A stretch of 64,000 bases of DNA from Myxococcota bacterium (GTDB lineage Bacteria; Myxococcota_A; UBA796; UBA9615; JAKLKC01). Location: positions 21,953-85,952 of the forward strand of contig JAKLKC010000015.1 in assembly GCA_023150875.1 (NCBI GenBank), given 5' to 3'. The notes under the pieces are model-generated. The model was not told the origin of the DNA and did not search any database. It worked only from the letters and a program-made list of their open reading frames with translations. The translations under genes and the position numbers were made by a program. Each line of letters opens with the position of its first letter. The stretch's first letter is position 1. Positions 1-64,000 of this stretch are shown here, one piece after another.

Positions 1-39
1 TTCCGCCTGATCGAGGACTGGCGGGGCGCGCGCTGAGCC

Positions 40-1431
40 GTGGCGGTGGCCTCCGCTCCCGAGGGCAGGGTCTACAGCGTCACCGGGCTGGTGCGGGAGC
101 TGAAGGGTGCCGTCGAGGAACGCTGGCCCCTGCTGTGGCTGGAGGGGGAGGTCTCCGGCCTCCGACCCGCCGCGAGCGGACACTGGTACTTCACCCTCAA
201 GGACGAGGGGGCCCAGGTGCCCGCGGTGATGTTCCGCAACGCCAACGGGAAGGTGCGGTTCCCCGTGGCCGACGGCGACGTGGTGCTCTGCCGAGGGCGC
301 CTCTCCGTCTACGAGCCCCGGGGGACGTGGCAGATCGTCGTCGACGAGATGCAGCCCCGGGGGCTGGGCGCCCTCCAGGCGGCCTTCGAGGCCCTGAAAC
401 GCCGCCTGCAGGCCGAGGGGCTGTTCGACCCGGCCCGCAAGCGCCCGCTGCCCTTCCTGCCCAGGCGGATCGGCATCGTCACCAGCCCCACGGGGGCGGC
501 GATCCGCGACATGCTCCGGATCCTCTCCGAGCGGGATCCCGGGCTCGAGGTGCTGGTGGCCCCGGCGCGGGTGCAGGGGCGGGGTGCCGCCGACGAGATC
601 GCCGCCGCCCTGGACCTCCTCGCCGCCGACGGCCGGGTCCAGGTGATCCTCTGCGGCCGGGGAGGCGGGTCCATCGAGGACCTCTGGGCGTTCAACGAGG
701 AGGTGGTGGCGAGGGCCATCGCCCGGTGCCCCGTGCCGGTGATCTCCTGCGTGGGTCACGAGATCGACTTCACCATCGCCGACTTCGTCGCGGACCACCG
801 CGCGCCCACCCCTACGGCCGCTGCGGAGACCGCGGTGCCGCGCCGCGCCGACCTCGAGGCGACCCTCGCCGGGCTGGAGGGGCGGATGGTCCAGGCGATG
901 GCCCGGCGGATCCGCCGGCACCGGGTCGACGTGGGGCGGCTGGAGGGGCGGCTGATCTCGCCGAGGCGGCGCCTGGAACTCTGGATGCAGCGCCTGGACG
1001 AGCTGCGGGACCGCCTCGCCCGCGCCGCGCGGACCGCCCTGGGGAGTGCCCGGAGCCGGCTGGACGCCGCGCGCCTCCGCCTTCGCCGGGGCTCGCCCGG
1101 GGCACGCGCCGCCCTCCTCCGCCCCCGGGTCTCGGCGCTGGACCTGGCGCTGACGAGGTCGGTGCGGGCGCGGGTCGAGCTCCGCCGGGCGCGCCTCGGA
1201 GTCCTGGACGGGACCCTGCACGCCCTCTCGCCCCTGGCCGTGTTGTCCCGGGGCTACGCCATCGTCCGCCGCCGGGGGGACGGCGCCGTCGTGCGGGAGC
1301 CCGGGGAGGCGCCCCCGGGCACGGACCTGACGGTGCGCCTGGGGACGGGCGCCCTGGAGGCCAGCGTCACCGCGGTCCTGCCCGGGGGCGAGGGGGCACA
1401 GCGATCCGAGGGGAGGCGGCGTCAGCGATAG
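40..1431 (+). CDS. xseA: Exodeoxyribonuclease VII large subunit
   Basis: N-terminal OB-fold (EGEVSG...SGHWYFTLKD), IGIVTSPTGAAIRD, RGGGSIEDLWAFNEE, VGHEIDFTIADFVAD, C-terminal LSPLAVLSRGYA. Confidence 0.97.
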   Translation: MAVASAPEGRVYSVTGLVRELKGAVEERWPLLWLEGEVSGLRPAASGHWYFTLKDEGAQVPAVMFRNANGKVRFPVADGDVVLCRGRLSVYEPRGTWQIVVDEMQPRGLGALQAAFEALKRRLQAEGLFDPARKRPLPFLPRRIGIVTSPTGAAIRDMLRILSERDPGLEVLVAPARVQGRGAADEIAAALDLLAADGRVQVILCGRGGGSIEDLWAFNEEVVARAIARCPVPVISCVGHEIDFTIADFVADHRAPTPTAAAETAVPRRADLEATLAGLEGRMVQAMARRIRRHRVDVGRLEGRLISPRRRLELWMQRLDELRDRLARAARTALGSARSRLDAARLRLRRGSPGARAALLRPRVSALDLALTRSVRARVELRRARLGVLDGTLHALSPLAVLSRGYAIVRRRGDGAVVREPGEAPPGTDLTVRLGTGALEASVTAVLPGGEGAQRSEGRRRQR

Positions 1432-1880
1432 ACGCGGATCATGCACTCCGCGGCGAGGTCGGCGACGTCCCGATCCGGCTGGAGGGCGCTCCAGGACTCG
1501 GTGATGACGACGTCCGCCCCCTTGGCGATCAGCAGATCCCGAAGGGCCGCCGCCGACGTGCGCTTCGTCTCCACCGGGGAGAGGGCGAAGGCCGCCACCT
1601 TCCTTCCGTCGAGGGACGGAAGGGACTCGATGAAGGCGCGGAGGCGGGAGTCGGGCCGCGGCGCGACGAGGGGCAGGCCCCCGTCGGGGCCGCCGAACAC
1701 GATCAGCCGGTAGCGGGACAGGTCGCCGGGACCCTTGCCGCCGCCGAGCTTCAGCGTGTCGGTCTCGAAGTTGCGCCACTCGAGGTGGGTCTTGAGGGCC
1801 TTCACGGCACGCTCGGTGCGGCCGGTGCGGCTGGTGTAGACGATCAGCGCGGGCAGCGGGGTCTTCCGCGGGTCGGACAA
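1422..1880 (-). CDS. Flavodoxin-like protein
   Basis: ALIVYTSRTGRTE FMN-phosphate-binding loop, YRLIVFGGP, LDGRKVAAF. Start re-called at TTG 1880, which has a GGAGG RBS (1889-1893); 3' end overlaps xseA by 10 bp. Confidence 0.7.
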   Translation of the reverse strand: MSDPRKTPLPALIVYTSRTGRTERAVKALKTHLEWRNFETDTLKLGGGKGPGDLSRYRLIVFGGPDGGLPLVAPRPDSRLRAFIESLPSLDGRKVAAFALSPVETKRTSAAALRDLLIAKGADVVITESWSALQPDRDVADLAAECMIRVYR

Positions 1881-1980
1881 GATCGGAGCCTCCCGAGGCG
1901 GGCGCCAAGATAGCCGGAACACCGCGCGCCAGCAACCGGCCCGGCCTTGCCAACCCTCCCCGCGCGGCGAGTCCTTCTCC

Positions 1981-3603
1981 ATGCCCCCCCCTCCGTGCGG
2001 CCCCTTCCCGCGAACCGCCTGGTCCCTGACGGCCGCCGTCTTCTTCCTCGCCTCCTCCTGCCAGCGCACCGCGTCCCTGGACCCCGGCGGGGCCGACGGG
2101 GACGGCGAGGGTGGCGCGACTCCCGACACGCGGGGGTCCGCCGAGGACGCCGACGGCGACGGACACCCGGCGGGCGAGGACTGCGATGACGCCGATCCCT
2201 CGGTCCACCCCTACGCCGTCGAAGTCCTCGATGGCCGCGACGGCGACTGCGACGGCGTCCCGGACCGCCGGGTGGTCCAGGACGCCGCGTTGGAGTGGAG
2301 CGGACCCGCCGCGGGGGCGCGCCTGGGGGAGGCCGCCGTCCCCCTCGGGGACCTGGACGGGGACGGGGTGGACGACTTCGCCCTCTCCGCGCCCGGCACC
2401 GCCGAGGGCTGGATGGCGGGCACGGTCTACGTCGCGCTCGGGGGGCTGGACCGCGGCGCAGGGGGCCTGGGCGCGTTCCCCTGCGCCTACGTCTCCGGCG
2501 CCCAGGGCGACCGGGCCGGCAGCGCCCTGGCCGGGGGCGACATCGACGGGGACGGCCAGGTGGACCTGGCGGTCGGCGCGCCGGGCGCCGGGACAGGGGA
2601 CGCGCCGGGGAGGGGGGCCGTCTACGTGGTCACCCCCAGCCGGGACTGCGCGGGTGAGGGGGCCGTGGCGTTGGAGACGGGACCCTGGTCCCTCCTGGGC
2701 CAGGCCGGGGGCACCGGACTCGGGGGCGTACTCGCCGCGGGGGATCGGGACCGGGATGGGGCGGCCGACCTGACCCTCGGCCTGCCGGGGGAGGGCGAGG
2801 CGGGGGAGGGGGCCGTGCTGACCGTCCCGGGAGCCCCCGCCCATCCGGCGCAGGGGGACGTCGCCGTGCCGGGCGGCCTCCGTCCCCTCGTCGTGGGCGA
2901 CGAGGGCGGGGAGGGGCTTGGCGCGGCCGTGGCCGTCACCGACCTGGACGGCGACGGCTGGCCCGACGTGGCGATGGGGGCGCCCGGCGCGGGGGGAGGC
3001 GGAGGGGCCGTGTTCGTGCTGTCGGGTCGCGACGGTTGGCCGAGGTCCGGGGAGGCGGTGTCGGACGTGGCCGCCGCGCGGTGGTGGGGAGCCGAGGGGG
3101 ACGGCGTGGGGACGTCTCTGGCGGCGGTGGGGGACGTGGACGGCGATGGACTCTCCGACCTGCTGGTGGGCGCGCCGGGGAGCGCCGAGCAACCCATGGG
3201 GCGGGCGTGGCTGGTGAGGGGCCGGCGGGAGGGGTGGCCCGCGTCCGCGGCGTTGGCCGAGGTGGCGTCGTGCGCCTTGGAAGGGGAGGAGGGGGAGCGG
3301 GCCGGCCTCGCGGTGGGCGCGGCGCTGGACACCGACGGGGACGGGCTCTCGGACCTGCTCGTCGCCAACGGGCCGGGGGCGGGTCGATCCCGGGTGTGGT
3401 GGGTGGCCGGGCGGTCGGCGTGGCCGCCGAGCCTGGCCCTGTCCCAGGCGGAGGCGATCATCGACACCCCTCGGCCATCTCGACCCTTCGGCGTCGGCGA
3501 CGTGGACGGGGATGGGGACGGCGACATCCTCGTGGGGGATCCCAGCGCCGGCGGTGTCGTCTCCGAGGCGGGGGCGGCGTGGCTCTTCGCCTGGGGGGAG
3601 TAG
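1981..3603 (+). CDS. FG-GAP (integrin-alpha-like) beta-propeller lipoprotein with N-terminal putative metal-binding (MopE-like) motif
   Basis: Lipobox-like FLASSC; EDCDDADPSVHPYAVEVLDGRDGDCDG motif; seven D-x-D-G-D-G-x-x-D FG-GAP repeats. Confidence 0.85.
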   Translation: MPPPPCGPFPRTAWSLTAAVFFLASSCQRTASLDPGGADGDGEGGATPDTRGSAEDADGDGHPAGEDCDDADPSVHPYAVEVLDGRDGDCDGVPDRRVVQDAALEWSGPAAGARLGEAAVPLGDLDGDGVDDFALSAPGTAEGWMAGTVYVALGGLDRGAGGLGAFPCAYVSGAQGDRAGSALAGGDIDGDGQVDLAVGAPGAGTGDAPGRGAVYVVTPSRDCAGEGAVALETGPWSLLGQAGGTGLGGVLAAGDRDRDGAADLTLGLPGEGEAGEGAVLTVPGAPAHPAQGDVAVPGGLRPLVVGDEGGEGLGAAVAVTDLDGDGWPDVAMGAPGAGGGGGAVFVLSGRDGWPRSGEAVSDVAAARWWGAEGDGVGTSLAAVGDVDGDGLSDLLVGAPGSAEQPMGRAWLVRGRREGWPASAALAEVASCALEGEEGERAGLAVGAALDTDGDGLSDLLVANGPGAGRSRVWWVAGRSAWPPSLALSQAEAIIDTPRPSRPFGVGDVDGDGDGDILVGDPSAGGVVSEAGAAWLFAWGE

Positions 3604-3723
3604 AGCCACGGGCCCCGCGGCGGGGTGGGAAGGTCGCTCCCATCCCCGGGTCCGGATCAGGCTTCGGGCGGCGGTTTCCTTCCCCTTGATACATGCCCGT
3701 CCCGGACTTTCTGGGGCTGCCCC

Positions 3724-3751
3724 TTGCAGGACCGTATCGGACGTGTATCCT
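3724..3751 (+). promoter_or_regulatory. Putative sigma70 promoter for the 3779 gene
   Basis: TTGCAG (3724-3729), 16-bp spacer ending in TG, TATCCT (3746-3751). Confidence 0.5.
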
Positions 3752-3778
3752 GACCTCTTCGAGCGAGGCCCGTCCCTC

Positions 3779-4141
3779 ATGGACACCGATATTCTTCGCA
3801 TGGTGAAGCGCGCCTTGCGCGAAGTCCTGGAGGAGGAGCACGCGTTCGGGTACGTACCCCTGTCGGACCGCTGGGCGGGGGGGCGCCTCGTCCTCCAACC
3901 CGGCGGCGGGCAGAAGGCGAAGGAGATCCCCGTCGAGGACTTCTTCAACAAGATCATTCTCTTGCGTGATCGGCTCCGGGTCCTTGAGCAGAAAGTCAAC
4001 GCGCACCCCAACCTTTCGAGGTCGGAGAAGATCGACCTCCAGCAGTACGTGACCAAGTGCTACGGGTCACTGACCACCTTCAACGTCCTGTTCCAGGACC
4101 GGGAGGACTGGTTCAAGGGCGAAGGGGGACAGGACTCCTGA
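3779..4141 (+). CDS. Conserved hypothetical protein (120 aa)
   Basis: Well-formed non-repetitive ORF; motif FFNKIILLRDRLRVLEQKVN...LQQYVTKCYGSLTTFNVLF recalled from an unnamed family in Bacteroidota/Myxococcota; start re-called at ATG 3779. Confidence 0.8.
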   Translation: MDTDILRMVKRALREVLEEEHAFGYVPLSDRWAGGRLVLQPGGGQKAKEIPVEDFFNKIILLRDRLRVLEQKVNAHPNLSRSEKIDLQQYVTKCYGSLTTFNVLFQDREDWFKGEGGQDS

Positions 4142-4428
4142 GCCCTGCTCGGATCCGGGGCGGCGGGCCGCCGCCGGAGCGCGTCCTGTCCGCGTGATCG
4201 CGGCGGGTCCCGAGCACTGACCGCCATTGATTGTGGATTGTCGATCCCGTGGGTGGGAACGCCGAAGAGGGACCGGCCCGGGCCAGCGGCCCACCGGAGG
4301 GCCCGCATGGACGCGGCCGTGTGGAGGGGGAACAGGCCCCGACCGCCCGTTGCTCGAACGCATCCGGCCCCGATCTCATGCACGCTTCGCGAGATCGCCG
4401 GCCCCGACTTTGCCTCCAGAGGTCTCCA

Positions 4429-5562
4429 GTGACGAACCGCTCCTACGACTCCATCCGCCTTCTCCTTCTGGACTCTCCCTCCCACGTCACCCTGCTGAGG
4501 CGCGAGATCGGCCTCAGCCTGTACGCGCTCGCCCAGATCTCGGGCGTCCCCGAGCCGGTGCTCTCCCAGGTGGAGAGGGGGGTGCGGGACGAGCTCTCGT
4601 CGGAGCGCATCAACGCCCTCGCCCGGGCGGTCGCCGCCAGCCCCTGCCCCCACTGCGCCGGCACCGGCCGCGTCGGCGCCCCCCAGATCGAGCCCGCCCC
4701 GTCTCCGGCCGCCGCCCCCGCTCCGGTGACGCCCGCCCCGCGGTTGGAGGCCCCCGCCCCTGCGATCGCGGCTCCCGCCGCCGACGAGGTCCCCGCCCCC
4801 GCCGCGCCGGAGCCCGCCGCCGCCCCGGTCGCCGCCGCCCGGCCCGCCGAGGCGACCCCGGCCGCCGCCGGCTCGTCGGGCCGTCCCGCCAGCTTCGCCG
4901 AGGCGATGGAGCGGCTCGACGAGGCGCGGCGCAACGGCGCCATCGGCGCGGTGATCGTCGAGATCCGCCGGCAGACCGGCGAGAACCGTCGAGCCTTCGC
5001 GGTGAGGGCGGGCGTCCCCGCCCACGCCCTCGTCGACCTGGAGAGGGGCAAGTCCCGCAGCACCTCGCAGCTGAACACCGAGCGCATCGCCACGGCCTGG
5101 ATCCAGGGGCCGAGCCGCGCGCCGTCCGGGGGCTCCACCGGATCCGGGTCGGGCTCCTGGACCGACGACGACGACCTCCTGGAGGATCCCGACGCCGGTC
5201 CCTCCCGCGCGCCGCGGGCGGCCACGCCCCGAGCCGCGTCCCGCTCCCCGGCCGCCCCCCCGCCGCCCGCGGAGGAGGAGGACGGTGAGGAAGGGGCCCT
5301 CCAGCGACAGATCTTCGAGACGCTGAGGACCGCGGTGGGAGCGGGGAACATCGGCTCCGAGCTGAGGCGGATCCGCCGGCGCCTGAACCTTCCCCAGCAG
5401 CTCCTCGCCCGCCGCGCCGGAGTCGAGCCCAAGCTGGTCCGGGACCTGGAGTCCGGGGCCCGCACCCGCCCCGGCGAGTCGGCCCTCAGGGCGCTGGCCA
5501 AGGTCCTGGCGGACGAGATGGGCCCCCACGGATCCCGCACGCGCCGCCGCGCCCGCCCCTGA
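4429..5562 (+). CDS. Protein with three XRE/Cro-C1 HTH domains and one CxxCxGxG motif
   Basis: HTH1 LRREIGLSLYALAQISGVPEPVLSQVERG; HTH2 IRRQTGENRRAFAVRAGVPAHALVDLERG; HTH3 LRRIRRRLNLPQQLLARRAGVEPKLVRDLESG; CPHCAGTG after HTH1; GTG start with AGAGG RBS. Confidence 0.8.
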   Translation: MTNRSYDSIRLLLLDSPSHVTLLRREIGLSLYALAQISGVPEPVLSQVERGVRDELSSERINALARAVAASPCPHCAGTGRVGAPQIEPAPSPAAAPAPVTPAPRLEAPAPAIAAPAADEVPAPAAPEPAAAPVAAARPAEATPAAAGSSGRPASFAEAMERLDEARRNGAIGAVIVEIRRQTGENRRAFAVRAGVPAHALVDLERGKSRSTSQLNTERIATAWIQGPSRAPSGGSTGSGSGSWTDDDDLLEDPDAGPSRAPRAATPRAASRSPAAPPPPAEEEDGEEGALQRQIFETLRTAVGAGNIGSELRRIRRRLNLPQQLLARRAGVEPKLVRDLESGARTRPGESALRALAKVLADEMGPHGSRTRRRARP

Positions 5563-5703
5563 CATACCCCTCGGCCCGGCCCCGAGGGCGCCCGCCCCGC
5601 GACCTCCTCCCGCCTCCTCCCCCTGCTCCTTCACTCCAGGTCCAGGCCCTCGCCCGCGGTCCATCGGGATGAGGTCCCGGGTGGGGAGGCCCGCCCGGCG
5701 GAA

Positions 5704-6819
5704 TCACGCTCCCCCCTCCTTCCACCACTCCACCCAGCGGGCCAGGGCCATGGCACGACGGTCCGCCGTCGTCCCCCTCAAGGGGGTGCGGGCCTCGATC
5801 AGCTCCCGCGCCCGGCTCCGGAGGTCCACTCCGGCGTCGCTCACCGGGATCAGCGGGGCGACGAGGGGGTGGGCCCCGACGATGCCCCTCCTGACCACCG
5901 CCCCGGCGGGATCGGCAGCGGGGGGAAGGTCGCGGCCCGCCTCGGTGGGAGAGTACCCTCCTCCGATATGGATCCACAGCAGCCCGAGGGACGCGGCGGC
6001 CCGGGCCACGAAGTCGGCGTGCCGTGGCGAGACCTCCGCGGCCCGGGCGTAGGAGCCGCGGTCGCCGACCCGGCCCGCCCGCACCTCGTCCAGCAACTCG
6101 AAGGCGCGGATGGGGTCGGCGATCTGGGGCACCATCGCGCCGGGAAGCGTCTCGTCCCCGGCGACCGGAGGGGCGCTGGCGTCGGGGCCCTCCTCGCCCC
6201 CCGCTCCGCCGGCCGGAGATCCCCCGGTGGCCCCGGGCGCGGCGGGATGGCCGCCGAGGACGTCCCGGGGCAGGCTCCCCTCCAGGGCGCGCCAGAAGTC
6301 GGTGAACGGCTCCTGCTCCCGCCGGAGGTCGAGGAGGGCGACACGGAGGCCCGTGCCCAGGGGGCCATCAGGACCGAGCCCGTCGAAGTGGCCGCCCACC
6401 ACCAGGGCGGCGAGGGGTTCCCGCGCGGGCAGGATGCGCAGCCGGTGCACCAGGCCCAGGAGCCGCGCCAGGAGCGCCGGGTCCGCCTCCTCCTGGGGGG
6501 CGACGAACCCCTTCAGGAGCAACGCGATGGCGTCCTCGATCCTGGCGCGGAACTCCGGGGAGGTCCCGTGCCGGGCCGCCCACTCCACGAACGCCTCGGG
6601 CGGTTCCCCCGTCGTCCCGGGGGCGGGATCGAGCTCCAGGCCCAGCAGGCGGGCCCTCAGCCAGGGGACGAGGGAAGCGAGGGGGCGGCCCTGGACCTCG
6701 CTCAGGGCGCTCGGGGGGTACTCCTGTCTCGGGGCTGGCACCTTCACCTCGGGGCCCCGAGCCGGCGGGTCCTGGGGGACGGGACCGCTCCGCGGCGCGG
6801 CCCGGCGCGGGGCGGGCAT
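5704..6819 (-). CDS. Hypothetical protein with C-terminal DUF7226-like winged-helix domain
   Basis: ATG 6819 with GGAGGT RBS; C-terminal pattern PQIAD...RHADFVARAAASLGLL...YSPTEAG...HPL...TTADRRAMALARWVEWW resembles DUF7226 as recalled. Confidence 0.6.
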   Translation of the reverse strand: MPAPRRAAPRSGPVPQDPPARGPEVKVPAPRQEYPPSALSEVQGRPLASLVPWLRARLLGLELDPAPGTTGEPPEAFVEWAARHGTSPEFRARIEDAIALLLKGFVAPQEEADPALLARLLGLVHRLRILPAREPLAALVVGGHFDGLGPDGPLGTGLRVALLDLRREQEPFTDFWRALEGSLPRDVLGGHPAAPGATGGSPAGGAGGEEGPDASAPPVAGDETLPGAMVPQIADPIRAFELLDEVRAGRVGDRGSYARAAEVSPRHADFVARAAASLGLLWIHIGGGYSPTEAGRDLPPAADPAGAVVRRGIVGAHPLVAPLIPVSDAGVDLRSRARELIEARTPLRGTTADRRAMALARWVEWWKEGGA

Positions 6820-6947
6820 TGTACCTCCCCCGAGGGCCGCGGGGGACGGCCCTCCCCAGGGGCCGATCTCGCCCGTCGTTCGGGGGGGCAGTTGATCGTG
6901 GGTCGGACTTCCCCGACACTCCCCGGGCTGGAAGGAACGAGCCCCAC

Positions 6948-8963
6948 GTGACCACGGCGGCACCCGAACAACATCCCGCGACGCTGATCCCCGTCCCCCG
7001 GACGGCGCCGCCGCGGACCGCCCTCGGCCGGTGGATGTTCGCGGGCGGGAGCCCCGAGGACGTCGCCCACCAGGCCCACCAGACCCACGCGTGGTACCGG
7101 GTGCTGTGGCTGACCGGCGTGGACTACTTCTCGACCCTGGGCTACCAGCCGGGCATCGCCCTGCTGGCCGCCGGGGCGATCTCCCCCATCGCCACGCTGA
7201 TCCTGGTCTTCGTGACCCTGTTCGCGCTCCTGCCGATCTACGGCGAGGTGGCCCGCCGTTCCTACAACGGCCAGGGCTCCATCGCCATGCTGGAACGCCT
7301 CCTGCCGGGCTGGAAGGGGAAGGTCTTCGTCCTGGTGATGCTGGGGTTCGCCAGCACCGGGTTCGTGGTGACCATGACCCTCTCGGCCGCCGACGCCGCC
7401 GAGCACATCGTCGAGAACCCGTTGCTCCACCCCTACTTCGGCGACGCCCAGCTCGTGGTCACGCTGGTGCTGCTCACCCTGCTCGCGCTGGTCTTCCTGA
7501 GGGGCTTCGGGGACGCCATCGGCGTGGCCATGGCGGTGGGGATCCCCTACATCCTGCTCAACCTCGTGGTGATCGGCCGTGGCCTGCTGGAGATCGCCCG
7601 GCACCCCGAGCACCTCGCCCAGTGGCAGGCGGCCGTCGCGTTCCGCGGCGACTGGACGGCGGTCCTGCTGGTGGCGGCGGTGGCGTTGCCCCGGCTGGCG
7701 CTGGGAATGAGCGGCTTCGAGACCGGCGTGTCCGTCATGCCCCTGGTGAAGGGATCTCCGCCGGATCCCCCCGCCCACGAGGACCACGGCGGCGAGCAGT
7801 CGGCCGAAGGCCGCCCCGAGGGGCGGATCCGGGCCACGCGGCGCCTCCTGACCGCGGCGGCGGCGATCATGAGCGTCATGCTCATCGGCACCAGCTTCGT
7901 CACCGCGGTGCTGATCCCCGAGGAGGCGTACCGCGAGGGGGGGAAGGCGTCGGGCCGCGCCCTCGCGTGGCTCTCCCACGACCTGCTCGGCGCCGGGTTC
8001 GGCACCCTCTACGACGTCTCCACCATCCTCATCCTGTGGTTCGCCGGCTCGTCGGCGATGGTGGCGATGCTCACCCTGATCCCGAGGTACCTGCCGCGCT
8101 TCGGGATGGCGCCCCGCTGGGTCTCCTACGCTCGGCCGCTGGTGCTGGTCCTGTTCGTGGTGGACGTGCTGGTGACCCTGTGGTTCGACGCCGACGTCGC
8201 CGCCCAGGGCGGCGCCTACGCGACGGGGGTGCTGGCCCTCTTCCTGTCGGCGGCGGTGGCGGTCGCCCTGGCACGGGGCCAGGAGGCCCGGGCCGCGCGC
8301 CCGCGGCGCTTCTCCCTCGGTGCCCTCTACGCCTGGGGCGCGGCGGCGATCTTCCTGCTGACCCTCGTGCAGAACTCCATCCTGCGCCCCGACGGCGTCG
8401 TGATCGCGTTGCTCTTCGTGCTGGCGGTGATGGGCCTGAGCGCCCTCTCCCGCTGGCGGCGGGCGACGGAGTTCCGGGTGGAGAGCCTCGCCTTCGCCGA
8501 CGCCGAGTCCGCGTCCCTCTGGGAGCAGATGGTGGGGCGGAAGGTCAACCTCGTCCCCCTCCGCACGGCGCGGGAGGCGCACCGCAAGAAGAAGGCGGCG
8601 GAGATCCGCAGCTACTACGCGGTGAAGGGCTCCCTCGCCTTCCTCCACGTCCACCTGCGCGACGACCGCAGCGCCTTCACCAGCAGCCTCAAGATCGCCG
8701 TGCGGCGCTCGGGGGACGACTTCGTGGTCCACGTGAAGGGGGCCGTGGCCATCGCCAACACCATCGCCTACACCAGCGAGCTCCTGGATCCCCGCAGCAT
8801 CTTCCTCGGCCTGACCCGCGAGAACCCCATGAGCCAGGCCCTCAAGTACCTGCTCTGGGGCCAGGGGGAGACGGGGATCCTCGTCTACCACATCCTGATC
8901 CGCTACTGGGCGTGGACTCCCGAGGACGACGTGAGGCCCCTCATCTTCCTGATGAGCGAGTAG
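6948..8963 (+). CDS. APC-superfamily amino acid/cation permease
   Basis: WYRVLWLTGVDYFSTLGYQPGIA, GQGSIAMLE, SGFETGVSVMP; about 12 hydrophobic segments plus cytoplasmic tail; start re-called at GTG 6948. Confidence 0.88.
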   Translation: MTTAAPEQHPATLIPVPRTAPPRTALGRWMFAGGSPEDVAHQAHQTHAWYRVLWLTGVDYFSTLGYQPGIALLAAGAISPIATLILVFVTLFALLPIYGEVARRSYNGQGSIAMLERLLPGWKGKVFVLVMLGFASTGFVVTMTLSAADAAEHIVENPLLHPYFGDAQLVVTLVLLTLLALVFLRGFGDAIGVAMAVGIPYILLNLVVIGRGLLEIARHPEHLAQWQAAVAFRGDWTAVLLVAAVALPRLALGMSGFETGVSVMPLVKGSPPDPPAHEDHGGEQSAEGRPEGRIRATRRLLTAAAAIMSVMLIGTSFVTAVLIPEEAYREGGKASGRALAWLSHDLLGAGFGTLYDVSTILILWFAGSSAMVAMLTLIPRYLPRFGMAPRWVSYARPLVLVLFVVDVLVTLWFDADVAAQGGAYATGVLALFLSAAVAVALARGQEARAARPRRFSLGALYAWGAAAIFLLTLVQNSILRPDGVVIALLFVLAVMGLSALSRWRRATEFRVESLAFADAESASLWEQMVGRKVNLVPLRTAREAHRKKKAAEIRSYYAVKGSLAFLHVHLRDDRSAFTSSLKIAVRRSGDDFVVHVKGAVAIANTIAYTSELLDPRSIFLGLTRENPMSQALKYLLWGQGETGILVYHILIRYWAWTPEDDVRPLIFLMSE

Positions 8964-8986
8964 TCGCCGCCGTCCGTGCCGCCCCG

Positions 8987-9964
8987 TCAGGGACGCTGCG
9001 CGCCCACGAGCCTGGCGCATTCGGGGGAGCCCAGGTCCGTGGGGACGGGCCCCACGCCCCCGGGCCAGGGGCGTGCCGCCCCGTCCCGCTCGGAGGCGAG
9101 GCGGACCGCGTGCTCGACGATGGCCCCGGCCACGTCCCTGCCCGTGGCCTGCTCCAGGCCCTCGAAGCCCGGAGAGCTGTTCACCTCCAGGACCACGGGG
9201 CCGCGGGAGGTCTCCAGCAGGTCCACGCCCGCCACCGTCAGGCCCATGGCCCCCGTCGCCGCCAGGGCCAGGCGGGTGGTCTCCGCGTCCAGGCTCGCGA
9301 TCTCGCACGTTCCGCCCCGGTGGACGTTGGCCCGGAAGTCTCCCCGGCGGGCGATCCGGCGCATGGCCGCCACCACGCGGCCCCCCACCACCACCGCCCG
9401 CAGGTCCCGCCCCCGGGCCTCGGCGACGAAGCGCTGGATCAGCACGGCCTCCCCGAGGCTCCAGAGGGCGTCCAGGGTGGACTCCGCGGCCTCGGTGGTC
9501 TCCGCCAGGATCACCCCCACACCTTGGGTGCCCTGGAGGAGCTTCAGCACCACGGGCGCCCCCCCCACCGCCTCCACCGCCTCGGCGACCTCCCCCGGGC
9601 TCTGCACCACCGCCGTGTCGGGGATGTCGATGCGGGCGCGGGCCAGGGCCTGCAACGACGAGAGGCGGTCCCTGGCGTTCCAGATCCCCACCGAGCCGTT
9701 GGCGACGGGGACGCCCATCTCCTCGAGCTGCCGCACCAGGGCCATGCCGTAGCGCCAGATCGACGTGCCGATCCGCGGGATGGCGGCGTCGACCCCCCGC
9801 AGGGGGCGGCGGCCGTAGCTGACGTCGGCCCCCCGGGCGGTCACCTCCAGCCGGCACTGGAGGGGATCCGCCACCAGCGGCCGGTGGCCCAGGCGTTGGG
9901 CCGCTTCGGCGAGGCGGCGCGAGGAGTAGAGGGCGGGGTTGCGGGAGAGGATCAGGAGCTTCAC
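8987..9964 (-). CDS. rimK: RimK-family alpha-L-glutamate ligase (ATP-grasp)
   Basis: MKLLILSRNPALYSSRRL, IPRIGTSI, VVLKLLQGTQGVGV, DFRANVHRGG, LEVNSSPGFEGLE. Confidence 0.93.
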   Translation of the reverse strand: MKLLILSRNPALYSSRRLAEAAQRLGHRPLVADPLQCRLEVTARGADVSYGRRPLRGVDAAIPRIGTSIWRYGMALVRQLEEMGVPVANGSVGIWNARDRLSSLQALARARIDIPDTAVVQSPGEVAEAVEAVGGAPVVLKLLQGTQGVGVILAETTEAAESTLDALWSLGEAVLIQRFVAEARGRDLRAVVVGGRVVAAMRRIARRGDFRANVHRGGTCEIASLDAETTRLALAATGAMGLTVAGVDLLETSRGPVVLEVNSSPGFEGLEQATGRDVAGAIVEHAVRLASERDGAARPWPGGVGPVPTDLGSPECARLVGAQRP

Positions 9965-10215
9965 GGGAGCTCCCCGCGGCGAGGGGAGGGCACCCGGCGC
10001 CTGGAGCCGTCGGGACGGGCCCGCCGCCGCGTGGGGCGGGGTGGGACCGGAGGGCCGTCCTCGCGCGGCCCGCGCCCCCGATCCTATGACGGGAACGGGC
10101 TCCGGAGAACCATCCCCCGACGATCTCCCCCGATCCGCGGCAGGGCCCCCGGTTGCGCCCGGAGCCCCGGGGGCCGATCATCCCCTCTCCGCGCCCCGAG
10201 GAGTGGGCGGAGCCC

Positions 10216-10698
10216 ATGCCGGAACGCGCCCGTATTCGAATCCTCGCCCTCGACGTCGGTTCGAAGACCGTCGGAGTGGCCGTCTCGGACGAGCTGGGTC
10301 TCACCGCCCAGCCGGTGGGCACCGTCCGGCGCCGGGGGCTGGACGCCGACGTGGGCGAGGTGGCGGCCATCGCCGACCGGTACTCCGCCACCGAGGTCGT
10401 GGTGGGACTCCCGGTGCGGACCGACGGCACCGAAGGGGACTCCGCCCGCCGCTCCCGTCGCTTCGGCGAGGCCCTCGCCGCCGCCCGGCCCACCCTCCCG
10501 GTGGCCTACGCCGACGAGCGCTTCACCACCGTCATCGCCGAGAGGGCCCTGATCGGCGGTGGGATGCGGCGGGAGCGCCGCAGGGAGGTCATCGACACGG
10601 TCGCCGCCCAGGTCCTCCTCCAGGACTGGCTCGACTCCCGGCGCCGCCGGGAGGCCGCGGGGGGGAGCGGCGGAGCGCGGCGCGGGGAGGGAGGGTGA
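10216..10698 (+). CDS. ruvX: YqgF/RuvX family RNase H-fold nuclease
   Basis: ILALDVGSKTVGVAVSD, VVVGLP, DERFTTVIAE, IDTVAAQVLLQDWLD. Confidence 0.95.
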   Translation: MPERARIRILALDVGSKTVGVAVSDELGLTAQPVGTVRRRGLDADVGEVAAIADRYSATEVVVGLPVRTDGTEGDSARRSRRFGEALAAARPTLPVAYADERFTTVIAERALIGGGMRRERRREVIDTVAAQVLLQDWLDSRRRREAAGGSGGARRGEGG

Positions 10699-11732
10699 GC
10701 CTCCGCCGCCTCGCCGTGGTCGCGCTGGTGCTGGCCGTGCTGGGGGGGGCCGCCGCCGCCGGGTTCGGCGCCTGGCTCGCCCGCTGGACCCACACCCCGG
10801 CCTCGACGGCGGAGGGCGAGAAGGTGCTGGAGGTCCCGCGGGGCTCCACGGCCCGCGCGGTCTCGGAGATGCTGGCCAGGGAGGGGGTGGTGGGAGATCC
10901 CCGCCTCTTCGAGCGATACCTGAGGTGGGAGGGGGCCGCGGGGAAGCTGAGGGCGGGCGAGTTCCGGTTCCGGACCGACTGGTCCCCCGAGCGGGTCCTG
11001 CGGGCGCTCCTCCACGACGCCGAGGTCACCTGGCCCCTCACCGTCCCCGAGGGCCTGTCCATGAAGGAGATCGCCGGCCGGGTCGAGGCGGCGGGCCTGG
11101 GGAGGGCCGAGGCGTTCCTGGCCCTCTGCGCCGATCCCGACCTGCTCCGCCGGGCGCGGAGCGCCCACGCGAACCTGGAGGGCTACCTGTTCCCCGAGAC
11201 CTACCGGTTCCCGAGGGGCACGACCGAGCGCCAGGTGGTGGAGGCGATGCTCGACGAGTTCGAGCGACACTGGTCCCCCGCCGACGACGAGAGGGCCCGG
11301 CAGATCGGCCTCACCCGCGACCAGGTGGTCACCCTGGCCTCGGTGGTGGAGAAGGAGACCGGCGCCGCCGAGGAGAGGCCGCTGGTGGCGTCGGTGTTCC
11401 ACAACCGCCTCGCCCGGGGCATGAAGCTGGAGAGCGACCCGACCATCATCTACGGGCTGAAGGACTACGACGGCGACATCCGCTCCCGGGACATCCGGGA
11501 CCCCCACCCGTGGAACACCTACGTCGTTCCGGGCCTCCCCGCGGGTCCCATCGCCAGCCCCGGCGGAGCCGCGCTGCGGGCCACCCTGCACCCCGCCGAG
11601 ACCGAATACCTCTACTTCGTCGCCACCACCGGGGGGCGCCACCACTTCAGCCGCACCTACGAGGAGCACGCCCGCATGGTGAAGGCCTGGCAGATGCGCC
11701 GCCGCCCGCTGGAGGCGGGGGTCGGCCGGTGA
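10695..11732 (+). CDS. mltG: Endolytic transglycosylase MltG (YceG)
   Basis: N-terminal TM, LEGYLFPETY, LASVVEKET, MKLESDPT, PWNTY...GLPAGPIASPG, YLYFVA; GTGA overlap with ruvX. Confidence 0.96.
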   Translation: MSLRRLAVVALVLAVLGGAAAAGFGAWLARWTHTPASTAEGEKVLEVPRGSTARAVSEMLAREGVVGDPRLFERYLRWEGAAGKLRAGEFRFRTDWSPERVLRALLHDAEVTWPLTVPEGLSMKEIAGRVEAAGLGRAEAFLALCADPDLLRRARSAHANLEGYLFPETYRFPRGTTERQVVEAMLDEFERHWSPADDERARQIGLTRDQVVTLASVVEKETGAAEERPLVASVFHNRLARGMKLESDPTIIYGLKDYDGDIRSRDIRDPHPWNTYVVPGLPAGPIASPGGAALRATLHPAETEYLYFVATTGGRHHFSRTYEEHARMVKAWQMRRRPLEAGVGR

Positions 11733-12628
11733 CGGGGGCCGGGCGCAGCGCCGCGGACCTGGGCGTCGTCACCTTCGCGCCCGGCGTGCGGGGGATCGCC
11801 CTCCGCACGCCGACGCTGCCGCCCGCCACCACCACCTGGTGCTGGATCCTGGGGGAGGGGGAGCGGGGCTTCCTGGTCGAACCGGCCTCGCCGTGGATCG
11901 AGGAGCAGCGCCGCCTGGGGCAGGCCCTCCGGGCCCTGGAGCGCGAGGAGGGGTACCGTCCCGGCAGGGCCCTGCTCACCCACCTCCACCCCGACCACGT
12001 CGGGGGCGCCAACGCGGTGCGGGATCGGGGCGTCGCCCTCCACGCCCATCCCCTCACGGGGGAGGCGGTGCTGGATCTGGGCATCGAGGTCGACGCCGAG
12101 GTGGGGGAGGGGGACGTCTGGACCGCGGGCGAAGGCGAGGAGCACACCTGGGTCGCCCTCCACACCCCCGGCCACGCCCGGGGGCACGTCGCGCTCCTGC
12201 AGCCCGCCCGCGGGGTGGTCGTGGCGGGGGACCTGGTCGCCGGCGAGGGCACCGTGGTCATCGATCCCCCCGAGGGGGACCTGGGGGACTACCTGCGCTC
12301 CCTGGACCGCCTGATCGGCCTTGGCGCCCGCCTCCTGCTCCCCGCCCACGGCCCGCCCATCCAGGATGGACCCGCCCTGCTCCGGGGCTACATCGCCCAT
12401 CGCCTCGCCCGGGAGGGGCAGGTGGTGGAGGGCCTCCGGGCCGCGGGGGCCCGACCCTCGGTCCCCGAGGACCTCGTCCCCGGGATCTACGCCTCGGTGC
12501 CGCGGGTGCTGTGGCCTGCGGCCGCCCGATCGGTCCTCGCCCACCTCCTCAAGCTCGTCCAGGAAGGGCGGGCGGACGAGGGCCCACCGGGTCGCTTCCG
12601 TCTCCGGACCCCCTCCCCGGAGCCCTGA
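11729..12628 (+). CDS. MBL-fold metallo-hydrolase (LACTB2-like, C-terminal winged helix)
   Basis: LRTPTLPPATTT, THLHPDHVGG, HTPGHARGH, GDLGDYLRSL, PAHGP, AARSVLAHLLKL. Confidence 0.92.
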   Translation: MTGAGRSAADLGVVTFAPGVRGIALRTPTLPPATTTWCWILGEGERGFLVEPASPWIEEQRRLGQALRALEREEGYRPGRALLTHLHPDHVGGANAVRDRGVALHAHPLTGEAVLDLGIEVDAEVGEGDVWTAGEGEEHTWVALHTPGHARGHVALLQPARGVVVAGDLVAGEGTVVIDPPEGDLGDYLRSLDRLIGLGARLLLPAHGPPIQDGPALLRGYIAHRLAREGQVVEGLRAAGARPSVPEDLVPGIYASVPRVLWPAAARSVLAHLLKLVQEGRADEGPPGRFRLRTPSPEP

Positions 12629-12658
12629 CCCCGGGCTCCGGGGCCGGGGTCACCAACC

Positions 12659-13045
12659 TCAGGTCCGGTACCGGGCCGGGAACAGGCGCCGCAGGTTGTC
12701 GGGCAGTCGGCCCAGCAGGTCCATCAGGTGGTCGTCCCCCACCGCCTCGGACACGACGTGGAGCACGTCGCGGGTCTGGCGGCGTGCCTCGTCCTCGGGG
12801 ATCTGCTGCTCGGCGGCGATCTCGCGGATCAGGTCGGGCTCCGACCGGGGGTCGTAGATGCCCGCCCGCTCCAGGACCATCTCCTGGATCGCCGCGGGCA
12901 GGGCCTCGGCGAGGCCGCGGGCCTCGTCTTGGGTCATCCGCTCCGCAAGGACTCCCAGGACCGCCCTGCACAGGATCTCTGTCTCGCCGAGGTTGGGCAG
13001 GTGCGAACGCTCGCGGACCTTCTCCAGGAACTCGCGGGTCTGCAT
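12659..13045 (-). CDS. DUF2267 family protein
   Basis: EFLEKVRER...RAVLGVLAERMTQDEARGLAEALP...VLHVVSEAV...LLGRLP; start re-called at ATG 13045. Confidence 0.8.
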   Translation of the reverse strand: MQTREFLEKVRERSHLPNLGETEILCRAVLGVLAERMTQDEARGLAEALPAAIQEMVLERAGIYDPRSEPDLIREIAAEQQIPEDEARRQTRDVLHVVSEAVGDDHLMDLLGRLPDNLRRLFPARYRT

Positions 13046-13261
13046 CGTGGGCCCTCCATCCCGGGGGGACGCTTCAAGGGCCGTACCGCGCCGGGCGTGG
13101 AGCCGCCTCGGCCCATTCGGACCCGCAGTCCGGACCCGGGGGCATGGGACAGGGGAGGGGGGCGCGCAACCCTCGTGCACGCAGGGGCTCCGGGGCGGTG
13201 CACCGAAGGAGCAGGGGGACGATGGGTCCGGGACCCCGGTTGGGGGCGGGCGGGGCGGCGG

Positions 13262-15358
13262 CTACAGCGCCAGCACGATCCCGGCACCCCCGCCGGCGAG
13301 GAGCCACGTGGGCTTGAAGGTGGCGTCGACCTCCTCGATGTGGGCGGCGTGGATCACCCCGAGCCCCCCCTGCACATAGAAGCCGAACTTGTCGGAGATC
13401 AGGAAGTCGGCCCCCCCCTTGAACCGCGCCCCGGGGGCGAAGCGGGCGCCGTCCTCGGGGTCGACGTTGTAGAGGATGAAGACGCCGTCCAGGCCGACGA
13501 ACGGGTGGACGCTTCCCCGGGAGCCCTTGTACTGCACTCCGACGGTGAACGAGGGCAGCGTGAAGGTCGACTTCTCGCCGGCCACCTCCCCCGAGGTCCA
13601 GCCCGCGCCGAAGCCGATGTCGATGAGGAAGTTCCGGTGGGCGTGGATCCCGATGGAGGCGTCGGCCGAGAACATCCCCCGATAGAAGTAGGTGGCGCCG
13701 GCCTGGACCTTCACCGCGACCTTGGCGCTGGCCCCCCGGTCCTCCACACGGGCGCGACCCCGGGAGGAGCGGGAGGAGTAGTCCGAGTCGCCGTCCAGGT
13801 CCTTCACCCGCTTGGAGCCCCCGGAGGAAGCGCGGGACGAGGAGCGTCGGGGTTCCAGCCGGTCCTCGTCCTCGTCCTCGTCCATCGCCTCCGACGCGGA
13901 CACGTACCCGTCCCGGTCCTCCGCCCGGTCGCGGCGGGGCCGCTCTCCGTCGTCGCTGCTCTCGTCGGCCGCGGCGCGGGAGGCGGTCCGGGAGTATCCC
14001 TCGTCGCCGTCCCCGGCGCGGGAGGCGGTCCGGGAATACCCCTCGTCGTCGTCTCCGGCGCGGGAGGAGGTCCGGGAGTACCCCTCGCCGTCGTCCCCGG
14101 AGCGGGAGGAGGTCCGGGAGTACCCCTCGCCGTCGTCCCCGGAGCGGGAAGCGGTGCGGGAGTACCCCTCGTCGTCCCCGGCGCGGGAGGAGGTCCGGGA
14201 GTACCCCTCGCTCCGGGACGCCGACGGGGAAGACGACCGGCTCCCCGTTTCCTCTTCCTCTTCGTCGTCGGCGTCGCCGATGACGATCAGGTCACGCGCC
14301 GACGTGATCTCGATCTCGTCCGAGGAGGATGCCGCCGCGGTCCGCTTCTCCTCCTCCCGTCGCCTCCGGTCCGCCTCGGCGAGACGCTCGGCCTCCTTCT
14401 TCTTCTCCTCCTCTTCGGCCCGCCGGGCGGCCTCCCGTCTCTCCTTCTCCTCCGCGGCGCGGCGCTCCGCGTCCCGCTTCTTCTGCTCCTCCTCGGCCTT
14501 GCGGGCGGCTTCCCGGCGTCCCGCCTCCTCCTCGGCCCTCCGGGCGGCCTCGCGGCGCTCCTTCTCCTCCTGGTCCCGGCGGGCCGCCTCCCGGCTCCGC
14601 CGGTCCTCCTCTTCCTTCCGCGCGGCCTCGCGCCTCTCCTCGTCCGCGAGGCGGGCGTCGATCTCGTCTTCTCCCTCCTCATCTTCGGCGTCCTCCCGGG
14701 AAGCCCGGGCGGGCGGACGCTCGTCGTCCTGGGAGGCCGCCACGTCCTTGGTCCGGACCTTGCCTTCGAGGCCGAAGGGGTCCTCTTCCTCGTCGTCGTC
14801 CCCGAAGAGGTCGTCGTTGGTGATGGTGAGCAGAGGCTTCTCCTCGGCCTTCTGGGCCGCGGCGAGCTGGGCGGGGGCGGGGCCCGCGGGGGCCTTGCCG
14901 GTGAGCACCTCCGCGACGAGTCCGGGGACCTGGTCCACGAGCTTGTCCGGCGCCGACGGCACCTCCCGCTCGACCTCGCGCTTCACCTTTCCCGTCGCCG
15001 CGTCGAAGAGACGGAGCTTCACCCGCAGGAGCGTCCCGTCGTCGGAGGTGACCGATCCCGCCAGCAGGACGGCGTACTTCTTCTGTGAGGCGAAGCTCTT
15101 GAGGCAGGAGACGTCGCCGGGGCAGCCGTTGGGGAACTCCCCGGCGGCGTGCTGCATCGAGAAGTCGTACCCCCCCTGGATGTCCACCTCGGAGGCGATG
15201 AGGGAGGTCAGGTTGACGATGACGTTCTTGGTCAGGCCCTTGCCGCCGCCGGTCAGCTCCAGCACTCCGGCCGTACCACCGGCGATGGCGGCGCGGGGGG
15301 CCACGAGCAGCAGGAGCGCGAGCAGGGCGAGTCGGCCGAATCGTCGTTCGACGGGCAT
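13262..15358 (-). CDS. Secreted protein: N-terminal CsgG/TolB_N-like alpha/beta domain, long charged coiled-coil/repeat linker, C-terminal putative outer-membrane beta-barrel
   Basis: Signal peptide; CPGDVSC...LLAGSV...VKLRLFD; E/K/R/A-rich heptads; C-terminal alternating beta-strands (VHPFVGLDG, FGFYVQGGLG, GAGIVLAL); start re-called at ATG 15358. Confidence 0.7.
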   Translation of the reverse strand: MPVERRFGRLALLALLLLVAPRAAIAGGTAGVLELTGGGKGLTKNVIVNLTSLIASEVDIQGGYDFSMQHAAGEFPNGCPGDVSCLKSFASQKKYAVLLAGSVTSDDGTLLRVKLRLFDAATGKVKREVEREVPSAPDKLVDQVPGLVAEVLTGKAPAGPAPAQLAAAQKAEEKPLLTITNDDLFGDDDEEEDPFGLEGKVRTKDVAASQDDERPPARASREDAEDEEGEDEIDARLADEERREAARKEEEDRRSREAARRDQEEKERREAARRAEEEAGRREAARKAEEEQKKRDAERRAAEEKERREAARRAEEEEKKKEAERLAEADRRRREEEKRTAAASSSDEIEITSARDLIVIGDADDEEEEETGSRSSSPSASRSEGYSRTSSRAGDDEGYSRTASRSGDDGEGYSRTSSRSGDDGEGYSRTSSRAGDDDEGYSRTASRAGDGDEGYSRTASRAAADESSDDGERPRRDRAEDRDGYVSASEAMDEDEDEDRLEPRRSSSRASSGGSKRVKDLDGDSDYSSRSSRGRARVEDRGASAKVAVKVQAGATYFYRGMFSADASIGIHAHRNFLIDIGFGAGWTSGEVAGEKSTFTLPSFTVGVQYKGSRGSVHPFVGLDGVFILYNVDPEDGARFAPGARFKGGADFLISDKFGFYVQGGLGVIHAAHIEEVDATFKPTWLLAGGGAGIVLAL
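13973..14210. repeat. Intragenic tandem repeat, 6 copies of a 39-42 bp unit encoding EGYSRT(S/A)SR(A/S)GDD(G/D)
   Basis: Six near-identical GG(C/A)GCGGGAGG(A/C)GGTCCGGGA(G/A)TA(C/T)CCCTC units, in frame on the minus strand. Confidence 0.95.
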
Positions 15359-15569
15359 TTTGGGGCTCCGCGGGAGGTCCCCGGCATCGCCGGCGCCTCC
15401 CGGCGCGATGCGGCCCGCCTGGGGAGCGGGTCCGTCGAACCAGGGACAGCGATCCGCGGCCTGGGTTCCCGGTGTCGTCCTCCGGAGTGGCCGCGCCGAA
15501 GCGCAACATGATACGCGAGAGTCGCCATGGTGGTAAGAGTGCCCGCCGAGTCCAGCCGCCCTCCGTCCG

Positions 15570-15598
15570 TTGACCGACCCTCCCCCCTCGGCTACCCT
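15570..15598 (+). promoter_or_regulatory. Putative sigma70 promoter of the sulfatase-like operon
   Basis: TTGACC-17 bp-TACCCT. Confidence 0.55.
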
Positions 15599-15693
15599 TC
15601 CCGCGCGCTCTGCGCGGAGCAGGGTCGGACCCCGCCCCGGGGTCGGCGCCGGCCCGGCCGTCCGCCCCCCCGATCGCCCGTAGAGGTCATCCC

Positions 15694-17661
15694 ATGAACC
15701 AGCCCGCACCCCCCGAAGGGCGCGGCGGGGCGCGCGCCGTCGCCGTCGCCGCCCTGATCGTCGGCGTCCCTTGGGCCCTCCTGGAGGTGGCCGCGTTCGC
15801 CCGCCGCACGAGGCTGGTCTTCGGCGCTGGCGACGTCCCGGCCCTGCTCGCGACGGACCTGGCCCTCTGCACCGCGGCCGCCCTGGCGGGGGCCGCCGCG
15901 GGCGCGGGGATCGGTCGGGTGCTCCGCCGTCCGCGGGCCGCGGGCCTGGCGATCGCCGGTGCCCTCGGCGCCGCCACCGGCGTCTTCTTGCTGTCGGTGC
16001 TCCTGAGCCAGCCCATCCCCGGCCGGGACACCCACGTGGTGCCGGGCGGCACGCCGGTGGCGGTGGCGATCTCCGCCGGCGTCCCCCTTGCCGCCCTCGC
16101 CCTTGCGCTGGCGGTGGGTCCGGGCAGGGCCCTGCTGGGGGGCTGGGCGCTGGCCCTGGCCGCCGCCCTCCTGGCGTACCCGCCTCGTCCCCCCACGTTC
16201 CAGGCGGGTGAGGCGGCCGCGGACGCCCCGAACGTCCTGCTGGTGACCATCGACACGCTCCGGGCCGACCACGTCGCCACCATCGGCGGAGGTCCGCCGG
16301 ACGTGCGGACCCCGAACATGGACCGCCTGGCGGGCGAGGGCGTGCTGTTCACCCAGGCGTTCAGCCAGGCCCCCATCACCGGACCTTCCCACACGTCCAT
16401 GCTCTCGGGTCTCTACCCCTGGACCCACGAGACCCTGATCAACGGCGTGGCCCTGAAGCCCGGGATCCCCAACCTCCCCGAGCAGCTCGCCGGCAGGGGC
16501 TATCGGACGGGGGCCTTCGTCTCGGCCTACGTGCTGGACGGGGACTTCGGATATGGCCAGGGGTTCGACACCTACGACGACGAGTTCTACGCGGTGAAGG
16601 GGCTCTACGACACGTCGCCCATGCGCCTGTGGTACCAGCTCCGCATCCGCCTGTGGCTGGTGGACGACATCGAGAGGCGGGGGGACCGGACCACCGACGA
16701 GGCGCTCCGGTGGCTGGACCTGAACGGCGACCGCCCGTTCCTGGCGTGGGTCCACCTGTACGACCCCCACGGCAACTACGTCCCGCCGCCCCCCTACGAC
16801 ACCATGTACTACAACGGGGATCCGAGGGATCCGGGCAAGAACTCCATGCCCCCCAAGGAGAAGCTGGCGCTCTACTCCCAGGAACACCTCGACGGGATCA
16901 CCGACGCCGAGTGGGTCCTGGCCCAGTACAAGGGGGAGGTGACCTTCACCGACCACCAGGTGGGGCGCCTGCTCCAGAAGATCGAGGACCTGGGCGTGAA
17001 GGACCGGACCATCGTGTACCTGGTGGCGGACCACGGGGAGAGCCTCACCGAGCACGACTACTGGTTCAACCACGGCGCCCTGCTCTACGACCCCGACCTC
17101 CACGTGCCGATGATGGTGCGCTGGCCGGGGAAGATCCCGGCGGGGACGCGGGTCGATTCCCTCGCGGAGGTCACCGACGTCACCCCGACCCTGCTGGACC
17201 TGCTGGGCGTCCCGCCGTGGGACATGAAGGGGCGCTCCCTGAAGCCCCTGTGGGAGGGGACCCGTCCCCCCGTGACCGAGACCGACTCCATGTGCTTCGA
17301 CCGCGAGGCGAACCGGCAGGGTGGCATGTGGCGCTACAAGATGGTGTCCACCCGGACCGGCACCTCCCGGTACGTGTGCCGCCAGCAGGGGAAGGACGAG
17401 CTGTACGACCTGACCTCCGACCCCGAGGAGACGGTGAACGTCGCCAGCGACCCGGAGCGGGCCGCCCTGGTGGCGGCCTTCGAGGAGCACTGCCAGGCCG
17501 TCCTCGACAGCACCGGCAAGGGCGCCGACGACCGCGCCAACGAGTCCCTCACCATGACCGCCGAGCAGTGCGAGAAGCTCAAGGCGTTGGGCTACGTGGA
17601 CAACGACACCGACTGCGGCGCCCTGGGTACCCCGGGCTCGGCGGCGGCGGGGAGCCGCTGA
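15694..17661 (+). CDS. Membrane-anchored sulfatase-like (alkaline phosphatase superfamily) protein
   Basis: N-terminal TMs; PNVLLVTIDTLRADH, QAPITGPSHTSMLSG, WVHLYDPH, ADHGESL, ELYDLTSDPEE, LKALGY. Confidence 0.9.
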   Translation: MNQPAPPEGRGGARAVAVAALIVGVPWALLEVAAFARRTRLVFGAGDVPALLATDLALCTAAALAGAAAGAGIGRVLRRPRAAGLAIAGALGAATGVFLLSVLLSQPIPGRDTHVVPGGTPVAVAISAGVPLAALALALAVGPGRALLGGWALALAAALLAYPPRPPTFQAGEAAADAPNVLLVTIDTLRADHVATIGGGPPDVRTPNMDRLAGEGVLFTQAFSQAPITGPSHTSMLSGLYPWTHETLINGVALKPGIPNLPEQLAGRGYRTGAFVSAYVLDGDFGYGQGFDTYDDEFYAVKGLYDTSPMRLWYQLRIRLWLVDDIERRGDRTTDEALRWLDLNGDRPFLAWVHLYDPHGNYVPPPPYDTMYYNGDPRDPGKNSMPPKEKLALYSQEHLDGITDAEWVLAQYKGEVTFTDHQVGRLLQKIEDLGVKDRTIVYLVADHGESLTEHDYWFNHGALLYDPDLHVPMMVRWPGKIPAGTRVDSLAEVTDVTPTLLDLLGVPPWDMKGRSLKPLWEGTRPPVTETDSMCFDREANRQGGMWRYKMVSTRTGTSRYVCRQQGKDELYDLTSDPEETVNVASDPERAALVAAFEEHCQAVLDSTGKGADDRANESLTMTAEQCEKLKALGYVDNDTDCGALGTPGSAAAGSR

Positions 17662-19577
17662 TGGGCGCGTCCCGACTGGCGATGGGCGGAGCGGTCGCCG
17701 GGCTCGGCGCGGGGACCCTGGCCCTCGGGGCCTGCGTCGCCGCCAACCCGTGGTTCGCCGACGCGCCGGCGCTGGCCGTCGCCCTCTTCGGGCTGCTGCC
17801 CGCGGCCGGGGGCGCGGCGCTCCTCGGCGCCGCCGGCCTCGCGGCCCGCCGCGGTGGGGCGGCCTCCCCGAGGCGGGGGCGGGGCCCCGCGGCCTTGGCG
17901 GTCCTGTCCATCGCGCTGGTCGGCCTGGCGGTGTCGGGCACCCTCGTCCCCCGCCCCCCCTTGCACACGAAGATGCTCGTCTACGGCGTGGACGCGGCGA
18001 ACCTGGCCCTCATGGAGCCGATGATGAAGGCGGGGGAGCTCCCTCACTTCTCGCAGCTCGTGCGGGAGGGGGCCCACGGCACCCTCAAGTCCATGGAGCC
18101 CGTGATCAGCCCCGTGGTGTGGACCAACATCGCCACCGGGTATCCCCGGGAGCAGCACGGGATCTCGGGGTTCAAGACCCGCTCCGACGAGTGCCTGAAG
18201 CCGAGGATCTGGGACTACTTCGCCGACAAGGACCAGGTGGTGGGTACCTACAAGTGGCTGGTGACCTGGCCTCCCCAGGAGGTCACCGGCTTCCAGGTGC
18301 CGGGCTGGCTCGCCCAGGGCGCCGAGACGGTGCCCGAGGACCTCGGCTTCGTGAAGGAGTTCGAGCTGGGCAACCGCCAGAGCCACGACCGCAAGGGCCA
18401 CGACGCCTCCGGCCTGGGCTCCCAGCTCGCCTTCGTCCGGGAGGGGATCCGCCACGGACTCCGCCTGTCCACCCTCGCCTCGGCCGTCGGGTTCATCCTG
18501 AAGGCGAAGCTCGCCCCGGTCACGCCGGACGAGGGCTTCTACCGGATGAACGTCATCCGCTCGGCCATCGACCGGGACGTCTTCCACGGCCTGCTCGATC
18601 GCTTCGACCCCACGCTGGCGACCTTCACCTACTACCCCACCGACAACGTCACCCACCGCTTCTGGAAGTATTTCGAGCCCGAGGGCTTCCCCGACGTCAC
18701 CTCCGAGCAGGTGGAGCGCTTTCGGGACGTGGTCCCCGAGACCTACCGCCAGGCCGACCAGATCCTGGGGGAGCTGCTGGCGCGATTGCCCGCGGACGCC
18801 CACGTCGTGGTGGTCAGCGACCACGGGATGACGTCGGCCAACGCCGGCGGGGGATACTTCGCCTTCGGCCTGACCACCGGCGGCATCCAGCGCTTCCTGG
18901 CCGGGCGGGGCGCGAAGGTCGACGTTTCGAACATCGGCCAGAAGGTGTCGGTGGGGATCGCCAAGGACAGCCCCCTCGACGCGGCGGCGGTCGAGGCCGC
19001 CATCGGCGAGCTGACCTTCCGGGACCAGCCCCTGGTGAAGGTCGACGTCATCGATCCCGGCGGCCCCGGCACCCCCCCCCTCCTGGGCTTCTCCCTGGCC
19101 GTCCTGGACGACCTCCGGGCGGACATCGAGGCCGGCCGGCGGATCCAGGTCTCCGGGCAGGAGGGGCCGGCCCTCTCGGAGATGGTGGCCACCGTGGAGG
19201 CCCAGTCGGGCGTCCACACGCTGGACGGCGTGGTGATCGCCCGGGGACCGAAGGTCACCCCCTCGCCCGGCCGCATGGCCGACACCACCATCCTCGACGT
19301 GGCGCCCACGGTCCTCGCCCTCGCCGGGTTGGCCCCCGCCTGCGACATGCCGGGGAAGGTCATGCCCTTCTTCGGAGGTGCACCTCCCCCCTGCGACCCC
19401 CACGCCGAGGCCGTCGCGCTGGTGAACCGGGAGTGGCGGGAGGTCGGCCGGGACGCCGCCGGCCAGGCCGCCGTGGACGACATGCTCATCAAGCTCGGCT
19501 ACAAGACCGAGGGCACGCCCGGTGCCGGATCCGGCGCGGAGCCGGCGGGTGGTTCCGCCGGTGCCCCCACCCCGTGA
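17661..19577 (+). CDS. Alkaline phosphatase superfamily (nucleotide pyrophosphatase/phosphodiesterase-like) membrane protein
   Basis: N-terminal TMs; VYGVDAA, ISPVVWTNIATG, VVSDHGM, SGVHTLDGV, DVAPTVLAL, LIKLGY; ATG overlaps the upstream TGA. Confidence 0.85.
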   Translation: MGASRLAMGGAVAGLGAGTLALGACVAANPWFADAPALAVALFGLLPAAGGAALLGAAGLAARRGGAASPRRGRGPAALAVLSIALVGLAVSGTLVPRPPLHTKMLVYGVDAANLALMEPMMKAGELPHFSQLVREGAHGTLKSMEPVISPVVWTNIATGYPREQHGISGFKTRSDECLKPRIWDYFADKDQVVGTYKWLVTWPPQEVTGFQVPGWLAQGAETVPEDLGFVKEFELGNRQSHDRKGHDASGLGSQLAFVREGIRHGLRLSTLASAVGFILKAKLAPVTPDEGFYRMNVIRSAIDRDVFHGLLDRFDPTLATFTYYPTDNVTHRFWKYFEPEGFPDVTSEQVERFRDVVPETYRQADQILGELLARLPADAHVVVVSDHGMTSANAGGGYFAFGLTTGGIQRFLAGRGAKVDVSNIGQKVSVGIAKDSPLDAAAVEAAIGELTFRDQPLVKVDVIDPGGPGTPPLLGFSLAVLDDLRADIEAGRRIQVSGQEGPALSEMVATVEAQSGVHTLDGVVIARGPKVTPSPGRMADTTILDVAPTVLALAGLAPACDMPGKVMPFFGGAPPPCDPHAEAVALVNREWREVGRDAAGQAAVDDMLIKLGYKTEGTPGAGSGAEPAGGSAGAPTP

Positions 19578-20659
19578 GGGTCCTGGTCGCCTCCCGGCGC
19601 TTCCCCCCCGACGTCCGCAGCGGCACCGAGACCGTCGTCGAGAACCTCTGGCGGCGCTTCTCCCAGCACCACGAGGCCCGACTGGTGGCGGGGTTCCGCC
19701 ACGACCCGGCCTTGCTGCCCGACGGGGCGCGGAAGGTGGACCTGAGGGGGGGGAAAAAGCTGGCGAACTACCTGAAGCTCCAGGGAGCGGTGGCCGCCGA
19801 GGCCCTGAGGTTCCGCCCCGACGTGGTGCTCGCCAACTCCATCGAGGTGCCCACCCGCTTCGCCCCCACCGTCACCATCCTGTACGACTTCAACTTCGGC
19901 GGGGGCCAGGCGTCCAGCGGGCCCCTCTCCCAGGCCAAGAAGGCGTACTACCGCTACAAGACCGGGCGGATGACGAGGGGGGTGGCGATCTCCCGGGCCA
20001 CCCGGGACCGAGTGGTGGAGCTTGGGGTCGATCCCTCCCGGATCGAGGTGATCTACCCCGGGGTGGACACCGAGCGGTTCCGGCCCGATCCGGCGGTCAC
20101 CCTCCCGGCGGCGGGGGGTGGGCCCATCGTGCTCGCCTACCCCTCCCGCATCCTCGCCGGCAAGGGGCAGCACGTCGCCATCGAGGCGGTGAAGGGGCTT
20201 CCCGACCGGCTCCGGGAGAGGGTGGAGCTGCGGATCGTGGGGGCGGCGACGGATCCCGACTACCTCGCCCAGCTCCGGGAGAGGGCGAGGGGAGCGAACG
20301 TCACCTTCCACCTCGACGTGCCCGACATCGAGAGGTACTACCGCGAGGCCCACGTCGTGCTCTTCCCCACGTGCATGGAGGAGGGTTTCGGCTACACCGC
20401 CATCGAGGCCATGGCCTGCGGCAAGCCGGTGGTCTTCAGCCGGTGGGCGGCCGTGGAGGAGGCGACGGGGGGGATCGGCGTGCCGGTGCCCCAAGGGGAC
20501 GTCGGCGCTTTGGTGAAGGCGATCCTGGCCCTGCTCAAGGATCCGGAGCGCTGTCGGGAGTTGGGCGAAGCCGGAAGGAGGCACGTCGTCGAGAACTACT
20601 CGTGGGACGCGATCTTCACGCGGTATGAAACGGTGGTGCGGGAGGCGGCGGGCGGGTGA
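19574..20659 (+). CDS. Glycosyltransferase family 4
   Basis: MRVLVASRRFPP, VIYPGVDTERF, EEGFGYTAIEAMACGKPVV. Confidence 0.93.
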   Translation: MRVLVASRRFPPDVRSGTETVVENLWRRFSQHHEARLVAGFRHDPALLPDGARKVDLRGGKKLANYLKLQGAVAAEALRFRPDVVLANSIEVPTRFAPTVTILYDFNFGGGQASSGPLSQAKKAYYRYKTGRMTRGVAISRATRDRVVELGVDPSRIEVIYPGVDTERFRPDPAVTLPAAGGGPIVLAYPSRILAGKGQHVAIEAVKGLPDRLRERVELRIVGAATDPDYLAQLRERARGANVTFHLDVPDIERYYREAHVVLFPTCMEEGFGYTAIEAMACGKPVVFSRWAAVEEATGGIGVPVPQGDVGALVKAILALLKDPERCRELGEAGRRHVVENYSWDAIFTRYETVVREAAGG

Positions 20660-20688
20660 GGGCCCCCCCCAGGGACGGAGCGCGAGGC

Positions 20689-21924
20689 ATGGCGGTGACC
20701 CGTTACGAGTTCAGCGAGGGCCGGATCGACGTCCACGAGGCCTGGCGCCCCGAGGAGGTCCGGGCCGCGGTCCGGCAGATCCTGGGCGACTGGAGCCACG
20801 TCCTGCCCCAGGCCCGGGACGCCCGGATCCTCATCAAGCCCAACCTGAACAACGACCTCAACGCCCTGACGGGCAACAGCGCCGACCTCCGGGTCCTGGA
20901 GGCCGTCGTCCGGGACCTGCGGGAGCGGGGCTACACCGACATCACCATCGCCGACGGCTCCAACGTGGGCGTCCACCGCCGGGGCATCGACTCCCAGCGC
21001 CGCCTCCGGGTCGACCGCCTCGCCGAGCGCCACGGGGCCCGGCGGATCGACCTCAACCGCGCCCCCACGGTGAAGGTGAAGCTCAAGAAGGGCACGGCCG
21101 AGCTCGCCCGGCCGGTGCTGGAGGCCGACTTCCTCCTGTCCATCCCCAAGGTGAAGACCCACGCCGAGGCGGGCCTCAGCCTCAGCATGAAGAACTGGGT
21201 CGGCACCGCCTCGGGCCAGCAGAAGCGCCAGATCCACCTGGACCTCAACCGGAACATCGCTGCCCTCAACGAGACCATCCGGCCCCACCTGATCCTGATG
21301 GACGCGCTGGTGGGCATGGAGGGCAACGGGCCGGGGGACGGCACGCCCTTCCGCATGGGGCGGCTCGTCGTCAGCAACAACACGTGGCTCCACGACATCT
21401 TCGTGTGCCGCCTGGTGGACTTCCCCTGGGAGAAGCTGCGCTACCTGGGCCACGCCCTGGACGACGGGCGCTTCCGGCCCGGCCTGCCGTCGGAGGTGGC
21501 GGCGAAGGTGCCGGTGCTGCGGAGGATCCAGCCGGCGCCGCCGCGGTCCTCCCTGGCGGTGCTCTCCGAGAAGAAGGTCTTCCATCCCCTCAAGCTGGCG
21601 GTGCGCCCCCTGGTGGACCGGCCCGAGGTCGCCCAGCTCGCCTACCGGGCGCGGATCGTCCAGGACGTGTACGTGCGCGAGGACGACGGCGTGACCGGCT
21701 TCGTGCGCGACGCCGCCCGCTGCGGCGAGTGCCGGAAGTGCGAGGAGTTCTGCCCCGACGCCCTTAAGCTGGAGGCCATCGGGACCACCGAGCGGGGCCA
21801 GGGCTGCCTCGCCTGCCTCTACTGCTACTGGGCTTGCCCGGGCGGCGCGATCTCCCTCCAGGGTCCGCTGGGGTTCCTCGCCCCCCAGATCGACAAGTAC
21901 AAGGCGCGCATCGAGGCGCTGTAG
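20689..21924 (+). CDS. DUF362 domain protein with C-terminal 4Fe-4S dicluster ferredoxin
   Basis: ILIKPNL, PKVKTHAEAGLSLSMKN, DALVGMEGNGP; CGECRKCEEFCP and CLACLYCYWACP. Confidence 0.9.
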   Translation: MAVTRYEFSEGRIDVHEAWRPEEVRAAVRQILGDWSHVLPQARDARILIKPNLNNDLNALTGNSADLRVLEAVVRDLRERGYTDITIADGSNVGVHRRGIDSQRRLRVDRLAERHGARRIDLNRAPTVKVKLKKGTAELARPVLEADFLLSIPKVKTHAEAGLSLSMKNWVGTASGQQKRQIHLDLNRNIAALNETIRPHLILMDALVGMEGNGPGDGTPFRMGRLVVSNNTWLHDIFVCRLVDFPWEKLRYLGHALDDGRFRPGLPSEVAAKVPVLRRIQPAPPRSSLAVLSEKKVFHPLKLAVRPLVDRPEVAQLAYRARIVQDVYVREDDGVTGFVRDAARCGECRKCEEFCPDALKLEAIGTTERGQGCLACLYCYWACPGGAISLQGPLGFLAPQIDKYKARIEAL

Positions 21925-22059
21925 GACCGGCCGGGCGCGGACGGGACGTCGCCCCCCGGGACGGGGGGGCACCCGCCCCTGTGCATGCCGGGTGCGCCGG
22001 CTTATCCCCATGCGCAGGGGGGTCGCGGACGGCGGCGGGGACCGGGCTCGGGGGAGATC

Positions 22060-22566
22060 TTGCCCGAGTCCTGGCCAGCGCCCGCGAGTCCTTCGGCCCC
22101 GCTCCTCCCACGGGGGAGCGCCCTCGCCCTCGCCGCCGCCCTCGCCGCCGCCGGTTGCGAGCCGGATCCGGCGGCCATCCTCGGCCGCTTCGAGGCGCGG
22201 TACGGCCCCTTCGAGAGCTGTGGGGCGATCCCCGCCGACCCGGAGCCCGGCGCGGAGGCGACGGCGGAGGCGGCCGACGCCGGAGGGGAGGGGAGCTGCC
22301 TGCTGGCGGGCTGGCCGGCCTGCGACGCGCGCTCGGCGGCCCGGGACGACCTGGACCCCCACGGTCGGGCCGAGGGGACCCACTGGTACCTGGTGTCCAC
22401 CGGTGGAGAGTGCGACGTCGTGGTGTTCAACCACGGCGCGGACGTGGCGGGCCGGACCTGGATGACCCGCACCCTGTGCGAGGACCTGGTGCCCCAGCCC
22501 ATCGGCGAGGTGTACCTGCCCTTCGCCCTCGACCGGTGCGGCCTGCCCGAGGACGTCCGTTTCTGA
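22060..22566 (+). CDS. Putative Cys-rich lipoprotein
   Basis: Lipobox LAAAGC; several further Cys; TTG start estimated. Confidence 0.6.
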   Translation: MPESWPAPASPSAPLLPRGSALALAAALAAAGCEPDPAAILGRFEARYGPFESCGAIPADPEPGAEATAEAADAGGEGSCLLAGWPACDARSAARDDLDPHGRAEGTHWYLVSTGGECDVVVFNHGADVAGRTWMTRTLCEDLVPQPIGEVYLPFALDRCGLPEDVRF

Positions 22567-22670
22567 CGTGGCCCGGGTCCTGCACGCGGGAGGTGTGGGG
22601 CCCGCGCGGGGCGAGGGATCGACCGCCGCGGGATCCGCGGTGGGGGCGCCGGCGACGGAAGGGGTGGGTG

Positions 22671-24419
22671 ATGCTTCCCCAGGCTGGCTTGAGGGCCGCG
22701 GTCGTCGGGGTGTCGCTCCTGGCGGCCCTGGCCTTCGGCCCCCGCGGAGCGGGACCGGCGGACGAGGCGTCCGACCGGGTCCACGAGGACCCGATCCTCG
22801 GCTTCCGGTTCCTGTACCCGGGAGACTGGAGGGCGCGGGAGGTCCGGGACATCGGGCCCCAGGCGGTGGTGGAGGTCACCGCCCCCGGGGGCGCCTCGTG
22901 GATCGCGGTGCACGCCGCCCGCTCCGTCGACGGCGCCTTCGCGGCGCGGCGGCTGCGGACCCGCATGGACGTGAGGTTCCCCGGCGCCGCCGCGGAGCTG
23001 TCCTCGGCACCCGTCACCATCGCCGACCGGCGCGTGGACCACACCCGGGCGGACGTGAGGACCGAGCACGGCCCGGGGACCCTGGACTTCTACGAGATCG
23101 ACGTGGGGGGGCGCTCGTTCCTCATCGAGTTCGGGACGCTGGGGAGGCGGCGCCCGGGGGCCGACGAGGCGAGGGAGCGGTGGATCGAGGCGTTCGAGGT
23201 GAGGCCGATGGGCCACGAGCCCCGGGCGCGGGACCCGCTGGCGGGACAGTGGGATCTGGTCACCGTATCCACCCTTCCCGGCCGCACCCCCGTACCCCTG
23301 GGCTGGACGGTGCGGACGGGAGATCCGGAGCAGGCGGGCCTGCTGGCGGAGATGGACGACCCGGCGGGGCTGCTGGCGTGGGAGATCTACAAGCCGGACC
23401 TCGTCTCGCCCTTCGAGGGCCCCTTCGCCCTCATGGACCGCCTCGTGGCGACGCTGGGGGTGCACGGCTTCGTGATCGGCGGGACCGGCAGCCGGCGGAT
23501 CGCCGGCCAGCGGCTGCCCTTCGCGGAAGGCTACTACCAGTTCCGGGACGTGCCGTGCCGGGTGGCGATCTACGCCTTCCGTAGGGACGGACAGATCCTC
23601 CTCGGCTACCTCTCCCAGGTGTTGCCGGTCTCCTCGGCGCTGGAGGGGGTGGAGGAGAGCTTCGTCGCCCCCTATCTGTCGGCCGGTCCGGACGGTGTGG
23701 AGGGGGCCCTGGAGCGGGCCCGGGAGGCCATGGACGCCGGCCGCGCCGAGGCCAGTCTGGCCATCGTCGAGGAGAGGCTCCGGGTCCTGCCCAACGAGCC
23801 CGAAGCGGTGATGATGCGGATCGAGGCGCTGTCGGACCTGGGCCGCCACGACGAGGCCACCGCGTCGGCGCGGGCGCTGGAGGCGTCCGCGGACGGGATC
23901 CCCGGCATCGAGGCCCGGGAGCGGATGGTCGCGGTCGCGCTGGTGGCCCGGTCCCAGGCCGCCGCCGGACAGGGGCGGCTGGCGGAGGCCCGGGCGCTGG
24001 CGCGGGCGGCGGTGGCCTCGTCCCCCGGGGCGGCGTCGCTGATCGAGGCCCGAGCGATGCGGCTGGTCTCGGCGGGGCGCGGGGACGCGGCGCGGGCGGT
24101 GGTGGAGGGCCCGCTGCTGGAGAGGCCCGAGGACCCGGCGCTGCTCCGGGGGATGGCGTGGGTGCTGGCGACGGCCCCCGGGGCCGGGGCGCGGGACCCC
24201 GGGAGGGCGCTGGAGCTGGCCCGGCGGGCCGTCGCCGCCCAGCCGGGCTCCTTCCTCGGGTGGCGGGCCCTCGCCGCAGCCCTCCAGTCGGCCGGCCGCC
24301 TCCAGGAAGCGGTGCGGGCGCAGGAGGCGAGCGTCTCCGCCGACGACCTCCGACCCGAGGACGCCGGCCGGGAGTGGGACCGCCTGCGGCGCCTGCGGGA
24401 GCTCGCCGGAGAGCCCTGA
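22671..24419 (+). CDS. Secreted protein with PsbP-like domain(s) and C-terminal TPR repeats
   Basis: Signal peptide; GFRFLYPGDW motif; TPR-like helices including MAWVLATAP...RDPGRALELARRAV. Confidence 0.65.
   Translation: MLPQAGLRAAVVGVSLLAALAFGPRGAGPADEASDRVHEDPILGFRFLYPGDWRAREVRDIGPQAVVEVTAPGGASWIAVHAARSVDGAFAARRLRTRMDVRFPGAAAELSSAPVTIADRRVDHTRADVRTEHGPGTLDFYEIDVGGRSFLIEFGTLGRRRPGADEARERWIEAFEVRPMGHEPRARDPLAGQWDLVTVSTLPGRTPVPLGWTVRTGDPEQAGLLAEMDDPAGLLAWEIYKPDLVSPFEGPFALMDRLVATLGVHGFVIGGTGSRRIAGQRLPFAEGYYQFRDVPCRVAIYAFRRDGQILLGYLSQVLPVSSALEGVEESFVAPYLSAGPDGVEGALERAREAMDAGRAEASLAIVEERLRVLPNEPEAVMMRIEALSDLGRHDEATASARALEASADGIPGIEARERMVAVALVARSQAAAGQGRLAEARALARAAVASSPGAASLIEARAMRLVSAGRGDAARAVVEGPLLERPEDPALLRGMAWVLATAPGAGARDPGRALELARRAVAAQPGSFLGWRALAAALQSAGRLQEAVRAQEASVSADDLRPEDAGREWDRLRRLRELAGEP
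24360..24419 (+). repeat. 60-bp direct repeat, copy 1 (last 20 codons of the TPR gene)
   Basis: GACGCCGGCCGGGAGTGGGACCGCCTGCGGCGCCTGCGGGAGCTCGCCGGAGAGCCCTGA; matches 25437-25496. Confidence 0.97.
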
Positions 24420-24566
24420 GCCCGGGTGACTCGCCGTCCGCCCTGCTGCGCGTGCCGATACCGCGGCTGCGGCCGGTCTACTCGGGTTCCGCCCGGTCAG
24501 AGGGGGTCACCCCGCACCGGCGCTGCGGGCGACCTCGGCGGGGGCCGAGGCCGTCTTCGGGCGTCT

Positions 24567-24626
24567 GCCGACGGGTTGTAGAGACCGACGGTCCACTGGA
24601 CCCTCGGCCGCGACACCCCGTTCGGC
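24567..24626. repeat. 60-bp imperfect palindrome with attC-like ends
   Basis: GCCGACGGGTTGTAGAGACCGACGGTCC-ACT-GGACCCTCGGCCGCGACACCCCGTTCGGC; arms pair over 28 positions with 4 mismatches, 1 G-T pair and 1 bulge. Confidence 0.6.
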
Positions 24627-24709
24627 TTCACCCCTCGCTCCACCGTGGGAGTCCCGGCCTCGCTCGCGGTCGCCGCCCGCTCGCAACGGGGCTCACGAAT
24701 CACCCGGCC

Positions 24710-25159
24710 TCAGTCGAGGTCGCCGGGCGCCGTCACGAACGGGCTAATCACGCGGAGTCCGCCGAACTCCTGCCCGGCTTGGAGGTCCTCCGTCAGGAGG
24801 AACCGGGCCTCGGTCGCCTGGGCCGCGGCCATGATCAGGGCGTCCCACCAGGAAAGTTTGAACCGGTCCTGGACCTTCCACGCCTGGAGCATCAGCGAGG
24901 AATCGATGGGGACGGGACTCCAGAAGAGGAGGCTCCTGACGTGCCGTCGCGCCAACTCGGGGGGCATGGGAGGCTTGAGCTTCCGGGTGACGACGCTGTA
25001 GTACTCGTTCAGTACCTGCTGGCTGACGCGGCCCCGCCGGTGGGTGGCGATGGACCTCAGCCAGGAGATGGACCTCGCCTGCTTCTCGGGTTGTGATTCG
25101 TCTCGCGCGTAGACGAAGACGTTCGTGTCAACGAAGACGGGTGTCATCGTCGCGGTCAT
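24710..25159 (-). CDS. vapC: PIN-domain toxin (VapC family)
   Basis: VFVDTNVFVY, VSQQVLNEYY, LSWWDALIMAAA, LLTEDL. Confidence 0.95.
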   Translation of the reverse strand: MTATMTPVFVDTNVFVYARDESQPEKQARSISWLRSIATHRRGRVSQQVLNEYYSVVTRKLKPPMPPELARRHVRSLLFWSPVPIDSSLMLQAWKVQDRFKLSWWDALIMAAAQATEARFLLTEDLQAGQEFGGLRVISPFVTAPGDLD

Positions 25160-25376
25160 GGACTTCGTCGCGCGTGGGGTAGCGTGGCGACTCGTGGAAG
25201 GACCACCCGGGGCTGTCGAAGAAGTCCCTCATCGCCTCATCGTAGCCCGACTCCTCGATCATGCACTTCTTCAGCAGTTCGCCGACGAGCTTCGAGATGC
25301 TCGAGTCGTGCTGCGCCGCCCAGACCTTGGCCCACCGAGCGACGTTCTCGTCCACGCTGATCGTGATGTCCTTCAT
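25128..25376 (-). CDS. Ribbon-helix-helix antitoxin (CopG/DUF6364-like, VapB role)
   Basis: MKDITISVDENVARWAKVWAAQHDSSISKLVGELL; directly upstream of and overlapping the PIN toxin. Confidence 0.88.
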   Translation of the reverse strand: MKDITISVDENVARWAKVWAAQHDSSISKLVGELLKKCMIEESGYDEAMRDFFDSPGWSFHESPRYPTRDEVHDRDDDTRLR

Positions 25377-25382
25377 GTCACG

Positions 25383-25411
25383 AAGCTAGTGTTCCACGAG
25401 TCCCGCGTCAA
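25383..25411 (-). promoter_or_regulatory. sigma70 promoter of the VapBC module, probably leaderless
   Basis: Minus strand TTGACG-17 bp-TAGCTT, then 6 nt to the ATG at 25376; no RBS. Confidence 0.7.
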
Positions 25412-25436
25412 TCGACGCCTCCCCCCCGACCCCTTG

Positions 25437-25496
25437 GATGCCGGCCGGGAGTGGGACCGGCTGCGGCGCCTGCGGGAACTCGCCGGAGAGCCCTAG
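25437..25496 (+). repeat. 60-bp direct repeat, copy 2
   Basis: GATGCCGGCCGGGAGTGGGACCGGCTGCGGCGCCTGCGGGAACTCGCCGGAGAGCCCTAG; differs from copy 1 only at GAC/GAT, CGC/CGG, GAG/GAA and TGA/TAG. Confidence 0.97.
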
Positions 25497-25500
25497 AGGC

Positions 25501-26067
25501 TCAGGGCTGATCCGCCGAAGCTCGGAGGCCGCTCTCCCCGGGCGGCGGGGGCCGAGATGTCTGGCGCCCCGCCGCGGGACCGGACTCTTCTTCCGGGCCG
25601 ATCTCGATGCCGAGGTCCAGCTCGATCGCTCCTGCTGCCTCGTCTTCGGGACCCGCTCCCGGAGCGCCGTCGGCGTCCGCCGGCTCCAGGCGCGGGTCCT
25701 CCGCGGGGGGCGGTGGCTCCCGGGCCGCGCGCAGCTCGTCGGCGAAGAGGCGCCGGAGGCGCAGGCGCCGGTAGTGGGCCCGCAACTCAGTGGAGGTGAG
25801 CCGGCCGTCGCCGTCGGCGTCGGCGTCGGCGAACGCCTCCCGCCCGGCCTCGTCGTCGCTGACCAGCCGCCCGCCGGCCGCTTCGGTGGGAGAGAGGCTC
25901 CCGTCCCCGTCGCCGTCCGCCCGGACCACGGCGGCCCCCGCGGGATCTCCGAAGCCCGGGTCCCCGGCGTCCACCGCACCGGGGGTACCGGCACCGGCGA
26001 TCCCGAGGACCACGGCCGCGAGGCGCGCATCGAGTAGACAGGACGGGCGGGGCGTGCGGTGTGTCAT
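25501..26067 (-). CDS. EF-hand domain protein, probably secreted
   Basis: Two canonical loops DGDGDGSLSPTE and DADGDGRLTSTE; hydrophobic N-terminus. Confidence 0.75.
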   Translation of the reverse strand: MTHRTPRPSCLLDARLAAVVLGIAGAGTPGAVDAGDPGFGDPAGAAVVRADGDGDGSLSPTEAAGGRLVSDDEAGREAFADADADGDGRLTSTELRAHYRRLRLRRLFADELRAAREPPPPAEDPRLEPADADGAPGAGPEDEAAGAIELDLGIEIGPEEESGPAAGRQTSRPPPPGESGLRASADQP

Positions 26068-26139
26068 CGGCGGTCCATTCCCCCTCCCGTCTCATCGGCG
26101 CGCGGCGGAGGGACTGGAGCGGGCGAACGCCGTGCGGGG

Positions 26140-29100
26140 CTACCTCCCCCCGAAGAGCAGGGGCTCGACGGCCTTCAGGTGGTCCAGGTTCGCCCGCGCC
26201 GCGGCGTTGTCGGGGTCGATCTGCAGGACCCGCTCCCATTGCCCCTTCGCCTGGTCGGGCCTCCCCTCCACCAGGAAGACCGTACCCAGGTTGCCGATGG
26301 CCGCCACGTCCTCGGGCGCGTCCAGGACCACCCGCATCAGCTCCGCCTTCGCCTCCCGCACCCTCCCGAGGTCCAGGAGGATCTGGCCCCTCAGGCTCCG
26401 GTAGGCCACGTCGTCCCGGACCACCAGGGCCCTCTGCACCTGGTCCAGCGCCCGCTGGAGGGCCTCGGGATCGGGGCGGGAAGGGTCCTCGCGCCGCGCG
26501 CTGTAGTAGTAGGTCTCGGCGAGGCCGGCCATGATCCGGTCGTCCCGGGGGGAGAGGGCCTGGGCGCGCCGGTAGCTGTTCGCCGCCTGGTCCAGCAGGC
26601 CCTTGGCCCGATAGACGTTGGCGAGGTTGTTCACGGCGTCCACGCTCGAAGGATGGGCGGCGGTGGCCTTCTCCAGGGAGGTCGCCGCGTCGTCCAGCCG
26701 GTCCTGGCGGCGCCGCGCGTCCGCGAGCCCCAGCAGCCCCACCAGGTCCAGGGGGCGGATCCCCAGGGCCTCCTCGAAGCGGGTCGCCGCCAGCTCGGCG
26801 TCCCCGGCGTGGAGGGCGATCCGCCCGAGGAGGAGCAGCGCCTCCACCTCCCGGGGGTCGATGGCCGTCGCCAGCACGAGCTGGGTCTCGGCCTCCCGGA
26901 GCTGGCCGGCCGCCAGGAGCGCCCGGGCTCGGGAGATGAGCGTGCCGGTCATGGGGAGCAGCGCGGCCCCCGGAGCCGCGCCCCGGGCCAGCTCTCCGGA
27001 GAGGCGCAGGGCGGCGCGGGTGTCTCCCCGGGCCACCTCCCGGAGCAGGTCCAGCCACTTGGGCCGCACCGCGTCCTCCGCCTCCAGCCGCGCGTCGAGG
27101 GGGAGCCGGACCTCGTCGGGCAGGCGGGAGAGGTCGAAGAGGGACGCCACTGGCGGGGGATCGGCGGGGAGGGCGTCCAGGGCGGTGGGGCGGAGGCCCG
27201 AGAGGCGGTCCCGGGCCGCGGCGAAGGCGATCCTCGCCGCGGAGCCCCCACGGCTCCCCTCCAGCTCTCGGACCGCCACCACCGCCCGGGCCAGCAGGTC
27301 GGCGGGCTCCAGCACGCCCGAGGCCCGGAGTCCCCGGGCCGTGGCCGACCTCTCCTTCATCCGATACGCCGCCGCGGTCGCCTCGAACGGGCCGCCGCCG
27401 CCTCCCCGGGCCAGCAGGATGGCCTCGTCCCCGCCCGGACCCAGCCAGAGGAGGGCCTCCGGGTGGACCGCGGCCAGCCCCGCGGCGAGCCCGCCCAGCA
27501 GGTCGGGCCCGACCCCCCGGAGGGGAGCCCGCACCGCGAGCACGGCGCCGGGCGAGAGCCCCCGGGCCAGCGCCTCCATCCACGCCGCCGTCCACGCCCG
27601 CGCCCCCCCCGAGGCCCACGGGGCCGGGAGGTCGACGACCACCACGTCGTACGCGCCGGGCTCCGTCCCCACGGTCCAGGGATCCCCGGGCGCCAGCCGG
27701 ACCGCGGGGTGGCCCAGGGCGCGGGCCGCCTCCCCCGACCGGGGGAGCAGCCGGAGCAGCGCTGGATCCTCGACGACGCGCACGGACGCGGGATCCTCGG
27801 TCAGGACCGCCTCCAGCACCCCCGGGTGTCGCAGCCCGACGAGCAGGGCCCGGGACGGAGGCTCCCGGAACAGGAACGGGAGGTGCCCGAGGAAGGCGGA
27901 CTCCGCCGCCTCCTCCGGCCCGAGGGAGGTCGCGTGCCCGGCGTGCCAGAGCGTCTCGCCGAGCGCGCCTCCCCGGGTCAGCAGGGCGGGTCCCGCCGCG
28001 CCCCACGCCTCGCCGGCCAGTTCGGCTCCCCGCAGGTCCGCCTCCAGCCTCGCGAGGGACCCGGGATCGGAGGCGTGGAGGGCGGGGGACACGGCGGCGG
28101 TGAGGCGGGAGGGCAGGGGGAGGGACACGGCCCCGACCGCCACCAGCACCAGGGGCGCCAGCGTGGTCGCGATCCCGGACGGCCCCCGCGCCTCGGCAGG
28201 GCGCAGGGCGACGGACGCCAGGGCGACCGCTACGGCGAGGACCAGGAGGGCGAGGTCGGCGGGGACCCCTAGGGAGGGCAGGGTGGTCACGAGGACGCCG
28301 GCGAGGAGGCCGGCGGCGTGGAAGCGTCCCCAGGGCCGCGCCCCCAGGCAGGTCCCCCACGCGGCCCCCGCCGCCACCGGCCCGAGCGCCAGCGCCAGCC
28401 ACCCGATCCGGCAGGCGCTCGCCCACGACAGCCCGGGGGGGCCCAGGGAGGCGGGGTGGGCCAGAAGGGTGCCGGGGAGGGCGGAGAGCAGGGCGACGGA
28501 GAGGAAGAGGCCCAGGGCCGCGGCGGCCCATGGGGAGCCGGAGCCCCGTCCCGGTCGGCCGACCCTCATCGCCACCAGGAGGCCCACCGCCAGGCCGGGG
28601 GTGCTGGCCGCCGCGACCTCCAGGGGGAGGGAGGCCAGGGGCGAGAGGGCCAACCCCGCGAGGGGGAGCAGCAGGCCCGGCGCCGCGGCGGCGAGGGCAC
28701 CGGCGAGGAAGCCGGCGAGGGGAGGGGAGCCCGGGACCGCGGGGCGGGCGGCTGGCGGGGCGGCCGGGGTGGCGGCCATCCCGAGGGCGGCCAGGAGACT
28801 GACCAGGGGCCAGGGGACCCCGGCCAGCAGCGGCGGCGCGGCGGCCAGCACCACGCCCGCGGCGGCGATCCGGACGGGGGACGGAGGGGAGGGGCGCAGG
28901 GCCGGCGCCAGGACCGCGCCGGCGCCGAGGGCGAGCCCGAGCAGGACGATCCACTCGATGAAGGGCGAGATCCCCGCCGCCGCCACACCCAGCCTTCCGG
29001 CCCCCAGCACCGCCCAGGGCAGGGCCGCGACCCCGAGGGGAAGGACCCACCCCGGGGCCGCGACCCCCCGCGGGCGCGCCACGGCGGCGGCCGCCGCGAC

Positions 29101-29241
29101 GCAGGCGAGCTGCCAGGCCAGGACGGGGGAGGGGAACACCTCCACCGCCGCCGCGAGCGCCGCCGCGCCGGCCAGGCCCCACGAGGCCCCGCTGAACGCG
29201 GCCGCCCCGCGGGCCCCGAGCCATCGGACCGTCGGGCTCAC
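26140..29241 (-). CDS. Fused membrane (MFS-like)/spermidine-synthase-like/TPR protein
   Basis: About 10-13 N-terminal TMs; YDVVVVDLPAPW...GLSPGAVL; C-terminal TPRs (AVNNLANVY, AIGNLGTVF, DPDNAAARANL). Confidence 0.7.
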   Translation of the reverse strand: MSPTVRWLGARGAAAFSGASWGLAGAAALAAAVEVFPSPVLAWQLACVAAAAAVARPRGVAAPGWVLPLGVAALPWAVLGAGRLGVAAAGISPFIEWIVLLGLALGAGAVLAPALRPSPPSPVRIAAAGVVLAAAPPLLAGVPWPLVSLLAALGMAATPAAPPAARPAVPGSPPLAGFLAGALAAAAPGLLLPLAGLALSPLASLPLEVAAASTPGLAVGLLVAMRVGRPGRGSGSPWAAAALGLFLSVALLSALPGTLLAHPASLGPPGLSWASACRIGWLALALGPVAAGAAWGTCLGARPWGRFHAAGLLAGVLVTTLPSLGVPADLALLVLAVAVALASVALRPAEARGPSGIATTLAPLVLVAVGAVSLPLPSRLTAAVSPALHASDPGSLARLEADLRGAELAGEAWGAAGPALLTRGGALGETLWHAGHATSLGPEEAAESAFLGHLPFLFREPPSRALLVGLRHPGVLEAVLTEDPASVRVVEDPALLRLLPRSGEAARALGHPAVRLAPGDPWTVGTEPGAYDVVVVDLPAPWASGGARAWTAAWMEALARGLSPGAVLAVRAPLRGVGPDLLGGLAAGLAAVHPEALLWLGPGGDEAILLARGGGGGPFEATAAAYRMKERSATARGLRASGVLEPADLLARAVVAVRELEGSRGGSAARIAFAAARDRLSGLRPTALDALPADPPPVASLFDLSRLPDEVRLPLDARLEAEDAVRPKWLDLLREVARGDTRAALRLSGELARGAAPGAALLPMTGTLISRARALLAAGQLREAETQLVLATAIDPREVEALLLLGRIALHAGDAELAATRFEEALGIRPLDLVGLLGLADARRRQDRLDDAATSLEKATAAHPSSVDAVNNLANVYRAKGLLDQAANSYRRAQALSPRDDRIMAGLAETYYYSARREDPSRPDPEALQRALDQVQRALVVRDDVAYRSLRGQILLDLGRVREAKAELMRVVLDAPEDVAAIGNLGTVFLVEGRPDQAKGQWERVLQIDPDNAAARANLDHLKAVEPLLFGGR

Positions 29242-29465
29242 TGGTGGATCTCGCCTCCTGACGCCGGCGCACCGCCCGGCGGCGCCCTCGCCGACCCCGG
29301 AAGGGAGCGCGGAGCCAGGCGCACCCGGCGATCATACCCTCTCCGTCTCCGGCGGGCGGAGCGGGGGGGGCTCCCGCAGCCCCGGCGGCCGCACCCGGGC
29401 CGCGGGCCGCGCCCTACGGCTCCGGAGCACGAACGGTACGGCAACCTCGACGTTGCGCGTGCGCC

Positions 29466-29494
29466 TTGACACGGGTTTGGGTTCGCGCGACCAT
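29466..29494 (+). promoter_or_regulatory. Putative sigma70 promoter of the pilMNOPQ operon
   Basis: TTGACA-17 bp-GACCAT, about 210 bp upstream of pilM. Confidence 0.55.
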
Positions 29495-29704
29495 CGCCGC
29501 AGAGAAGCCGAAGGATCTAGCACTCTTGCAGGCCCCGGGGCGCCCTGATGCCCCCCGGGGGGGGCCCGCCTCGGCGATGTCGGGGTGGGGTCGACGGGAT
29601 CGGAGTCCCCTTTTTCTCGGGAACGCCCGTATCCTGTCTTCGTTCCGGGCGGGGCGGGAGACCCGCTGATTGCGGGCGTCGGAGCGGCGCCCGCGGAGGA
29701 CCGG

Positions 29705-30781
29705 ATGGTCTCGCTCTTCTCACGACCCAAGGGCACGGTGGGACTCGACATCGGGTCGAGCTACATCAAGGTGCTGGAGCTGGGGCCGAGCAAGGGCGGC
29801 CACGGGCTCGTCAACTTCGGCATGAAGAAGCTGCCGCCGGAAGCGATCGTCGACGGCGCCCTCATGAACTCGAACGTGATCGTCGAGTCGATCCGGGAGC
29901 TCCTCCAGACCCACCGCATCCGCACCAAGGACGTCGTCACCTCGGTCTCGGGGCACTCGGTCATCATCAAGAAGATCAACATGCCCGCCATGTCCCGGGA
30001 GGAGCTCGAGGAGTCCATCCAGTGGGAGGCGGAGCAGTACATCCCCTTCGACATCAACGACGTCAACATCGACGTGCAGATCCTGTCGAACGCCGGGTCC
30101 GACTCCGAACAGATGGAGGTCCTCCTCGCCGCCGCCAAGAAGGACATGATCAACGACTACGTCGCGATCATCCAGGAGGCGGGGCTCAACCCCGTGGTCA
30201 TCGACGTCGACTCCTTCGCCGTCGAGAACATGTTCGAGGTCAACTACGACGTCGACCCGGGGCAGACCGTCGTGCTGGTCAACATCGGCGCCAGCATCGT
30301 CAACATCAACGTGCTCCGGGGCGGCGCCACCGCCTTCACCCGCGACATCACCCTCGGCGGCAACCAGTACACCGAGGAGATCCAGAAGCAGCTCAACGTC
30401 AGCTATGAAGAGGCCGAGGCGCTCAAGATCGGCGGCGAGATCATCCGAGACGCCCAGGCGGTGGTCCCCGAGGAGGTGCAGGGGATCATCCAGAACGTCT
30501 CGGACAACGTGGCCACCGAGATCCAGCGCTCCCTCGACTTCTACACGGCCACGTCGAGCGAGGATCGCATCTCGAAGATCTACCTCAGCGGCGGCTCCGC
30601 CCGCATCCCGGGGCTGACCCGGACGATCCAGGCCCGCTCGTCCGTGGACGTTGAGATCGTCAACCCCTTCCGGCGCATCGAGATCGACGAGCGGAACTTC
30701 AACGTCGGATTCCTGAACGAGGTCGCGCCGATGGCCGCGGTCGCCGTGGGCCTCGCGCTCCGGAAGGCGGGCGACAAATGA
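29705..30781 (+). CDS. pilM: Type IV pilus assembly protein PilM
   Basis: VGLDIGSSYIKV, IQWEAEQYIPF, EIQRSLDFY, LSGGSA, VAVGLALR; start re-called at ATG 29705 (GGAGG RBS). Confidence 0.97.
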   Translation: MVSLFSRPKGTVGLDIGSSYIKVLELGPSKGGHGLVNFGMKKLPPEAIVDGALMNSNVIVESIRELLQTHRIRTKDVVTSVSGHSVIIKKINMPAMSREELEESIQWEAEQYIPFDINDVNIDVQILSNAGSDSEQMEVLLAAAKKDMINDYVAIIQEAGLNPVVIDVDSFAVENMFEVNYDVDPGQTVVLVNIGASIVNINVLRGGATAFTRDITLGGNQYTEEIQKQLNVSYEEAEALKIGGEIIRDAQAVVPEEVQGIIQNVSDNVATEIQRSLDFYTATSSEDRISKIYLSGGSARIPGLTRTIQARSSVDVEIVNPFRRIEIDERNFNVGFLNEVAPMAAVAVGLALRKAGDK

Positions 30782-31335
30782 TCAGGATCAACCTCCTCCC
30801 CGTCCGCCAGACCCGCAAGAAGGCGGCGGTCCAGCGGCACCTCGCCTATTTCGGGGTGGGACTGGTCGCGGTGGTTGCGGTCTGCGCCTGGCGCTTCGTG
30901 GGGATCACCCGCCAGGTGACCGCCGCCGAGACCGAGAACCGCGAGCTCCGCACGGAGATCGAGGACCTGAAGAGGATCGTCGGGAAGGTCGAGGAGTTCG
31001 AGAAGATCAAGCAGGAGCTGGAGAAGAAGCTCTCCGTGATCAACGATCTCCGGGCCCACAAGACCGGCCCCGTGCACGTGCTCGACGAGATCGCCACGCG
31101 GATCCCCGAGAAGCTCTGGATCACCTCCCTGGAGACCGCGGGGAACCGGATCAAGCTGTCCGGTCAGGCGGTGAACAACGAGACCGTGGCGACGTTCATG
31201 TCGAGCCTCGAGGACTCCGCGTACTTCGGCGAGGTCTTCCTGGAGAAGATCGAGCAGGCCGCGGAGAAGAGGGAGTCCGCCACCAAGATGAAGCTCTTCC
31301 AGGTGACCGCGGTGCTGAGGGTGCCGGGCGCGTGA
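30778..31335 (+). CDS. pilN: Type IV pilus assembly protein PilN
   Basis: MIRINLLP, TM, coiled coil, KLWITSL, VATFMSSLEDS. Confidence 0.96.
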   Translation: MIRINLLPVRQTRKKAAVQRHLAYFGVGLVAVVAVCAWRFVGITRQVTAAETENRELRTEIEDLKRIVGKVEEFEKIKQELEKKLSVINDLRAHKTGPVHVLDEIATRIPEKLWITSLETAGNRIKLSGQAVNNETVATFMSSLEDSAYFGEVFLEKIEQAAEKRESATKMKLFQVTAVLRVPGA

Positions 31336-31396
31336 ACCCCCGGCTCGACTCCTGGCAGGACGCAGGCGCCCGTTCCCGTAGCCGAGGCGAGCGACC

Positions 31397-32032
31397 GTGA
31401 ACCAGTTCATCGAACGAATCGCGAAGCTTCCAGACTCGCAGAAGGCGCTGGCGGCGCTGATCCTGTACGGCGTCGTCTACGTCCTCTTCCACTTCCTGGT
31501 CTACACCGGGAAGGTCGCGGCACTGGAAGAGCAGGCGAGCCAGAAGGAGCAGCTCGTCACCGAGCGGGAGGAGGTCAAGCGCAAGGCCGAGAACCGCGAG
31601 CGGTTCGAGAAGGAGGTCGCGGCGCTGAACGAGCGTCTGGGACTCGCCCTCAAGGAACTCCCCAACGAGCGGGAGGTGCCGGAGCTGCTGCGGCGGATCT
31701 CGTCCCTGGGCAAGAAGATCGGCCTCGAGTTCCTGCTGTTCCAGCCCTTGCCGGAGGTCAAGAAGAACTTCTACGCCGAGGTCCCGGTCAAGATCGTCGT
31801 CCAGGGCGCCTACCACGAAGTGGCCCTCTTCTTCGACCGCGTGGGCAAGCTGAACCGGATCGTCAACATCGCGGACATCAAGATGGCCGATCCCCGCGAG
31901 AGCAGCGGGAGGGTGATGCTCACCACCGAGGGGAAGGCGGTCACCTACCGCTTCCTCGACGCCTCGGAGCAACCGCCACCTCCCACCGAGACCAAGAAGA
32001 AGAAGGAGGCGGACTCCGATGGAGGTGAGTAG
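31397..32032 (+). CDS. pilO: Type IV pilus assembly protein PilO
   Basis: ELPNEREVPELL, FYAEVPV, GAYHEVALFFDRVGKLNRIVN; operon position. Confidence 0.96.
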   Translation: MNQFIERIAKLPDSQKALAALILYGVVYVLFHFLVYTGKVAALEEQASQKEQLVTEREEVKRKAENRERFEKEVAALNERLGLALKELPNEREVPELLRRISSLGKKIGLEFLLFQPLPEVKKNFYAEVPVKIVVQGAYHEVALFFDRVGKLNRIVNIADIKMADPRESSGRVMLTTEGKAVTYRFLDASEQPPPPTETKKKKEADSDGGE

Positions 32033-32603
32033 GCGCGCTGTGGCGGAGGTCTCGCGGGCCGCGCGGGCGCGTGTTCCGGGGCTCCGCGCCGGGTTCGGGC
32101 TGATCTCGGTCCTGGTCCTCTCCTGGGGCTGCGCCGGAGGAGGCGGCGAGGGCGGGGGCGAGGACGTGGCGCCGAAGAAGCGGCGCGCCGAGGTCGACAA
32201 GGCCGCCGAGGCCTCCGCCGCCCCTCCCGTGGCCGAGGACTACAGCTACAACCCCATTGGCAAGAGGGACCCCTTCCGCTCCTTCATCGCCCGGGACGTC
32301 GTCGCCCCCCTGGACGCCGGCGAGCTGGGGCCCCTCCAGATGTGGGAGCTCGACCAGTTCCGCCTGGTGGCCATCGTGTGGGGGCAGGACCGCTCGACGG
32401 CGATGGTCCAGGACCCCGAGGGGATCGGGCACGTCGTCGAGGTCGGCACCCTCATCGGCAAGAACTGGGGGCGCGTGACCCAGATCAGGGCGGAGGAGCT
32501 GGTCGTCACCGAGGAATACCGGGACGAGATCGAGAACCGGCTGATCGTGAACGAGATCCCCGTCAAGCTGCCCTCGCAGGAGCAGGCGGGAGGTCGGGGA
32601 TGA
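32019..32603 (+). CDS. pilP: Type IV pilus assembly lipoprotein PilP
   Basis: LSWGC lipobox, YNPIGKRDPF, PLQMWELDQF, IGKNWGRV. Confidence 0.95.
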   Translation: MEVSRRAVAEVSRAARARVPGLRAGFGLISVLVLSWGCAGGGGEGGGEDVAPKKRRAEVDKAAEASAAPPVAEDYSYNPIGKRDPFRSFIARDVVAPLDAGELGPLQMWELDQFRLVAIVWGQDRSTAMVQDPEGIGHVVEVGTLIGKNWGRVTQIRAEELVVTEEYRDEIENRLIVNEIPVKLPSQEQAGGRG

Positions 32604-32749
32604 GCGGAGCCCCCACGGTCCGGCCGCCCCACCCCACCACCCGCCGCGGCGGTGGCCGGTGGTCGGAATCCCGGGTCCCCCCCGGCATCCACGGCGCCAG
32701 CGCCGTGCGAGACAACGCCGCAGCAGCGGGAAGCAGAGGACATCGAGCC

Positions 32750-35221
32750 ATGGTGGTCAAGTCGCGCTCCCTGAACGGTTGGTTCGCGCTGGCGACGGCG
32801 TTGCTGTTCGCCATCCTCCTGTCTCCCCGGTCCGCGGCGGCGGCGCCGTCCAACGAGCTCCTGGGGATCGACCTCCAGGACTCGGCGAGCGCGCTGAAGG
32901 TCAGGATCCGCACCGCGTCGCGCCCGGACAGCACCACCTACCGGATGTCGGAGCCCCTCCGGGTCATCGTCGAGCTCCGGGACACCGGGATCGGCGCGAC
33001 CCGGCCCCTGATGTCGGTGAACAACGGCACCCTGTACGAGGTGCGCGCCGAGCAGATCGCCGCCGCCGACGGTGTGCTCACCCGGGTGGTGCTCTACCTC
33101 GACGCCGTCAAGGACTTCGTGGCCGTGCCCGGCGAGGACGGGGTCGCCGTCGACCTCCTGAAGGGATCCACGGCGGCGTCGGGGGACGCCATCGCCAGCG
33201 CCATCGAGGGATACGGTGGGGGGACCTCGTCCGCCGAGCCCGGCCGCTTCGATCCCGAGCAGCTCTCGTCCGTCCAGGGCGATCACGCCTTTCCCGGCTA
33301 CCAGGGGGGCGTGACGCGGATCCTGGGCATCGACTTCCAGAACCGCCCCGGGAGTGCCGACGTGTCCCACGTGGTCATCACCGGCGACGACCAGGTGGAC
33401 TACGAGGCGGCGCGGCAGGGCGACCGGGAGGTGGTCGTCCGGGTGCGGAACGCCCGACTCGGGACCGGACTCGAGAGGGCCCTCGACACCAGTCGGTTCC
33501 CCAGCGGCATCGAGAGGGTGACCGCCTACCAGGACCGCCGCCGCAAGGACGAGGTGCGGGTCGTGATCGACCTCTCCGAGCCCATCGAGCCCACCGTCAC
33601 CCGCTCCGGAAAGGACCTGGAGATCGTCACGCTGGAGTTCGCCATCCCGCCCGCCATCGCCGCCAGCCGCGCCGAGGCGGGAGAAGCGGTCGCGGCCGTC
33701 GACCAGTCCGCGCCGCCCCCCGCCGCCGCCCCCGCCCCGCGCGCCGAGAGCGCCGTCGGCCGGGAGAAGCTCGTCTCCGGCGGCCGCTCCCTGGACCCCG
33801 CCAGCGCCCTGAAGGTCGACGAGGGGCTCTTCGGGCGTGAGGACGGGCTGATCCTGGAGGGCAGGAACGACTGGTCGGGGCGCCGGATCAACATGGACCT
33901 GGTCAACGCGGACATCCACAACGTCTTCCGCCTGATCAGCCACGTCAGCAAGCTCAACATCGTCTCCAGCGACGAGGTGAAGGGCACGGTGACCGTGCGC
34001 CTCATCGACGTGCCCTGGGACCAGGCCCTCGCGGCGATCCTCCAGGCGAAGGGGCTCGGAGCCAGCCAGTTCGGCAACATCATCCGCGTGGCCGCCATCG
34101 AGACGATCCGCGCCGAGAAGGAGGAGGCGGTCCAGGCCCAGAAGGCCACCGTCAGCCTGCTCCCGCTGTCCATCCTCACGCTGCCGCTGAACTACGCGCA
34201 GGCCAAGGACATGGAGGCCCAGGTCAAGGCCGTGCTGTCCGAGAGGGGCACCGTCGCCAAGGACGAGCGCACCAACACCCTCATCGTCAAGGACATCCAG
34301 GAGGGCATCGTCCGCGCCCGGGAGCTGGTGCTCGCCCTCGACACCCAGACGCCCCAGGTCAGCATCAAGGCCCGCATCGTCGAGGCGAACCAGAGCTGGA
34401 GCCGTGCCCTGGGCATCCAGTGGGGCGGGAACCTCAACTTCAGCCGGTCCAGCGGGAGCCCCACGGGCCTCTACTTCCCCAACGACGTCGGGGTGTCCGG
34501 CGGCAACTCCACCGGCATCCTGAGCGGTTCGGGCTCCGCGGTCTCCCAGCAGGGCGCGACGACCTTCTCCACCGCCCCCACCTGGGTCGTGGACCTGCCG
34601 GTCAGCAACAGCGCCGGGAGCCTCGCCATCGCCCTCGGCTCCATCACCGACACCCTCGGGCTGGACGTGCGGCTCTCGGCCATCGAGGCCGCCGGCGAGG
34701 GGCGCGTGATCTCGAGCCCGTCGGTCATCGCCGCGACCAACGAGAAGGCGACCATCGAGCAGGGCTCGAAGATCCCCTACGTCACCAGCTCGCTGCGGGG
34801 CACCCAGACACAGTTCGCCGACGCCACCCTCAAGCTGGACGTGACCCCCCAGATCACCGCCGACCGCAACGTGATCCTGGAGATGGAGATCACCAAGAAC
34901 ACCGTGGACTTCGGGCAGACCGTCGCGGGCCTCCCCACCATCGAGGTCAAGGAGGTCTCCACCACGGCGATGGTGAAGGACGGCGAGACCACCGTGATCG
35001 GTGGCGTGTACAGCGTCGACGAGAGCTCCCAGCGGACGTACATCCCCGGCCTCGGCGAGATCCCCATCCTCGGCGCCCTGTTCAAGCAGACGAGCAAGAA
35101 CTCGTCCCGCAAGGAGCTGCTGGTCTTCATCACGCCGACGATCCTCACCGCCAGCCTCCCCCGGCAGACCACTCTGGACGCGGGCGAGGTCGCGGTCGGG
35201 GCCGCGGGTGGCGGTCGCTGA
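32750..35221 (+). CDS. pilQ: Type IV pilus secretin PilQ with AMIN domains
   Basis: INMDLVNADIHNVFRLI, VPWDQAL, DERTNTLIV, QVSIKARIVE, DGETTVIGG, IPILGALFK, ELLVFITP; start re-called at ATG 32750. Confidence 0.97.
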   Translation: MVVKSRSLNGWFALATALLFAILLSPRSAAAAPSNELLGIDLQDSASALKVRIRTASRPDSTTYRMSEPLRVIVELRDTGIGATRPLMSVNNGTLYEVRAEQIAAADGVLTRVVLYLDAVKDFVAVPGEDGVAVDLLKGSTAASGDAIASAIEGYGGGTSSAEPGRFDPEQLSSVQGDHAFPGYQGGVTRILGIDFQNRPGSADVSHVVITGDDQVDYEAARQGDREVVVRVRNARLGTGLERALDTSRFPSGIERVTAYQDRRRKDEVRVVIDLSEPIEPTVTRSGKDLEIVTLEFAIPPAIAASRAEAGEAVAAVDQSAPPPAAAPAPRAESAVGREKLVSGGRSLDPASALKVDEGLFGREDGLILEGRNDWSGRRINMDLVNADIHNVFRLISHVSKLNIVSSDEVKGTVTVRLIDVPWDQALAAILQAKGLGASQFGNIIRVAAIETIRAEKEEAVQAQKATVSLLPLSILTLPLNYAQAKDMEAQVKAVLSERGTVAKDERTNTLIVKDIQEGIVRARELVLALDTQTPQVSIKARIVEANQSWSRALGIQWGGNLNFSRSSGSPTGLYFPNDVGVSGGNSTGILSGSGSAVSQQGATTFSTAPTWVVDLPVSNSAGSLAIALGSITDTLGLDVRLSAIEAAGEGRVISSPSVIAATNEKATIEQGSKIPYVTSSLRGTQTQFADATLKLDVTPQITADRNVILEMEITKNTVDFGQTVAGLPTIEVKEVSTTAMVKDGETTVIGGVYSVDESSQRTYIPGLGEIPILGALFKQTSKNSSRKELLVFITPTILTASLPRQTTLDAGEVAVGAAGGGR

Positions 35222-35741
35222 GGGACGTGCTCCCCATCTCCCCGTGGTCCTGGGGGGCTTCATGGGGGCGGGCAAGAGCACGGTGGGCGGCCTCCTCGCC
35301 CGCCGCATGGGATGGCCCTTCGTGGACCTGGACCGCCGGGTGGAGACGGAGCTCGGGATGACGGTGGCGCAGATCTTCCGGACGTTGGGCGAGCCCGCGT
35401 TCCGGGCCGCCGAGGCGGCGGCGCTGCGCTCTGCCCTGGGCGACGCGCCGTCGGTGGTCGCGGTCGGGGGCGGGACGCTCTGCGACGCCGCCCTCCGGGC
35501 CGAGGCGAGGCGGCGGGCGAGGGTGATCACCCTCGAAGTCGGGCCCGAGGAGGCGCTGCGCCGGATCGGGACGGATCCGGGGCGACCGCTGGCCTCCGCG
35601 GGCATCGCGGGGGTCCGGGAGCTCCACGCCTCGCGTCACGCCGCATACGCCGACGCCGACCGGGTGGTGCCCACCCAGGGACGCACCCCCGGCGAGGTGG
35701 CGGCGGCCGTGGAGCGCTGGATCCGGGAGGACCGGCGGTGA
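35208..35741 (+). CDS. aroK: Shikimate kinase
   Basis: GFMGAGKSTVG, FVDLD, GEPAFRAAE, GGG, RPL; start approximate. Confidence 0.93.
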   Translation: MAVAEGRAPHLPVVLGGFMGAGKSTVGGLLARRMGWPFVDLDRRVETELGMTVAQIFRTLGEPAFRAAEAAALRSALGDAPSVVAVGGGTLCDAALRAEARRRARVITLEVGPEEALRRIGTDPGRPLASAGIAGVRELHASRHAAYADADRVVPTQGRTPGEVAAAVERWIREDRR

Positions 35742-36859
35742 GCTCCCCCCGCGCCGAGGCGGTGCTGCGGGTGGATCTCGGGGATCGCGCCTACCCCATC
35801 ACCATCGCCGCCGGAGGGCTGGGTGGCCTCGGGGGGGTGGTGGCGCCCCTGGCGGGTGGCCGGCGGGTAGGTGTCGTCACGGATGCCCGGGTCGATCGCC
35901 TGTACGGCGAAGAGGTGCGCTCGTCCCTGGCCAGGGCGGGCCTCGACCCCGAGTGGGTGGTGGTGCCGGAAGGGGAGGGGAGCAAGTCGCTGGACACCGT
36001 CTCGGAGGTTCTCGACCGCCTGCTGGCGGCGAGGCTCGAGCGGAGCTCCCCCATCGTGGCCCTGGGGGGAGGGGTGGTGGGGGACCTCGGTGGGTTCGTC
36101 GCCTCGATCCTCCTGCGGGGGGTCCCCTACGTGCAGGTGCCCACCACGCTGCTCGCCCAGGTGGACAGCAGCGTCGGGGGCAAGACCGGGGTCAACAGCC
36201 GCCACGGCAAGAACCTGGTGGGCGCCTTCTATCAGCCCCGCGCGGTCTACGCGGCGGTGGGCACGCTGCTCACGCTGGAGGACAGGGATCTGCGGGCCGG
36301 ACTCGCGGAAGTGGTAAAGTACGGAGTCATCGCCGACGCCGACCTCTTCGACTGGGTCGAGGAGCACGCGGAGGCGCTGATCCGGCGGGACACCTCGTGC
36401 CTCCTGCACGTGGTGAGGAGGTCGTGCGAGATCAAGGCGGACATCGTCGCGCGGGACGAGCGGGAGTCCGGGGTCAGGAGCCTCCTGAACTTCGGCCACA
36501 CCGCGGGCCACGCCGTCGAGGCCGTGACCGGTTACGGGACGGTCCGCCATGGCGAGGCGGTCGCCATGGGGATGGTGTTCGCAGCCCGTCTCTCCCGGGA
36601 GTGGGGTCTGGCATCGGACGACGACGTGGAGCGGTTGATGGCCCTGATGGGGCGGCTCGGACTGCCCGTGGAGATCGGCGCCGTGGAGCGGGAGGCGTTC
36701 CTGTCGGCCATGGCGGGGGACAAGAAGGTCTCCGGCGGTGCCCTGAAGTTCGTGGTCATGCGGGGGATCGGCCGCGCCGAACCGCGGTCGGTGGCGGTCG
36801 ATGCCCTTCCCGAGACGATGGAGTCGGCCGTGCGCCGTGGGTTGCTTGCCTGGGCGTGA
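35738..36859 (+). CDS. aroB: 3-dehydroquinate synthase
   Basis: GEGSKS, ALGGGVVGDLGGF, PTTLLAQVDSSVGGKTG, LNFGHTAGHAVE. Confidence 0.97.
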   Translation: MSSPRAEAVLRVDLGDRAYPITIAAGGLGGLGGVVAPLAGGRRVGVVTDARVDRLYGEEVRSSLARAGLDPEWVVVPEGEGSKSLDTVSEVLDRLLAARLERSSPIVALGGGVVGDLGGFVASILLRGVPYVQVPTTLLAQVDSSVGGKTGVNSRHGKNLVGAFYQPRAVYAAVGTLLTLEDRDLRAGLAEVVKYGVIADADLFDWVEEHAEALIRRDTSCLLHVVRRSCEIKADIVARDERESGVRSLLNFGHTAGHAVEAVTGYGTVRHGEAVAMGMVFAARLSREWGLASDDDVERLMALMGRLGLPVEIGAVEREAFLSAMAGDKKVSGGALKFVVMRGIGRAEPRSVAVDALPETMESAVRRGLLAWA

Positions 36860-36881
36860 AGGTCCGGGTCAGGAGGTCAGG

Positions 36882-37466
36882 ATGAGAGTGCAGGTTTCGC
36901 AGGCCGTGGCGCTGGCGGCCACCCTCCTCGCGTCGTGCACGGGGCACTGGCCCGCCCCGCCCTCGGCGGAGCTGACGGTGCCGGAGGGCATCGAGGTCGG
37001 GTGGGACCCGTACCAGGGCGGGGACCCTGACCACTACAACCTCCTGTACCCCCTGTCCGTATCGGTCAAGGACGGAGAGGGCGGGTACGCCCTGAACAGC
37101 ATCGAGGTGGACTTCTTCAGCGTGTCCTCCGGGATCTACCTGCTGCCGGAGTCGGTGATCCGCATCGCCGTGCCCGAGGGCGAGGACGGATCGGACCTGC
37201 GGGAGGATCCCGAGAGCGGGTGGTTCGACGCCGATCCCGATGACGGCTATCCCTACGCGGAGTTCATCGGGGAGTTCGAGGACGACTACCGCCCCACCTA
37301 CTACCAGGGCGTGACCGACTCCAGCGGTGTCGCCCGGGTGTGGCTCTGGATCGAGGACATGCCGGTGTCCCAGGATGACGACGGGGAGCTCAGCGTGGAG
37401 GACACGTCCGTCCTGATCGACATCGGGGTGGAGCAGGGCGAGTTCCTCATCACGGCCGCGGGCTGA
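36882..37466 (+). CDS. Putative acidic lipoprotein (hypothetical)
   Basis: ATG with AGGAGG RBS, lipobox LLASC, beta-rich acidic sequence. Confidence 0.7.
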   Translation: MRVQVSQAVALAATLLASCTGHWPAPPSAELTVPEGIEVGWDPYQGGDPDHYNLLYPLSVSVKDGEGGYALNSIEVDFFSVSSGIYLLPESVIRIAVPEGEDGSDLREDPESGWFDADPDDGYPYAEFIGEFEDDYRPTYYQGVTDSSGVARVWLWIEDMPVSQDDDGELSVEDTSVLIDIGVEQGEFLITAAG

Positions 37467-37561
37467 GCGGCTTCAGCCGCCGCGGCCCGTGCCGGCCCCG
37501 GGCGGAGCGGGCCCCCGCCGGCCCGCCGACCTCGTCTCCTCCCCGATCCGGGAAGCCCTCG

Positions 37562-38176
37562 ATGACCCACTCCTCCCCACCGCTCACCCGCCGCTGGGCC
37601 GAGCTGGACGGCGCGGGGGAGGGCTCCGTCCTCTTCGCCCCGCGCGCCGAGCGCTTGCTGGCGGAGGGGGATGCGCCCGGGGCGATGCGGATCGTCGAGG
37701 CGGGCCTGCGGGCGTTCCCCGGCCACCCCGGCGGGGAGCGGGTCCTGGCAAGGGCGCTGCTCGCCACGGGGGGCCGCGAGGAGGCCGCCCGCGCGCTGCG
37801 CCTGTTCCGGGGGATCGCCGAGCGGCGCCCCGAGCGGGTCGCCTCCTGGGTCGATCTGGCGGAGGCCGCGGGTCGCTTGGGGGACCGGACGACGGAGCGC
37901 GCCGCTTGGGACCGGGCCCGCGCGCTGGGGGCGCCTCCGCCGAGGGCGTCCGCCTCGCCCGCCGGCCCGCCGCCCGCGGAGCCGGCCCTGGAGCCGTCTC
38001 GCCCCGAAGGGGGAGCCGACGCGGACCCCTTCGAGACCGCGACGATGGCCGAGCTGCTGCTGGCGCAGGGGCACCGCGACGAGGCCCTGGAGATGCTGCG
38101 GCGCCTCGTCGCCCGGGACCCCGGTGACGAGGCGCCGAGGGCGCTGCTCCAGGCCGCCGAGGAGGCGAAAGAATGA
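37562..38176 (+). CDS. TPR-repeat protein
   Basis: FAPRAERLL...A...G, TATMAELLLAQGHRDEAL...RDP; typical of the aroB-aroQ-accBC region in deltaproteobacteria. Confidence 0.8.
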   Translation: MTHSSPPLTRRWAELDGAGEGSVLFAPRAERLLAEGDAPGAMRIVEAGLRAFPGHPGGERVLARALLATGGREEAARALRLFRGIAERRPERVASWVDLAEAAGRLGDRTTERAAWDRARALGAPPPRASASPAGPPPAEPALEPSRPEGGADADPFETATMAELLLAQGHRDEALEMLRRLVARDPGDEAPRALLQAAEEAKE

Positions 38177-38634
38177 CGGGGCGCCCCCGGGTCCTGGTGC
38201 TCCACGGGCCGAACCTCGACCGCCTCGGCAAGAGGGAGCCCGCGGTCTACGGGGCGACCACCCTCGCCGAGATCGACGCCTCCCTCGTGGAGCTGGGGGG
38301 CGAACTCGGGGTGGAGGTTGCGTCCTTCCAGTCCGCCCACGAGGGGGCGCTGATCGAGAGGATCCACCGGGCGGAGGACGAGGGCGCCGCAGGAGTGGTG
38401 TTCAACCCCGGCGCCTACACCCACACCAGCATCGCCCTGCGGGACGCGATTGCCGCGTGCGCGCTGCCTGTGATAGAAGTGCACCTCTCGAACGTCGCCG
38501 CCCGAGAACCCTTCCGACACCATTCCCACATCGCCCCCGTCGCCGTGGGGACCATCGCGGGGTTCGGACCCGAGAGCTATCGGCTCGGCCTGCGAGCGCT
38601 GGTGGGGTACCTGGCGCGAGCCCGGCGCACCTGA
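38173..38634 (+). CDS. aroQ: Type II 3-dehydroquinate dehydratase
   Basis: VLHGPNLDRLGKREPAVYG, NPGAYTHTSIALRDA, EVHLSN, REPFRHHS. Confidence 0.97.
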   Translation: MTGRPRVLVLHGPNLDRLGKREPAVYGATTLAEIDASLVELGGELGVEVASFQSAHEGALIERIHRAEDEGAAGVVFNPGAYTHTSIALRDAIAACALPVIEVHLSNVAAREPFRHHSHIAPVAVGTIAGFGPESYRLGLRALVGYLARARRT

Positions 38635-38684
38635 CGCGGCGGCGGCCCCAGGCGGACCCGGCGCCCCTCCCTCCGCGGAGCACC

Positions 38685-39164
38685 ATGGACCTCAAAGAGA
38701 TCAGCGAGATTCTCCGCATGCTCCGCCGGTCGGACGTCGCGGAGTTCGAGTTGGAGCGGGGCGGCACGGTCCTGCGGGTGAGGCGGGCCCTGGGCGTCGC
38801 TCCGGGGGTGGCCGGGGTGGTCGCCCCCGCGCCCGCGCCCATCGCGCCCGCCGTGGCTCCCCCGCCGCCGGCCTCGGGACTGGCGGCCCCCACCGCCGAC
38901 CACCGCCCCGCCGCCGAGCCCGAGGGGGCCATCGTGACCTCCCCCTTCGTCGGGACCTTCTATCGGTCTCCGGCGCCGGACGCGCCGGCCTACGTCGACG
39001 TCGGCAGCGCCGTGAGGAAGGGCCAGGTCCTCTGCATCGTGGAGGCGATGAAGCTGATGAACGAGATCGAGTCGGAGGTCGACGGCCGGGTGGCCCGGAT
39101 CTACGCCGAGAACGCCCAGCCCGTCGAGTACGGCGCCCCCCTCTTCCTCGTCGTCCCGACCTGA
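38685..39164 (+). CDS. accB: Acetyl-CoA carboxylase biotin carboxyl carrier protein
   Basis: MDLKEI, SPFVGTFYRSP, EAMKLMNEIE. Confidence 0.97.
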   Translation: MDLKEISEILRMLRRSDVAEFELERGGTVLRVRRALGVAPGVAGVVAPAPAPIAPAVAPPPPASGLAAPTADHRPAAEPEGAIVTSPFVGTFYRSPAPDAPAYVDVGSAVRKGQVLCIVEAMKLMNEIESEVDGRVARIYAENAQPVEYGAPLFLVVPT

Positions 39165-39181
39165 TCGGACCGTCGCCCCCG

Positions 39182-40570
39182 ATGTTCAAGAAGGTCCTCA
39201 TCGCGAACCGCGGAGAGATCGCCCTGCGGGTCGTGCGGGCATGCCGCGATCTGGGCATCCGCACCGTGGCGGTGCACTCCACGGCGGACCGGAACTCCCT
39301 CCACGTCCGGTTCGCCGACGAGAGCATCTGCATCGGCCCCCCCGCGGCCCGGGACAGCTACCTCAACATCCCCGCCATCATGAGCGCCGCCCACCTCACC
39401 GGGGCGGACGCGGTCCATCCCGGCTACGGATTCCTCAGCGAGAACGCGCGGTTCGCCGAGATCTGCGAGAGGAGCGGGATCCAGTTCATCGGCCCGACCT
39501 CCGAGTCCATCGCCCTGATGGGCAACAAAGTGGCGGCCAAGAGGGCGGCGGCGGCGGCGAAGGTCCCCCTGGTGCCGGGTTCGCCCGGGCCGGTGTCCAG
39601 CGCCGAGGAGGCGGAGGCCATCGCCGAGCACGTCGGCTACCCCGTGCTCCTGAAGGCGTCGGCGGGCGGCGGAGGGAAGGGCATGAAGGTGGTGCGGGAG
39701 CGCTCCGAGCTCCGCGCGGCCTTCCAGGTGGCCCGGGGCGAGGCCCTGGCCGCCTTCGGCGACGGCTCGATGTACCTCGAGAAGTACTTCGTCCGCCCCC
39801 GCCACGTCGAGATCCAGGTCTTCGCCGACCACCACGGGAAGGTGGTCCACCTGGGCGAGCGGGAGTGTTCGATGCAGCGGCGCCACCAGAAGGTCCTGGA
39901 GGAGGCCCCCTCGGTGTCGGTGGACAAGGGGCTCCGGGACCGGATGGGCGCGGCCGCCATCGAGCTGTGCCGGAACGTGGGTTACCGCAACGCCGGGACC
40001 GTGGAGTTCCTTCTGGCCCCGGACGGCGGCTTCTACTTCATCGAGATGAACACCCGGATCCAGGTGGAGCACGCCGTCACCGAGGCCGTGACCGGCCTGG
40101 ACCTGGTGCAGATGCAGCTCCGGGTCGCCGCGGGCGAGAAGCTCCCCGTCTCCCAGAGGGACGTGCGGATCCACGGCCACGCCATCGAGTGCAGGGTCAA
40201 CGCCGAGGACCCCATCCGGTTCTCACCCTCCCCGGGAAGGATCGTCGGCTATCACGAGCCTGGGGGCTTCGGCGTCCGGGTGGACAGCTTCGTGCACGAC
40301 CAGGCCCACGTGCTGCCCCACTACGACTCCCTCGTCGCCAAGCTGGTGGTGTGGGGCGAGACCCGCGAGGAGGCGATCCGGAGGATGCGCCGGGCCCTCC
40401 ACGAGTACGTGATCGAGGGGATCCAGACCACCATCCCCTTCCACCTGCGCCTGCTGTCCGACCCCGAGTACGTCGCCAACCAGGTCCACACGCGGTTTCT
40501 CGACAAGTACCTCCCCGCGCCGGCTCCGGCGGACTCCGCCGTGTCCGGTCCTCCCGGAGGGGCGAGGTAG
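39182..40570 (+). CDS. accC: Acetyl-CoA carboxylase biotin carboxylase
   Basis: KKVLIANRGEIA, HPGYGFLSEN, KASAGGGGKGM, FIEMNTRIQVEH. Confidence 0.98.
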   Translation: MFKKVLIANRGEIALRVVRACRDLGIRTVAVHSTADRNSLHVRFADESICIGPPAARDSYLNIPAIMSAAHLTGADAVHPGYGFLSENARFAEICERSGIQFIGPTSESIALMGNKVAAKRAAAAAKVPLVPGSPGPVSSAEEAEAIAEHVGYPVLLKASAGGGGKGMKVVRERSELRAAFQVARGEALAAFGDGSMYLEKYFVRPRHVEIQVFADHHGKVVHLGERECSMQRRHQKVLEEAPSVSVDKGLRDRMGAAAIELCRNVGYRNAGTVEFLLAPDGGFYFIEMNTRIQVEHAVTEAVTGLDLVQMQLRVAAGEKLPVSQRDVRIHGHAIECRVNAEDPIRFSPSPGRIVGYHEPGGFGVRVDSFVHDQAHVLPHYDSLVAKLVVWGETREEAIRRMRRALHEYVIEGIQTTIPFHLRLLSDPEYVANQVHTRFLDKYLPAPAPADSAVSGPPGGAR

Positions 40571-40576
40571 CCCCCC

Positions 40577-41287
40577 ATGGGCCCCGCGCCTCTCGCCCTT
40601 TCCCTGGGCGCCCCGGCCGGGCGGGGGACCTTCGTGGTGATCGAGGGCATCGACGGGTGCGGGTCCACCACCCAGGCCCAGCGGTTGAGGACGTGGATCG
40701 AGTCCCGGGGGGGACGGGCCTTCGTCACCCACGAGCCCACCCAGGGCCCCGTCGGGATGCTCATCCGCCTCGCCCTCCAGGGCCGCCTGATGGGCGCCTC
40801 CTACGCCGTGCACAACGCCGCCGACGCCGCCGCCGTCACCGCCGCGGCGGGCCCCCTGGACGAGCGCACCCTCGCCCTCCTCTTCGCCGCCGACCGCGTC
40901 GACCACGTCCAGACCGAGGTCCGCCCCCAGCTCGCCGCCGGGGCCCACGTCGTCAGCGACCGCTACCTCCTCTCCAGCCTCGCCTACCAGGGGGATCGCC
41001 TGCCCCTGGACTGGGTGCGCTCGATCAACGCCGGAGCCCCCCCGGCGGACCTCACGGTGTACCTGGACGTCGACCTCGACGCGGCCCTCGCCCGTCTCCG
41101 TGCCTCCCGCTGGTCCCGGGAACTGACGGAGGAGGCGGGCCTGCTCTCGCGGGTCCTGGACCGGTACCGCAGCCTGGCCGCTTCGGGGGATCCCGCCCTC
41201 GGCCCGGTGAGGGTGGTGGACGGTCGCGGATCCCCGGACGAGGTCCACGCGGCGGTCGTCGCCCACGTCTTCCCCCTGCTGATCTGA
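40577..41287 (+). CDS. tmk: Thymidylate kinase
   Basis: FVVIEGIDGCGSTTQ, EPT, LLFAADR, VSDRYLLSSLAYQG, PADLTVYLDV. Confidence 0.9.
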   Translation: MGPAPLALSLGAPAGRGTFVVIEGIDGCGSTTQAQRLRTWIESRGGRAFVTHEPTQGPVGMLIRLALQGRLMGASYAVHNAADAAAVTAAAGPLDERTLALLFAADRVDHVQTEVRPQLAAGAHVVSDRYLLSSLAYQGDRLPLDWVRSINAGAPPADLTVYLDVDLDAALARLRASRWSRELTEEAGLLSRVLDRYRSLAASGDPALGPVRVVDGRGSPDEVHAAVVAHVFPLLI

Positions 41288-41359
41288 CGGCGTGAAGGCG
41301 TCCGGGGCGGGAGGCGGCGCTTTGAGAGCCCACCGGATCCGGCTATAACGGATCTCGGA

Positions 41360-42916
41360 ATGCGGTTCTGGAAGGGCACATCGGCGGGCGCGGAGGCGGT
41401 CTCCCGCGCCCCGGAAGCGGGCTCCTCGCCTGGGCCCGGGAGGGACGTCGCCGTCCGGGCCCTGGGAGTGGGCAAGCGGTTCGACATCTATCCCAACGAC
41501 CGCGCCCGGGTGATCGAGTTCTTCGGCAACCGCCGCCGGCACCGGGAGTTCTGGGCGCTGAAGGACGTCAGCTTCGAGGTGCCCAAGGGGAGCTCCTTCG
41601 GGGTGATCGGCTCCAACGGAGCGGGCAAGTCCACCCTGCTCCGCCTGCTGTCGGGGGTGAGCCGCCCCACCGAGGGGCGCGTCGACGTCGGGGCGCGCAT
41701 GTCGGGCCTCCTGGACCTCGGCCTCGGCTTCCACCGGGACTTCACCGGCCGCGAGAACATCTTCCTCAACTGCGCCCTCCTCGGCCTCACCGAGGAGGAG
41801 ACCCGCGACCGCGTCCCCCGGATCGTCGAGTTCGCCGAGCTGGAGGAGTTCATCGACTACCCGGTGCGAACCTACTCGGCGGGCATGAACCTGCGGCTGG
41901 GCTTTGCCATCGCCTGCCACGTCGACTACGACGTCTTCCTGATCGACGAGGTGCTCGCGGTGGGCGACCAGTACTTCCAGCGCAAGTGCGTCCGGAAGAT
42001 CGAGGAGTTCATCGCCGCGGGCCGCACCCTGGTGCTGGTGTCCCACGACCTGCACGCCGTCCGCTCCCTGTGCGAGCAGGCGATCTGGCTCCATGCCGGC
42101 CGCGTGGTGGGCAGGGGCGCCGCCGACGACGTGGTGCGGGCCTACATCGACGTCGCCCGGGACCGGGAGGACCGCGTCCGGGCCCGCCTCTTCGCCGGAG
42201 CGAACAGCGCCGATTCCCATCGCATGGCGGAGGAGGGGAGCCGGTCCCTCGCCCTGGTGAGGACCGCGGACGCCGACGGCGGCGAGCCCGAAGATCCGGC
42301 CGCGGCGGGGCCCAGTGTGGAATACCGCTCCACCCTCCCTTCCCTCCAGCTCCGGGAGGCGGTGATCCGGGCGACGACGCTGGAGGACGCCCAGGGGGTC
42401 TACGCCGAACGGGAGGAGGTGACCGGCTACGACGAGCACCACCGGGAGAGGCCCCTGGTCACGGGCACGGGGGAGGTCCGCATCCTCGCGGTCCGCGTCC
42501 TGGATGCCGAGGGGCGCGAGGTGCGGAGCGTCCACACCTTCGACGCCCTCACCGTCGCCGTCACCTTCAAGACCCGCGTGCCGGTGGAGCGACCGGTCCT
42601 CGGCGTCGCCCTCTTCCGGAACGACGACGTGTACGTCTTCGGACCGAACACGCGGTTCGACGCCGTCGAGAGACTGGATGGCGTCTACGACGGGGTGTAT
42701 ACCTACTTCATCCACTATCCACGGCTGACCCTGCTCGCCGGGACCTACTTCATCTCCGTCGCCGCCTACGACAAGAACCACCTCAAGCCCCACGTCTGGC
42801 ACAACCAGCTCTACGAGGTCCGGGTCGATACCGACCGGCCGGACCACGGGCTCGTGCACCTCGATCACCATTGGGGGCTGGTCATCCACGCGCGGGGCGA
42901 GGGCGAGCGTCTCTGA
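41360..42916 (+). CDS. wzt: Polysaccharide-export ABC transporter ATP-binding protein (Wzt/RfbB) with C-terminal Wzt_C domain
   Basis: FWALKDVSF, GSNGAGKSTLL, TGRENI, YSAGMNLRLGFA, IDEVLAVGD, GTGEVRI...LLAGTY. Confidence 0.92.
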   Translation: MRFWKGTSAGAEAVSRAPEAGSSPGPGRDVAVRALGVGKRFDIYPNDRARVIEFFGNRRRHREFWALKDVSFEVPKGSSFGVIGSNGAGKSTLLRLLSGVSRPTEGRVDVGARMSGLLDLGLGFHRDFTGRENIFLNCALLGLTEEETRDRVPRIVEFAELEEFIDYPVRTYSAGMNLRLGFAIACHVDYDVFLIDEVLAVGDQYFQRKCVRKIEEFIAAGRTLVLVSHDLHAVRSLCEQAIWLHAGRVVGRGAADDVVRAYIDVARDREDRVRARLFAGANSADSHRMAEEGSRSLALVRTADADGGEPEDPAAAGPSVEYRSTLPSLQLREAVIRATTLEDAQGVYAEREEVTGYDEHHRERPLVTGTGEVRILAVRVLDAEGREVRSVHTFDALTVAVTFKTRVPVERPVLGVALFRNDDVYVFGPNTRFDAVERLDGVYDGVYTYFIHYPRLTLLAGTYFISVAAYDKNHLKPHVWHNQLYEVRVDTDRPDHGLVHLDHHWGLVIHARGEGERL

Positions 42917-42967
42917 CGATGGGGCTCCGGTGACCTCCGCTCCCCAGCGCCGCCGGGCGCGCTCCCG

Positions 42968-44440
42968 ATGACCGCCCTGCCCGAGGGGAAGAGGGTCTTC
43001 CTCATCGGCACCGGCCCCCTCCCGTGCGACGACCCCTTCGACATGGGGTTCCCGGCGATGCGGACCTGGCAGGTGCTGGTCGCGCTGCTCCGGGACGGCC
43101 ACGAGGTCTTCCTCGCCTCGACGGTGCCCCGGGACGCGGGGCATCCCGGCGAGGCCCACGTCTCCATCGACGACGAGGGGAGGCGCCTCCGCTTCCACCG
43201 CGGTGTGGTCTACGCCGACGAGCCGGGACGGTTCCTGGCGCTCCGGGACCTCCGCCGGGACTTCGACCCCCACGTCACCGTCACCGCCGGCCCCTTCCTG
43301 CCCATGGGCGCCGGCCCCCGCGCCGCCGGAGACGAGCCCCTGTGGGTGGACGTGCCGGGGGATCCGATGTCCGAGGCCCAGGCCCGGGCGTTCCGCAAGG
43401 GGGACGCCGAGCCGGTGCACCGGTACCGCGAGATGTTCTCCTTCGCCCTGGCCCGGGGGGACCAATTCAGCGTGATCTCCCCGTCCCAGCGGGGCCTGCT
43501 GGTGGGCGCGCTGGGCCTGTCGGGGCGCCTCGGCGGCAGCGCGATGGGGCACGAGCTGGTCCACGTCATGCCCGCGTCGGTGGAGGGGATCTACCCGGCG
43601 GCGGGGGACACCCCCTTGTCGCCGGAGGAAGCGCCCGTCATCCCCCTGGACGAGCGGGACTTCGCCGTCCTGTTCTGCGGCGGCTACAACACCTGGCTCG
43701 ACACCGCCACCCTGGTCGACGGCCTGCTGCGGGCCATGGACCGGGACCCCCACGTCCGTTTCGTCTCCACCGGCGGCTCGGTGCGGGGGCACGAGGAGTC
43801 CACCTACCGGGCGGTGCGGGAGCGCGTCGCGCGATCGCGGCACCGGGACCGGTTCCACTTCCTGGGCTGGGTGCGGGCGAGGGCCCTGCCCGCGGTGTAC
43901 GACGCCTGCGACCTCGCCCTCAGCGTCGATCTCCCGTGCTACGAGGCGGAGTTCGGCACCCGGACCCGCGTGCTCGACGCGCTGGAGCAGGGGCTGCCGG
44001 TGGCGTCGACGGTCCTGTGCGACCTCACACGGGAGCTCCAGGGGGTGGCGACCTTCCACGCCCTGCCGTTCCAGGATCCCGGCGCCGTCGCCGACGTCGT
44101 GGTCTCCCTGGCGGAGCGGAAGCGGCAGCGCCTCGACGAGCGCGTCAACCGCCCTCCCTCCGCCGAGGGCGCCCGACCCGGCCGCGAGCCCCGCCCCCAC
44201 GGGATCCCCTGGGCCGCCCACCGGGAGCGCCACTCCCTCGCCTCCACGACCCGCCCCCTGCGCCAGTGGGTCCGGGAACCGGAGCGGGCGGCGGCCGGCG
44301 TCCCCGTGGACTTCCTGGAGGACCAGTGGGCGGAGCTCGCCCGCCTCCAGGACCGCCTGGAGGAGGTCTGGAAGTCGCCGACGTGGCGCTACCTGGGCCG
44401 GCTGCACGCCTTCGTCAAGAAGGCGCGGGATGGGCGATGA
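42968..44440 (+). CDS. GT-B (family 4-like) glycosyltransferase
   Basis: LFCGGYNTWLD, FHFLGWV, EAEFGTRTRVLDALEQGLPVAST; C-terminal WKSPTWR tail typical of LPS glycosyltransferases. Confidence 0.8.
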   Translation: MTALPEGKRVFLIGTGPLPCDDPFDMGFPAMRTWQVLVALLRDGHEVFLASTVPRDAGHPGEAHVSIDDEGRRLRFHRGVVYADEPGRFLALRDLRRDFDPHVTVTAGPFLPMGAGPRAAGDEPLWVDVPGDPMSEAQARAFRKGDAEPVHRYREMFSFALARGDQFSVISPSQRGLLVGALGLSGRLGGSAMGHELVHVMPASVEGIYPAAGDTPLSPEEAPVIPLDERDFAVLFCGGYNTWLDTATLVDGLLRAMDRDPHVRFVSTGGSVRGHEESTYRAVRERVARSRHRDRFHFLGWVRARALPAVYDACDLALSVDLPCYEAEFGTRTRVLDALEQGLPVASTVLCDLTRELQGVATFHALPFQDPGAVADVVVSLAERKRQRLDERVNRPPSAEGARPGREPRPHGIPWAAHRERHSLASTTRPLRQWVREPERAAAGVPVDFLEDQWAELARLQDRLEEVWKSPTWRYLGRLHAFVKKARDGR

Positions 44441-44640
44441 CCGGCGGGGGGAGGGCCTCCCTTCCCCGGTATTCCCGTTTCCCGGGGCCCGGCGGCCGCG
44501 CCAGGGTCTTGACCTGCTGGCCCGCTTGTGGCATTAAACCCCACCGACGCGCGGAGGAAGGCGAGGCGTCCGGAACGGCCGGGCGGAGTCTTCCACGACG
44601 GTCCCCCGCGCGAGTCGCTCCGCGATGGAGGGTGGTGAAC

Positions 44641-46119
44641 ATGAGGCGGCTTCCCGGTCTGTCCCGAGGTCCTTCCGCGATGGGGTGGGCCCTCGCCGCA
44701 ACCCTGGCCGGGTTCACCGCCGGGGCCGGCTGCTCCGACACCACCCTCATCGGCCTCCGGGGGGAGATCACCGTCGACCCGGCGGAGATCGTGTTCGAAG
44801 GCGTGACCCTGGGCACCGTCGAGACCCGGGACGTGAAGATCGTCAACAGCGGGAATGCCAGCCTCGAGGTCTCGGACCTCGCCCTCAAGCTCGGCGCCGC
44901 CTCCCTGAGCTTCGCGGGGAGCCCCACGCTGCTCGAGCCCGACGAGCAGATCATCGTGCACGTCACCTACGCGCCGGTCCTGACCGACGAGGTCGTGGAC
45001 GCGCTGGTGATCACCAACGACGCCACCGAGGAGCCCGTGGAGGTGCCCATCACCGCCAACGGGGTGGGGGCCCTCGTCCCCGACATCTACGCCGATCCCC
45101 CCGCGGTGGACCTGGGGGTGGTGGAGCTGAGCACCACCGCGACGGCGACCATCGAGGTCGGCAACGCCGGCTTCGGCGACCTCGTCGTCTCCGGCGTGAG
45201 GCTGGAGGCCGACCCGGAGTTCGTGCTGGTGGACGACGGAGCCCTGCCCGGCGCCACCCTGCCCCCCGGGGCGGAGCCGGCGACGGTCACCATCACCTAC
45301 ACCCCCAACGCCATCGAGTCGAACTACGGCGTCCTCTACATCGAGAGCAACGACCCCGACACGGCCGTGCTCCAGGTGATCCTCAACGCCGAGGGCGGCT
45401 ACCCCGGCGGCGACGGCCCGGTGGCGGTGTGCTCCGTCACGCCGACGGAGGCCCGCCCCTTCGAGACCCTCCAGTGGAACGGGAGCGGCAGCTACGACAC
45501 CAGCGGCAGGCCCATCGTCTCCTACGTGTGGACCGAGGTCTCCTTCCCGGTCGGCAGCTCCGCCGGCCTCACGGGCTCGGGCGCCAACCGGAGCACCGTG
45601 ACCGACCTGGCCGGCGAGTACACCGCCCAGCTCGTGGTGACCAACGACCTGGGGCAGACGAGCTACCCCTGCCAGGCGGTCGCCAGCGTGGTCCCCACCG
45701 AGAACCTCTGGATCGAGATGTACTGGACCTACTCCGGTGACGACATGGACCTCCACCTCATCAAGCCCAGCGGCACCCTGGAGACGAGCGGCGACTGCTA
45801 CTACGCCAACTGCGTGGGCGTCGGTCTCGACTGGGGGTCCACGGGCTACCCGGGCGACAACCCGCACCTCGACCTGGACGACATCCCGGGCACCGGTCCC
45901 GAGAACATCAACATCGAGGCCCCCCATGACGGCGACTTCACGGTGGTGGTCAACGACTACCCCGGCAGCGTCCACAACGGGACCAACCCGACCTACGTGA
46001 ACATCTACGTCGATGGCGCCCTGGTGGGGAGCTTCTCGGACGACATGAACCACGCCGAGGACTACTACTGGTACGTCGCCACGATCTCCTGGCCCTCCGG
46101 CGTCGTCACCCCCATGTAG
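44641..46119 (+). CDS. Surface lipoprotein: two ASH/choice-of-anchor-D Ig domains, PKD-like and YfaP(DUF2135)-like domains
   Basis: Lipobox AGAGC; two V..VN.G...L.VS repeats with I.(S)ND; GSGSYD..G.PIVSY.W; W....DDMDLHL...DLDD..GTGPENI. Confidence 0.8.
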   Translation: MRRLPGLSRGPSAMGWALAATLAGFTAGAGCSDTTLIGLRGEITVDPAEIVFEGVTLGTVETRDVKIVNSGNASLEVSDLALKLGAASLSFAGSPTLLEPDEQIIVHVTYAPVLTDEVVDALVITNDATEEPVEVPITANGVGALVPDIYADPPAVDLGVVELSTTATATIEVGNAGFGDLVVSGVRLEADPEFVLVDDGALPGATLPPGAEPATVTITYTPNAIESNYGVLYIESNDPDTAVLQVILNAEGGYPGGDGPVAVCSVTPTEARPFETLQWNGSGSYDTSGRPIVSYVWTEVSFPVGSSAGLTGSGANRSTVTDLAGEYTAQLVVTNDLGQTSYPCQAVASVVPTENLWIEMYWTYSGDDMDLHLIKPSGTLETSGDCYYANCVGVGLDWGSTGYPGDNPHLDLDDIPGTGPENINIEAPHDGDFTVVVNDYPGSVHNGTNPTYVNIYVDGALVGSFSDDMNHAEDYYWYVATISWPSGVVTPM

Positions 46120-46284
46120 GCGCCCCCGGGGCGATCCCCCCGCTCCGCATCCGCCTCTCCCGCGTCCCGCAGCCCTCGACGGCCCCGGGCCCGAGTTCAC
46201 GGAGCCCGTCGGAACGGGTATGCTGCGCGCCGGCACCGGCACCTGCACCGGCCGCTGGGGCGGGCGGGGGGCGGGAGGAGTCCG

Positions 46285-47352
46285 ATGAAGTTTCCGGCGT
46301 GGTGGTCCCTCGCGGTCTCGACGGGGTTGGTGGTGGCCCTGATGGCGGCGTGCGGCCCGACGAGGAGGGGCGGGGACGACGACGACGACGACGGGAGCGG
46401 AGACGACGACTCCTGGGTGACCGATGACGACGTCACCGACGACGACACGGGGAATGACGACGACACGGGGGACGACGACGACACGGGCGATGACGACGAT
46501 GTCACGCCGGACGACGACACCTCCGACGACGACACCTCGGACGACGATACCTCCTCCTCCGACGACGACACCGGTCCGGGCGACGACGACGTCGCCGACG
46601 ACGACACGTGGGGAGACGACGACGTCGTGCCCGAGGGGGACCCGAGGGCGGTGTGCTCGGTGTCGCCCACGACCGCCACGGTGGGCCAGACGCTGACCTG
46701 GATCGGCAGCTCCAGCTACGACGCCGAGGGCCGGACCATCGTGACGTATTCGTGGTCGGTGTCCTCCTTCCCCTCGGGCAGTACCGCGACCCTGACGGGG
46801 ACGGGCTCCAACCGGAGCACGGTGACCGACCGTGCCGGGACCTTCGCCGCCCGGCTGGCGGTCACCAACGACCTCGGCGAGACCAGCCCCTACTGCACGG
46901 CGACGGCGGTGGTGACGGAGCCGGTGGGGGAGGGGGAGCTTCGCATCGAGCTGAACTGGACGGTGGCCGACGACGACCTGGACCTCCACCTCCTCAAGCC
47001 CGGCGGCTCCATCGAGACCAGCGGCGATTGTTACTACGCCAACTGCGTGTCCGAGGGGAGCCTGGACTGGGGCGTGTCGGGTGTCACCACCGACAACCCC
47101 TGGCTGGAGGAGGACGACATCGAGGGGACGGGGCCGGAGGTGATCTCCCTGCCCGATCCCCAGGACGGGACCTTCACCGTCGTGGTCAACGACTACCCGG
47201 GCAGCGTGGTCAACACCGCGAACGCCGCGACGGTGGTGGTGAGCGTGGGCGGCGTGGTGGTGGGCACCGTGACCCGGAGCATCACCACCGAGGACGAGTA
47301 CTGGTACGCCGCCGAGGTCACCTTCCCCGGCGGGCACTTCGACCCGCTCTGA
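46285..47352 (+). CDS. Surface lipoprotein: Asp/Thr-rich linker, PKD-like and YfaP-like domains (paralog of the upstream gene's C-terminus)
   Basis: Lipobox MAAC; DDDT repeats; GDCYYANC, DDIEGTGPE and TVVVNDYPGSV shared with 44641..46119. Confidence 0.8.
   Translation: MKFPAWWSLAVSTGLVVALMAACGPTRRGGDDDDDDGSGDDDSWVTDDDVTDDDTGNDDDTGDDDDTGDDDDVTPDDDTSDDDTSDDDTSSSDDDTGPGDDDVADDDTWGDDDVVPEGDPRAVCSVSPTTATVGQTLTWIGSSSYDAEGRTIVTYSWSVSSFPSGSTATLTGTGSNRSTVTDRAGTFAARLAVTNDLGETSPYCTATAVVTEPVGEGELRIELNWTVADDDLDLHLLKPGGSIETSGDCYYANCVSEGSLDWGVSGVTTDNPWLEEDDIEGTGPEVISLPDPQDGTFTVVVNDYPGSVVNTANAATVVVSVGGVVVGTVTRSITTEDEYWYAAEVTFPGGHFDPL
46375..46623 (+). repeat. Low-complexity GAC-rich repeat encoding about 14 DDD(T/V/S) units
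   Basis: GACGACGACAC(C/G) units in frame. Confidence 0.9.
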
Positions 47353-47401
47353 TCGGGGCGGGGGAGGGGGAGGCGGGGCGGGGCGCCCCGCACGGCAAGG
47401 G

Positions 47402-48889
47402 ATGGCCGAGGGCGCGACCCGAAGAGCCCGACTCGCCGCGCTGGCGCTGTTCGCCGCGGGGCTGGTCCTGCGCCTGTACCACATCGCCTGGCCGCCGTGG
47501 GACATGCACCACGTCCGCCAGGCCGACACCGCCGGGGTGGCCCGCAACCTGCTCCGCCACGGGTTCGACCTCCTCCACCCCCGGGTGGACTGGGCCGGCG
47601 GGCCGATCCCCGGGACGGTGGAGTCGGAGTTCCCTCTATACGGCGCCCTGGTCGCGGCCCTCTGGACCTGGCTCGGCACGGAGTGGTGGGTCGCGCGCCT
47701 GGTGTCCGTCGGGGCGTGGGGGTGGGCGACCTGGGCGCTGTGGGACCTCGTACGGCGGCGCCTCGGGGGCCCCGCCGCGCTTGGAGCCTTGGGCCTCTGG
47801 TGCTTCTCCCCCCTGGGGGTGTTCTTCACCCGGACGGTCCAGCCCGATTCCCTCGCGGTCTCGGCGGCGGTGGTCGGGGCGGCGGCCTTCGACCGCTGGG
47901 TGTCCGCCCGGCCCGGCCGGGGAGGCGGCTGGGCCCTGCTCGCCATGTCGGCCTGGTCGGTGGCCCTGCTGGCGAAGGTCACCTGCCTGGCGCTGCTGCC
48001 GGTGGTCCCCGCTCTGGGGCTCACAGCCGTCGACCGGGCGCGGGGACGGGCCGCCACCCTTGCCTGCCTCCCCCTCCCCCTGGCCCTCGCCGGCGCCTGG
48101 TACGTCCACGCCTGGCGGGACCTGGGGGCCGGGGGGGCGACCTTCGGGATCTGGGGCGTGGGATCGGGCAAGTGGGGAGGGCCCGAGGCCTGGTTCTCCG
48201 CGGGCTTGTGGCGCTCGGTGCTCGGAGTCACGGTGGCCGAGGCCCTGTTGCCGATAGGCGTGGCCCTGGTGCTGGCGGCCCCCTTCACCGCTCCCCGGCG
48301 GCGCGAGGTCCTCCCCTTCGCCGCGCCCCTGGCCGGTTTCGCGGCCCTGGTGCTGGCGGCGGGACCGGGTGTGGCCGCCCACAACTACTACCACCTCGGC
48401 GTGCTGCCGTGGGCGGCGGCCATCGCCGGCGCCTCGCTGGCGGGGCTCGTGGGTCCGGTCAAGGGCCGGGAGGACGCGCGCCGCCGCGAGCTCCGCGTGG
48501 TGATCGCGGCGTTGATCGTGCTGCCCTCGTTGGGGCTGGCCTGGCGGTTCGCGAGCGTCGCCTACGCCCAGGACTCGAGGATCCCCGAGGTGGCTCGGAA
48601 GGTCCACGACATCGTCCCCCGCGCCATCCCGGTGATCCTGTGCGATCGCCACCCCCAGAGCGTGATCTTCGCGTCGGACCGGAGGGGGTGGCACCGGACC
48701 ACGCTGGACCTGGGGGACGTCGCCGACCTCGTGGACGCGGGCGCCGGCTACCTGGTGGTCACGGATACCTGCGCCTCGTTCGGGGACGAGGAGACCCTCC
48801 GGGCCCTCTCGGCAAGGTACTGGGCGTTGGGCCGGGAGCCCGCGCTCCAGTGGTGGGACCTCGTCGGTCCCGCCGCCGCCCCCCGGTGA
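47402..48889 (+). CDS. ArnT/PMT-like (GT-C, PMT_2) membrane glycosyltransferase
   Basis: HHVRQADTAGVARN, ESEFPLY, QPDSL, LLAKV; more than 10 TMs. Confidence 0.85.
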   Translation: MAEGATRRARLAALALFAAGLVLRLYHIAWPPWDMHHVRQADTAGVARNLLRHGFDLLHPRVDWAGGPIPGTVESEFPLYGALVAALWTWLGTEWWVARLVSVGAWGWATWALWDLVRRRLGGPAALGALGLWCFSPLGVFFTRTVQPDSLAVSAAVVGAAAFDRWVSARPGRGGGWALLAMSAWSVALLAKVTCLALLPVVPALGLTAVDRARGRAATLACLPLPLALAGAWYVHAWRDLGAGGATFGIWGVGSGKWGGPEAWFSAGLWRSVLGVTVAEALLPIGVALVLAAPFTAPRRREVLPFAAPLAGFAALVLAAGPGVAAHNYYHLGVLPWAAAIAGASLAGLVGPVKGREDARRRELRVVIAALIVLPSLGLAWRFASVAYAQDSRIPEVARKVHDIVPRAIPVILCDRHPQSVIFASDRRGWHRTTLDLGDVADLVDAGAGYLVVTDTCASFGDEETLRALSARYWALGREPALQWWDLVGPAAAPR

Positions 48890-48987
48890 TGGGACTCCGT
48901 TCCTCAGCGTTGAGCGGCCGTCGCCGTTCCGGGTAGACTCGCGGCGGCGTTCGGGACGCGACGTTCCCGGCCTGCCGGAGTGCCCCC

Positions 48988-50079
48988 TTGCGAAGGATCC
49001 TCGTCACCGGAGCCGGCGGTCCCCTCGGCGCCAACGTCACCCGCTCCCTCAAGGCCGCCCCCGAGCCGACGTTCGTGCTGGGGACCGAGGCGAACCCGTG
49101 GCACCTCCCCCTCTCCCTGGCCGACGAGACCGTGCTCATCCCCCGGGCTTCGGCCGGCGATGCGTATCTCCAGGCCATGGAAGGGCTGATCCTCAATCAC
49201 GGCATCGAGCTGGTCGTCCCCACCCATCCCGTCGAGGTCCGGGCCATCGGCGCGGTCCGGGACCGCCTGGGGGCGAAGACCTACCTGCCCGCCCAGGAGG
49301 TGATCGAGAGGGGAGACGACAAGTGGCGTTCCTACCGGGCCTGGGCCGAGGCGGGGATCCCCGTCCCCAGGACGGACCTGCTGGAGTCCCCGGACGACCT
49401 CGCCCGGATCTTCCGCGAGGTGGAGAGGAGGCCGATCTGGGTTCGGGGGGCGGGGATCCCCGGAGCGGGGATCGGCGTGGCCTCCCTGCCGTGCCGGGAG
49501 CTGGACCAGGCCCAGGCCTGGGTGGGCTTCTGGAAGGGCTGGGGCAAGATGATCGCGTCGGAGTACCTGCCGGGGGAGAACCTCACCTGGATGAGCCTGT
49601 GGTGGGAGGGGGAGCTGGTGGCCTCCCAGGCCCGGGAGCGCCTGGAGTACGTGCTGCCCCACGTCTCGCCCTCGGGGATCACCGGGGCGCCCGCGGTCAG
49701 CCGCACCGTCTCGCGTCCGGACCTGGACGAGCTCGGTCCCCGCGCCCTCCGGGCCGTGGATCCCCACCCCCACGGGGTCTACTTCCTCGACCTGAAGGGG
49801 GATCCCGAGGGCCAGCCGCGGATCACCGAGGTCAACGCCGGTCGCTTCGGCACCACCGTCCACTTCTACACCGAGGCGGGCTTCAACTTCCCCTGGCTGT
49901 ACGTGCAGCTCGCCCTCGGGCTGCCCCACGAGGCTCCGCCCCGGACCGGCGTGCTGCCCCCGGGGATCTGGTGGATCCGAACGCTGGACTGCGGCCCGGC
50001 CATCGTGCGGGACGGGTCCGCGTTCGAACTCCCGCTGGGAGCCTCGTGGACCGGTCCCGGTCCCCTGGGGCGAACCTGA
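48988..50079 (+). CDS. ATP-grasp (carbamoyl-phosphate-synthase-like/PylC-like) ligase
   Basis: ILVTGAGG, DDKW, SEYLPGE, EVNAGRF; TTG start. Confidence 0.85.
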   Translation: MRRILVTGAGGPLGANVTRSLKAAPEPTFVLGTEANPWHLPLSLADETVLIPRASAGDAYLQAMEGLILNHGIELVVPTHPVEVRAIGAVRDRLGAKTYLPAQEVIERGDDKWRSYRAWAEAGIPVPRTDLLESPDDLARIFREVERRPIWVRGAGIPGAGIGVASLPCRELDQAQAWVGFWKGWGKMIASEYLPGENLTWMSLWWEGELVASQARERLEYVLPHVSPSGITGAPAVSRTVSRPDLDELGPRALRAVDPHPHGVYFLDLKGDPEGQPRITEVNAGRFGTTVHFYTEAGFNFPWLYVQLALGLPHEAPPRTGVLPPGIWWIRTLDCGPAIVRDGSAFELPLGASWTGPGPLGRT

Positions 50080-50083
50080 ACCC

Positions 50084-50824
50084 ATGGGCGCTCCCCCGCC
50101 TCCCCGCCCCGGCGACGCCGTGCTGTTCGACCTGGACGGCACCCTCCTGTTCCTCCCGGTGGACGTGGAGCGGCTCCGGGGGACCCTCCGCGCCTTCTTC
50201 CTGGACCGGGGGGTGGACCTGGCGTTCCGGCCGCTGCTCCCGAGGGTGGACGAGGCGGTGCGCCTGGTGCTCGAACGACGAGGTCAGGCCGAGGCGCGGG
50301 CGGCGGAGCGCTGGGCGGCGGGGGTGATCGCCCGGGCGGAGGTGGCGGCGTCCGCCCAGGTCCTGCCCCGTCGGGGGGCGCTGGCGGCGCTGGCGGCGCT
50401 CCGAGGCCGGGAGATCCCGGTGGCGGTGGTGAGCAACAACACCCGCTCCGGCGTGGAGAAGGCCCTCGCCGCCGTCGGGGTCGAGCCCCGCTCCCTGGCG
50501 GCGGTGGTGAGCCGGGAGGACGTCCCCGCGCCCAAGCCCGCCCCCGACGGGGTCCTGCTCGCGCTCCAGGTGCTCCAGGCGCGGGGCTGGACGGGGGAGG
50601 AGGGCCGAGCGCGGCGGGTCTTCCTGGTGGGAGACGCCCCCGCCGACGCCGAAGCCGCCCGCGCCGCCGCGGGCATCGTCGCGGGCTCGGGGATCTCGAT
50701 GGTCTCCATCGGCCTGCCCGGCGGGCGGGTGACCCTGGAGTCCCTCCCCGACGCGCCCTTCGACCACCGCCTGGAGGGGGAGGACCACCTCCGGCTCTGG
50801 GCGGAGGCGGTGGCGGGGTCCTGA
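50084..50824 (+). CDS. HAD-superfamily hydrolase
   Basis: VLFDLDGTL, VVSNN, PKPAPDG, VGD. Confidence 0.9.
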   Translation: MGAPPPPRPGDAVLFDLDGTLLFLPVDVERLRGTLRAFFLDRGVDLAFRPLLPRVDEAVRLVLERRGQAEARAAERWAAGVIARAEVAASAQVLPRRGALAALAALRGREIPVAVVSNNTRSGVEKALAAVGVEPRSLAAVVSREDVPAPKPAPDGVLLALQVLQARGWTGEEGRARRVFLVGDAPADAEAARAAAGIVAGSGISMVSIGLPGGRVTLESLPDAPFDHRLEGEDHLRLWAEAVAGS

Positions 50825-50836
50825 CACCGCCGGCGG

Positions 50837-53449
50837 TCAGTCCCCGTCCGCCTCCCAGGCCCGCATCGCCGACTCCAGCGCCTCCTCCGGCCCCGCCATC
50901 TCGCCGTCGAGCTGGAGACGGAAGACCCGCTTCAGGACCTCGCCCAGGCGCTTGCCGGGGCGGGCGCCCCGGGCGATCAGGTCCTCCCCCGTCACCCATC
51001 GCCGGACGTGGCGCACCACGCCGTACCCCCGGGCGGCATGGCGGGAGGCTCCCTCTCCCTCGGTCAGCGCGAGGGCGGCCGCCACCGCCTCCGGGGGAGC
51101 CTCGCCCAGGGCCTCGTGCAGCTCGCTGTCGGGCAGGTCCGGCCGGTCCAGGACGCGCCGGAGGAGGCCCGCCCGGCGGCTCCAACCGACGAGGACCTCC
51201 CGCTCGCGCCCGGCGTAGCCCAGCGCCCGGGCCGCCCCTTCCACCACTTCGGAGGGCTCGGCGTGGGTCCACACCAGCGCGTAGGTCAGCCCCGGATCGG
51301 GGCGCAGGTCCGGCGCCACCGCCCGCACGAGGGCGAGGGTCTCGTCGACCCGCGCCATCCGCTCCCGCTTCTTCTGGTCCAGGGGAGGGAGGCCCAGGGA
51401 GGGGAGGAGCCCCCGGGCGTCGAGCTGAAGGAAGACGGCGAGGGGATCCACCTCCCGCGCCGCCTTTTCCCACTCGGCGCGGCGCCGCTGGGGCGACAGG
51501 CGGTCCGGCAGGCCCAGGCGCACCGCGGCGTCCAGCAGGTGGGCGGTCTGGCGGCCGATGCGGAAGCCGAAGCGGGCGGCGAAGCGGGCGGCGCGGTAGG
51601 CCCGGGTAGGATCGTCCACGAAGGAGAGGTGGTGGATCACCCGGACCACCCCCTCCTTCAGGTCGCGGCGCCCCAGGGTGGGGTCCACCAGGCGCCCGAA
51701 CCCTCCGGGGGAGAGGTCGATGGCCATGGCGTTGATGGTGAAGTCGCGCCGTCGCAGGTCCAGCAGCATGGGGCCGGACTCCACGTCCGGAAGCCGCGCC
51801 GGGGCGGCGTAGGTCTCGCGCCGGGCGGTGGCGACGTCCACCTCGCCTATCTCCCCGAGCCCAAGGGTGGCGGTGCCGAAGCGGTCGTGGACCCTCACCT
51901 TGCCCTGGAGCCGCCGGGCGGCCGCCCGGGCGATCCCGGGCCCCTGCGTCGTCACCGTGACGTCCAGGTCCCGGCCTGGCTTGCCCAGCAGCAGGTCCCG
52001 CACAGCACCCCCCACGAGGAACGCCCCCGCGCCCCGCGCCGTCGCCTCCTCCCCCAGCACCCGCAGCGCCTCGGCGAGACGGGGGGGCAGGGTGCCCCGG
52101 AGGCGGCCCCCCAGGTCCTTGGCCACCTCGCGGTCAGTCTCCTCCCCCAGGGCGCCGGGAAGGGCCGCCCCCAGGACCGCCCGGGACACCTCTGTGCGGG
52201 TGGCGATCCCGGTGAGGCGCTCGCCGTCGACCACGCACAGCAGGCGCGCGCCCCCCTCCACCGACCGCCTCCACAGGTCCTCCAGCGGCGTGTCGCCGGG
52301 CACGGTCTCGGGCTCGACGTTCATCCACTCCGACACCGGCGAGCCCCCGAAGCCGCGGTGCCTCGCCCCCTCGACCTGCTGCCGGGTGATCACGCCCCGC
52401 AGGCGGCTCCCCTCGACGACGGGGGCCGCGTTGATGCGGTGGGCGTTGAGGCGCTCGGCGACGGCCTCGACGGTCTCTTCGGGAGCGGCGGTCACGGGAT
52501 CGCGCAGGGCGACGTCGTCGGCGGTCAGCGAGGCGAGGGCCAGCCGCTCCAGGCGGAGGGTCACGTCGCGGAAGACCTCGGCCTGGGTCCGGTCCGCGAC
52601 CACCGCCGACGCGGCCCCGGGGTGCCCGCCGCCCCCCAGCGCTCCCAACAGGGCGCCCAGGTCCACCACGTCGCCGTCCCCGCGGCCGATGACGTGGGTC
52701 GATCTCCCCGCCCGCAGCAGGGCCACCAGGACCCGCGCCCCCAGCACCGCCCGGGCCTCGTCCACCACCACGGCGGCGTCGTCCACGTACTCCTCGGCGG
52801 AGGCCCGGGCCAGGTGCACGGGACCCCGGGGGGTCTCCACGGCGAAGGCGTCGGCGACGAGCTGGTCCAGGAGGGCGACCTGGGGGACGGTGAGCACCTC
52901 CCGCAGCCCCTCGCCCACGTCGGCGGGCCGGGCGCCCCACTCCAGGCAGCGGGCGGCGGCGCGGTGGTCGTCGGGGGCGGTGCGGGGGAAGACGAAGTGG
53001 CCGGTGTCGGAGTGGATCCCCGCCAGCAGGAGCGTCGCCCGCGCCGCATCGGGGACGATCCCCGCCGCGGCGAGGGCCTCCACGATCAGGGTGGCGACGG
53101 CGCCCACCGGGCGGACGTGGGCCTCGTGGGCGGGCAGGTCGTCCTCGGCATCGGGATGGTGGTCGTACACGACGACGCGCCGGGCGGCACCGGCGGCGGG
53201 GGCGAGGTCCCCGAGGCGGGAGCGGCGGCGGGTGTCCACCACCACCAACTCGTCCACGGCGCGGGGATCGACGTCCCCGGGCCGGCCCAGGGGCGGGAGG
53301 CGCTCCCCGTGGACCTCCAGCCACCGCCGGGCCGACTCCTGGGGAGGGTCGGTCAGGACGAGGAGGCCGGGGCCGTGGAGCAGGGGCGCGGCCATGAGGG
53401 CGGCGAGCCCGTCGAGATCGGCGCCGCGGTGGGTTGCGTACACGCGCAC
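50837..53449 (-). CDS. tRNA nucleotidyltransferase, A-adding type, with N-terminal DHH/DHHA1 and CBS domains
   Basis: HRGADLDG, YDHH, GGGHPGAAS, two CBS repeats, VGGAVRDLL..DLDV, DVATARRETY, DLRRRDFTINAMA, DDPTR. Confidence 0.92.
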   Translation of the reverse strand: MRVYATHRGADLDGLAALMAAPLLHGPGLLVLTDPPQESARRWLEVHGERLPPLGRPGDVDPRAVDELVVVDTRRRSRLGDLAPAAGAARRVVVYDHHPDAEDDLPAHEAHVRPVGAVATLIVEALAAAGIVPDAARATLLLAGIHSDTGHFVFPRTAPDDHRAAARCLEWGARPADVGEGLREVLTVPQVALLDQLVADAFAVETPRGPVHLARASAEEYVDDAAVVVDEARAVLGARVLVALLRAGRSTHVIGRGDGDVVDLGALLGALGGGGHPGAASAVVADRTQAEVFRDVTLRLERLALASLTADDVALRDPVTAAPEETVEAVAERLNAHRINAAPVVEGSRLRGVITRQQVEGARHRGFGGSPVSEWMNVEPETVPGDTPLEDLWRRSVEGGARLLCVVDGERLTGIATRTEVSRAVLGAALPGALGEETDREVAKDLGGRLRGTLPPRLAEALRVLGEEATARGAGAFLVGGAVRDLLLGKPGRDLDVTVTTQGPGIARAAARRLQGKVRVHDRFGTATLGLGEIGEVDVATARRETYAAPARLPDVESGPMLLDLRRRDFTINAMAIDLSPGGFGRLVDPTLGRRDLKEGVVRVIHHLSFVDDPTRAYRAARFAARFGFRIGRQTAHLLDAAVRLGLPDRLSPQRRRAEWEKAAREVDPLAVFLQLDARGLLPSLGLPPLDQKKRERMARVDETLALVRAVAPDLRPDPGLTYALVWTHAEPSEVVEGAARALGYAGREREVLVGWSRRAGLLRRVLDRPDLPDSELHEALGEAPPEAVAAALALTEGEGASRHAARGYGVVRHVRRWVTGEDLIARGARPGKRLGEVLKRVFRLQLDGEMAGPEEALESAMRAWEADGD

Positions 53450-53628
53450 GCCCCGAGCCTAACGCCTCCCGGGCCGGGGGGCCATGCCCCGCCGCGGGAA
53501 GCGCCCCGGGGAGGGACCGGCGTGGGGGCGGGCTTGACACCCACCCGCGGGCGTGGTCCCCTTCCGCCCCTTCCCGTGAGGGACCCGCGAGAGGCGCGGG
53601 CGCCCGCCGGGAGCCCCGGAGGACCCCC

Positions 53629-54246
53629 GTGAGCACCGCCCCGACCAAGGCCACCAACATCGTCTGGCACCACGGCAGCACCACCCGCGAGGACCGGGCG
53701 AAGACCCTCGGGCAGCGCGGGGTCACCCTCTGGCTGACGGGCCTCTCGGGCTCGGGGAAGTCCACCGTCGCCTACGCCCTGGAGAACGCGCTGGTCACGG
53801 GTGGCAACGCGGCCTACGTGCTGGACGGGGACAACATCCGCCACGGCCTGAACAAGGACCTCGGCTTCTCCCCCGCGGACCGTACCGAGAACATCCGCCG
53901 GATCGGCGAGGTGGCGCGCCTCTTCGTCGACGCCGGCCACATCGCCATCACCGCGTTCATCTCCCCCTACCGCGCCGACCGCGACCTCGTCCGCGGCATC
54001 CACGGCGAGGGCGACTTCGTCGAGGTCCACGTCGACGCCCCCCTGGACGTCTGCGAGTCCCGGGACGTGAAGGGCCTGTACAAGAAGGCCCGCGCCGGCC
54101 AGATCCCCGAGTTCACCGGGATCTCCGCCCCCTACGAGGCCCCCCTCCACCCCGAGCTGGTCCTCCCCACCGGCGCCGAGAGCGTCGACGCCTCCGTCGG
54201 CCGCGTCCTCGCCTACCTCCGGGAGCGGGGCTACCTCGGGTCCTAA
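53629..54246 (+). CDS. cysC: Adenylyl-sulfate kinase
   Basis: WLTGLSGSGKST, LDGDNIRHGL, RTENIRRIGEVA, RDVKGLYKKARAG, FTGISAPYE; start re-called at GTG 53629. Confidence 0.97.
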   Translation: MSTAPTKATNIVWHHGSTTREDRAKTLGQRGVTLWLTGLSGSGKSTVAYALENALVTGGNAAYVLDGDNIRHGLNKDLGFSPADRTENIRRIGEVARLFVDAGHIAITAFISPYRADRDLVRGIHGEGDFVEVHVDAPLDVCESRDVKGLYKKARAGQIPEFTGISAPYEAPLHPELVLPTGAESVDASVGRVLAYLRERGYLGS

Positions 54247-54251
54247 GCCCG

Positions 54252-54479
54252 TCAGGCGCCAGAGCGCTGGAGCCGGTCCGCGATCCAGACCTTTATGATG
54301 GACTGGCGCGTGACCCCGAGTCGCCGTGCCTCCCGGTCGAGGGACTCGACCATCCAGCTCGGGAAGTCCACGTTGACCCGGCGAGGCTCCTCCCCTGGCC
54401 TGCGGGCCTGCGCCAGGTCCAGTTCACCGGTAACGTCCTCCCCGCGGTCGAACTTCCGGTCGAAATCCCTAGCCTTCAT
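54252..54479 (-). CDS. brnA: BrnA-like CopG/RHH antitoxin
   Basis: MKARDFDRKFDRGED...RRVNVDFPSWMVESLDREARRLGVTRQSIIKVWIADRL. Confidence 0.88.
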   Translation of the reverse strand: MKARDFDRKFDRGEDVTGELDLAQARRPGEEPRRVNVDFPSWMVESLDREARRLGVTRQSIIKVWIADRLQRSGA

Positions 54480-54732
54480 AGATTGCAATCTCCCGGTCGT
54501 GCGAGCGGCGCACGGAGATCAGCCGGACGCGGTGGGCCCGGTAGGTGATGACCGCGGACCAGTGCTTGCCGGCTATCGACCCGATGACCACGAAGCGAGG
54601 TTCATCCTCCGTTCTGGCAGGGATCTCGACTCGCCGGGAGTCCGCCCACAGGTACTGAGCCTCCATGAAGTCGATTCCGTGCTTGGCTTTGTTTGCGGCG
54701 CTCTTGCGAGGATCGAACTCGAACTCCTGCAC
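54469..54732 (-). CDS. brnT: BrnT-family toxin
   Basis: FEFDPRKSAANKAKHGIDF, EPRFVVIG, RLISVRRS; start re-called at GTG 54732. Confidence 0.92.
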   Translation of the reverse strand: MQEFEFDPRKSAANKAKHGIDFMEAQYLWADSRRVEIPARTEDEPRFVVIGSIAGKHWSAVITYRAHRVRLISVRRSHDREIAIYEG

Positions 54733-54762
54733 GGGCGAGCATCCTCGGCGCGGAATGGATGA

Positions 54763-54792
54763 AGAGTATTCACTCTCCGGCTGGCCCCGCAA
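54763..54792 (-). promoter_or_regulatory. Putative BrnTA promoter with overlapping palindrome
   Basis: Minus strand TTGCGG...AATACT; AGAGT-N4-ACTCT palindrome (54763-54776) over the -10 region. Confidence 0.45.
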
Positions 54793-54944
54793 GCAGGACG
54801 AGGGCGAAGGCCGGGGGTCACGGACCAACACGTTCGCTTCTCCCAGCCGCCGCGGCGAGCGGGATCCCGAGGCTCGGGGCGCCTGGGACGGGTCCTCCCC
54901 GATCGTTCGCCCTCCACCGCCCGCCGGAGTAGACTCTCCCGCGC

Positions 54945-57596
54945 ATGAGCGGCCGGTCCAACTCGCCTCCGTCGGACGCCCGGGCCCTCGCCGCCCTGGA
55001 GGTGCTGCTCCACGAGCTGCTCCCGGACGGCGGCGCGGTCAGCGTCGGCCGCCTCGCCCAGGCCATCGGGCCCCTCCTGGACCGCCTCGCCGATCCCCAG
55101 GCCGGCCCCGACTCCACCCTCGACGGGCCCGATCCCCACGCCACGGTCCTGGAACGCCTCGGCTCCCGCGCCGGCCGGCCCGCGGGGGTGATCACGCCTC
55201 CGCCGCTGCTGGACGCGGACGACGTCCCCCCGGTGCAGGCGGACGCCGACGGCGACGAGGTCCCCGACCTCGGCGGGCGCTACCGCTACCGCCGGGAGAT
55301 CGGCCGGGGGGGCCAGGGGAGGATCCTGGAGGCCCTCGACCGGGACATCGGGCGGGTCGTGGCCCTGAAGGTGGTCCGGGACGCCGCCGAGGCGCCTCCC
55401 GGCCTCCGGCGCTTCGTGGCCGAGGCCCAGGTCACCGGGCAGCTCGAGCACCCGAACATCGTCCCCGTCCACGACCTGGGGCGCCTGCCCTCCGGCACCC
55501 TCTACTACACGATGAAGCGGGTGGAGGGGCGCTCCTTGGAGCAGGTGATCCGTGCCCTCCGCCGCGAGGACCCCGACACCGTCCAGCGCTTCACCCTGAT
55601 CCGCCTCCTCACCACCCTCCAGCAGGTCTGTCAGGGCGTGCACTTCGCCCACACCCGGGGCGTGATCCACCGGGACCTCAAGCCCGCGAACGTCATGCTG
55701 GGGGACTACGGCGAGGTGCTGATCCTGGACTGGGGCCTCGCCCGGATCCTCTCCCCGACCGAGCCCTTCGGCCTCGCCTCTCCCTACGGAGGTCCTTCCG
55801 TTCCCCCCACTCCCGGCGGCACCCCCGCCATCTCGCCGGGGAGCTCCGGCGACACCCGCGACGGCTTCGTCCAGGGGACGCCGCCGTTCATGGCTCCGGA
55901 GCAGGCGCGCAACGACCGCTCCCGGATCGGCCCCTGGTCCGACGTGTACGCCCTGGGCGCGATCCTGTACCAGGTGCTCACCCACGAGCTCACCTTCCAG
56001 GCGCCGGACCCCCGGGAGGTGATGCTCCGCACCGTGGACTCCGATCCGCCCCCTCCCCACGTCCGCGCCCCCCACCTCCAGGTCCCGCGGGAGCTCTCGG
56101 ACCTGGCCATGCGCTGCCTGGAGAGGGACCCCGACCGGAGGCTCCGCTCCGCCTGGGAGGTGGAGCAGGCCATCGAGGACTTCCTGGAGGGTCGGCGGCG
56201 CAAGGCCGCCGCGGCCGACCGGACCGCGGTCGGGCGGGTTGCCGCGGAGCGCTACCACGCCATCCGCCACGAGGTCGACCGCCTGGTGGACGCCCACCGG
56301 GAGGGGGCCCGGAGCCTCGTGGGCCACGAGCCCGAGGCGCTCAAGGCGCCCGTCTGGGAGATCGAGGACCGCATCGAGGACGCCAGGCGGAGGGGGGCGG
56401 TCGCCTTCCTGGACGCCGAGGGGGCCTTCGAGCAGGCCCTGGCGTGGGACGACGGGAACCGGGAGGCCCGCGCCGGCCTCGCCTCCCTCTACTGGACCCG
56501 CTTCCGCGATGCCGAGGCCGACCGCTCCCGGGAGGACCAGCTCCGTTTCGAGGCCCTCGTGCGCCGCTACGACGACGGCACCTGGGCGCAGCGCCTCCGG
56601 GGGGACGGCGAGGTCTCGGTGGAGAGCGATCCCCCGGGCGCCCAGGTCTGGATCTATGCCTACCGCGAGCAGGGCCGCCGCCTCCGCCCCGCGGAGGCGC
56701 GCCTGCTGGGCCGGACGCCCCTGGGCCCGGTGCCCCTGGCGATGGGGGCGTGGCTGATGGTGCTCCGGCGGGAGGGCGCCCTGGACACCCGCTACCCCCT
56801 GCGGCTCGGTCGGGGCGAGTCCCACCGGGCGCGCATCCGGCTGGTCCCCACCGGCCACCTCCCCGACTCCCTCCACCACGTCCCCGCGGGCCCCTTCGTG
56901 ATGGGGGGCGATCCCCACGCCCCCGGCGCCGCGGGGCGGGAGCTGGTGCGGGTGGGGGACGTGGCCATCGCCCGCTTCCCGGTGACGGTGGGGGAGTACC
57001 TGGAGTTCCTGCGCTCCATCGGCGCCGGGGACCCCGACCGGGCCTACGCCCACGCCCCCCGGCGCTTCGCCGGCTCGGCGCCCGTCTGGCCCCTGGACCG
57101 GGGGGGCCTGTTCACCCTGCCCGAGGGGGAGGGCCCTGGGGGACGCCTGGACCCCATGCGCCCGGCGTCGGGGATCGCCCGGGCCTCGGCGGGCGCCTAC
57201 GTCGAGTGGCTGGCGACGAGGACGGGCCTGCCCCTCCGCCTCCCCACCGAGGGGGAGTGGGAGAAGGCCGCCCGGGGCGCCGACGGCCGCTGGTTCCCCT
57301 GGGGAGACCGCTTCGACCCGACCTTCTGCAAAATGCGTCGCAGCCGTCCCGGCCAGCCCCGCCCCGAGGCCATCGGCGCCTTCCCCGCCGACCGCTCTCC
57401 CTACGGGGTGCGGGACATGGCGGGGGGGGTGAGGGAGTGGTGTTCGGGCTGGCTCGGCGACGGCGAGTCCCTGTGCCCGGTGCGGGGCGGGTCGTGGCAG
57501 GGGGCCGAGGACGAATGCCGCGTCGCCGGGCGCTCCGGCGAGCCCCCGGACGCGGTGTCCCTGGACCTGGGCGTCCGGGTGGCGATGGGACTGTAA
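54945..57596 (+). CDS. Hanks-type Ser/Thr kinase with PEGA-like and C-terminal FGE-sulfatase (SUMF1) domains
   Basis: GRGGQG, VALK, HRDLKPANVM, DWGLA, GTPPFMAPEQA; VESDPPGA; LPTEGEWEKAARG, SPYGVRDMAGGVREW, RGGSW. Confidence 0.93.
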   Translation: MSGRSNSPPSDARALAALEVLLHELLPDGGAVSVGRLAQAIGPLLDRLADPQAGPDSTLDGPDPHATVLERLGSRAGRPAGVITPPPLLDADDVPPVQADADGDEVPDLGGRYRYRREIGRGGQGRILEALDRDIGRVVALKVVRDAAEAPPGLRRFVAEAQVTGQLEHPNIVPVHDLGRLPSGTLYYTMKRVEGRSLEQVIRALRREDPDTVQRFTLIRLLTTLQQVCQGVHFAHTRGVIHRDLKPANVMLGDYGEVLILDWGLARILSPTEPFGLASPYGGPSVPPTPGGTPAISPGSSGDTRDGFVQGTPPFMAPEQARNDRSRIGPWSDVYALGAILYQVLTHELTFQAPDPREVMLRTVDSDPPPPHVRAPHLQVPRELSDLAMRCLERDPDRRLRSAWEVEQAIEDFLEGRRRKAAAADRTAVGRVAAERYHAIRHEVDRLVDAHREGARSLVGHEPEALKAPVWEIEDRIEDARRRGAVAFLDAEGAFEQALAWDDGNREARAGLASLYWTRFRDAEADRSREDQLRFEALVRRYDDGTWAQRLRGDGEVSVESDPPGAQVWIYAYREQGRRLRPAEARLLGRTPLGPVPLAMGAWLMVLRREGALDTRYPLRLGRGESHRARIRLVPTGHLPDSLHHVPAGPFVMGGDPHAPGAAGRELVRVGDVAIARFPVTVGEYLEFLRSIGAGDPDRAYAHAPRRFAGSAPVWPLDRGGLFTLPEGEGPGGRLDPMRPASGIARASAGAYVEWLATRTGLPLRLPTEGEWEKAARGADGRWFPWGDRFDPTFCKMRRSRPGQPRPEAIGAFPADRSPYGVRDMAGGVREWCSGWLGDGESLCPVRGGSWQGAEDECRVAGRSGEPPDAVSLDLGVRVAMGL

Positions 57597-57599
57597 CCA

Positions 57600-58460
57600 C
57601 TACTCCGACGCCGGTTTCTTCACTCTCGCCCTGCGGGCCAGCCTCTCGTTGTGCACCTGGAGGATCTGGGCCGCCGTCTCCTCGACGGCCTTGTGGGTGA
57701 CGTCGATGACTGGCCACGCCGGGTTTCGCCGGAAGAGGTCCCGGGCGTACTCCAGCTCCAGGGCGATGTGCTCCATCTGTCCGTAGGGGCCCCGGGTCGA
57801 CATGCCCAGGTTCCTCAGGCGGGCCATGCGGATCTCGTGGAGGTCGTGGGCCTCGATGGTCAGGGCGTAGACCCGGTCCTGGTCCACCTCGGACAGCTCC
57901 CGGGGCGGCTCGATCCCCAGGACGATGGGCACGTTGGCCACCTTCCAGCCGCGGTGGGCCAGGAAGGTCGACAGGGGGGTCTTGGAGGTGCGGCTGACCC
58001 CCACCAGCACGAGGTCAGCCTTGTGCAGATGGCGGGGCTCGGCGCCGTCGTCGTGCTTGACGGTGAACTCCACCGCCTCGATGCGGCGGAAGTACTCGTC
58101 CCCCAGGACCCCGTGCCCCGGCACCCCCTCGGGGGGAAGGGCGAGGTAGTCCGCGAGTTTGCCGAGCAGGGCGCCGATCAGGTCGACGAGCTGCACCCCG
58201 TGGGTGGTGGCGGCGTCGTAGATAGTCCGCTGGTTCTCGGGCTGGACCAGGGTGAAGACCACCAGGGCCCTCTCCTTGGCGGCCAGGCGGATGATGGCGC
58301 GGAGCTGCTTCTCGTCCCGGACGTTGGGGTAGGTCTGGATGTGGACGAGGTAGTCCCGGAACTGCTGGAGCGCCGCGCGGACGACGTTCTCTGCCGTGTT
58401 GCCGGTGGAGTCCGAGACGATGTAGATGGGGAGGGGGCGGGCGGGGCGGTTGGGTGGCAT
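57600..58460 (-). CDS. ppsR: Pyruvate,phosphate dikinase/PEP synthase regulatory kinase-pyrophosphorylase (DUF299)
   Basis: IVSDSTGNTAE, YFRRIEAVEFTVKHDDG, GVSRTSKTPLS, AVEETA; alternative start at 58517. Confidence 0.93.
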   Translation of the reverse strand: MPPNRPARPLPIYIVSDSTGNTAENVVRAALQQFRDYLVHIQTYPNVRDEKQLRAIIRLAAKERALVVFTLVQPENQRTIYDAATTHGVQLVDLIGALLGKLADYLALPPEGVPGHGVLGDEYFRRIEAVEFTVKHDDGAEPRHLHKADLVLVGVSRTSKTPLSTFLAHRGWKVANVPIVLGIEPPRELSEVDQDRVYALTIEAHDLHEIRMARLRNLGMSTRGPYGQMEHIALELEYARDLFRRNPAWPVIDVTHKAVEETAAQILQVHNERLARRARVKKPASE

Positions 58461-58600
58461 CGGCGTGTCGGGGGAGGGGCGGGTGGCTTGCGGTGGCGGC
58501 GGAGCGTCGGCTAGCATCGCCCCCCAGTGGTCGCGGATCGGGTCCGGTCGGCGGGCTCGCAGGCGGCGGGCGGGGCTCACCGGACAGTATAGAGACCGCG

Positions 58601-60460
58601 GTGCGCCGCGGCAAAGCGCCGCCCCCCGGCCCATCGAGGCACCCCCTGGACGACGTCCGCTCCATTCCCGCGCTGCTGGAGCGCACCGCCCATCTCCACG
58701 GCGCCCGGGTCGCCATGCGCCGGCGGCGCGAGGCCCTCCGGTGGGGGGTGCTCACCTGGTCCGAGGTGCGCCAGCAGGTCCACGAGATGGCCGCGGGGCT
58801 CATGGCCCTCGGGATCCAGAAGGGGGACCGGGTGGGGATCCTCGCCTCCACCCGCGTGGAGTGGACCCTGGCGGACCTGGCCATCCTGGCGGCCGGGGGG
58901 GTCACCGCCGCCGTCTACCACTCCTTCACCCCCACCCAGGTGGCCTACCTGCTCAACAACAGCGGCGCCCGCGCCTGCTTCGTGGACGGGGCCGCGCAGT
59001 TGGAGCGGGTCCGGCGCATCGGAGACCGCCTCCGCACCCTGGAGCGCACCCTGCTCATGGACGTCGCCGACGCCGGCGACGACCCGCGGGTGGTGCTCCG
59101 GGAGTCCCTGATCCGCATGGGCCGCCGCCTGCTCCGGGAGGACCCCGACGCGGTCCTCTCCCGCATCGCGACCCTCTCGCCCCACGATCCCGCCACCTTC
59201 GTGTACACGTCGGGCACGACGGGGCTCCCCAAGGGGGTGGTCCTCACCCACGGGATGCTCCTCTCGACGGTGCACGGGATGCAGAAGGTCCTGGACCTCG
59301 GCCCCGACGACGTCACCGTGCTCTTCCTGCCCCTCAGCCACATCTTCGGGCGGCTGGGATCGCTCATGTCGCTCCGCTGCGGATTCTCGACCGCGTACGC
59401 CCAGCGGATGGACGACCTGGGACACGTCCTGCGGGAGATCCGCCCCACCTTCGTTTTCGCGGTCCCGAGGGTGTACGAGCGGATCTGGTCCCGGGTGCTG
59501 GCGGATCTGCGGGACCTCAGCCCTCTGCGCCGCCGCGCCGTGGCCATGGGCCTCTCCGCCGCCCGCGCCGCCCGCGCCCCCGGAGCCTCCCTCCCCGGAG
59601 GGGCCGCGGGCCTGGGCCTGCGCCTGCGGGCCGGACTCGGCGACCGGATGGTGCTCCAGCCCCTCCGCGAGCAGCTCGGCGGCCGCGTGCGGTACTGTAT
59701 CTCCGGCGGTGCCGCCCTGCCCCAGGAGATCGCCGAGTTCTTCCGGGTGGCGGGGGTCGAGATCCTGGAGGGTTTCGGCCTGTCGGAGACCTCGGGGGGC
59801 GGCACCCTCAACGCCCCGGGGGACAACGTGCTCGGCACGGTGGGGCGGCCCCTCCCGGGATTCGGCGTCCAGGTCGCCGCCGACGGCGAGGTGCTGCTCC
59901 GGGGGCCGGGGGTCTTCCAGGAGTACTGGGGGCTGCCCGCCGACACCCGGGACGCCTTCGACGAGCACGGCTGGTTCCGCACCGGCGACCTGGGCGAGGT
60001 GCTGCCCTCGGGGCACCTGCGGATCACGGGGCGCAAGAAGGACCTGATCGTCACCTCCGGCGGGAAGAACATCGCCCCCCAGCGGGTCGAGAGCGTCCTC
60101 CGTTCCAGCCCCCTGATCGCCGAGGCGGTGGTGTTCGGCGAGGGGCGCCCCCACCTCGTCGCCCTGGTCGTGCCCCACCGGGAGCGCCTGCTGGAGGCGT
60201 GCCGGCGGGTGGCGATCCCGAACTCCGACTGGGCGCGCCTGCTGGGGGACGAAAGGGTCCGCCGCATGCTGGAGGCCGAGGTGGAGCGCGCGAACCAGAA
60301 GCTCGCCCGCTTCGAGTCGGTCCGGCGCTTCGCCGTGCTCCCCGAGGACCTCACCGTCGAGGACGGGGAGGTCACCCCCACCCTCAAGGTCCGCCGCACC
60401 GTGCTGCTGGACCGCTACCGGAAGATCGTGGACGGACTCTACGAGGGCACCACTCCCTGA
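58601..60460 (+). CDS. Long-chain fatty acid-CoA ligase (AMP-dependent synthetase)
   Basis: YTSGTTGLPKGV, LPLSH, AVPRVYE, EGFGLSET, WFRTGDLG, GRKKDLIVTSGGKNIAP; start uncertain. Confidence 0.93.
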   Translation: MRRGKAPPPGPSRHPLDDVRSIPALLERTAHLHGARVAMRRRREALRWGVLTWSEVRQQVHEMAAGLMALGIQKGDRVGILASTRVEWTLADLAILAAGGVTAAVYHSFTPTQVAYLLNNSGARACFVDGAAQLERVRRIGDRLRTLERTLLMDVADAGDDPRVVLRESLIRMGRRLLREDPDAVLSRIATLSPHDPATFVYTSGTTGLPKGVVLTHGMLLSTVHGMQKVLDLGPDDVTVLFLPLSHIFGRLGSLMSLRCGFSTAYAQRMDDLGHVLREIRPTFVFAVPRVYERIWSRVLADLRDLSPLRRRAVAMGLSAARAARAPGASLPGGAAGLGLRLRAGLGDRMVLQPLREQLGGRVRYCISGGAALPQEIAEFFRVAGVEILEGFGLSETSGGGTLNAPGDNVLGTVGRPLPGFGVQVAADGEVLLRGPGVFQEYWGLPADTRDAFDEHGWFRTGDLGEVLPSGHLRITGRKKDLIVTSGGKNIAPQRVESVLRSSPLIAEAVVFGEGRPHLVALVVPHRERLLEACRRVAIPNSDWARLLGDERVRRMLEAEVERANQKLARFESVRRFAVLPEDLTVEDGEVTPTLKVRRTVLLDRYRKIVDGLYEGTTP

Positions 60461-60491
60461 GGCCCGGCCCGGTCCATCCGCTCGCCCGCTC

Positions 60492-60521
60492 TTGACGCTT
60501 CCTCGGATCTCCTTGCATCAT
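60492..60521 (+). promoter_or_regulatory. Putative sigma70 promoter of the SCP2/CoA-transferase genes
   Basis: TTGACG-18 bp-CATCAT. Confidence 0.5.
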
Positions 60522-60536
60522 CCTGCGTGTTCAGGG

Positions 60537-60558
60537 GCTGACTGAAGCGTCATTCAGC
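60537..60558. promoter_or_regulatory. Palindromic operator resembling the TetR-family FadR (YsiA) box
   Basis: GC-TGACTGA-AGCG-TCATTCA-GC versus the Bacillus FadR consensus TGAATGA-N4-TCATTCA. Confidence 0.6.
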
Positions 60559-60613
60559 GTCGCCGGCCCGATCCCCGCGGCTGCCCCCGGCCGCCCGACA
60601 GGAGACCCACGAG

Positions 60614-60946
60614 ATGTCCGACCTCACCCCGAAGAGCATCTTCGAGGAGCGCATCGCCCTGCGCCTCAAGACCAGCCCCGAGCGGGTCAAGGGGATCAAC
60701 GCCAGCTTCCAGTTCAACATCACCGGCGACGGGGGCGGCCAGTGGGCGATCCTCCTGGACGGGAACGGCGGCGAGGTCCACACCGGCGCCGTCGAGTCGC
60801 CCGGGTGCACGATCACCATGAAGGACGAGGACTTCGTCAACATGATCAAGGGCGGACTGAACGCGCAGATGGCGTTCATGACCGGTCGCCTGAAGGTCGT
60901 CGGCGACATGGCCCTCGCCCTGCGCCTCCAGCAGGTCATCGGCTGA
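60614..60946 (+). CDS. SCP2 sterol/lipid-binding domain protein
   Basis: FQFNITGDGGGQW, LNAQMAFMTGRLKVVGDMALALRL. Confidence 0.93.
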   Translation: MSDLTPKSIFEERIALRLKTSPERVKGINASFQFNITGDGGGQWAILLDGNGGEVHTGAVESPGCTITMKDEDFVNMIKGGLNAQMAFMTGRLKVVGDMALALRLQQVIG

Positions 60947-61061
60947 CGGGGTTGGTCGGGCCGACCCCGCCGGGGGCCGGCGCCGCTCCGGAGCCCGGCC
61001 GTTCTGTTACAGTGCCGCCGCGGGCGGCGCCATCCACAACGGGCCGCGCCGCGGGAGCCCC

Positions 61062-62204
61062 ATGGCCCGCCCCCTCGACGGCCTGCGCGTCCTCGACCTG
61101 ACCCGACTCCTCCCCGGCCCGTACTGCGCCTGGATCCTGGCCTCCATGGGCGCCGACGTGGTGAAGGTGGAGGACACCGGCGCCGGGGACTACGCCCGCC
61201 TGCTCCCCCCCATGGTGGGCCGCCACGGCGGCCTCTTCCACGTCGTCAACCGGGGCGCCCGCTCCATCGCGGTGGACCTGAAGACCGAGGAGGGCCGCGA
61301 GGTGCTGCTCCGCCTGGTGGACGGCGCCGACGTGCTCCTGGACGGCTTCCGCCCCGGGGTGCTGGCCGCGCTGGGGCTCGGCCCGGACGTCCTGCGGGCC
61401 CGCAACCCGCGCCTGGTGGGCTGCTCCATCACCGGCTACGGACAGGACGGTCCCCTCCGGCGCCGCGCCGGCCACGACCTCGGGTACCTCGCCCAGGCGG
61501 GCGTGCTGGGGATGTCGGGCCCGGGCGACCGCCCGCCTCCTCCGCCACCCCTCCCCGTCGCCGACCTCGCCGGTGGGGCGCTGCCCGCCGCCTTGGGGGT
61601 GCTGGGCGCCCTCCTGGGCCGGGAGCGCACCGGCCGCGGGGACTGGATCGACGTCTCGATGATGGAGTGCGCCGCCGCCCTCTCCGCCCCCATCGTCGCC
61701 ATGGGAGGAGGCGGGGCCCGGGGGGAGGGACCCCTGACCGGCGGGCTGGCGTTTTATCGCTGCTACGCCTGCGCCGACGGGCGGCACGTCGCCGTCGGCG
61801 CGCTGGAGCCTCGCTTCCACACCCGCCTGTCCGCCGCCCTGGGCCACCCGGAGTGGTCCGATGCCCCCCTCGTCCCTGGACCCGAGCAGGAGAGGGTGGC
61901 GGCCGAGATGGCCGCGGTCTTCCTCACCCAGGGCCGGGACCACTGGATCGGGCTCCTGGGCCCGCTGGACGTGTGCGTGGAGCCGGTCCTGGACCCCGCC
62001 GAGGCGTGCGCGCCGGGGGGTGCCCTCCACGCGCGGGGCCGGGTGGAGGCGGGGCACGGCGTCACCTGGGCCCGCTGGCCCCTGGGCGAGGCCGTGGAGG
62101 GGGACGCCCCCGACCACGGCCAGCACACCGACGAGCTGCTCCGCGCCCTGGGCTTCTCCCCGGGCGGGATCGCGGAGCTCCGGGCTCGAGGAGTCGTGTC
62201 GTGA
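61062..62204 (+). CDS. CaiB/BaiF family III CoA-transferase (AMACR-like)
   Basis: PLDGLRVLDLTRLLPGP, GADVVKVE, FRPGV, SITGYGQDGP, AGHD, VADLAGG. Confidence 0.93.
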   Translation: MARPLDGLRVLDLTRLLPGPYCAWILASMGADVVKVEDTGAGDYARLLPPMVGRHGGLFHVVNRGARSIAVDLKTEEGREVLLRLVDGADVLLDGFRPGVLAALGLGPDVLRARNPRLVGCSITGYGQDGPLRRRAGHDLGYLAQAGVLGMSGPGDRPPPPPPLPVADLAGGALPAALGVLGALLGRERTGRGDWIDVSMMECAAALSAPIVAMGGGGARGEGPLTGGLAFYRCYACADGRHVAVGALEPRFHTRLSAALGHPEWSDAPLVPGPEQERVAAEMAAVFLTQGRDHWIGLLGPLDVCVEPVLDPAEACAPGGALHARGRVEAGHGVTWARWPLGEAVEGDAPDHGQHTDELLRALGFSPGGIAELRARGVVS

Positions 62205-62452
62205 GCTTCCCGGCGATCCTGGCCCTCCCCTTCGGCCGCTTCCTTGACCCGCCCCTCCCCGACGCCGAGATGTGGATCGTGGTCGGGGACTTCCGCTTCG
62301 GCCCCCGGGAGGCGTTCTGGCTCTCCCTGGCCCTGTTCATCATCTGGCTCAGCACCCGGGGGCGCCGCCGCGGCCACCTTTCCCGCCGGGGAGCGGGCGG
62401 CCCCGGGGGGCCCGACGGCCAGGAGAAGCCGCCCGGGACGGCGCCCGCTTGA
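62201..62452 (+). CDS. Small single-TM membrane protein (hypothetical)
   Basis: GTGA overlap with the CoA-transferase; one TM (FWLSLALFIIWLS) followed by a basic tail. Confidence 0.5.
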   Translation: MSFPAILALPFGRFLDPPLPDAEMWIVVGDFRFGPREAFWLSLALFIIWLSTRGRRRGHLSRRGAGGPGGPDGQEKPPGTAPA

Positions 62453-62474
62453 GTCCCTCCGCGCCGTGGTCGCG

Positions 62475-62502
62475 TTGACCTGCTTCCCCCCGTGTTTATC
62501 AT
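62475..62502 (+). promoter_or_regulatory. Putative sigma70 promoter of lon
   Basis: TTGACC-16 bp-TATCAT. Confidence 0.6.
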
Positions 62503-62670
62503 GGTGGCGGAGCGACATTCGGGAGGGCGTCCCACGCCCGTGGGCGTGAGTCCCCGGGAACCTGCCCCCCAACCCGCGCGACCCGGTGCACGAGGCGCCG
62601 GACCGCGGCCCGGCCGTCCGGGCGAGCGTCGACACCCCTCGCACGACAAGTGAGCCCCGAGGAGACCTGC

Positions 62671-64000
62671 ATGAGTCAGGGAAGCAAGGAAGAGACGCTC
62701 GGCGGACCGGAGATCCGGGAGATCCCGCTCCTCGCCATCCGGAACACGGTGATCTTCCCGGTGTTGGCGTTCCCCATCAACGTCGGGCGGGAGAAGTCGC
62801 TCCGGAGCGTGGACACCGCCATGGAGGGGGAGCGGTTGCTGGGGATCGTCGCCCAGAAGGACGCGAAGGTCGAGGACCCCCGCGCCGAGGACGTGTTCAC
62901 CGTCGGGACGGCGGTGAAGATCCTCAAGCTCTACAAGATGCCCGGCAACAAGCAGAACGTGATCATCCAGGGGCTCAGCCGGATCCGGGTCTTGGAGTAC
63001 ACCCAGACCGAGCCCTTCCTGAAGGCCAGGGTCGAGATGATCCCCGAGCCGACGGCGGTGGGCGAGGACGTCGAGGGGCTGCTGGTGCACCTGCGGGAGC
63101 AGGCCCAGAAGATCATCGAGCTCAGCCCCCACATCCCCGGCGAGGCGAGCTTCCTGGTCCGCTCCATCGACAACCCCGGGATCCTGGCGGACATCGTCGC
63201 CAGCAACCTCTCCGTGGGCGTCGAGGAGAAGCAGGACCTCCTGGAGACGCTGGAGGTCCGCCCCCGCCTCGAGAAGGTGATCACGCTGCTCAACAAGGAG
63301 ATCCAGGTCCTCGAGCTGTCGAACAAGATCCAGTCCGAGGTCAAGGGCGAGATGGACAAGGCCCAGCGGGAGTACTTCCTGCGGGAACAGATGAAGGCCA
63401 TCCAGAAGGAGCTGGGGGAGGTCGACGACCGGCAGGAGGAGTTCGAGGACCTCAAGCGGGCGATCAAGCGGGCGAAGATGCCCAAGGACGTCGAGAAGAT
63501 CGCGTTCAAGGAGCTCAAGCGGATGAGCCGCATGAGCCCCGGTGCGGCGGAGTACACCGTCAGCCGGACGTACATCGACTGGCTGATCGAGCTGCCCTGG
63601 AGCGTCAGCACCGAGGACAGCCTGGACATCGACCGCGCCGCCGAGATCCTGGACGAGGACCACTACGACCTCAGCAAGGTCAAGCAGCGGATCCTCGAGT
63701 ACCTGGCCGTCCGCAAGCTCAAGAAGGACATGAAGGGCCCGATCCTCTGCCTCGTGGGTCCGCCCGGGGTGGGCAAGACCTCCCTCGGGAAGTCCGTGGC
63801 CCGGGCGCTGGGCCGGAAGTTCGTCCGCATGAGTCTGGGCGGCGTGCGGGACGAGGCGGAGATCCGCGGCCACCGGCGCACCTACATCGGCTCCCTCCCG
63901 GGCAAGATCGTCAAGGGCATCAAGAAGGCGGGCTCCAACAACCCGGTCTTCATCCTGGACGAGATCGACAAGCTGGGCATGGACTATCGCGGGGACCCCT
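62671..64000 (+). CDS. lon: Lon protease (partial, runs off the window)
   Basis: Translated by hand: PLLAIRNTVIFP, QREYFLREQMKAIQKELG, ILCLVGPPGVGKTSLG, GGVRDEAEIRGHRRTYIG, LDEIDK; absent from the ORF track because there is no stop in the window. Confidence 0.97.
   Translation, partial: MSQGSKEETLGGPEIREIPLLAIRNTVIFPVLAFPINVGREKSLRSVDTAMEGERLLGIVAQKDAKVEDPRAEDVFTVGTAVKILKLYKMPGNKQNVIIQGLSRIRVLEYTQTEPFLKARVEMIPEPTAVGEDVEGLLVHLREQAQKIIELSPHIPGEASFLVRSIDNPGILADIVASNLSVGVEEKQDLLETLEVRPRLEKVITLLNKEIQVLELSNKIQSEVKGEMDKAQREYFLREQMKAIQKELGEVDDRQEEFEDLKRAIKRAKMPKDVEKIAFKELKRMSRMSPGAAEYTVSRTYIDWLIELPWSVSTEDSLDIDRAAEILDEDHYDLSKVKQRILEYLAVRKLKKDMKGPILCLVGPPGVGKTSLGKSVARALGRKFVRMSLGGVRDEAEIRGHRRTYIGSLPGKIVKGIKKAGSNNPVFILDEIDKLGMDYRGDP

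Follow-up and report, generated by a model that had tools for sequence, protein, structure and literature searches.

How chromosomal toxin-antitoxin (TA) modules move without a mobility gene is a long-standing loose end, and the locus described here raises the question in a compact form: a vapBC-like gene pair lies between two copies of the 3' end of a TPR-repeat gene. We studied it in a window of 64,000 nucleotides (the whole stretch of DNA that was analysed, to whose first letter coordinates refer), which is part of the 111-kb contig C66 of a 6.9-Mb, 180-contig metagenome assembly. The features of the locus are listed below; L019 and L026 are a sister lineage and a close strain assembled from Logan runs.

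22671..24419, plus strand: host TPR-repeat gene, an intact open reading frame of 582 aa (Pfam TPR_19, TPR_16, TPR_14)
24359..24417, plus strand: copy 1 of a 59-bp target duplication, the coding copy at the TPR gene end; window 14664-24417 aligns to L019 1-9747
24418..25435, no strand: inserted DNA, 1018 bp, absent in L019 (the blastn gap falls exactly here) and present in L026
24417..24712, no strand: MITE-like dispersed repeat, long form, ~290 bp (blastn copies on other contigs, alignment, TIR scan)
24710-25159, minus strand: vapC, PIN-domain toxin, 149 aa (PF01850, E=6.7e-14)
25128-25376, minus strand: vapB-like antitoxin, 82 aa, DUF6364 (PF19891, E=5.2e-7)
25377..25435, minus strand: insert-borne upstream region of vapB with promoter-like TTGACG (25411-25406), a 17-nt spacer and TAGCTT (25388-25383)
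25436..25494, plus strand: copy 2 of the 59-bp target duplication, a non-coding relic; window 25436-33495 aligns to L019 9689-17749
25501-26067, minus strand: convergent EF-hand gene, 188 aa (Pfam EF-hand_5, EF-hand_7, EF-hand_1), the native neighbour of the TPR gene

A vapBC module lies between two copies of a TPR gene end

The TPR protein has a signal-peptide-like N-terminus and the same length, 582 aa, as in P0001, P0129 and P0130. The final 19 codons of its gene fall within copy 1, and its stop codon TGA occupies 24417-24419. Measured against the empty-site sequence described below, the direct repeat comprises the 59 bp at 24359-24417 and 25436-25494; a repeat search returned 24354-24417 and 25431-25494 (64 nt, 92%), with no longer direct repeat between 23000 and 27000. 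Either copy encodes DAGREWDRLRRLRELAGEP, and the differences between them are the silent third-position changes GAC/GAT, CGC/CGG and GAG/GAA plus the stop codons TGA/TAG, exactly as had been read from the sequence at the outset. Copy 2 runs on into native downstream sequence (TAG-AGGC-EF-hand stop), so that, again as first noted, it ends 4 bp from the EF-hand stop codon, with AGGC as the spacer.

VapC matched PF01850 with 53 bits over profile positions 1-111 of 120, and its acidic motifs are visible in the sequence (VFVDTN, LNEY, WWDAL and LTEDL). The vapB-like gene and vapC overlap by 32 nt, and the pair was called in every Logan contig. By its sequence the module belongs to the VapBC type II toxin-antitoxin systems, with TA activity predicted. 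A search for a vapC donor returned a nearest relative outside the species that is 59% identical, and no donor context. The module had initially been credited with a complete promoter, a description that proved too strong: what precedes vapB is a TTGACG-17-TAGCTT match, which ends 6 nt ahead of the ATG as read from the sequence. A consensus scan for sigma-70 promoters and terminators gave nothing at threshold, and since the match falls below that threshold we regard it as a putative promoter.

A sister lineage retains the empty site

Orthologues of the TPR protein were found in L019 (93% aa) and L020 (54%), and the empty site was taken from Logan run assemblies after 60 GTDB relatives had yielded no TPR orthologue. 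L020 was dropped as a comparison, the gene downstream in that assembly not being recognisably EF-hand. L019, a sister lineage that is ~92% identical, carries the empty allele for which the original prediction had called: its TPR and EF-hand genes lie 4 bp apart, the same geometry as beyond copy 2, and its single 59-bp copy (L019 9689-9747) aligns to both copies of the window. A TA insertion of about 1 kb into the 3' end of the TPR gene, as first proposed, is therefore borne out by this comparison; the insert measures 1018 bp, duplicated 59 bp of its target and has a GC content of 0.68, against 0.76 in the flanks.

The strain L026, which is 99.2% identical, has the same insert, and one of its contigs spans the whole structure, which excludes an assembly artefact. 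The right junction was found in five further Logan run assemblies, and the empty and occupied sites come from co-occurring lineages. Judged from these alignments, the insertion would date after the split from the ~92% sister lineage and before that of the 99.2% strain.

Our preferred reading, to which we assign a probability of roughly 60%, is that the locus is an insertion of foreign DNA with long target duplication (ILTD), here with a TA cargo. ILTD is known from work of Kobayashi's group on restriction-modification gene complexes (Nobusato et al. 2000, Gene 259:99; Furuta, Abe & Kobayashi 2010, PMC2853133; Mruk & Kobayashi 2014, PMC3874152), and we applied the definition of Furuta et al. 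2010 (PMC2853133). An insert faces an empty site with collinear flanks both at the L019 locus and at a second locus of the genome (contig C77 against L067, see below). Direct repeats of more than 30 bp, 59 bp here and ~146 bp at C77, both align to a single target copy. The repeat is not multi-copy, there is no integrase or transposase gene, and the insert is shorter than 20 kb, although it does contain a non-autonomous MITE. The cargo departs from the definition, being a DUF6364 antitoxin and a PIN toxin instead of the R and M genes of a restriction-modification system, and for this reason we class the locus as ILTD-like in its working, with cargo of a new kind, and do not count it among the described restriction-modification cases.

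Both repeat copies derive from the resident lineage

Just two copies of the repeat were detected in the whole 6.9-Mb assembly by DNA search, and just two of the peptide tail by tblastn. The tail is thus not multi-copy, and copy 2 is not a paralogue remnant, an alternative that had been raised from the start. In three states, GCC, CGG and CTC, the two copies agree with each other and differ from L019, which indicates that both derive from the lineage's own sequence. The GAG/GAA difference is a change private to the coding copy of the present strain, as L026 has GAA in both copies. The remaining two substitutions, C>T at position 3 and C>G at position 24, are derived with respect to both L019 and copy 1, and both lie in copy 2, which does not code; two substitutions would both hit third positions with a chance of 1/9. 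Finally, the TGA stop of the TPR gene consists of the native T and the GA that opens the insert.

These observations lend no support to the proposal that the gene end arrived with the element as a replacement, after divergence under protein-level selection. Nor do they support a separate history for an element-borne gene end, since the ancestral copies share GCC, CGG and CTC and differ by two substitutions. Divergence at four-fold sites is 0.19 to L019 and 0.013 to L026; given these values, copy 2, with 2/57 changes, is consistent with neutral decay after an insertion that fell between the two splits.

One point does count against ILTD. With L019 as the reference, copy 1 looks native at positions 3 and 24 but not at the stop codon, and copy 2 looks native at the stop codon but not at those two positions, so that the differences also fit a single crossover between repeat positions 25 and 57. 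Such a pattern would be left by Campbell-type integration, in which circular DNA carrying vapBC, the MITE and its own TPR end recombined with the resident end and left attL (copy 1) and attR (copy 2). The circle could have been an excised copy from a close strain or the remnant of a decayed recombinase-driven island, with integrase supplied in trans or with RecA. We consider this origin unlikely, if the most serious competitor to ILTD. An ordered pattern from three informative sites arises by chance in about 3/16 cases, and a donor would need to be of nearly the same lineage, because the three lineage-specific states are common to both copies. The absence of a third copy of the 59 bp from the genome and the 59% identity of the nearest vapC elsewhere also weigh against such a donor.

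That the locus is no insertion scar at all, and instead reflects an assembly artefact, a paralogue remnant or the template/variable repeat (TR/VR) pair of a DGR, is very improbable. The genome is indeed a 180-contig metagenome assembly whose contig ends share 77-bp k-mer overlaps, and real DGR-like pairs occur beside reverse transcriptases on C93 and C124. However, the structure, whose possible origin in misassembly had been flagged at the outset, was assembled independently in six Logan run assemblies that reproduce its junctions, one of them (L026) spanning everything. The tail is present in two copies only, and the differences between the copies (C/T, C/G, G/A) are not adenine-specific. Reverse transcriptase matches in the genome are confined to C129, C93 and C124, and none is on the contig of the locus; we therefore rejected a TR/VR pair.

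The insert begins with a MITE-like repeat and carries no recombinase

The left part of the insert is the long form of a MITE-like repeat with terminal inverted repeats CTGAGCCCGGGTGACTCG ... CGAATCACCCGGCCTCAG. It gave blastn matches on ~10 other contigs (C165, C92, C167, C118, C42, C38, C171, C128, C130 and C55). Of its flanking triplets, TGA is the TPR stop codon and TCA that of vapC. The interior at 24516-24631 is specific to the long form and includes the palindrome that had been interpreted as an attC-like hairpin; this interpretation did not hold, as the palindrome is the interior of the MITE and is common to the C165 copy. The repeat has no Rfam match at E<=1, and when it is folded its two ends pair with each other (z = -1.5). 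Complete short copies on C38, C92 and C118 are flanked by 5-bp duplications (TTGAA, CTCAG and TTCAA), whereas the long copies, the present one and that on C165, lack a 5-bp target duplication and are bordered by TGA at the left end and TCA at the right. The lack of a duplication matching those of the three short copies is a second point against ILTD. No TIR pair 0.8-2 kb apart, as expected of an autonomous IS partner, was found in the assembly, and the only two DDE_Tnp_1 matches in the assembly are both away from the locus.

The original observation that the element has no recombinase was upheld and extends to the whole 111-kb contig, which gave no match to PF00589, PF00239, PF01609 or PF00078 (tyrosine recombinase, serine recombinase, DDE_Tnp_1 and reverse transcriptase). 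Other contigs of the genome contain 7 tyrosine-recombinase and 9 serine-recombinase matches, which could favour the Campbell-type origin through action in trans; the contig of the locus itself offers it no such enzyme. We also rejected an integron cassette: neither IntI, an attC family nor a cassette array was present, the palindrome lies in the MITE, and the contig has no tyrosine recombinase.

Long locus-specific repeats flank other TA modules

A search for other TA units flanked by duplications, as the first reading had suggested, showed that 10 of the 30 PIN genes of the genome lie inside locus-specific direct-repeat brackets of <=5 kb. Such brackets make up 1.5% of the genome, and 0.44 PIN genes would be expected inside them; the corresponding binomial P of about 1e-11 is a naive figure, as TA genes are concentrated in variable regions. 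Locus-specific repeats also bracket YefM/YoeB and AbiE modules. Confirmed cargo comprises Phd/PIN (C107), MazE/PIN (C77), RHH/PIN (C169), YefM/YoeB (C151) and AbiEi/AbiEii (C124). The inserts are 690-1018 bp long, and their GC content is below that of the flanks. Across loci the repeats range from 42 to 383 bp, each specific to its locus, and no conserved junction motif was detected across five clean loci. A GCCCGGGTG word at C77 was rejected as such a motif, since it sits in the diverged end of the repeat. The variable, locus-specific repeats without a common junction motif argue against one site-specific recombinase, both for the Campbell-type origin, in which a single such enzyme cannot explain the analogous loci with their unrelated repeats, and for a recombinase-driven att element. 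We consider the latter unlikely also on the grounds that the contig has no recombinase and the repeat no third copy, although a distant recombinase might have acted in trans.

The C77 locus provided a second empty site. There, an 888-bp MazE/PIN insert is accompanied by a ~146-bp duplication at rlmB that includes the stop codon plus downstream DNA, and L067 has the order rlmB-larB-GCS2 without TA genes. Lineage-specific states are again common to both repeat copies. L036, a 72% RlmB relative, was set aside as an exact empty site in favour of L067, being too distant and without larB.

These loci also bear on a two-step origin, in which a TA fragment truncated the TPR gene about 59 bp inside its end and the wild-type 3' end of a relative was later patched in upstream. 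Such homology-facilitated illegitimate recombination would restore the TPR gene while the addictive TA module could not be removed. It would equally yield the order gene end, insert, gene end, with both copies from closely related genomes, and the flanking triplets of the MITE, which do not match (TGA against TCA), are suggestive of a secondary rearrangement where the insert joins on the left. We nevertheless find it quite improbable, more so than the Campbell-type origin: it requires two rare events, and the same architecture occurs at C151 and C169, whose targets are intergenic, and at C77, where stop and downstream DNA are duplicated, places at which no gene repair was needed.

Among 12 relatives, a repeat flanked the PIN locus within 1.5 kb at just 1 of about 25 loci, and so we do not claim the pattern beyond the present genome.

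A working model for insertion with long target duplication

According to our preferred reading, ILTD, a foreign fragment of 1018 bp, consisting of the MITE-like element followed by vapBC with its own upstream region, would have entered the TPR stop codon after the native T and duplicated 59 bp of the target. Because the duplicated stretch holds the last 19 TPR codons, copy 1 would keep the protein intact, its stop rebuilt from the native T and the GA of the insert, while copy 2, a relic in decay, would still adjoin the native sequence downstream. The duplication probably goes back to a double-strand break whose staggered nicks were about 60 bp apart. A linear fragment would have been captured there and the gaps to its left and right filled in; transposase cleavage at the MITE terminus may have produced one of the fragment's ends. 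The clustering of scars at TA modules could be explained by counterselection. A deletant formed by recombination between the flanking repeats would no longer restrain the stable PIN toxin and would be lost, whereas other repeat-flanked inserts would collapse and vanish.

The locus resembles the ILTD of restriction-modification systems in several respects. In both, a small addiction-type unit without a mobility gene has a GC content unlike that of its flanks; the direct repeats exceed 30 bp (59 and about 146 bp in our two cases), are found nowhere else in the genome and both match a single copy at the empty site; and the repeat spans the target stop and leaves the gene intact, with lengths that differ between loci. 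ILTD repeats often span the stop site in this manner (PMC2853133). The present cases differ in their cargo, a type II TA module here and YefM/YoeB or type IV AbiE elsewhere in the genome, and in that the insert has a MITE at one end, from which two bases of the host stop codon come. Moreover, the capacity for double-strand breaks invoked for restriction enzymes is not obviously applicable to a PIN RNase. A literature search, which was not exhaustive, returned no published report of ILTD for TA modules.

Integrative elements that target gene 3' ends, such as tRNA- and tmRNA-targeting phages and islands or SCC-type cassettes at rlmH, likewise place a gene end on both sides and leave the target functional, and recombinase-less satellite cassettes exist among them. 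In contrast to these, our locus lacks a conserved core and a second element with the same site, and neither the insert nor its surroundings hold a recombinase; what was duplicated is sequence of the lineage itself, and the targets at the other TA loci are unrelated and differ widely in length. Integron TA cassettes share with it a TA operon of ~1 kb with a putative promoter beside a palindromic sequence, but here IntI, an array and an attC family are missing, the palindrome is the MITE interior and the flanking repeats are host gene sequence. Insertion sequences of the IS1634 and IS1549 type produce long, variable target duplications; they are autonomous, with a transposase and two defined ends, whereas our insert has a transposon terminus at one end only and lacks a transposase.

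Empty and occupied sites thus form a clean before-and-after pair at this locus, and the C77 locus is a second such pair in the same genome. From both pairs, TA modules can enter with target duplications of 59-146 bp while the host gene is preserved. The likeness of this footprint to that of restriction-modification systems suggests a property common to addiction modules rather than one of DNA-cutting nucleases. We propose tentatively, with somewhat less than even confidence, that in this myxobacterial lineage naked TA units 0.7-1 kb in size, among them VapBC, YefM/YoeB and AbiE, may spread and persist independently of a recombinase by insertion with long, variable target duplication, a route earlier tied to restriction-modification systems and their cutting of DNA. 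If this is true, long duplication would be a general signature of addiction modules, perhaps because addiction modules are the sole inserts able to survive between recombinogenic repeats or because the break-repair machinery of the host captures them preferentially, and MITE termini may sometimes supply one fragment end.

A locus-specific direct repeat of more than 30 bp around a TA unit of 0.7-1 kb could serve as a signature for dating and counting TA gains. In this genome, about a third of the PIN toxin genes are flanked by scars of this kind, which had until now been reported for restriction-modification genes. In annotation, such relic gene ends should be read as scars and not as att sites, attC sites or DGR repeats; true DGR-like repeat pairs in this genome adjoin the reverse transcriptases on C93 and C124.

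Insertion of a vapBC module at the end of a TPR gene

The longest direct repeat between 23000 and 27000 comprises 64 nt (24354-24417 and 25431-25494, 92% identity), and each of its copies encodes the peptide DAGREWDRLRRLRELAGEP followed by a stop codon. The two copies differ by GAC/GAT, CGC/CGG, GAG/GAA and TGA/TAG. Together with Pfam searches, this repeat bears out the order originally described, in which a predicted VapBC toxin-antitoxin (TA) module is enclosed by two gene ends:

ending at 24419, TPR gene with TPR repeats
24710-25159, minus strand, PIN toxin (vapC)
25128-25376, minus strand, DUF6364 antitoxin (vapB)
25501-26067, minus strand, EF-hand gene

In the whole assembly (6.9 Mb, 180 contigs), of which the window is C66:21953-85952, the tail DNA was found at these two sites alone, apart from one 29-nt chance match, and tblastn with the peptide tail recovered the same two copies and no more. 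Since the tail is present just twice rather than being multi-copy, the reading of the second copy as a paralogue remnant, which the original prediction had named as a possible refutation, fails.

The empty site was found in a sister lineage. A relative of the TPR protein (P0001, 93% identical) is encoded on L019, a contig of 23.8 kb in the Logan assembly of SRR32236739; there the gene neighbourhood is the same, but the TPR and EF-hand genes are 4 bp apart, with neither a TA module nor the MITE-like dispersed repeat (MITE) that lies beside vapC in the window. Using blastn, window positions 14664-24417 align to L019 1-9747 (92.5%) and positions 25436-33495 to L019 9689-17749 (91.1%). Because these alignments overlap, a single 59-bp stretch of L019 (9689-9747) aligns to both copy 1 (24359-24417) and copy 2 (25436-25494). 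The additional 1018 bp between them (24418-25435) is the sole large indel across 17.7 kb. Both the insertion and the empty allele, with one copy of the gene end abutting the EF-hand gene, had been predicted from the sequence.

Five runs yielded six Logan contigs that encode the exact VapC protein; each has the order EF-hand gene, copy 2, vapB, vapC and breaks within the multi-copy MITE. An 8.7-kb contig that is 99.2% identical to the window (L026; SRR32236738), reached via a protein of the same cluster as the TPR protein, spans the entire structure from the TPR gene through copy 1, MITE, vapC, vapB and copy 2 to the EF-hand gene. The shared structure of these assemblies and the spanning contig rule out an assembly artefact, another refutation that had been considered. 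Separately, a 370-aa protein from an NCBI MAG labelled Pirellulales bacterium (P0003) is 99% identical to TPR protein residues ~220-375 and continues as a tRNA-guanine transglycosylase, a combination that suggests a chimera, either of the contig or of the gene call, in a different public assembly.

Both copies derive from the host lineage

We polarised the differences between the copies using L019 as outgroup. At repeat positions 3 (C/T) and 24 (C/G), it is copy 2 that has the derived base, and at position 42 (G/A) it is copy 1. The native stop codon is TAG; the TGA of copy 1 consists of the native T and GA, the first two bases of the insert. Because copy 1 of L026 has A at position 42, this change is private to the coding copy of the present strain, and as a synonymous change it is of the kind that purifying selection allows. 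Ancestrally, the copies were therefore two substitutions apart, both in the non-coding copy 2, and the probability that both fall at third positions by chance is 1/9. In addition, the copies have GCC, CGG and CTC in common where L019 has GCG, AGG and CTG, and therefore both derive from this lineage's own sequence. At four-fold-degenerate sites, the TPR gene has diverged by 0.19 from L019 and by 0.013 from L026, and two changes in 57 bases of copy 2 are consistent with neutral decay since an event between these two splits. The differences thus no longer speak for recoding under selection on the protein, and the idea that the TA element brought a foreign, recoded replacement end is not supported. 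The same differences also fit a single crossover between repeat positions 25 and 57, although a crossover-like ordered pattern arises from three informative sites by chance in ~3/16 of cases. In this strain the copies match perfectly over no more than 20 nt at a stretch, which makes homologous excision unlikely now.

The spacer beside vapC is a dispersed MITE-like repeat

Searching the region against its own assembly with blastn identified 24416-24714 (about 24417-24712) as a dispersed repeat, with matches on C165, C92, C167, C118, C42, C38, C171, C128, C130 and C55. Alignment of the copies revealed terminal inverted repeats of 17-19 nt (consensus GCCCGGGTTAYTCACCA) and two forms, a short one of ~180 bp and a long one of 300-400 bp with ~116 bp of additional interior. 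Many copies coincide with contig termini.

Copies of the MITE by form
Short, complete: C38:1680-1855; C92:179551-179726; C118:21109-21284
Long: window 24417-24712; C165:2910-3312 (the sole other long copy)
Partial, at contig ends: C42; C130; C167; C170

All three complete short copies are flanked by perfect 5-bp target duplications (TTGAA, CTCAG and TTCAA; pattern YTSAR), whereas none was present at either long copy. Instead, both long copies extend exactly from stop to stop between two convergent genes: the window copy is flanked by TGA on the left (24417-24419), the TPR stop, and by TCA on the right (24710-24712), the vapC stop on the opposite strand, and the C165 copy likewise by TGA (2906-2908) and TCA (3314-3316). 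The assembly yielded no autonomous partner. The spacer had originally been read as an attC-like hairpin. Its palindrome falls within the interior specific to the long form, the region has no Rfam match and folds no better than shuffled sequences (z = -1.5), and its identity as a dispersed element with terminal inverted repeats rules out an attC site.

The insertion resembles long-target-duplication events

The assembly contains seven tyrosine-recombinase, nine serine-recombinase, two DDE_Tnp_1 and three reverse-transcriptase matches, none of which lies on the contig of the window; the absence of a recombinase, noted originally for the insert, thus extends to the whole contig. The nearest VapC outside this species is only 59% identical, which implies that the donor is unsampled. 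The main rival explanation, cassettes driven by large serine recombinases, predicts a conserved site, but the loci of this genome show none. As there is neither a recombinase on this contig nor a junction motif common to the loci, the repeats are probably not att sites.

Insertion with long target duplication (ILTD) has been described by Kobayashi's group for restriction-modification systems (PMC2853133, PMC3874152; Nobusato et al. 2000, as cited therein). According to these reports, the inserts carry no mobility genes, and the direct repeats exceed 30 bp, are unique in the genome and both align to a single copy at the empty site; duplication lengths are "in the order of 100 bp", and double-strand breakage has been suggested for a mechanism that is itself unexplained (PMC2853133, PMC3874152). 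The TPR/EF-hand locus shares all of these structural features and differs solely in its cargo, here a TA module. A non-exhaustive full-text literature search found no report of this footprint at TA modules.

The simplest route to an X-R-insert-R-Y arrangement, in which R can have any sequence and any length, would be a staggered double-strand break at the target, fill-in of both overhangs and end-joining of a captured linear fragment. Because the left end of the insert is a MITE terminus, one fragment end may stem from transposase cleavage in the donor. Recombination between the flanking repeats would delete the insert, and if its toxin is stable and its antitoxin labile, deletion segregants would be killed, so that the repeats would remain detectable and have time to diverge. 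Clustering of such scars at TA modules can accordingly be explained by survivorship. The locus is an ordinary TA module with a real, well-defined and instructive insertion scar. This type of event is known, though mechanistically unexplained; what is new here is the TA cargo, with a MITE at the junction. The original prediction therefore stands as to the insertion and its empty site, and not as to a foreign recoded end, an att site or an attC hairpin.

Repeat-bracketed TA modules elsewhere in the genome

A self-comparison of the assembly for same-strand repeat pairs of 35-400 bp with at least 85% identity and a spacing of 0.3-20 kb returned 84 pairs. Brackets of up to 5 kb cover 1.5% of the genome and enclose 10 of 30 PIN genes, against 0.44 expected (naive binomial P ~1e-11, which ignores TA clustering in variable regions). 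Other TA units in duplicated flanks, proposed as a check on the original prediction, are thus present, and the genome-wide pattern is worth following up. Each bracketing pair is locus-specific, with two or three genomic copies.

TA modules within direct repeats
C107: Phd/PIN; 3' part of an efflux-pump gene duplicated, again beyond the module
C77: MazE/PIN; rlmB 3' end, stop and downstream DNA duplicated
C169: RHH/PIN; 66 bp duplicated
C151:15438-16279: YefM/YoeB, 690-bp insert; 76 bp duplicated, 99% identity, intergenic
C124: AbiEi/AbiEii; 383 bp duplicated

The YefM/YoeB insertion is probably the youngest of its kind in the genome. At the clean loci, inserts measure 690-1018 bp with a GC content of 0.66-0.70, compared with 0.72-0.76 in the flanks, and no junction motif is common to them. 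Among 12 genomes of relatives, a flanking repeat within 1.5 kb was found at 1 of ~25 PIN loci; this locus (L044; G007:C66, PIN gene 5565-5915) has a 37-bp direct repeat (92%, spacing 845 bp).

For the C77 locus, a second empty site was available. A cluster mate of RlmB (P0251) lies on L067, a contig from the same run as L019, with the order rlmB, larB, GCS2 and no TA module. C77 25133-28041 aligns to L067 66-2971 and C77 28930-29880 to L067 2826-3770; the overlap indicates that an 888-bp MazE/PIN insert (C77:28042-28929) is flanked by a duplication of ~146 bp. Few differences separate the repeat copies, which have many states in common against L067; in the dead copy, a change of two bases would be non-synonymous. 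Relative to L067, C77 contains two further insertions: a second TA module (RHH/PIN; 29881-30960) between larB and GCS2, with no detectable target duplication, and an NhaA antiporter gene (32502-34034) with a ~15-bp overlap at the junctions. Structural divergence across this neighbourhood, with its three insertions, is mostly TA gain.

Single genes also lie within locus-specific direct repeats of 139-171 bp (C95:40848-42645, C125:113530-116006 and C92:111256-112318); judged by eye from motifs, they encode AAA/DUF4143-type ATPases and one Uma2-like nuclease. C125 additionally contains an ATPase gene relic with an internal deletion beyond an RHH/PIN module.

Some repeat pairs are not insertion scars, among them repeats within repetitive proteins. 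Repeats of 77-80 bp with 98-100% identity at the starts of C91, C102, C107 and C137 and at C103:177092/178737 are assembler k-mer overlaps at unresolved repeats and not biology. Template/variable pairs account for others: at both C124:3138-5647 and C93:6997-9291, a reverse transcriptase is accompanied by an Avd-like four-helix ORF and by a pair of 140-160-bp repeats, one of them within the 3' end of a gene of FGE/SUMF1 type (GNVWEWC motif), and the two regions are likely diversity-generating retroelements.
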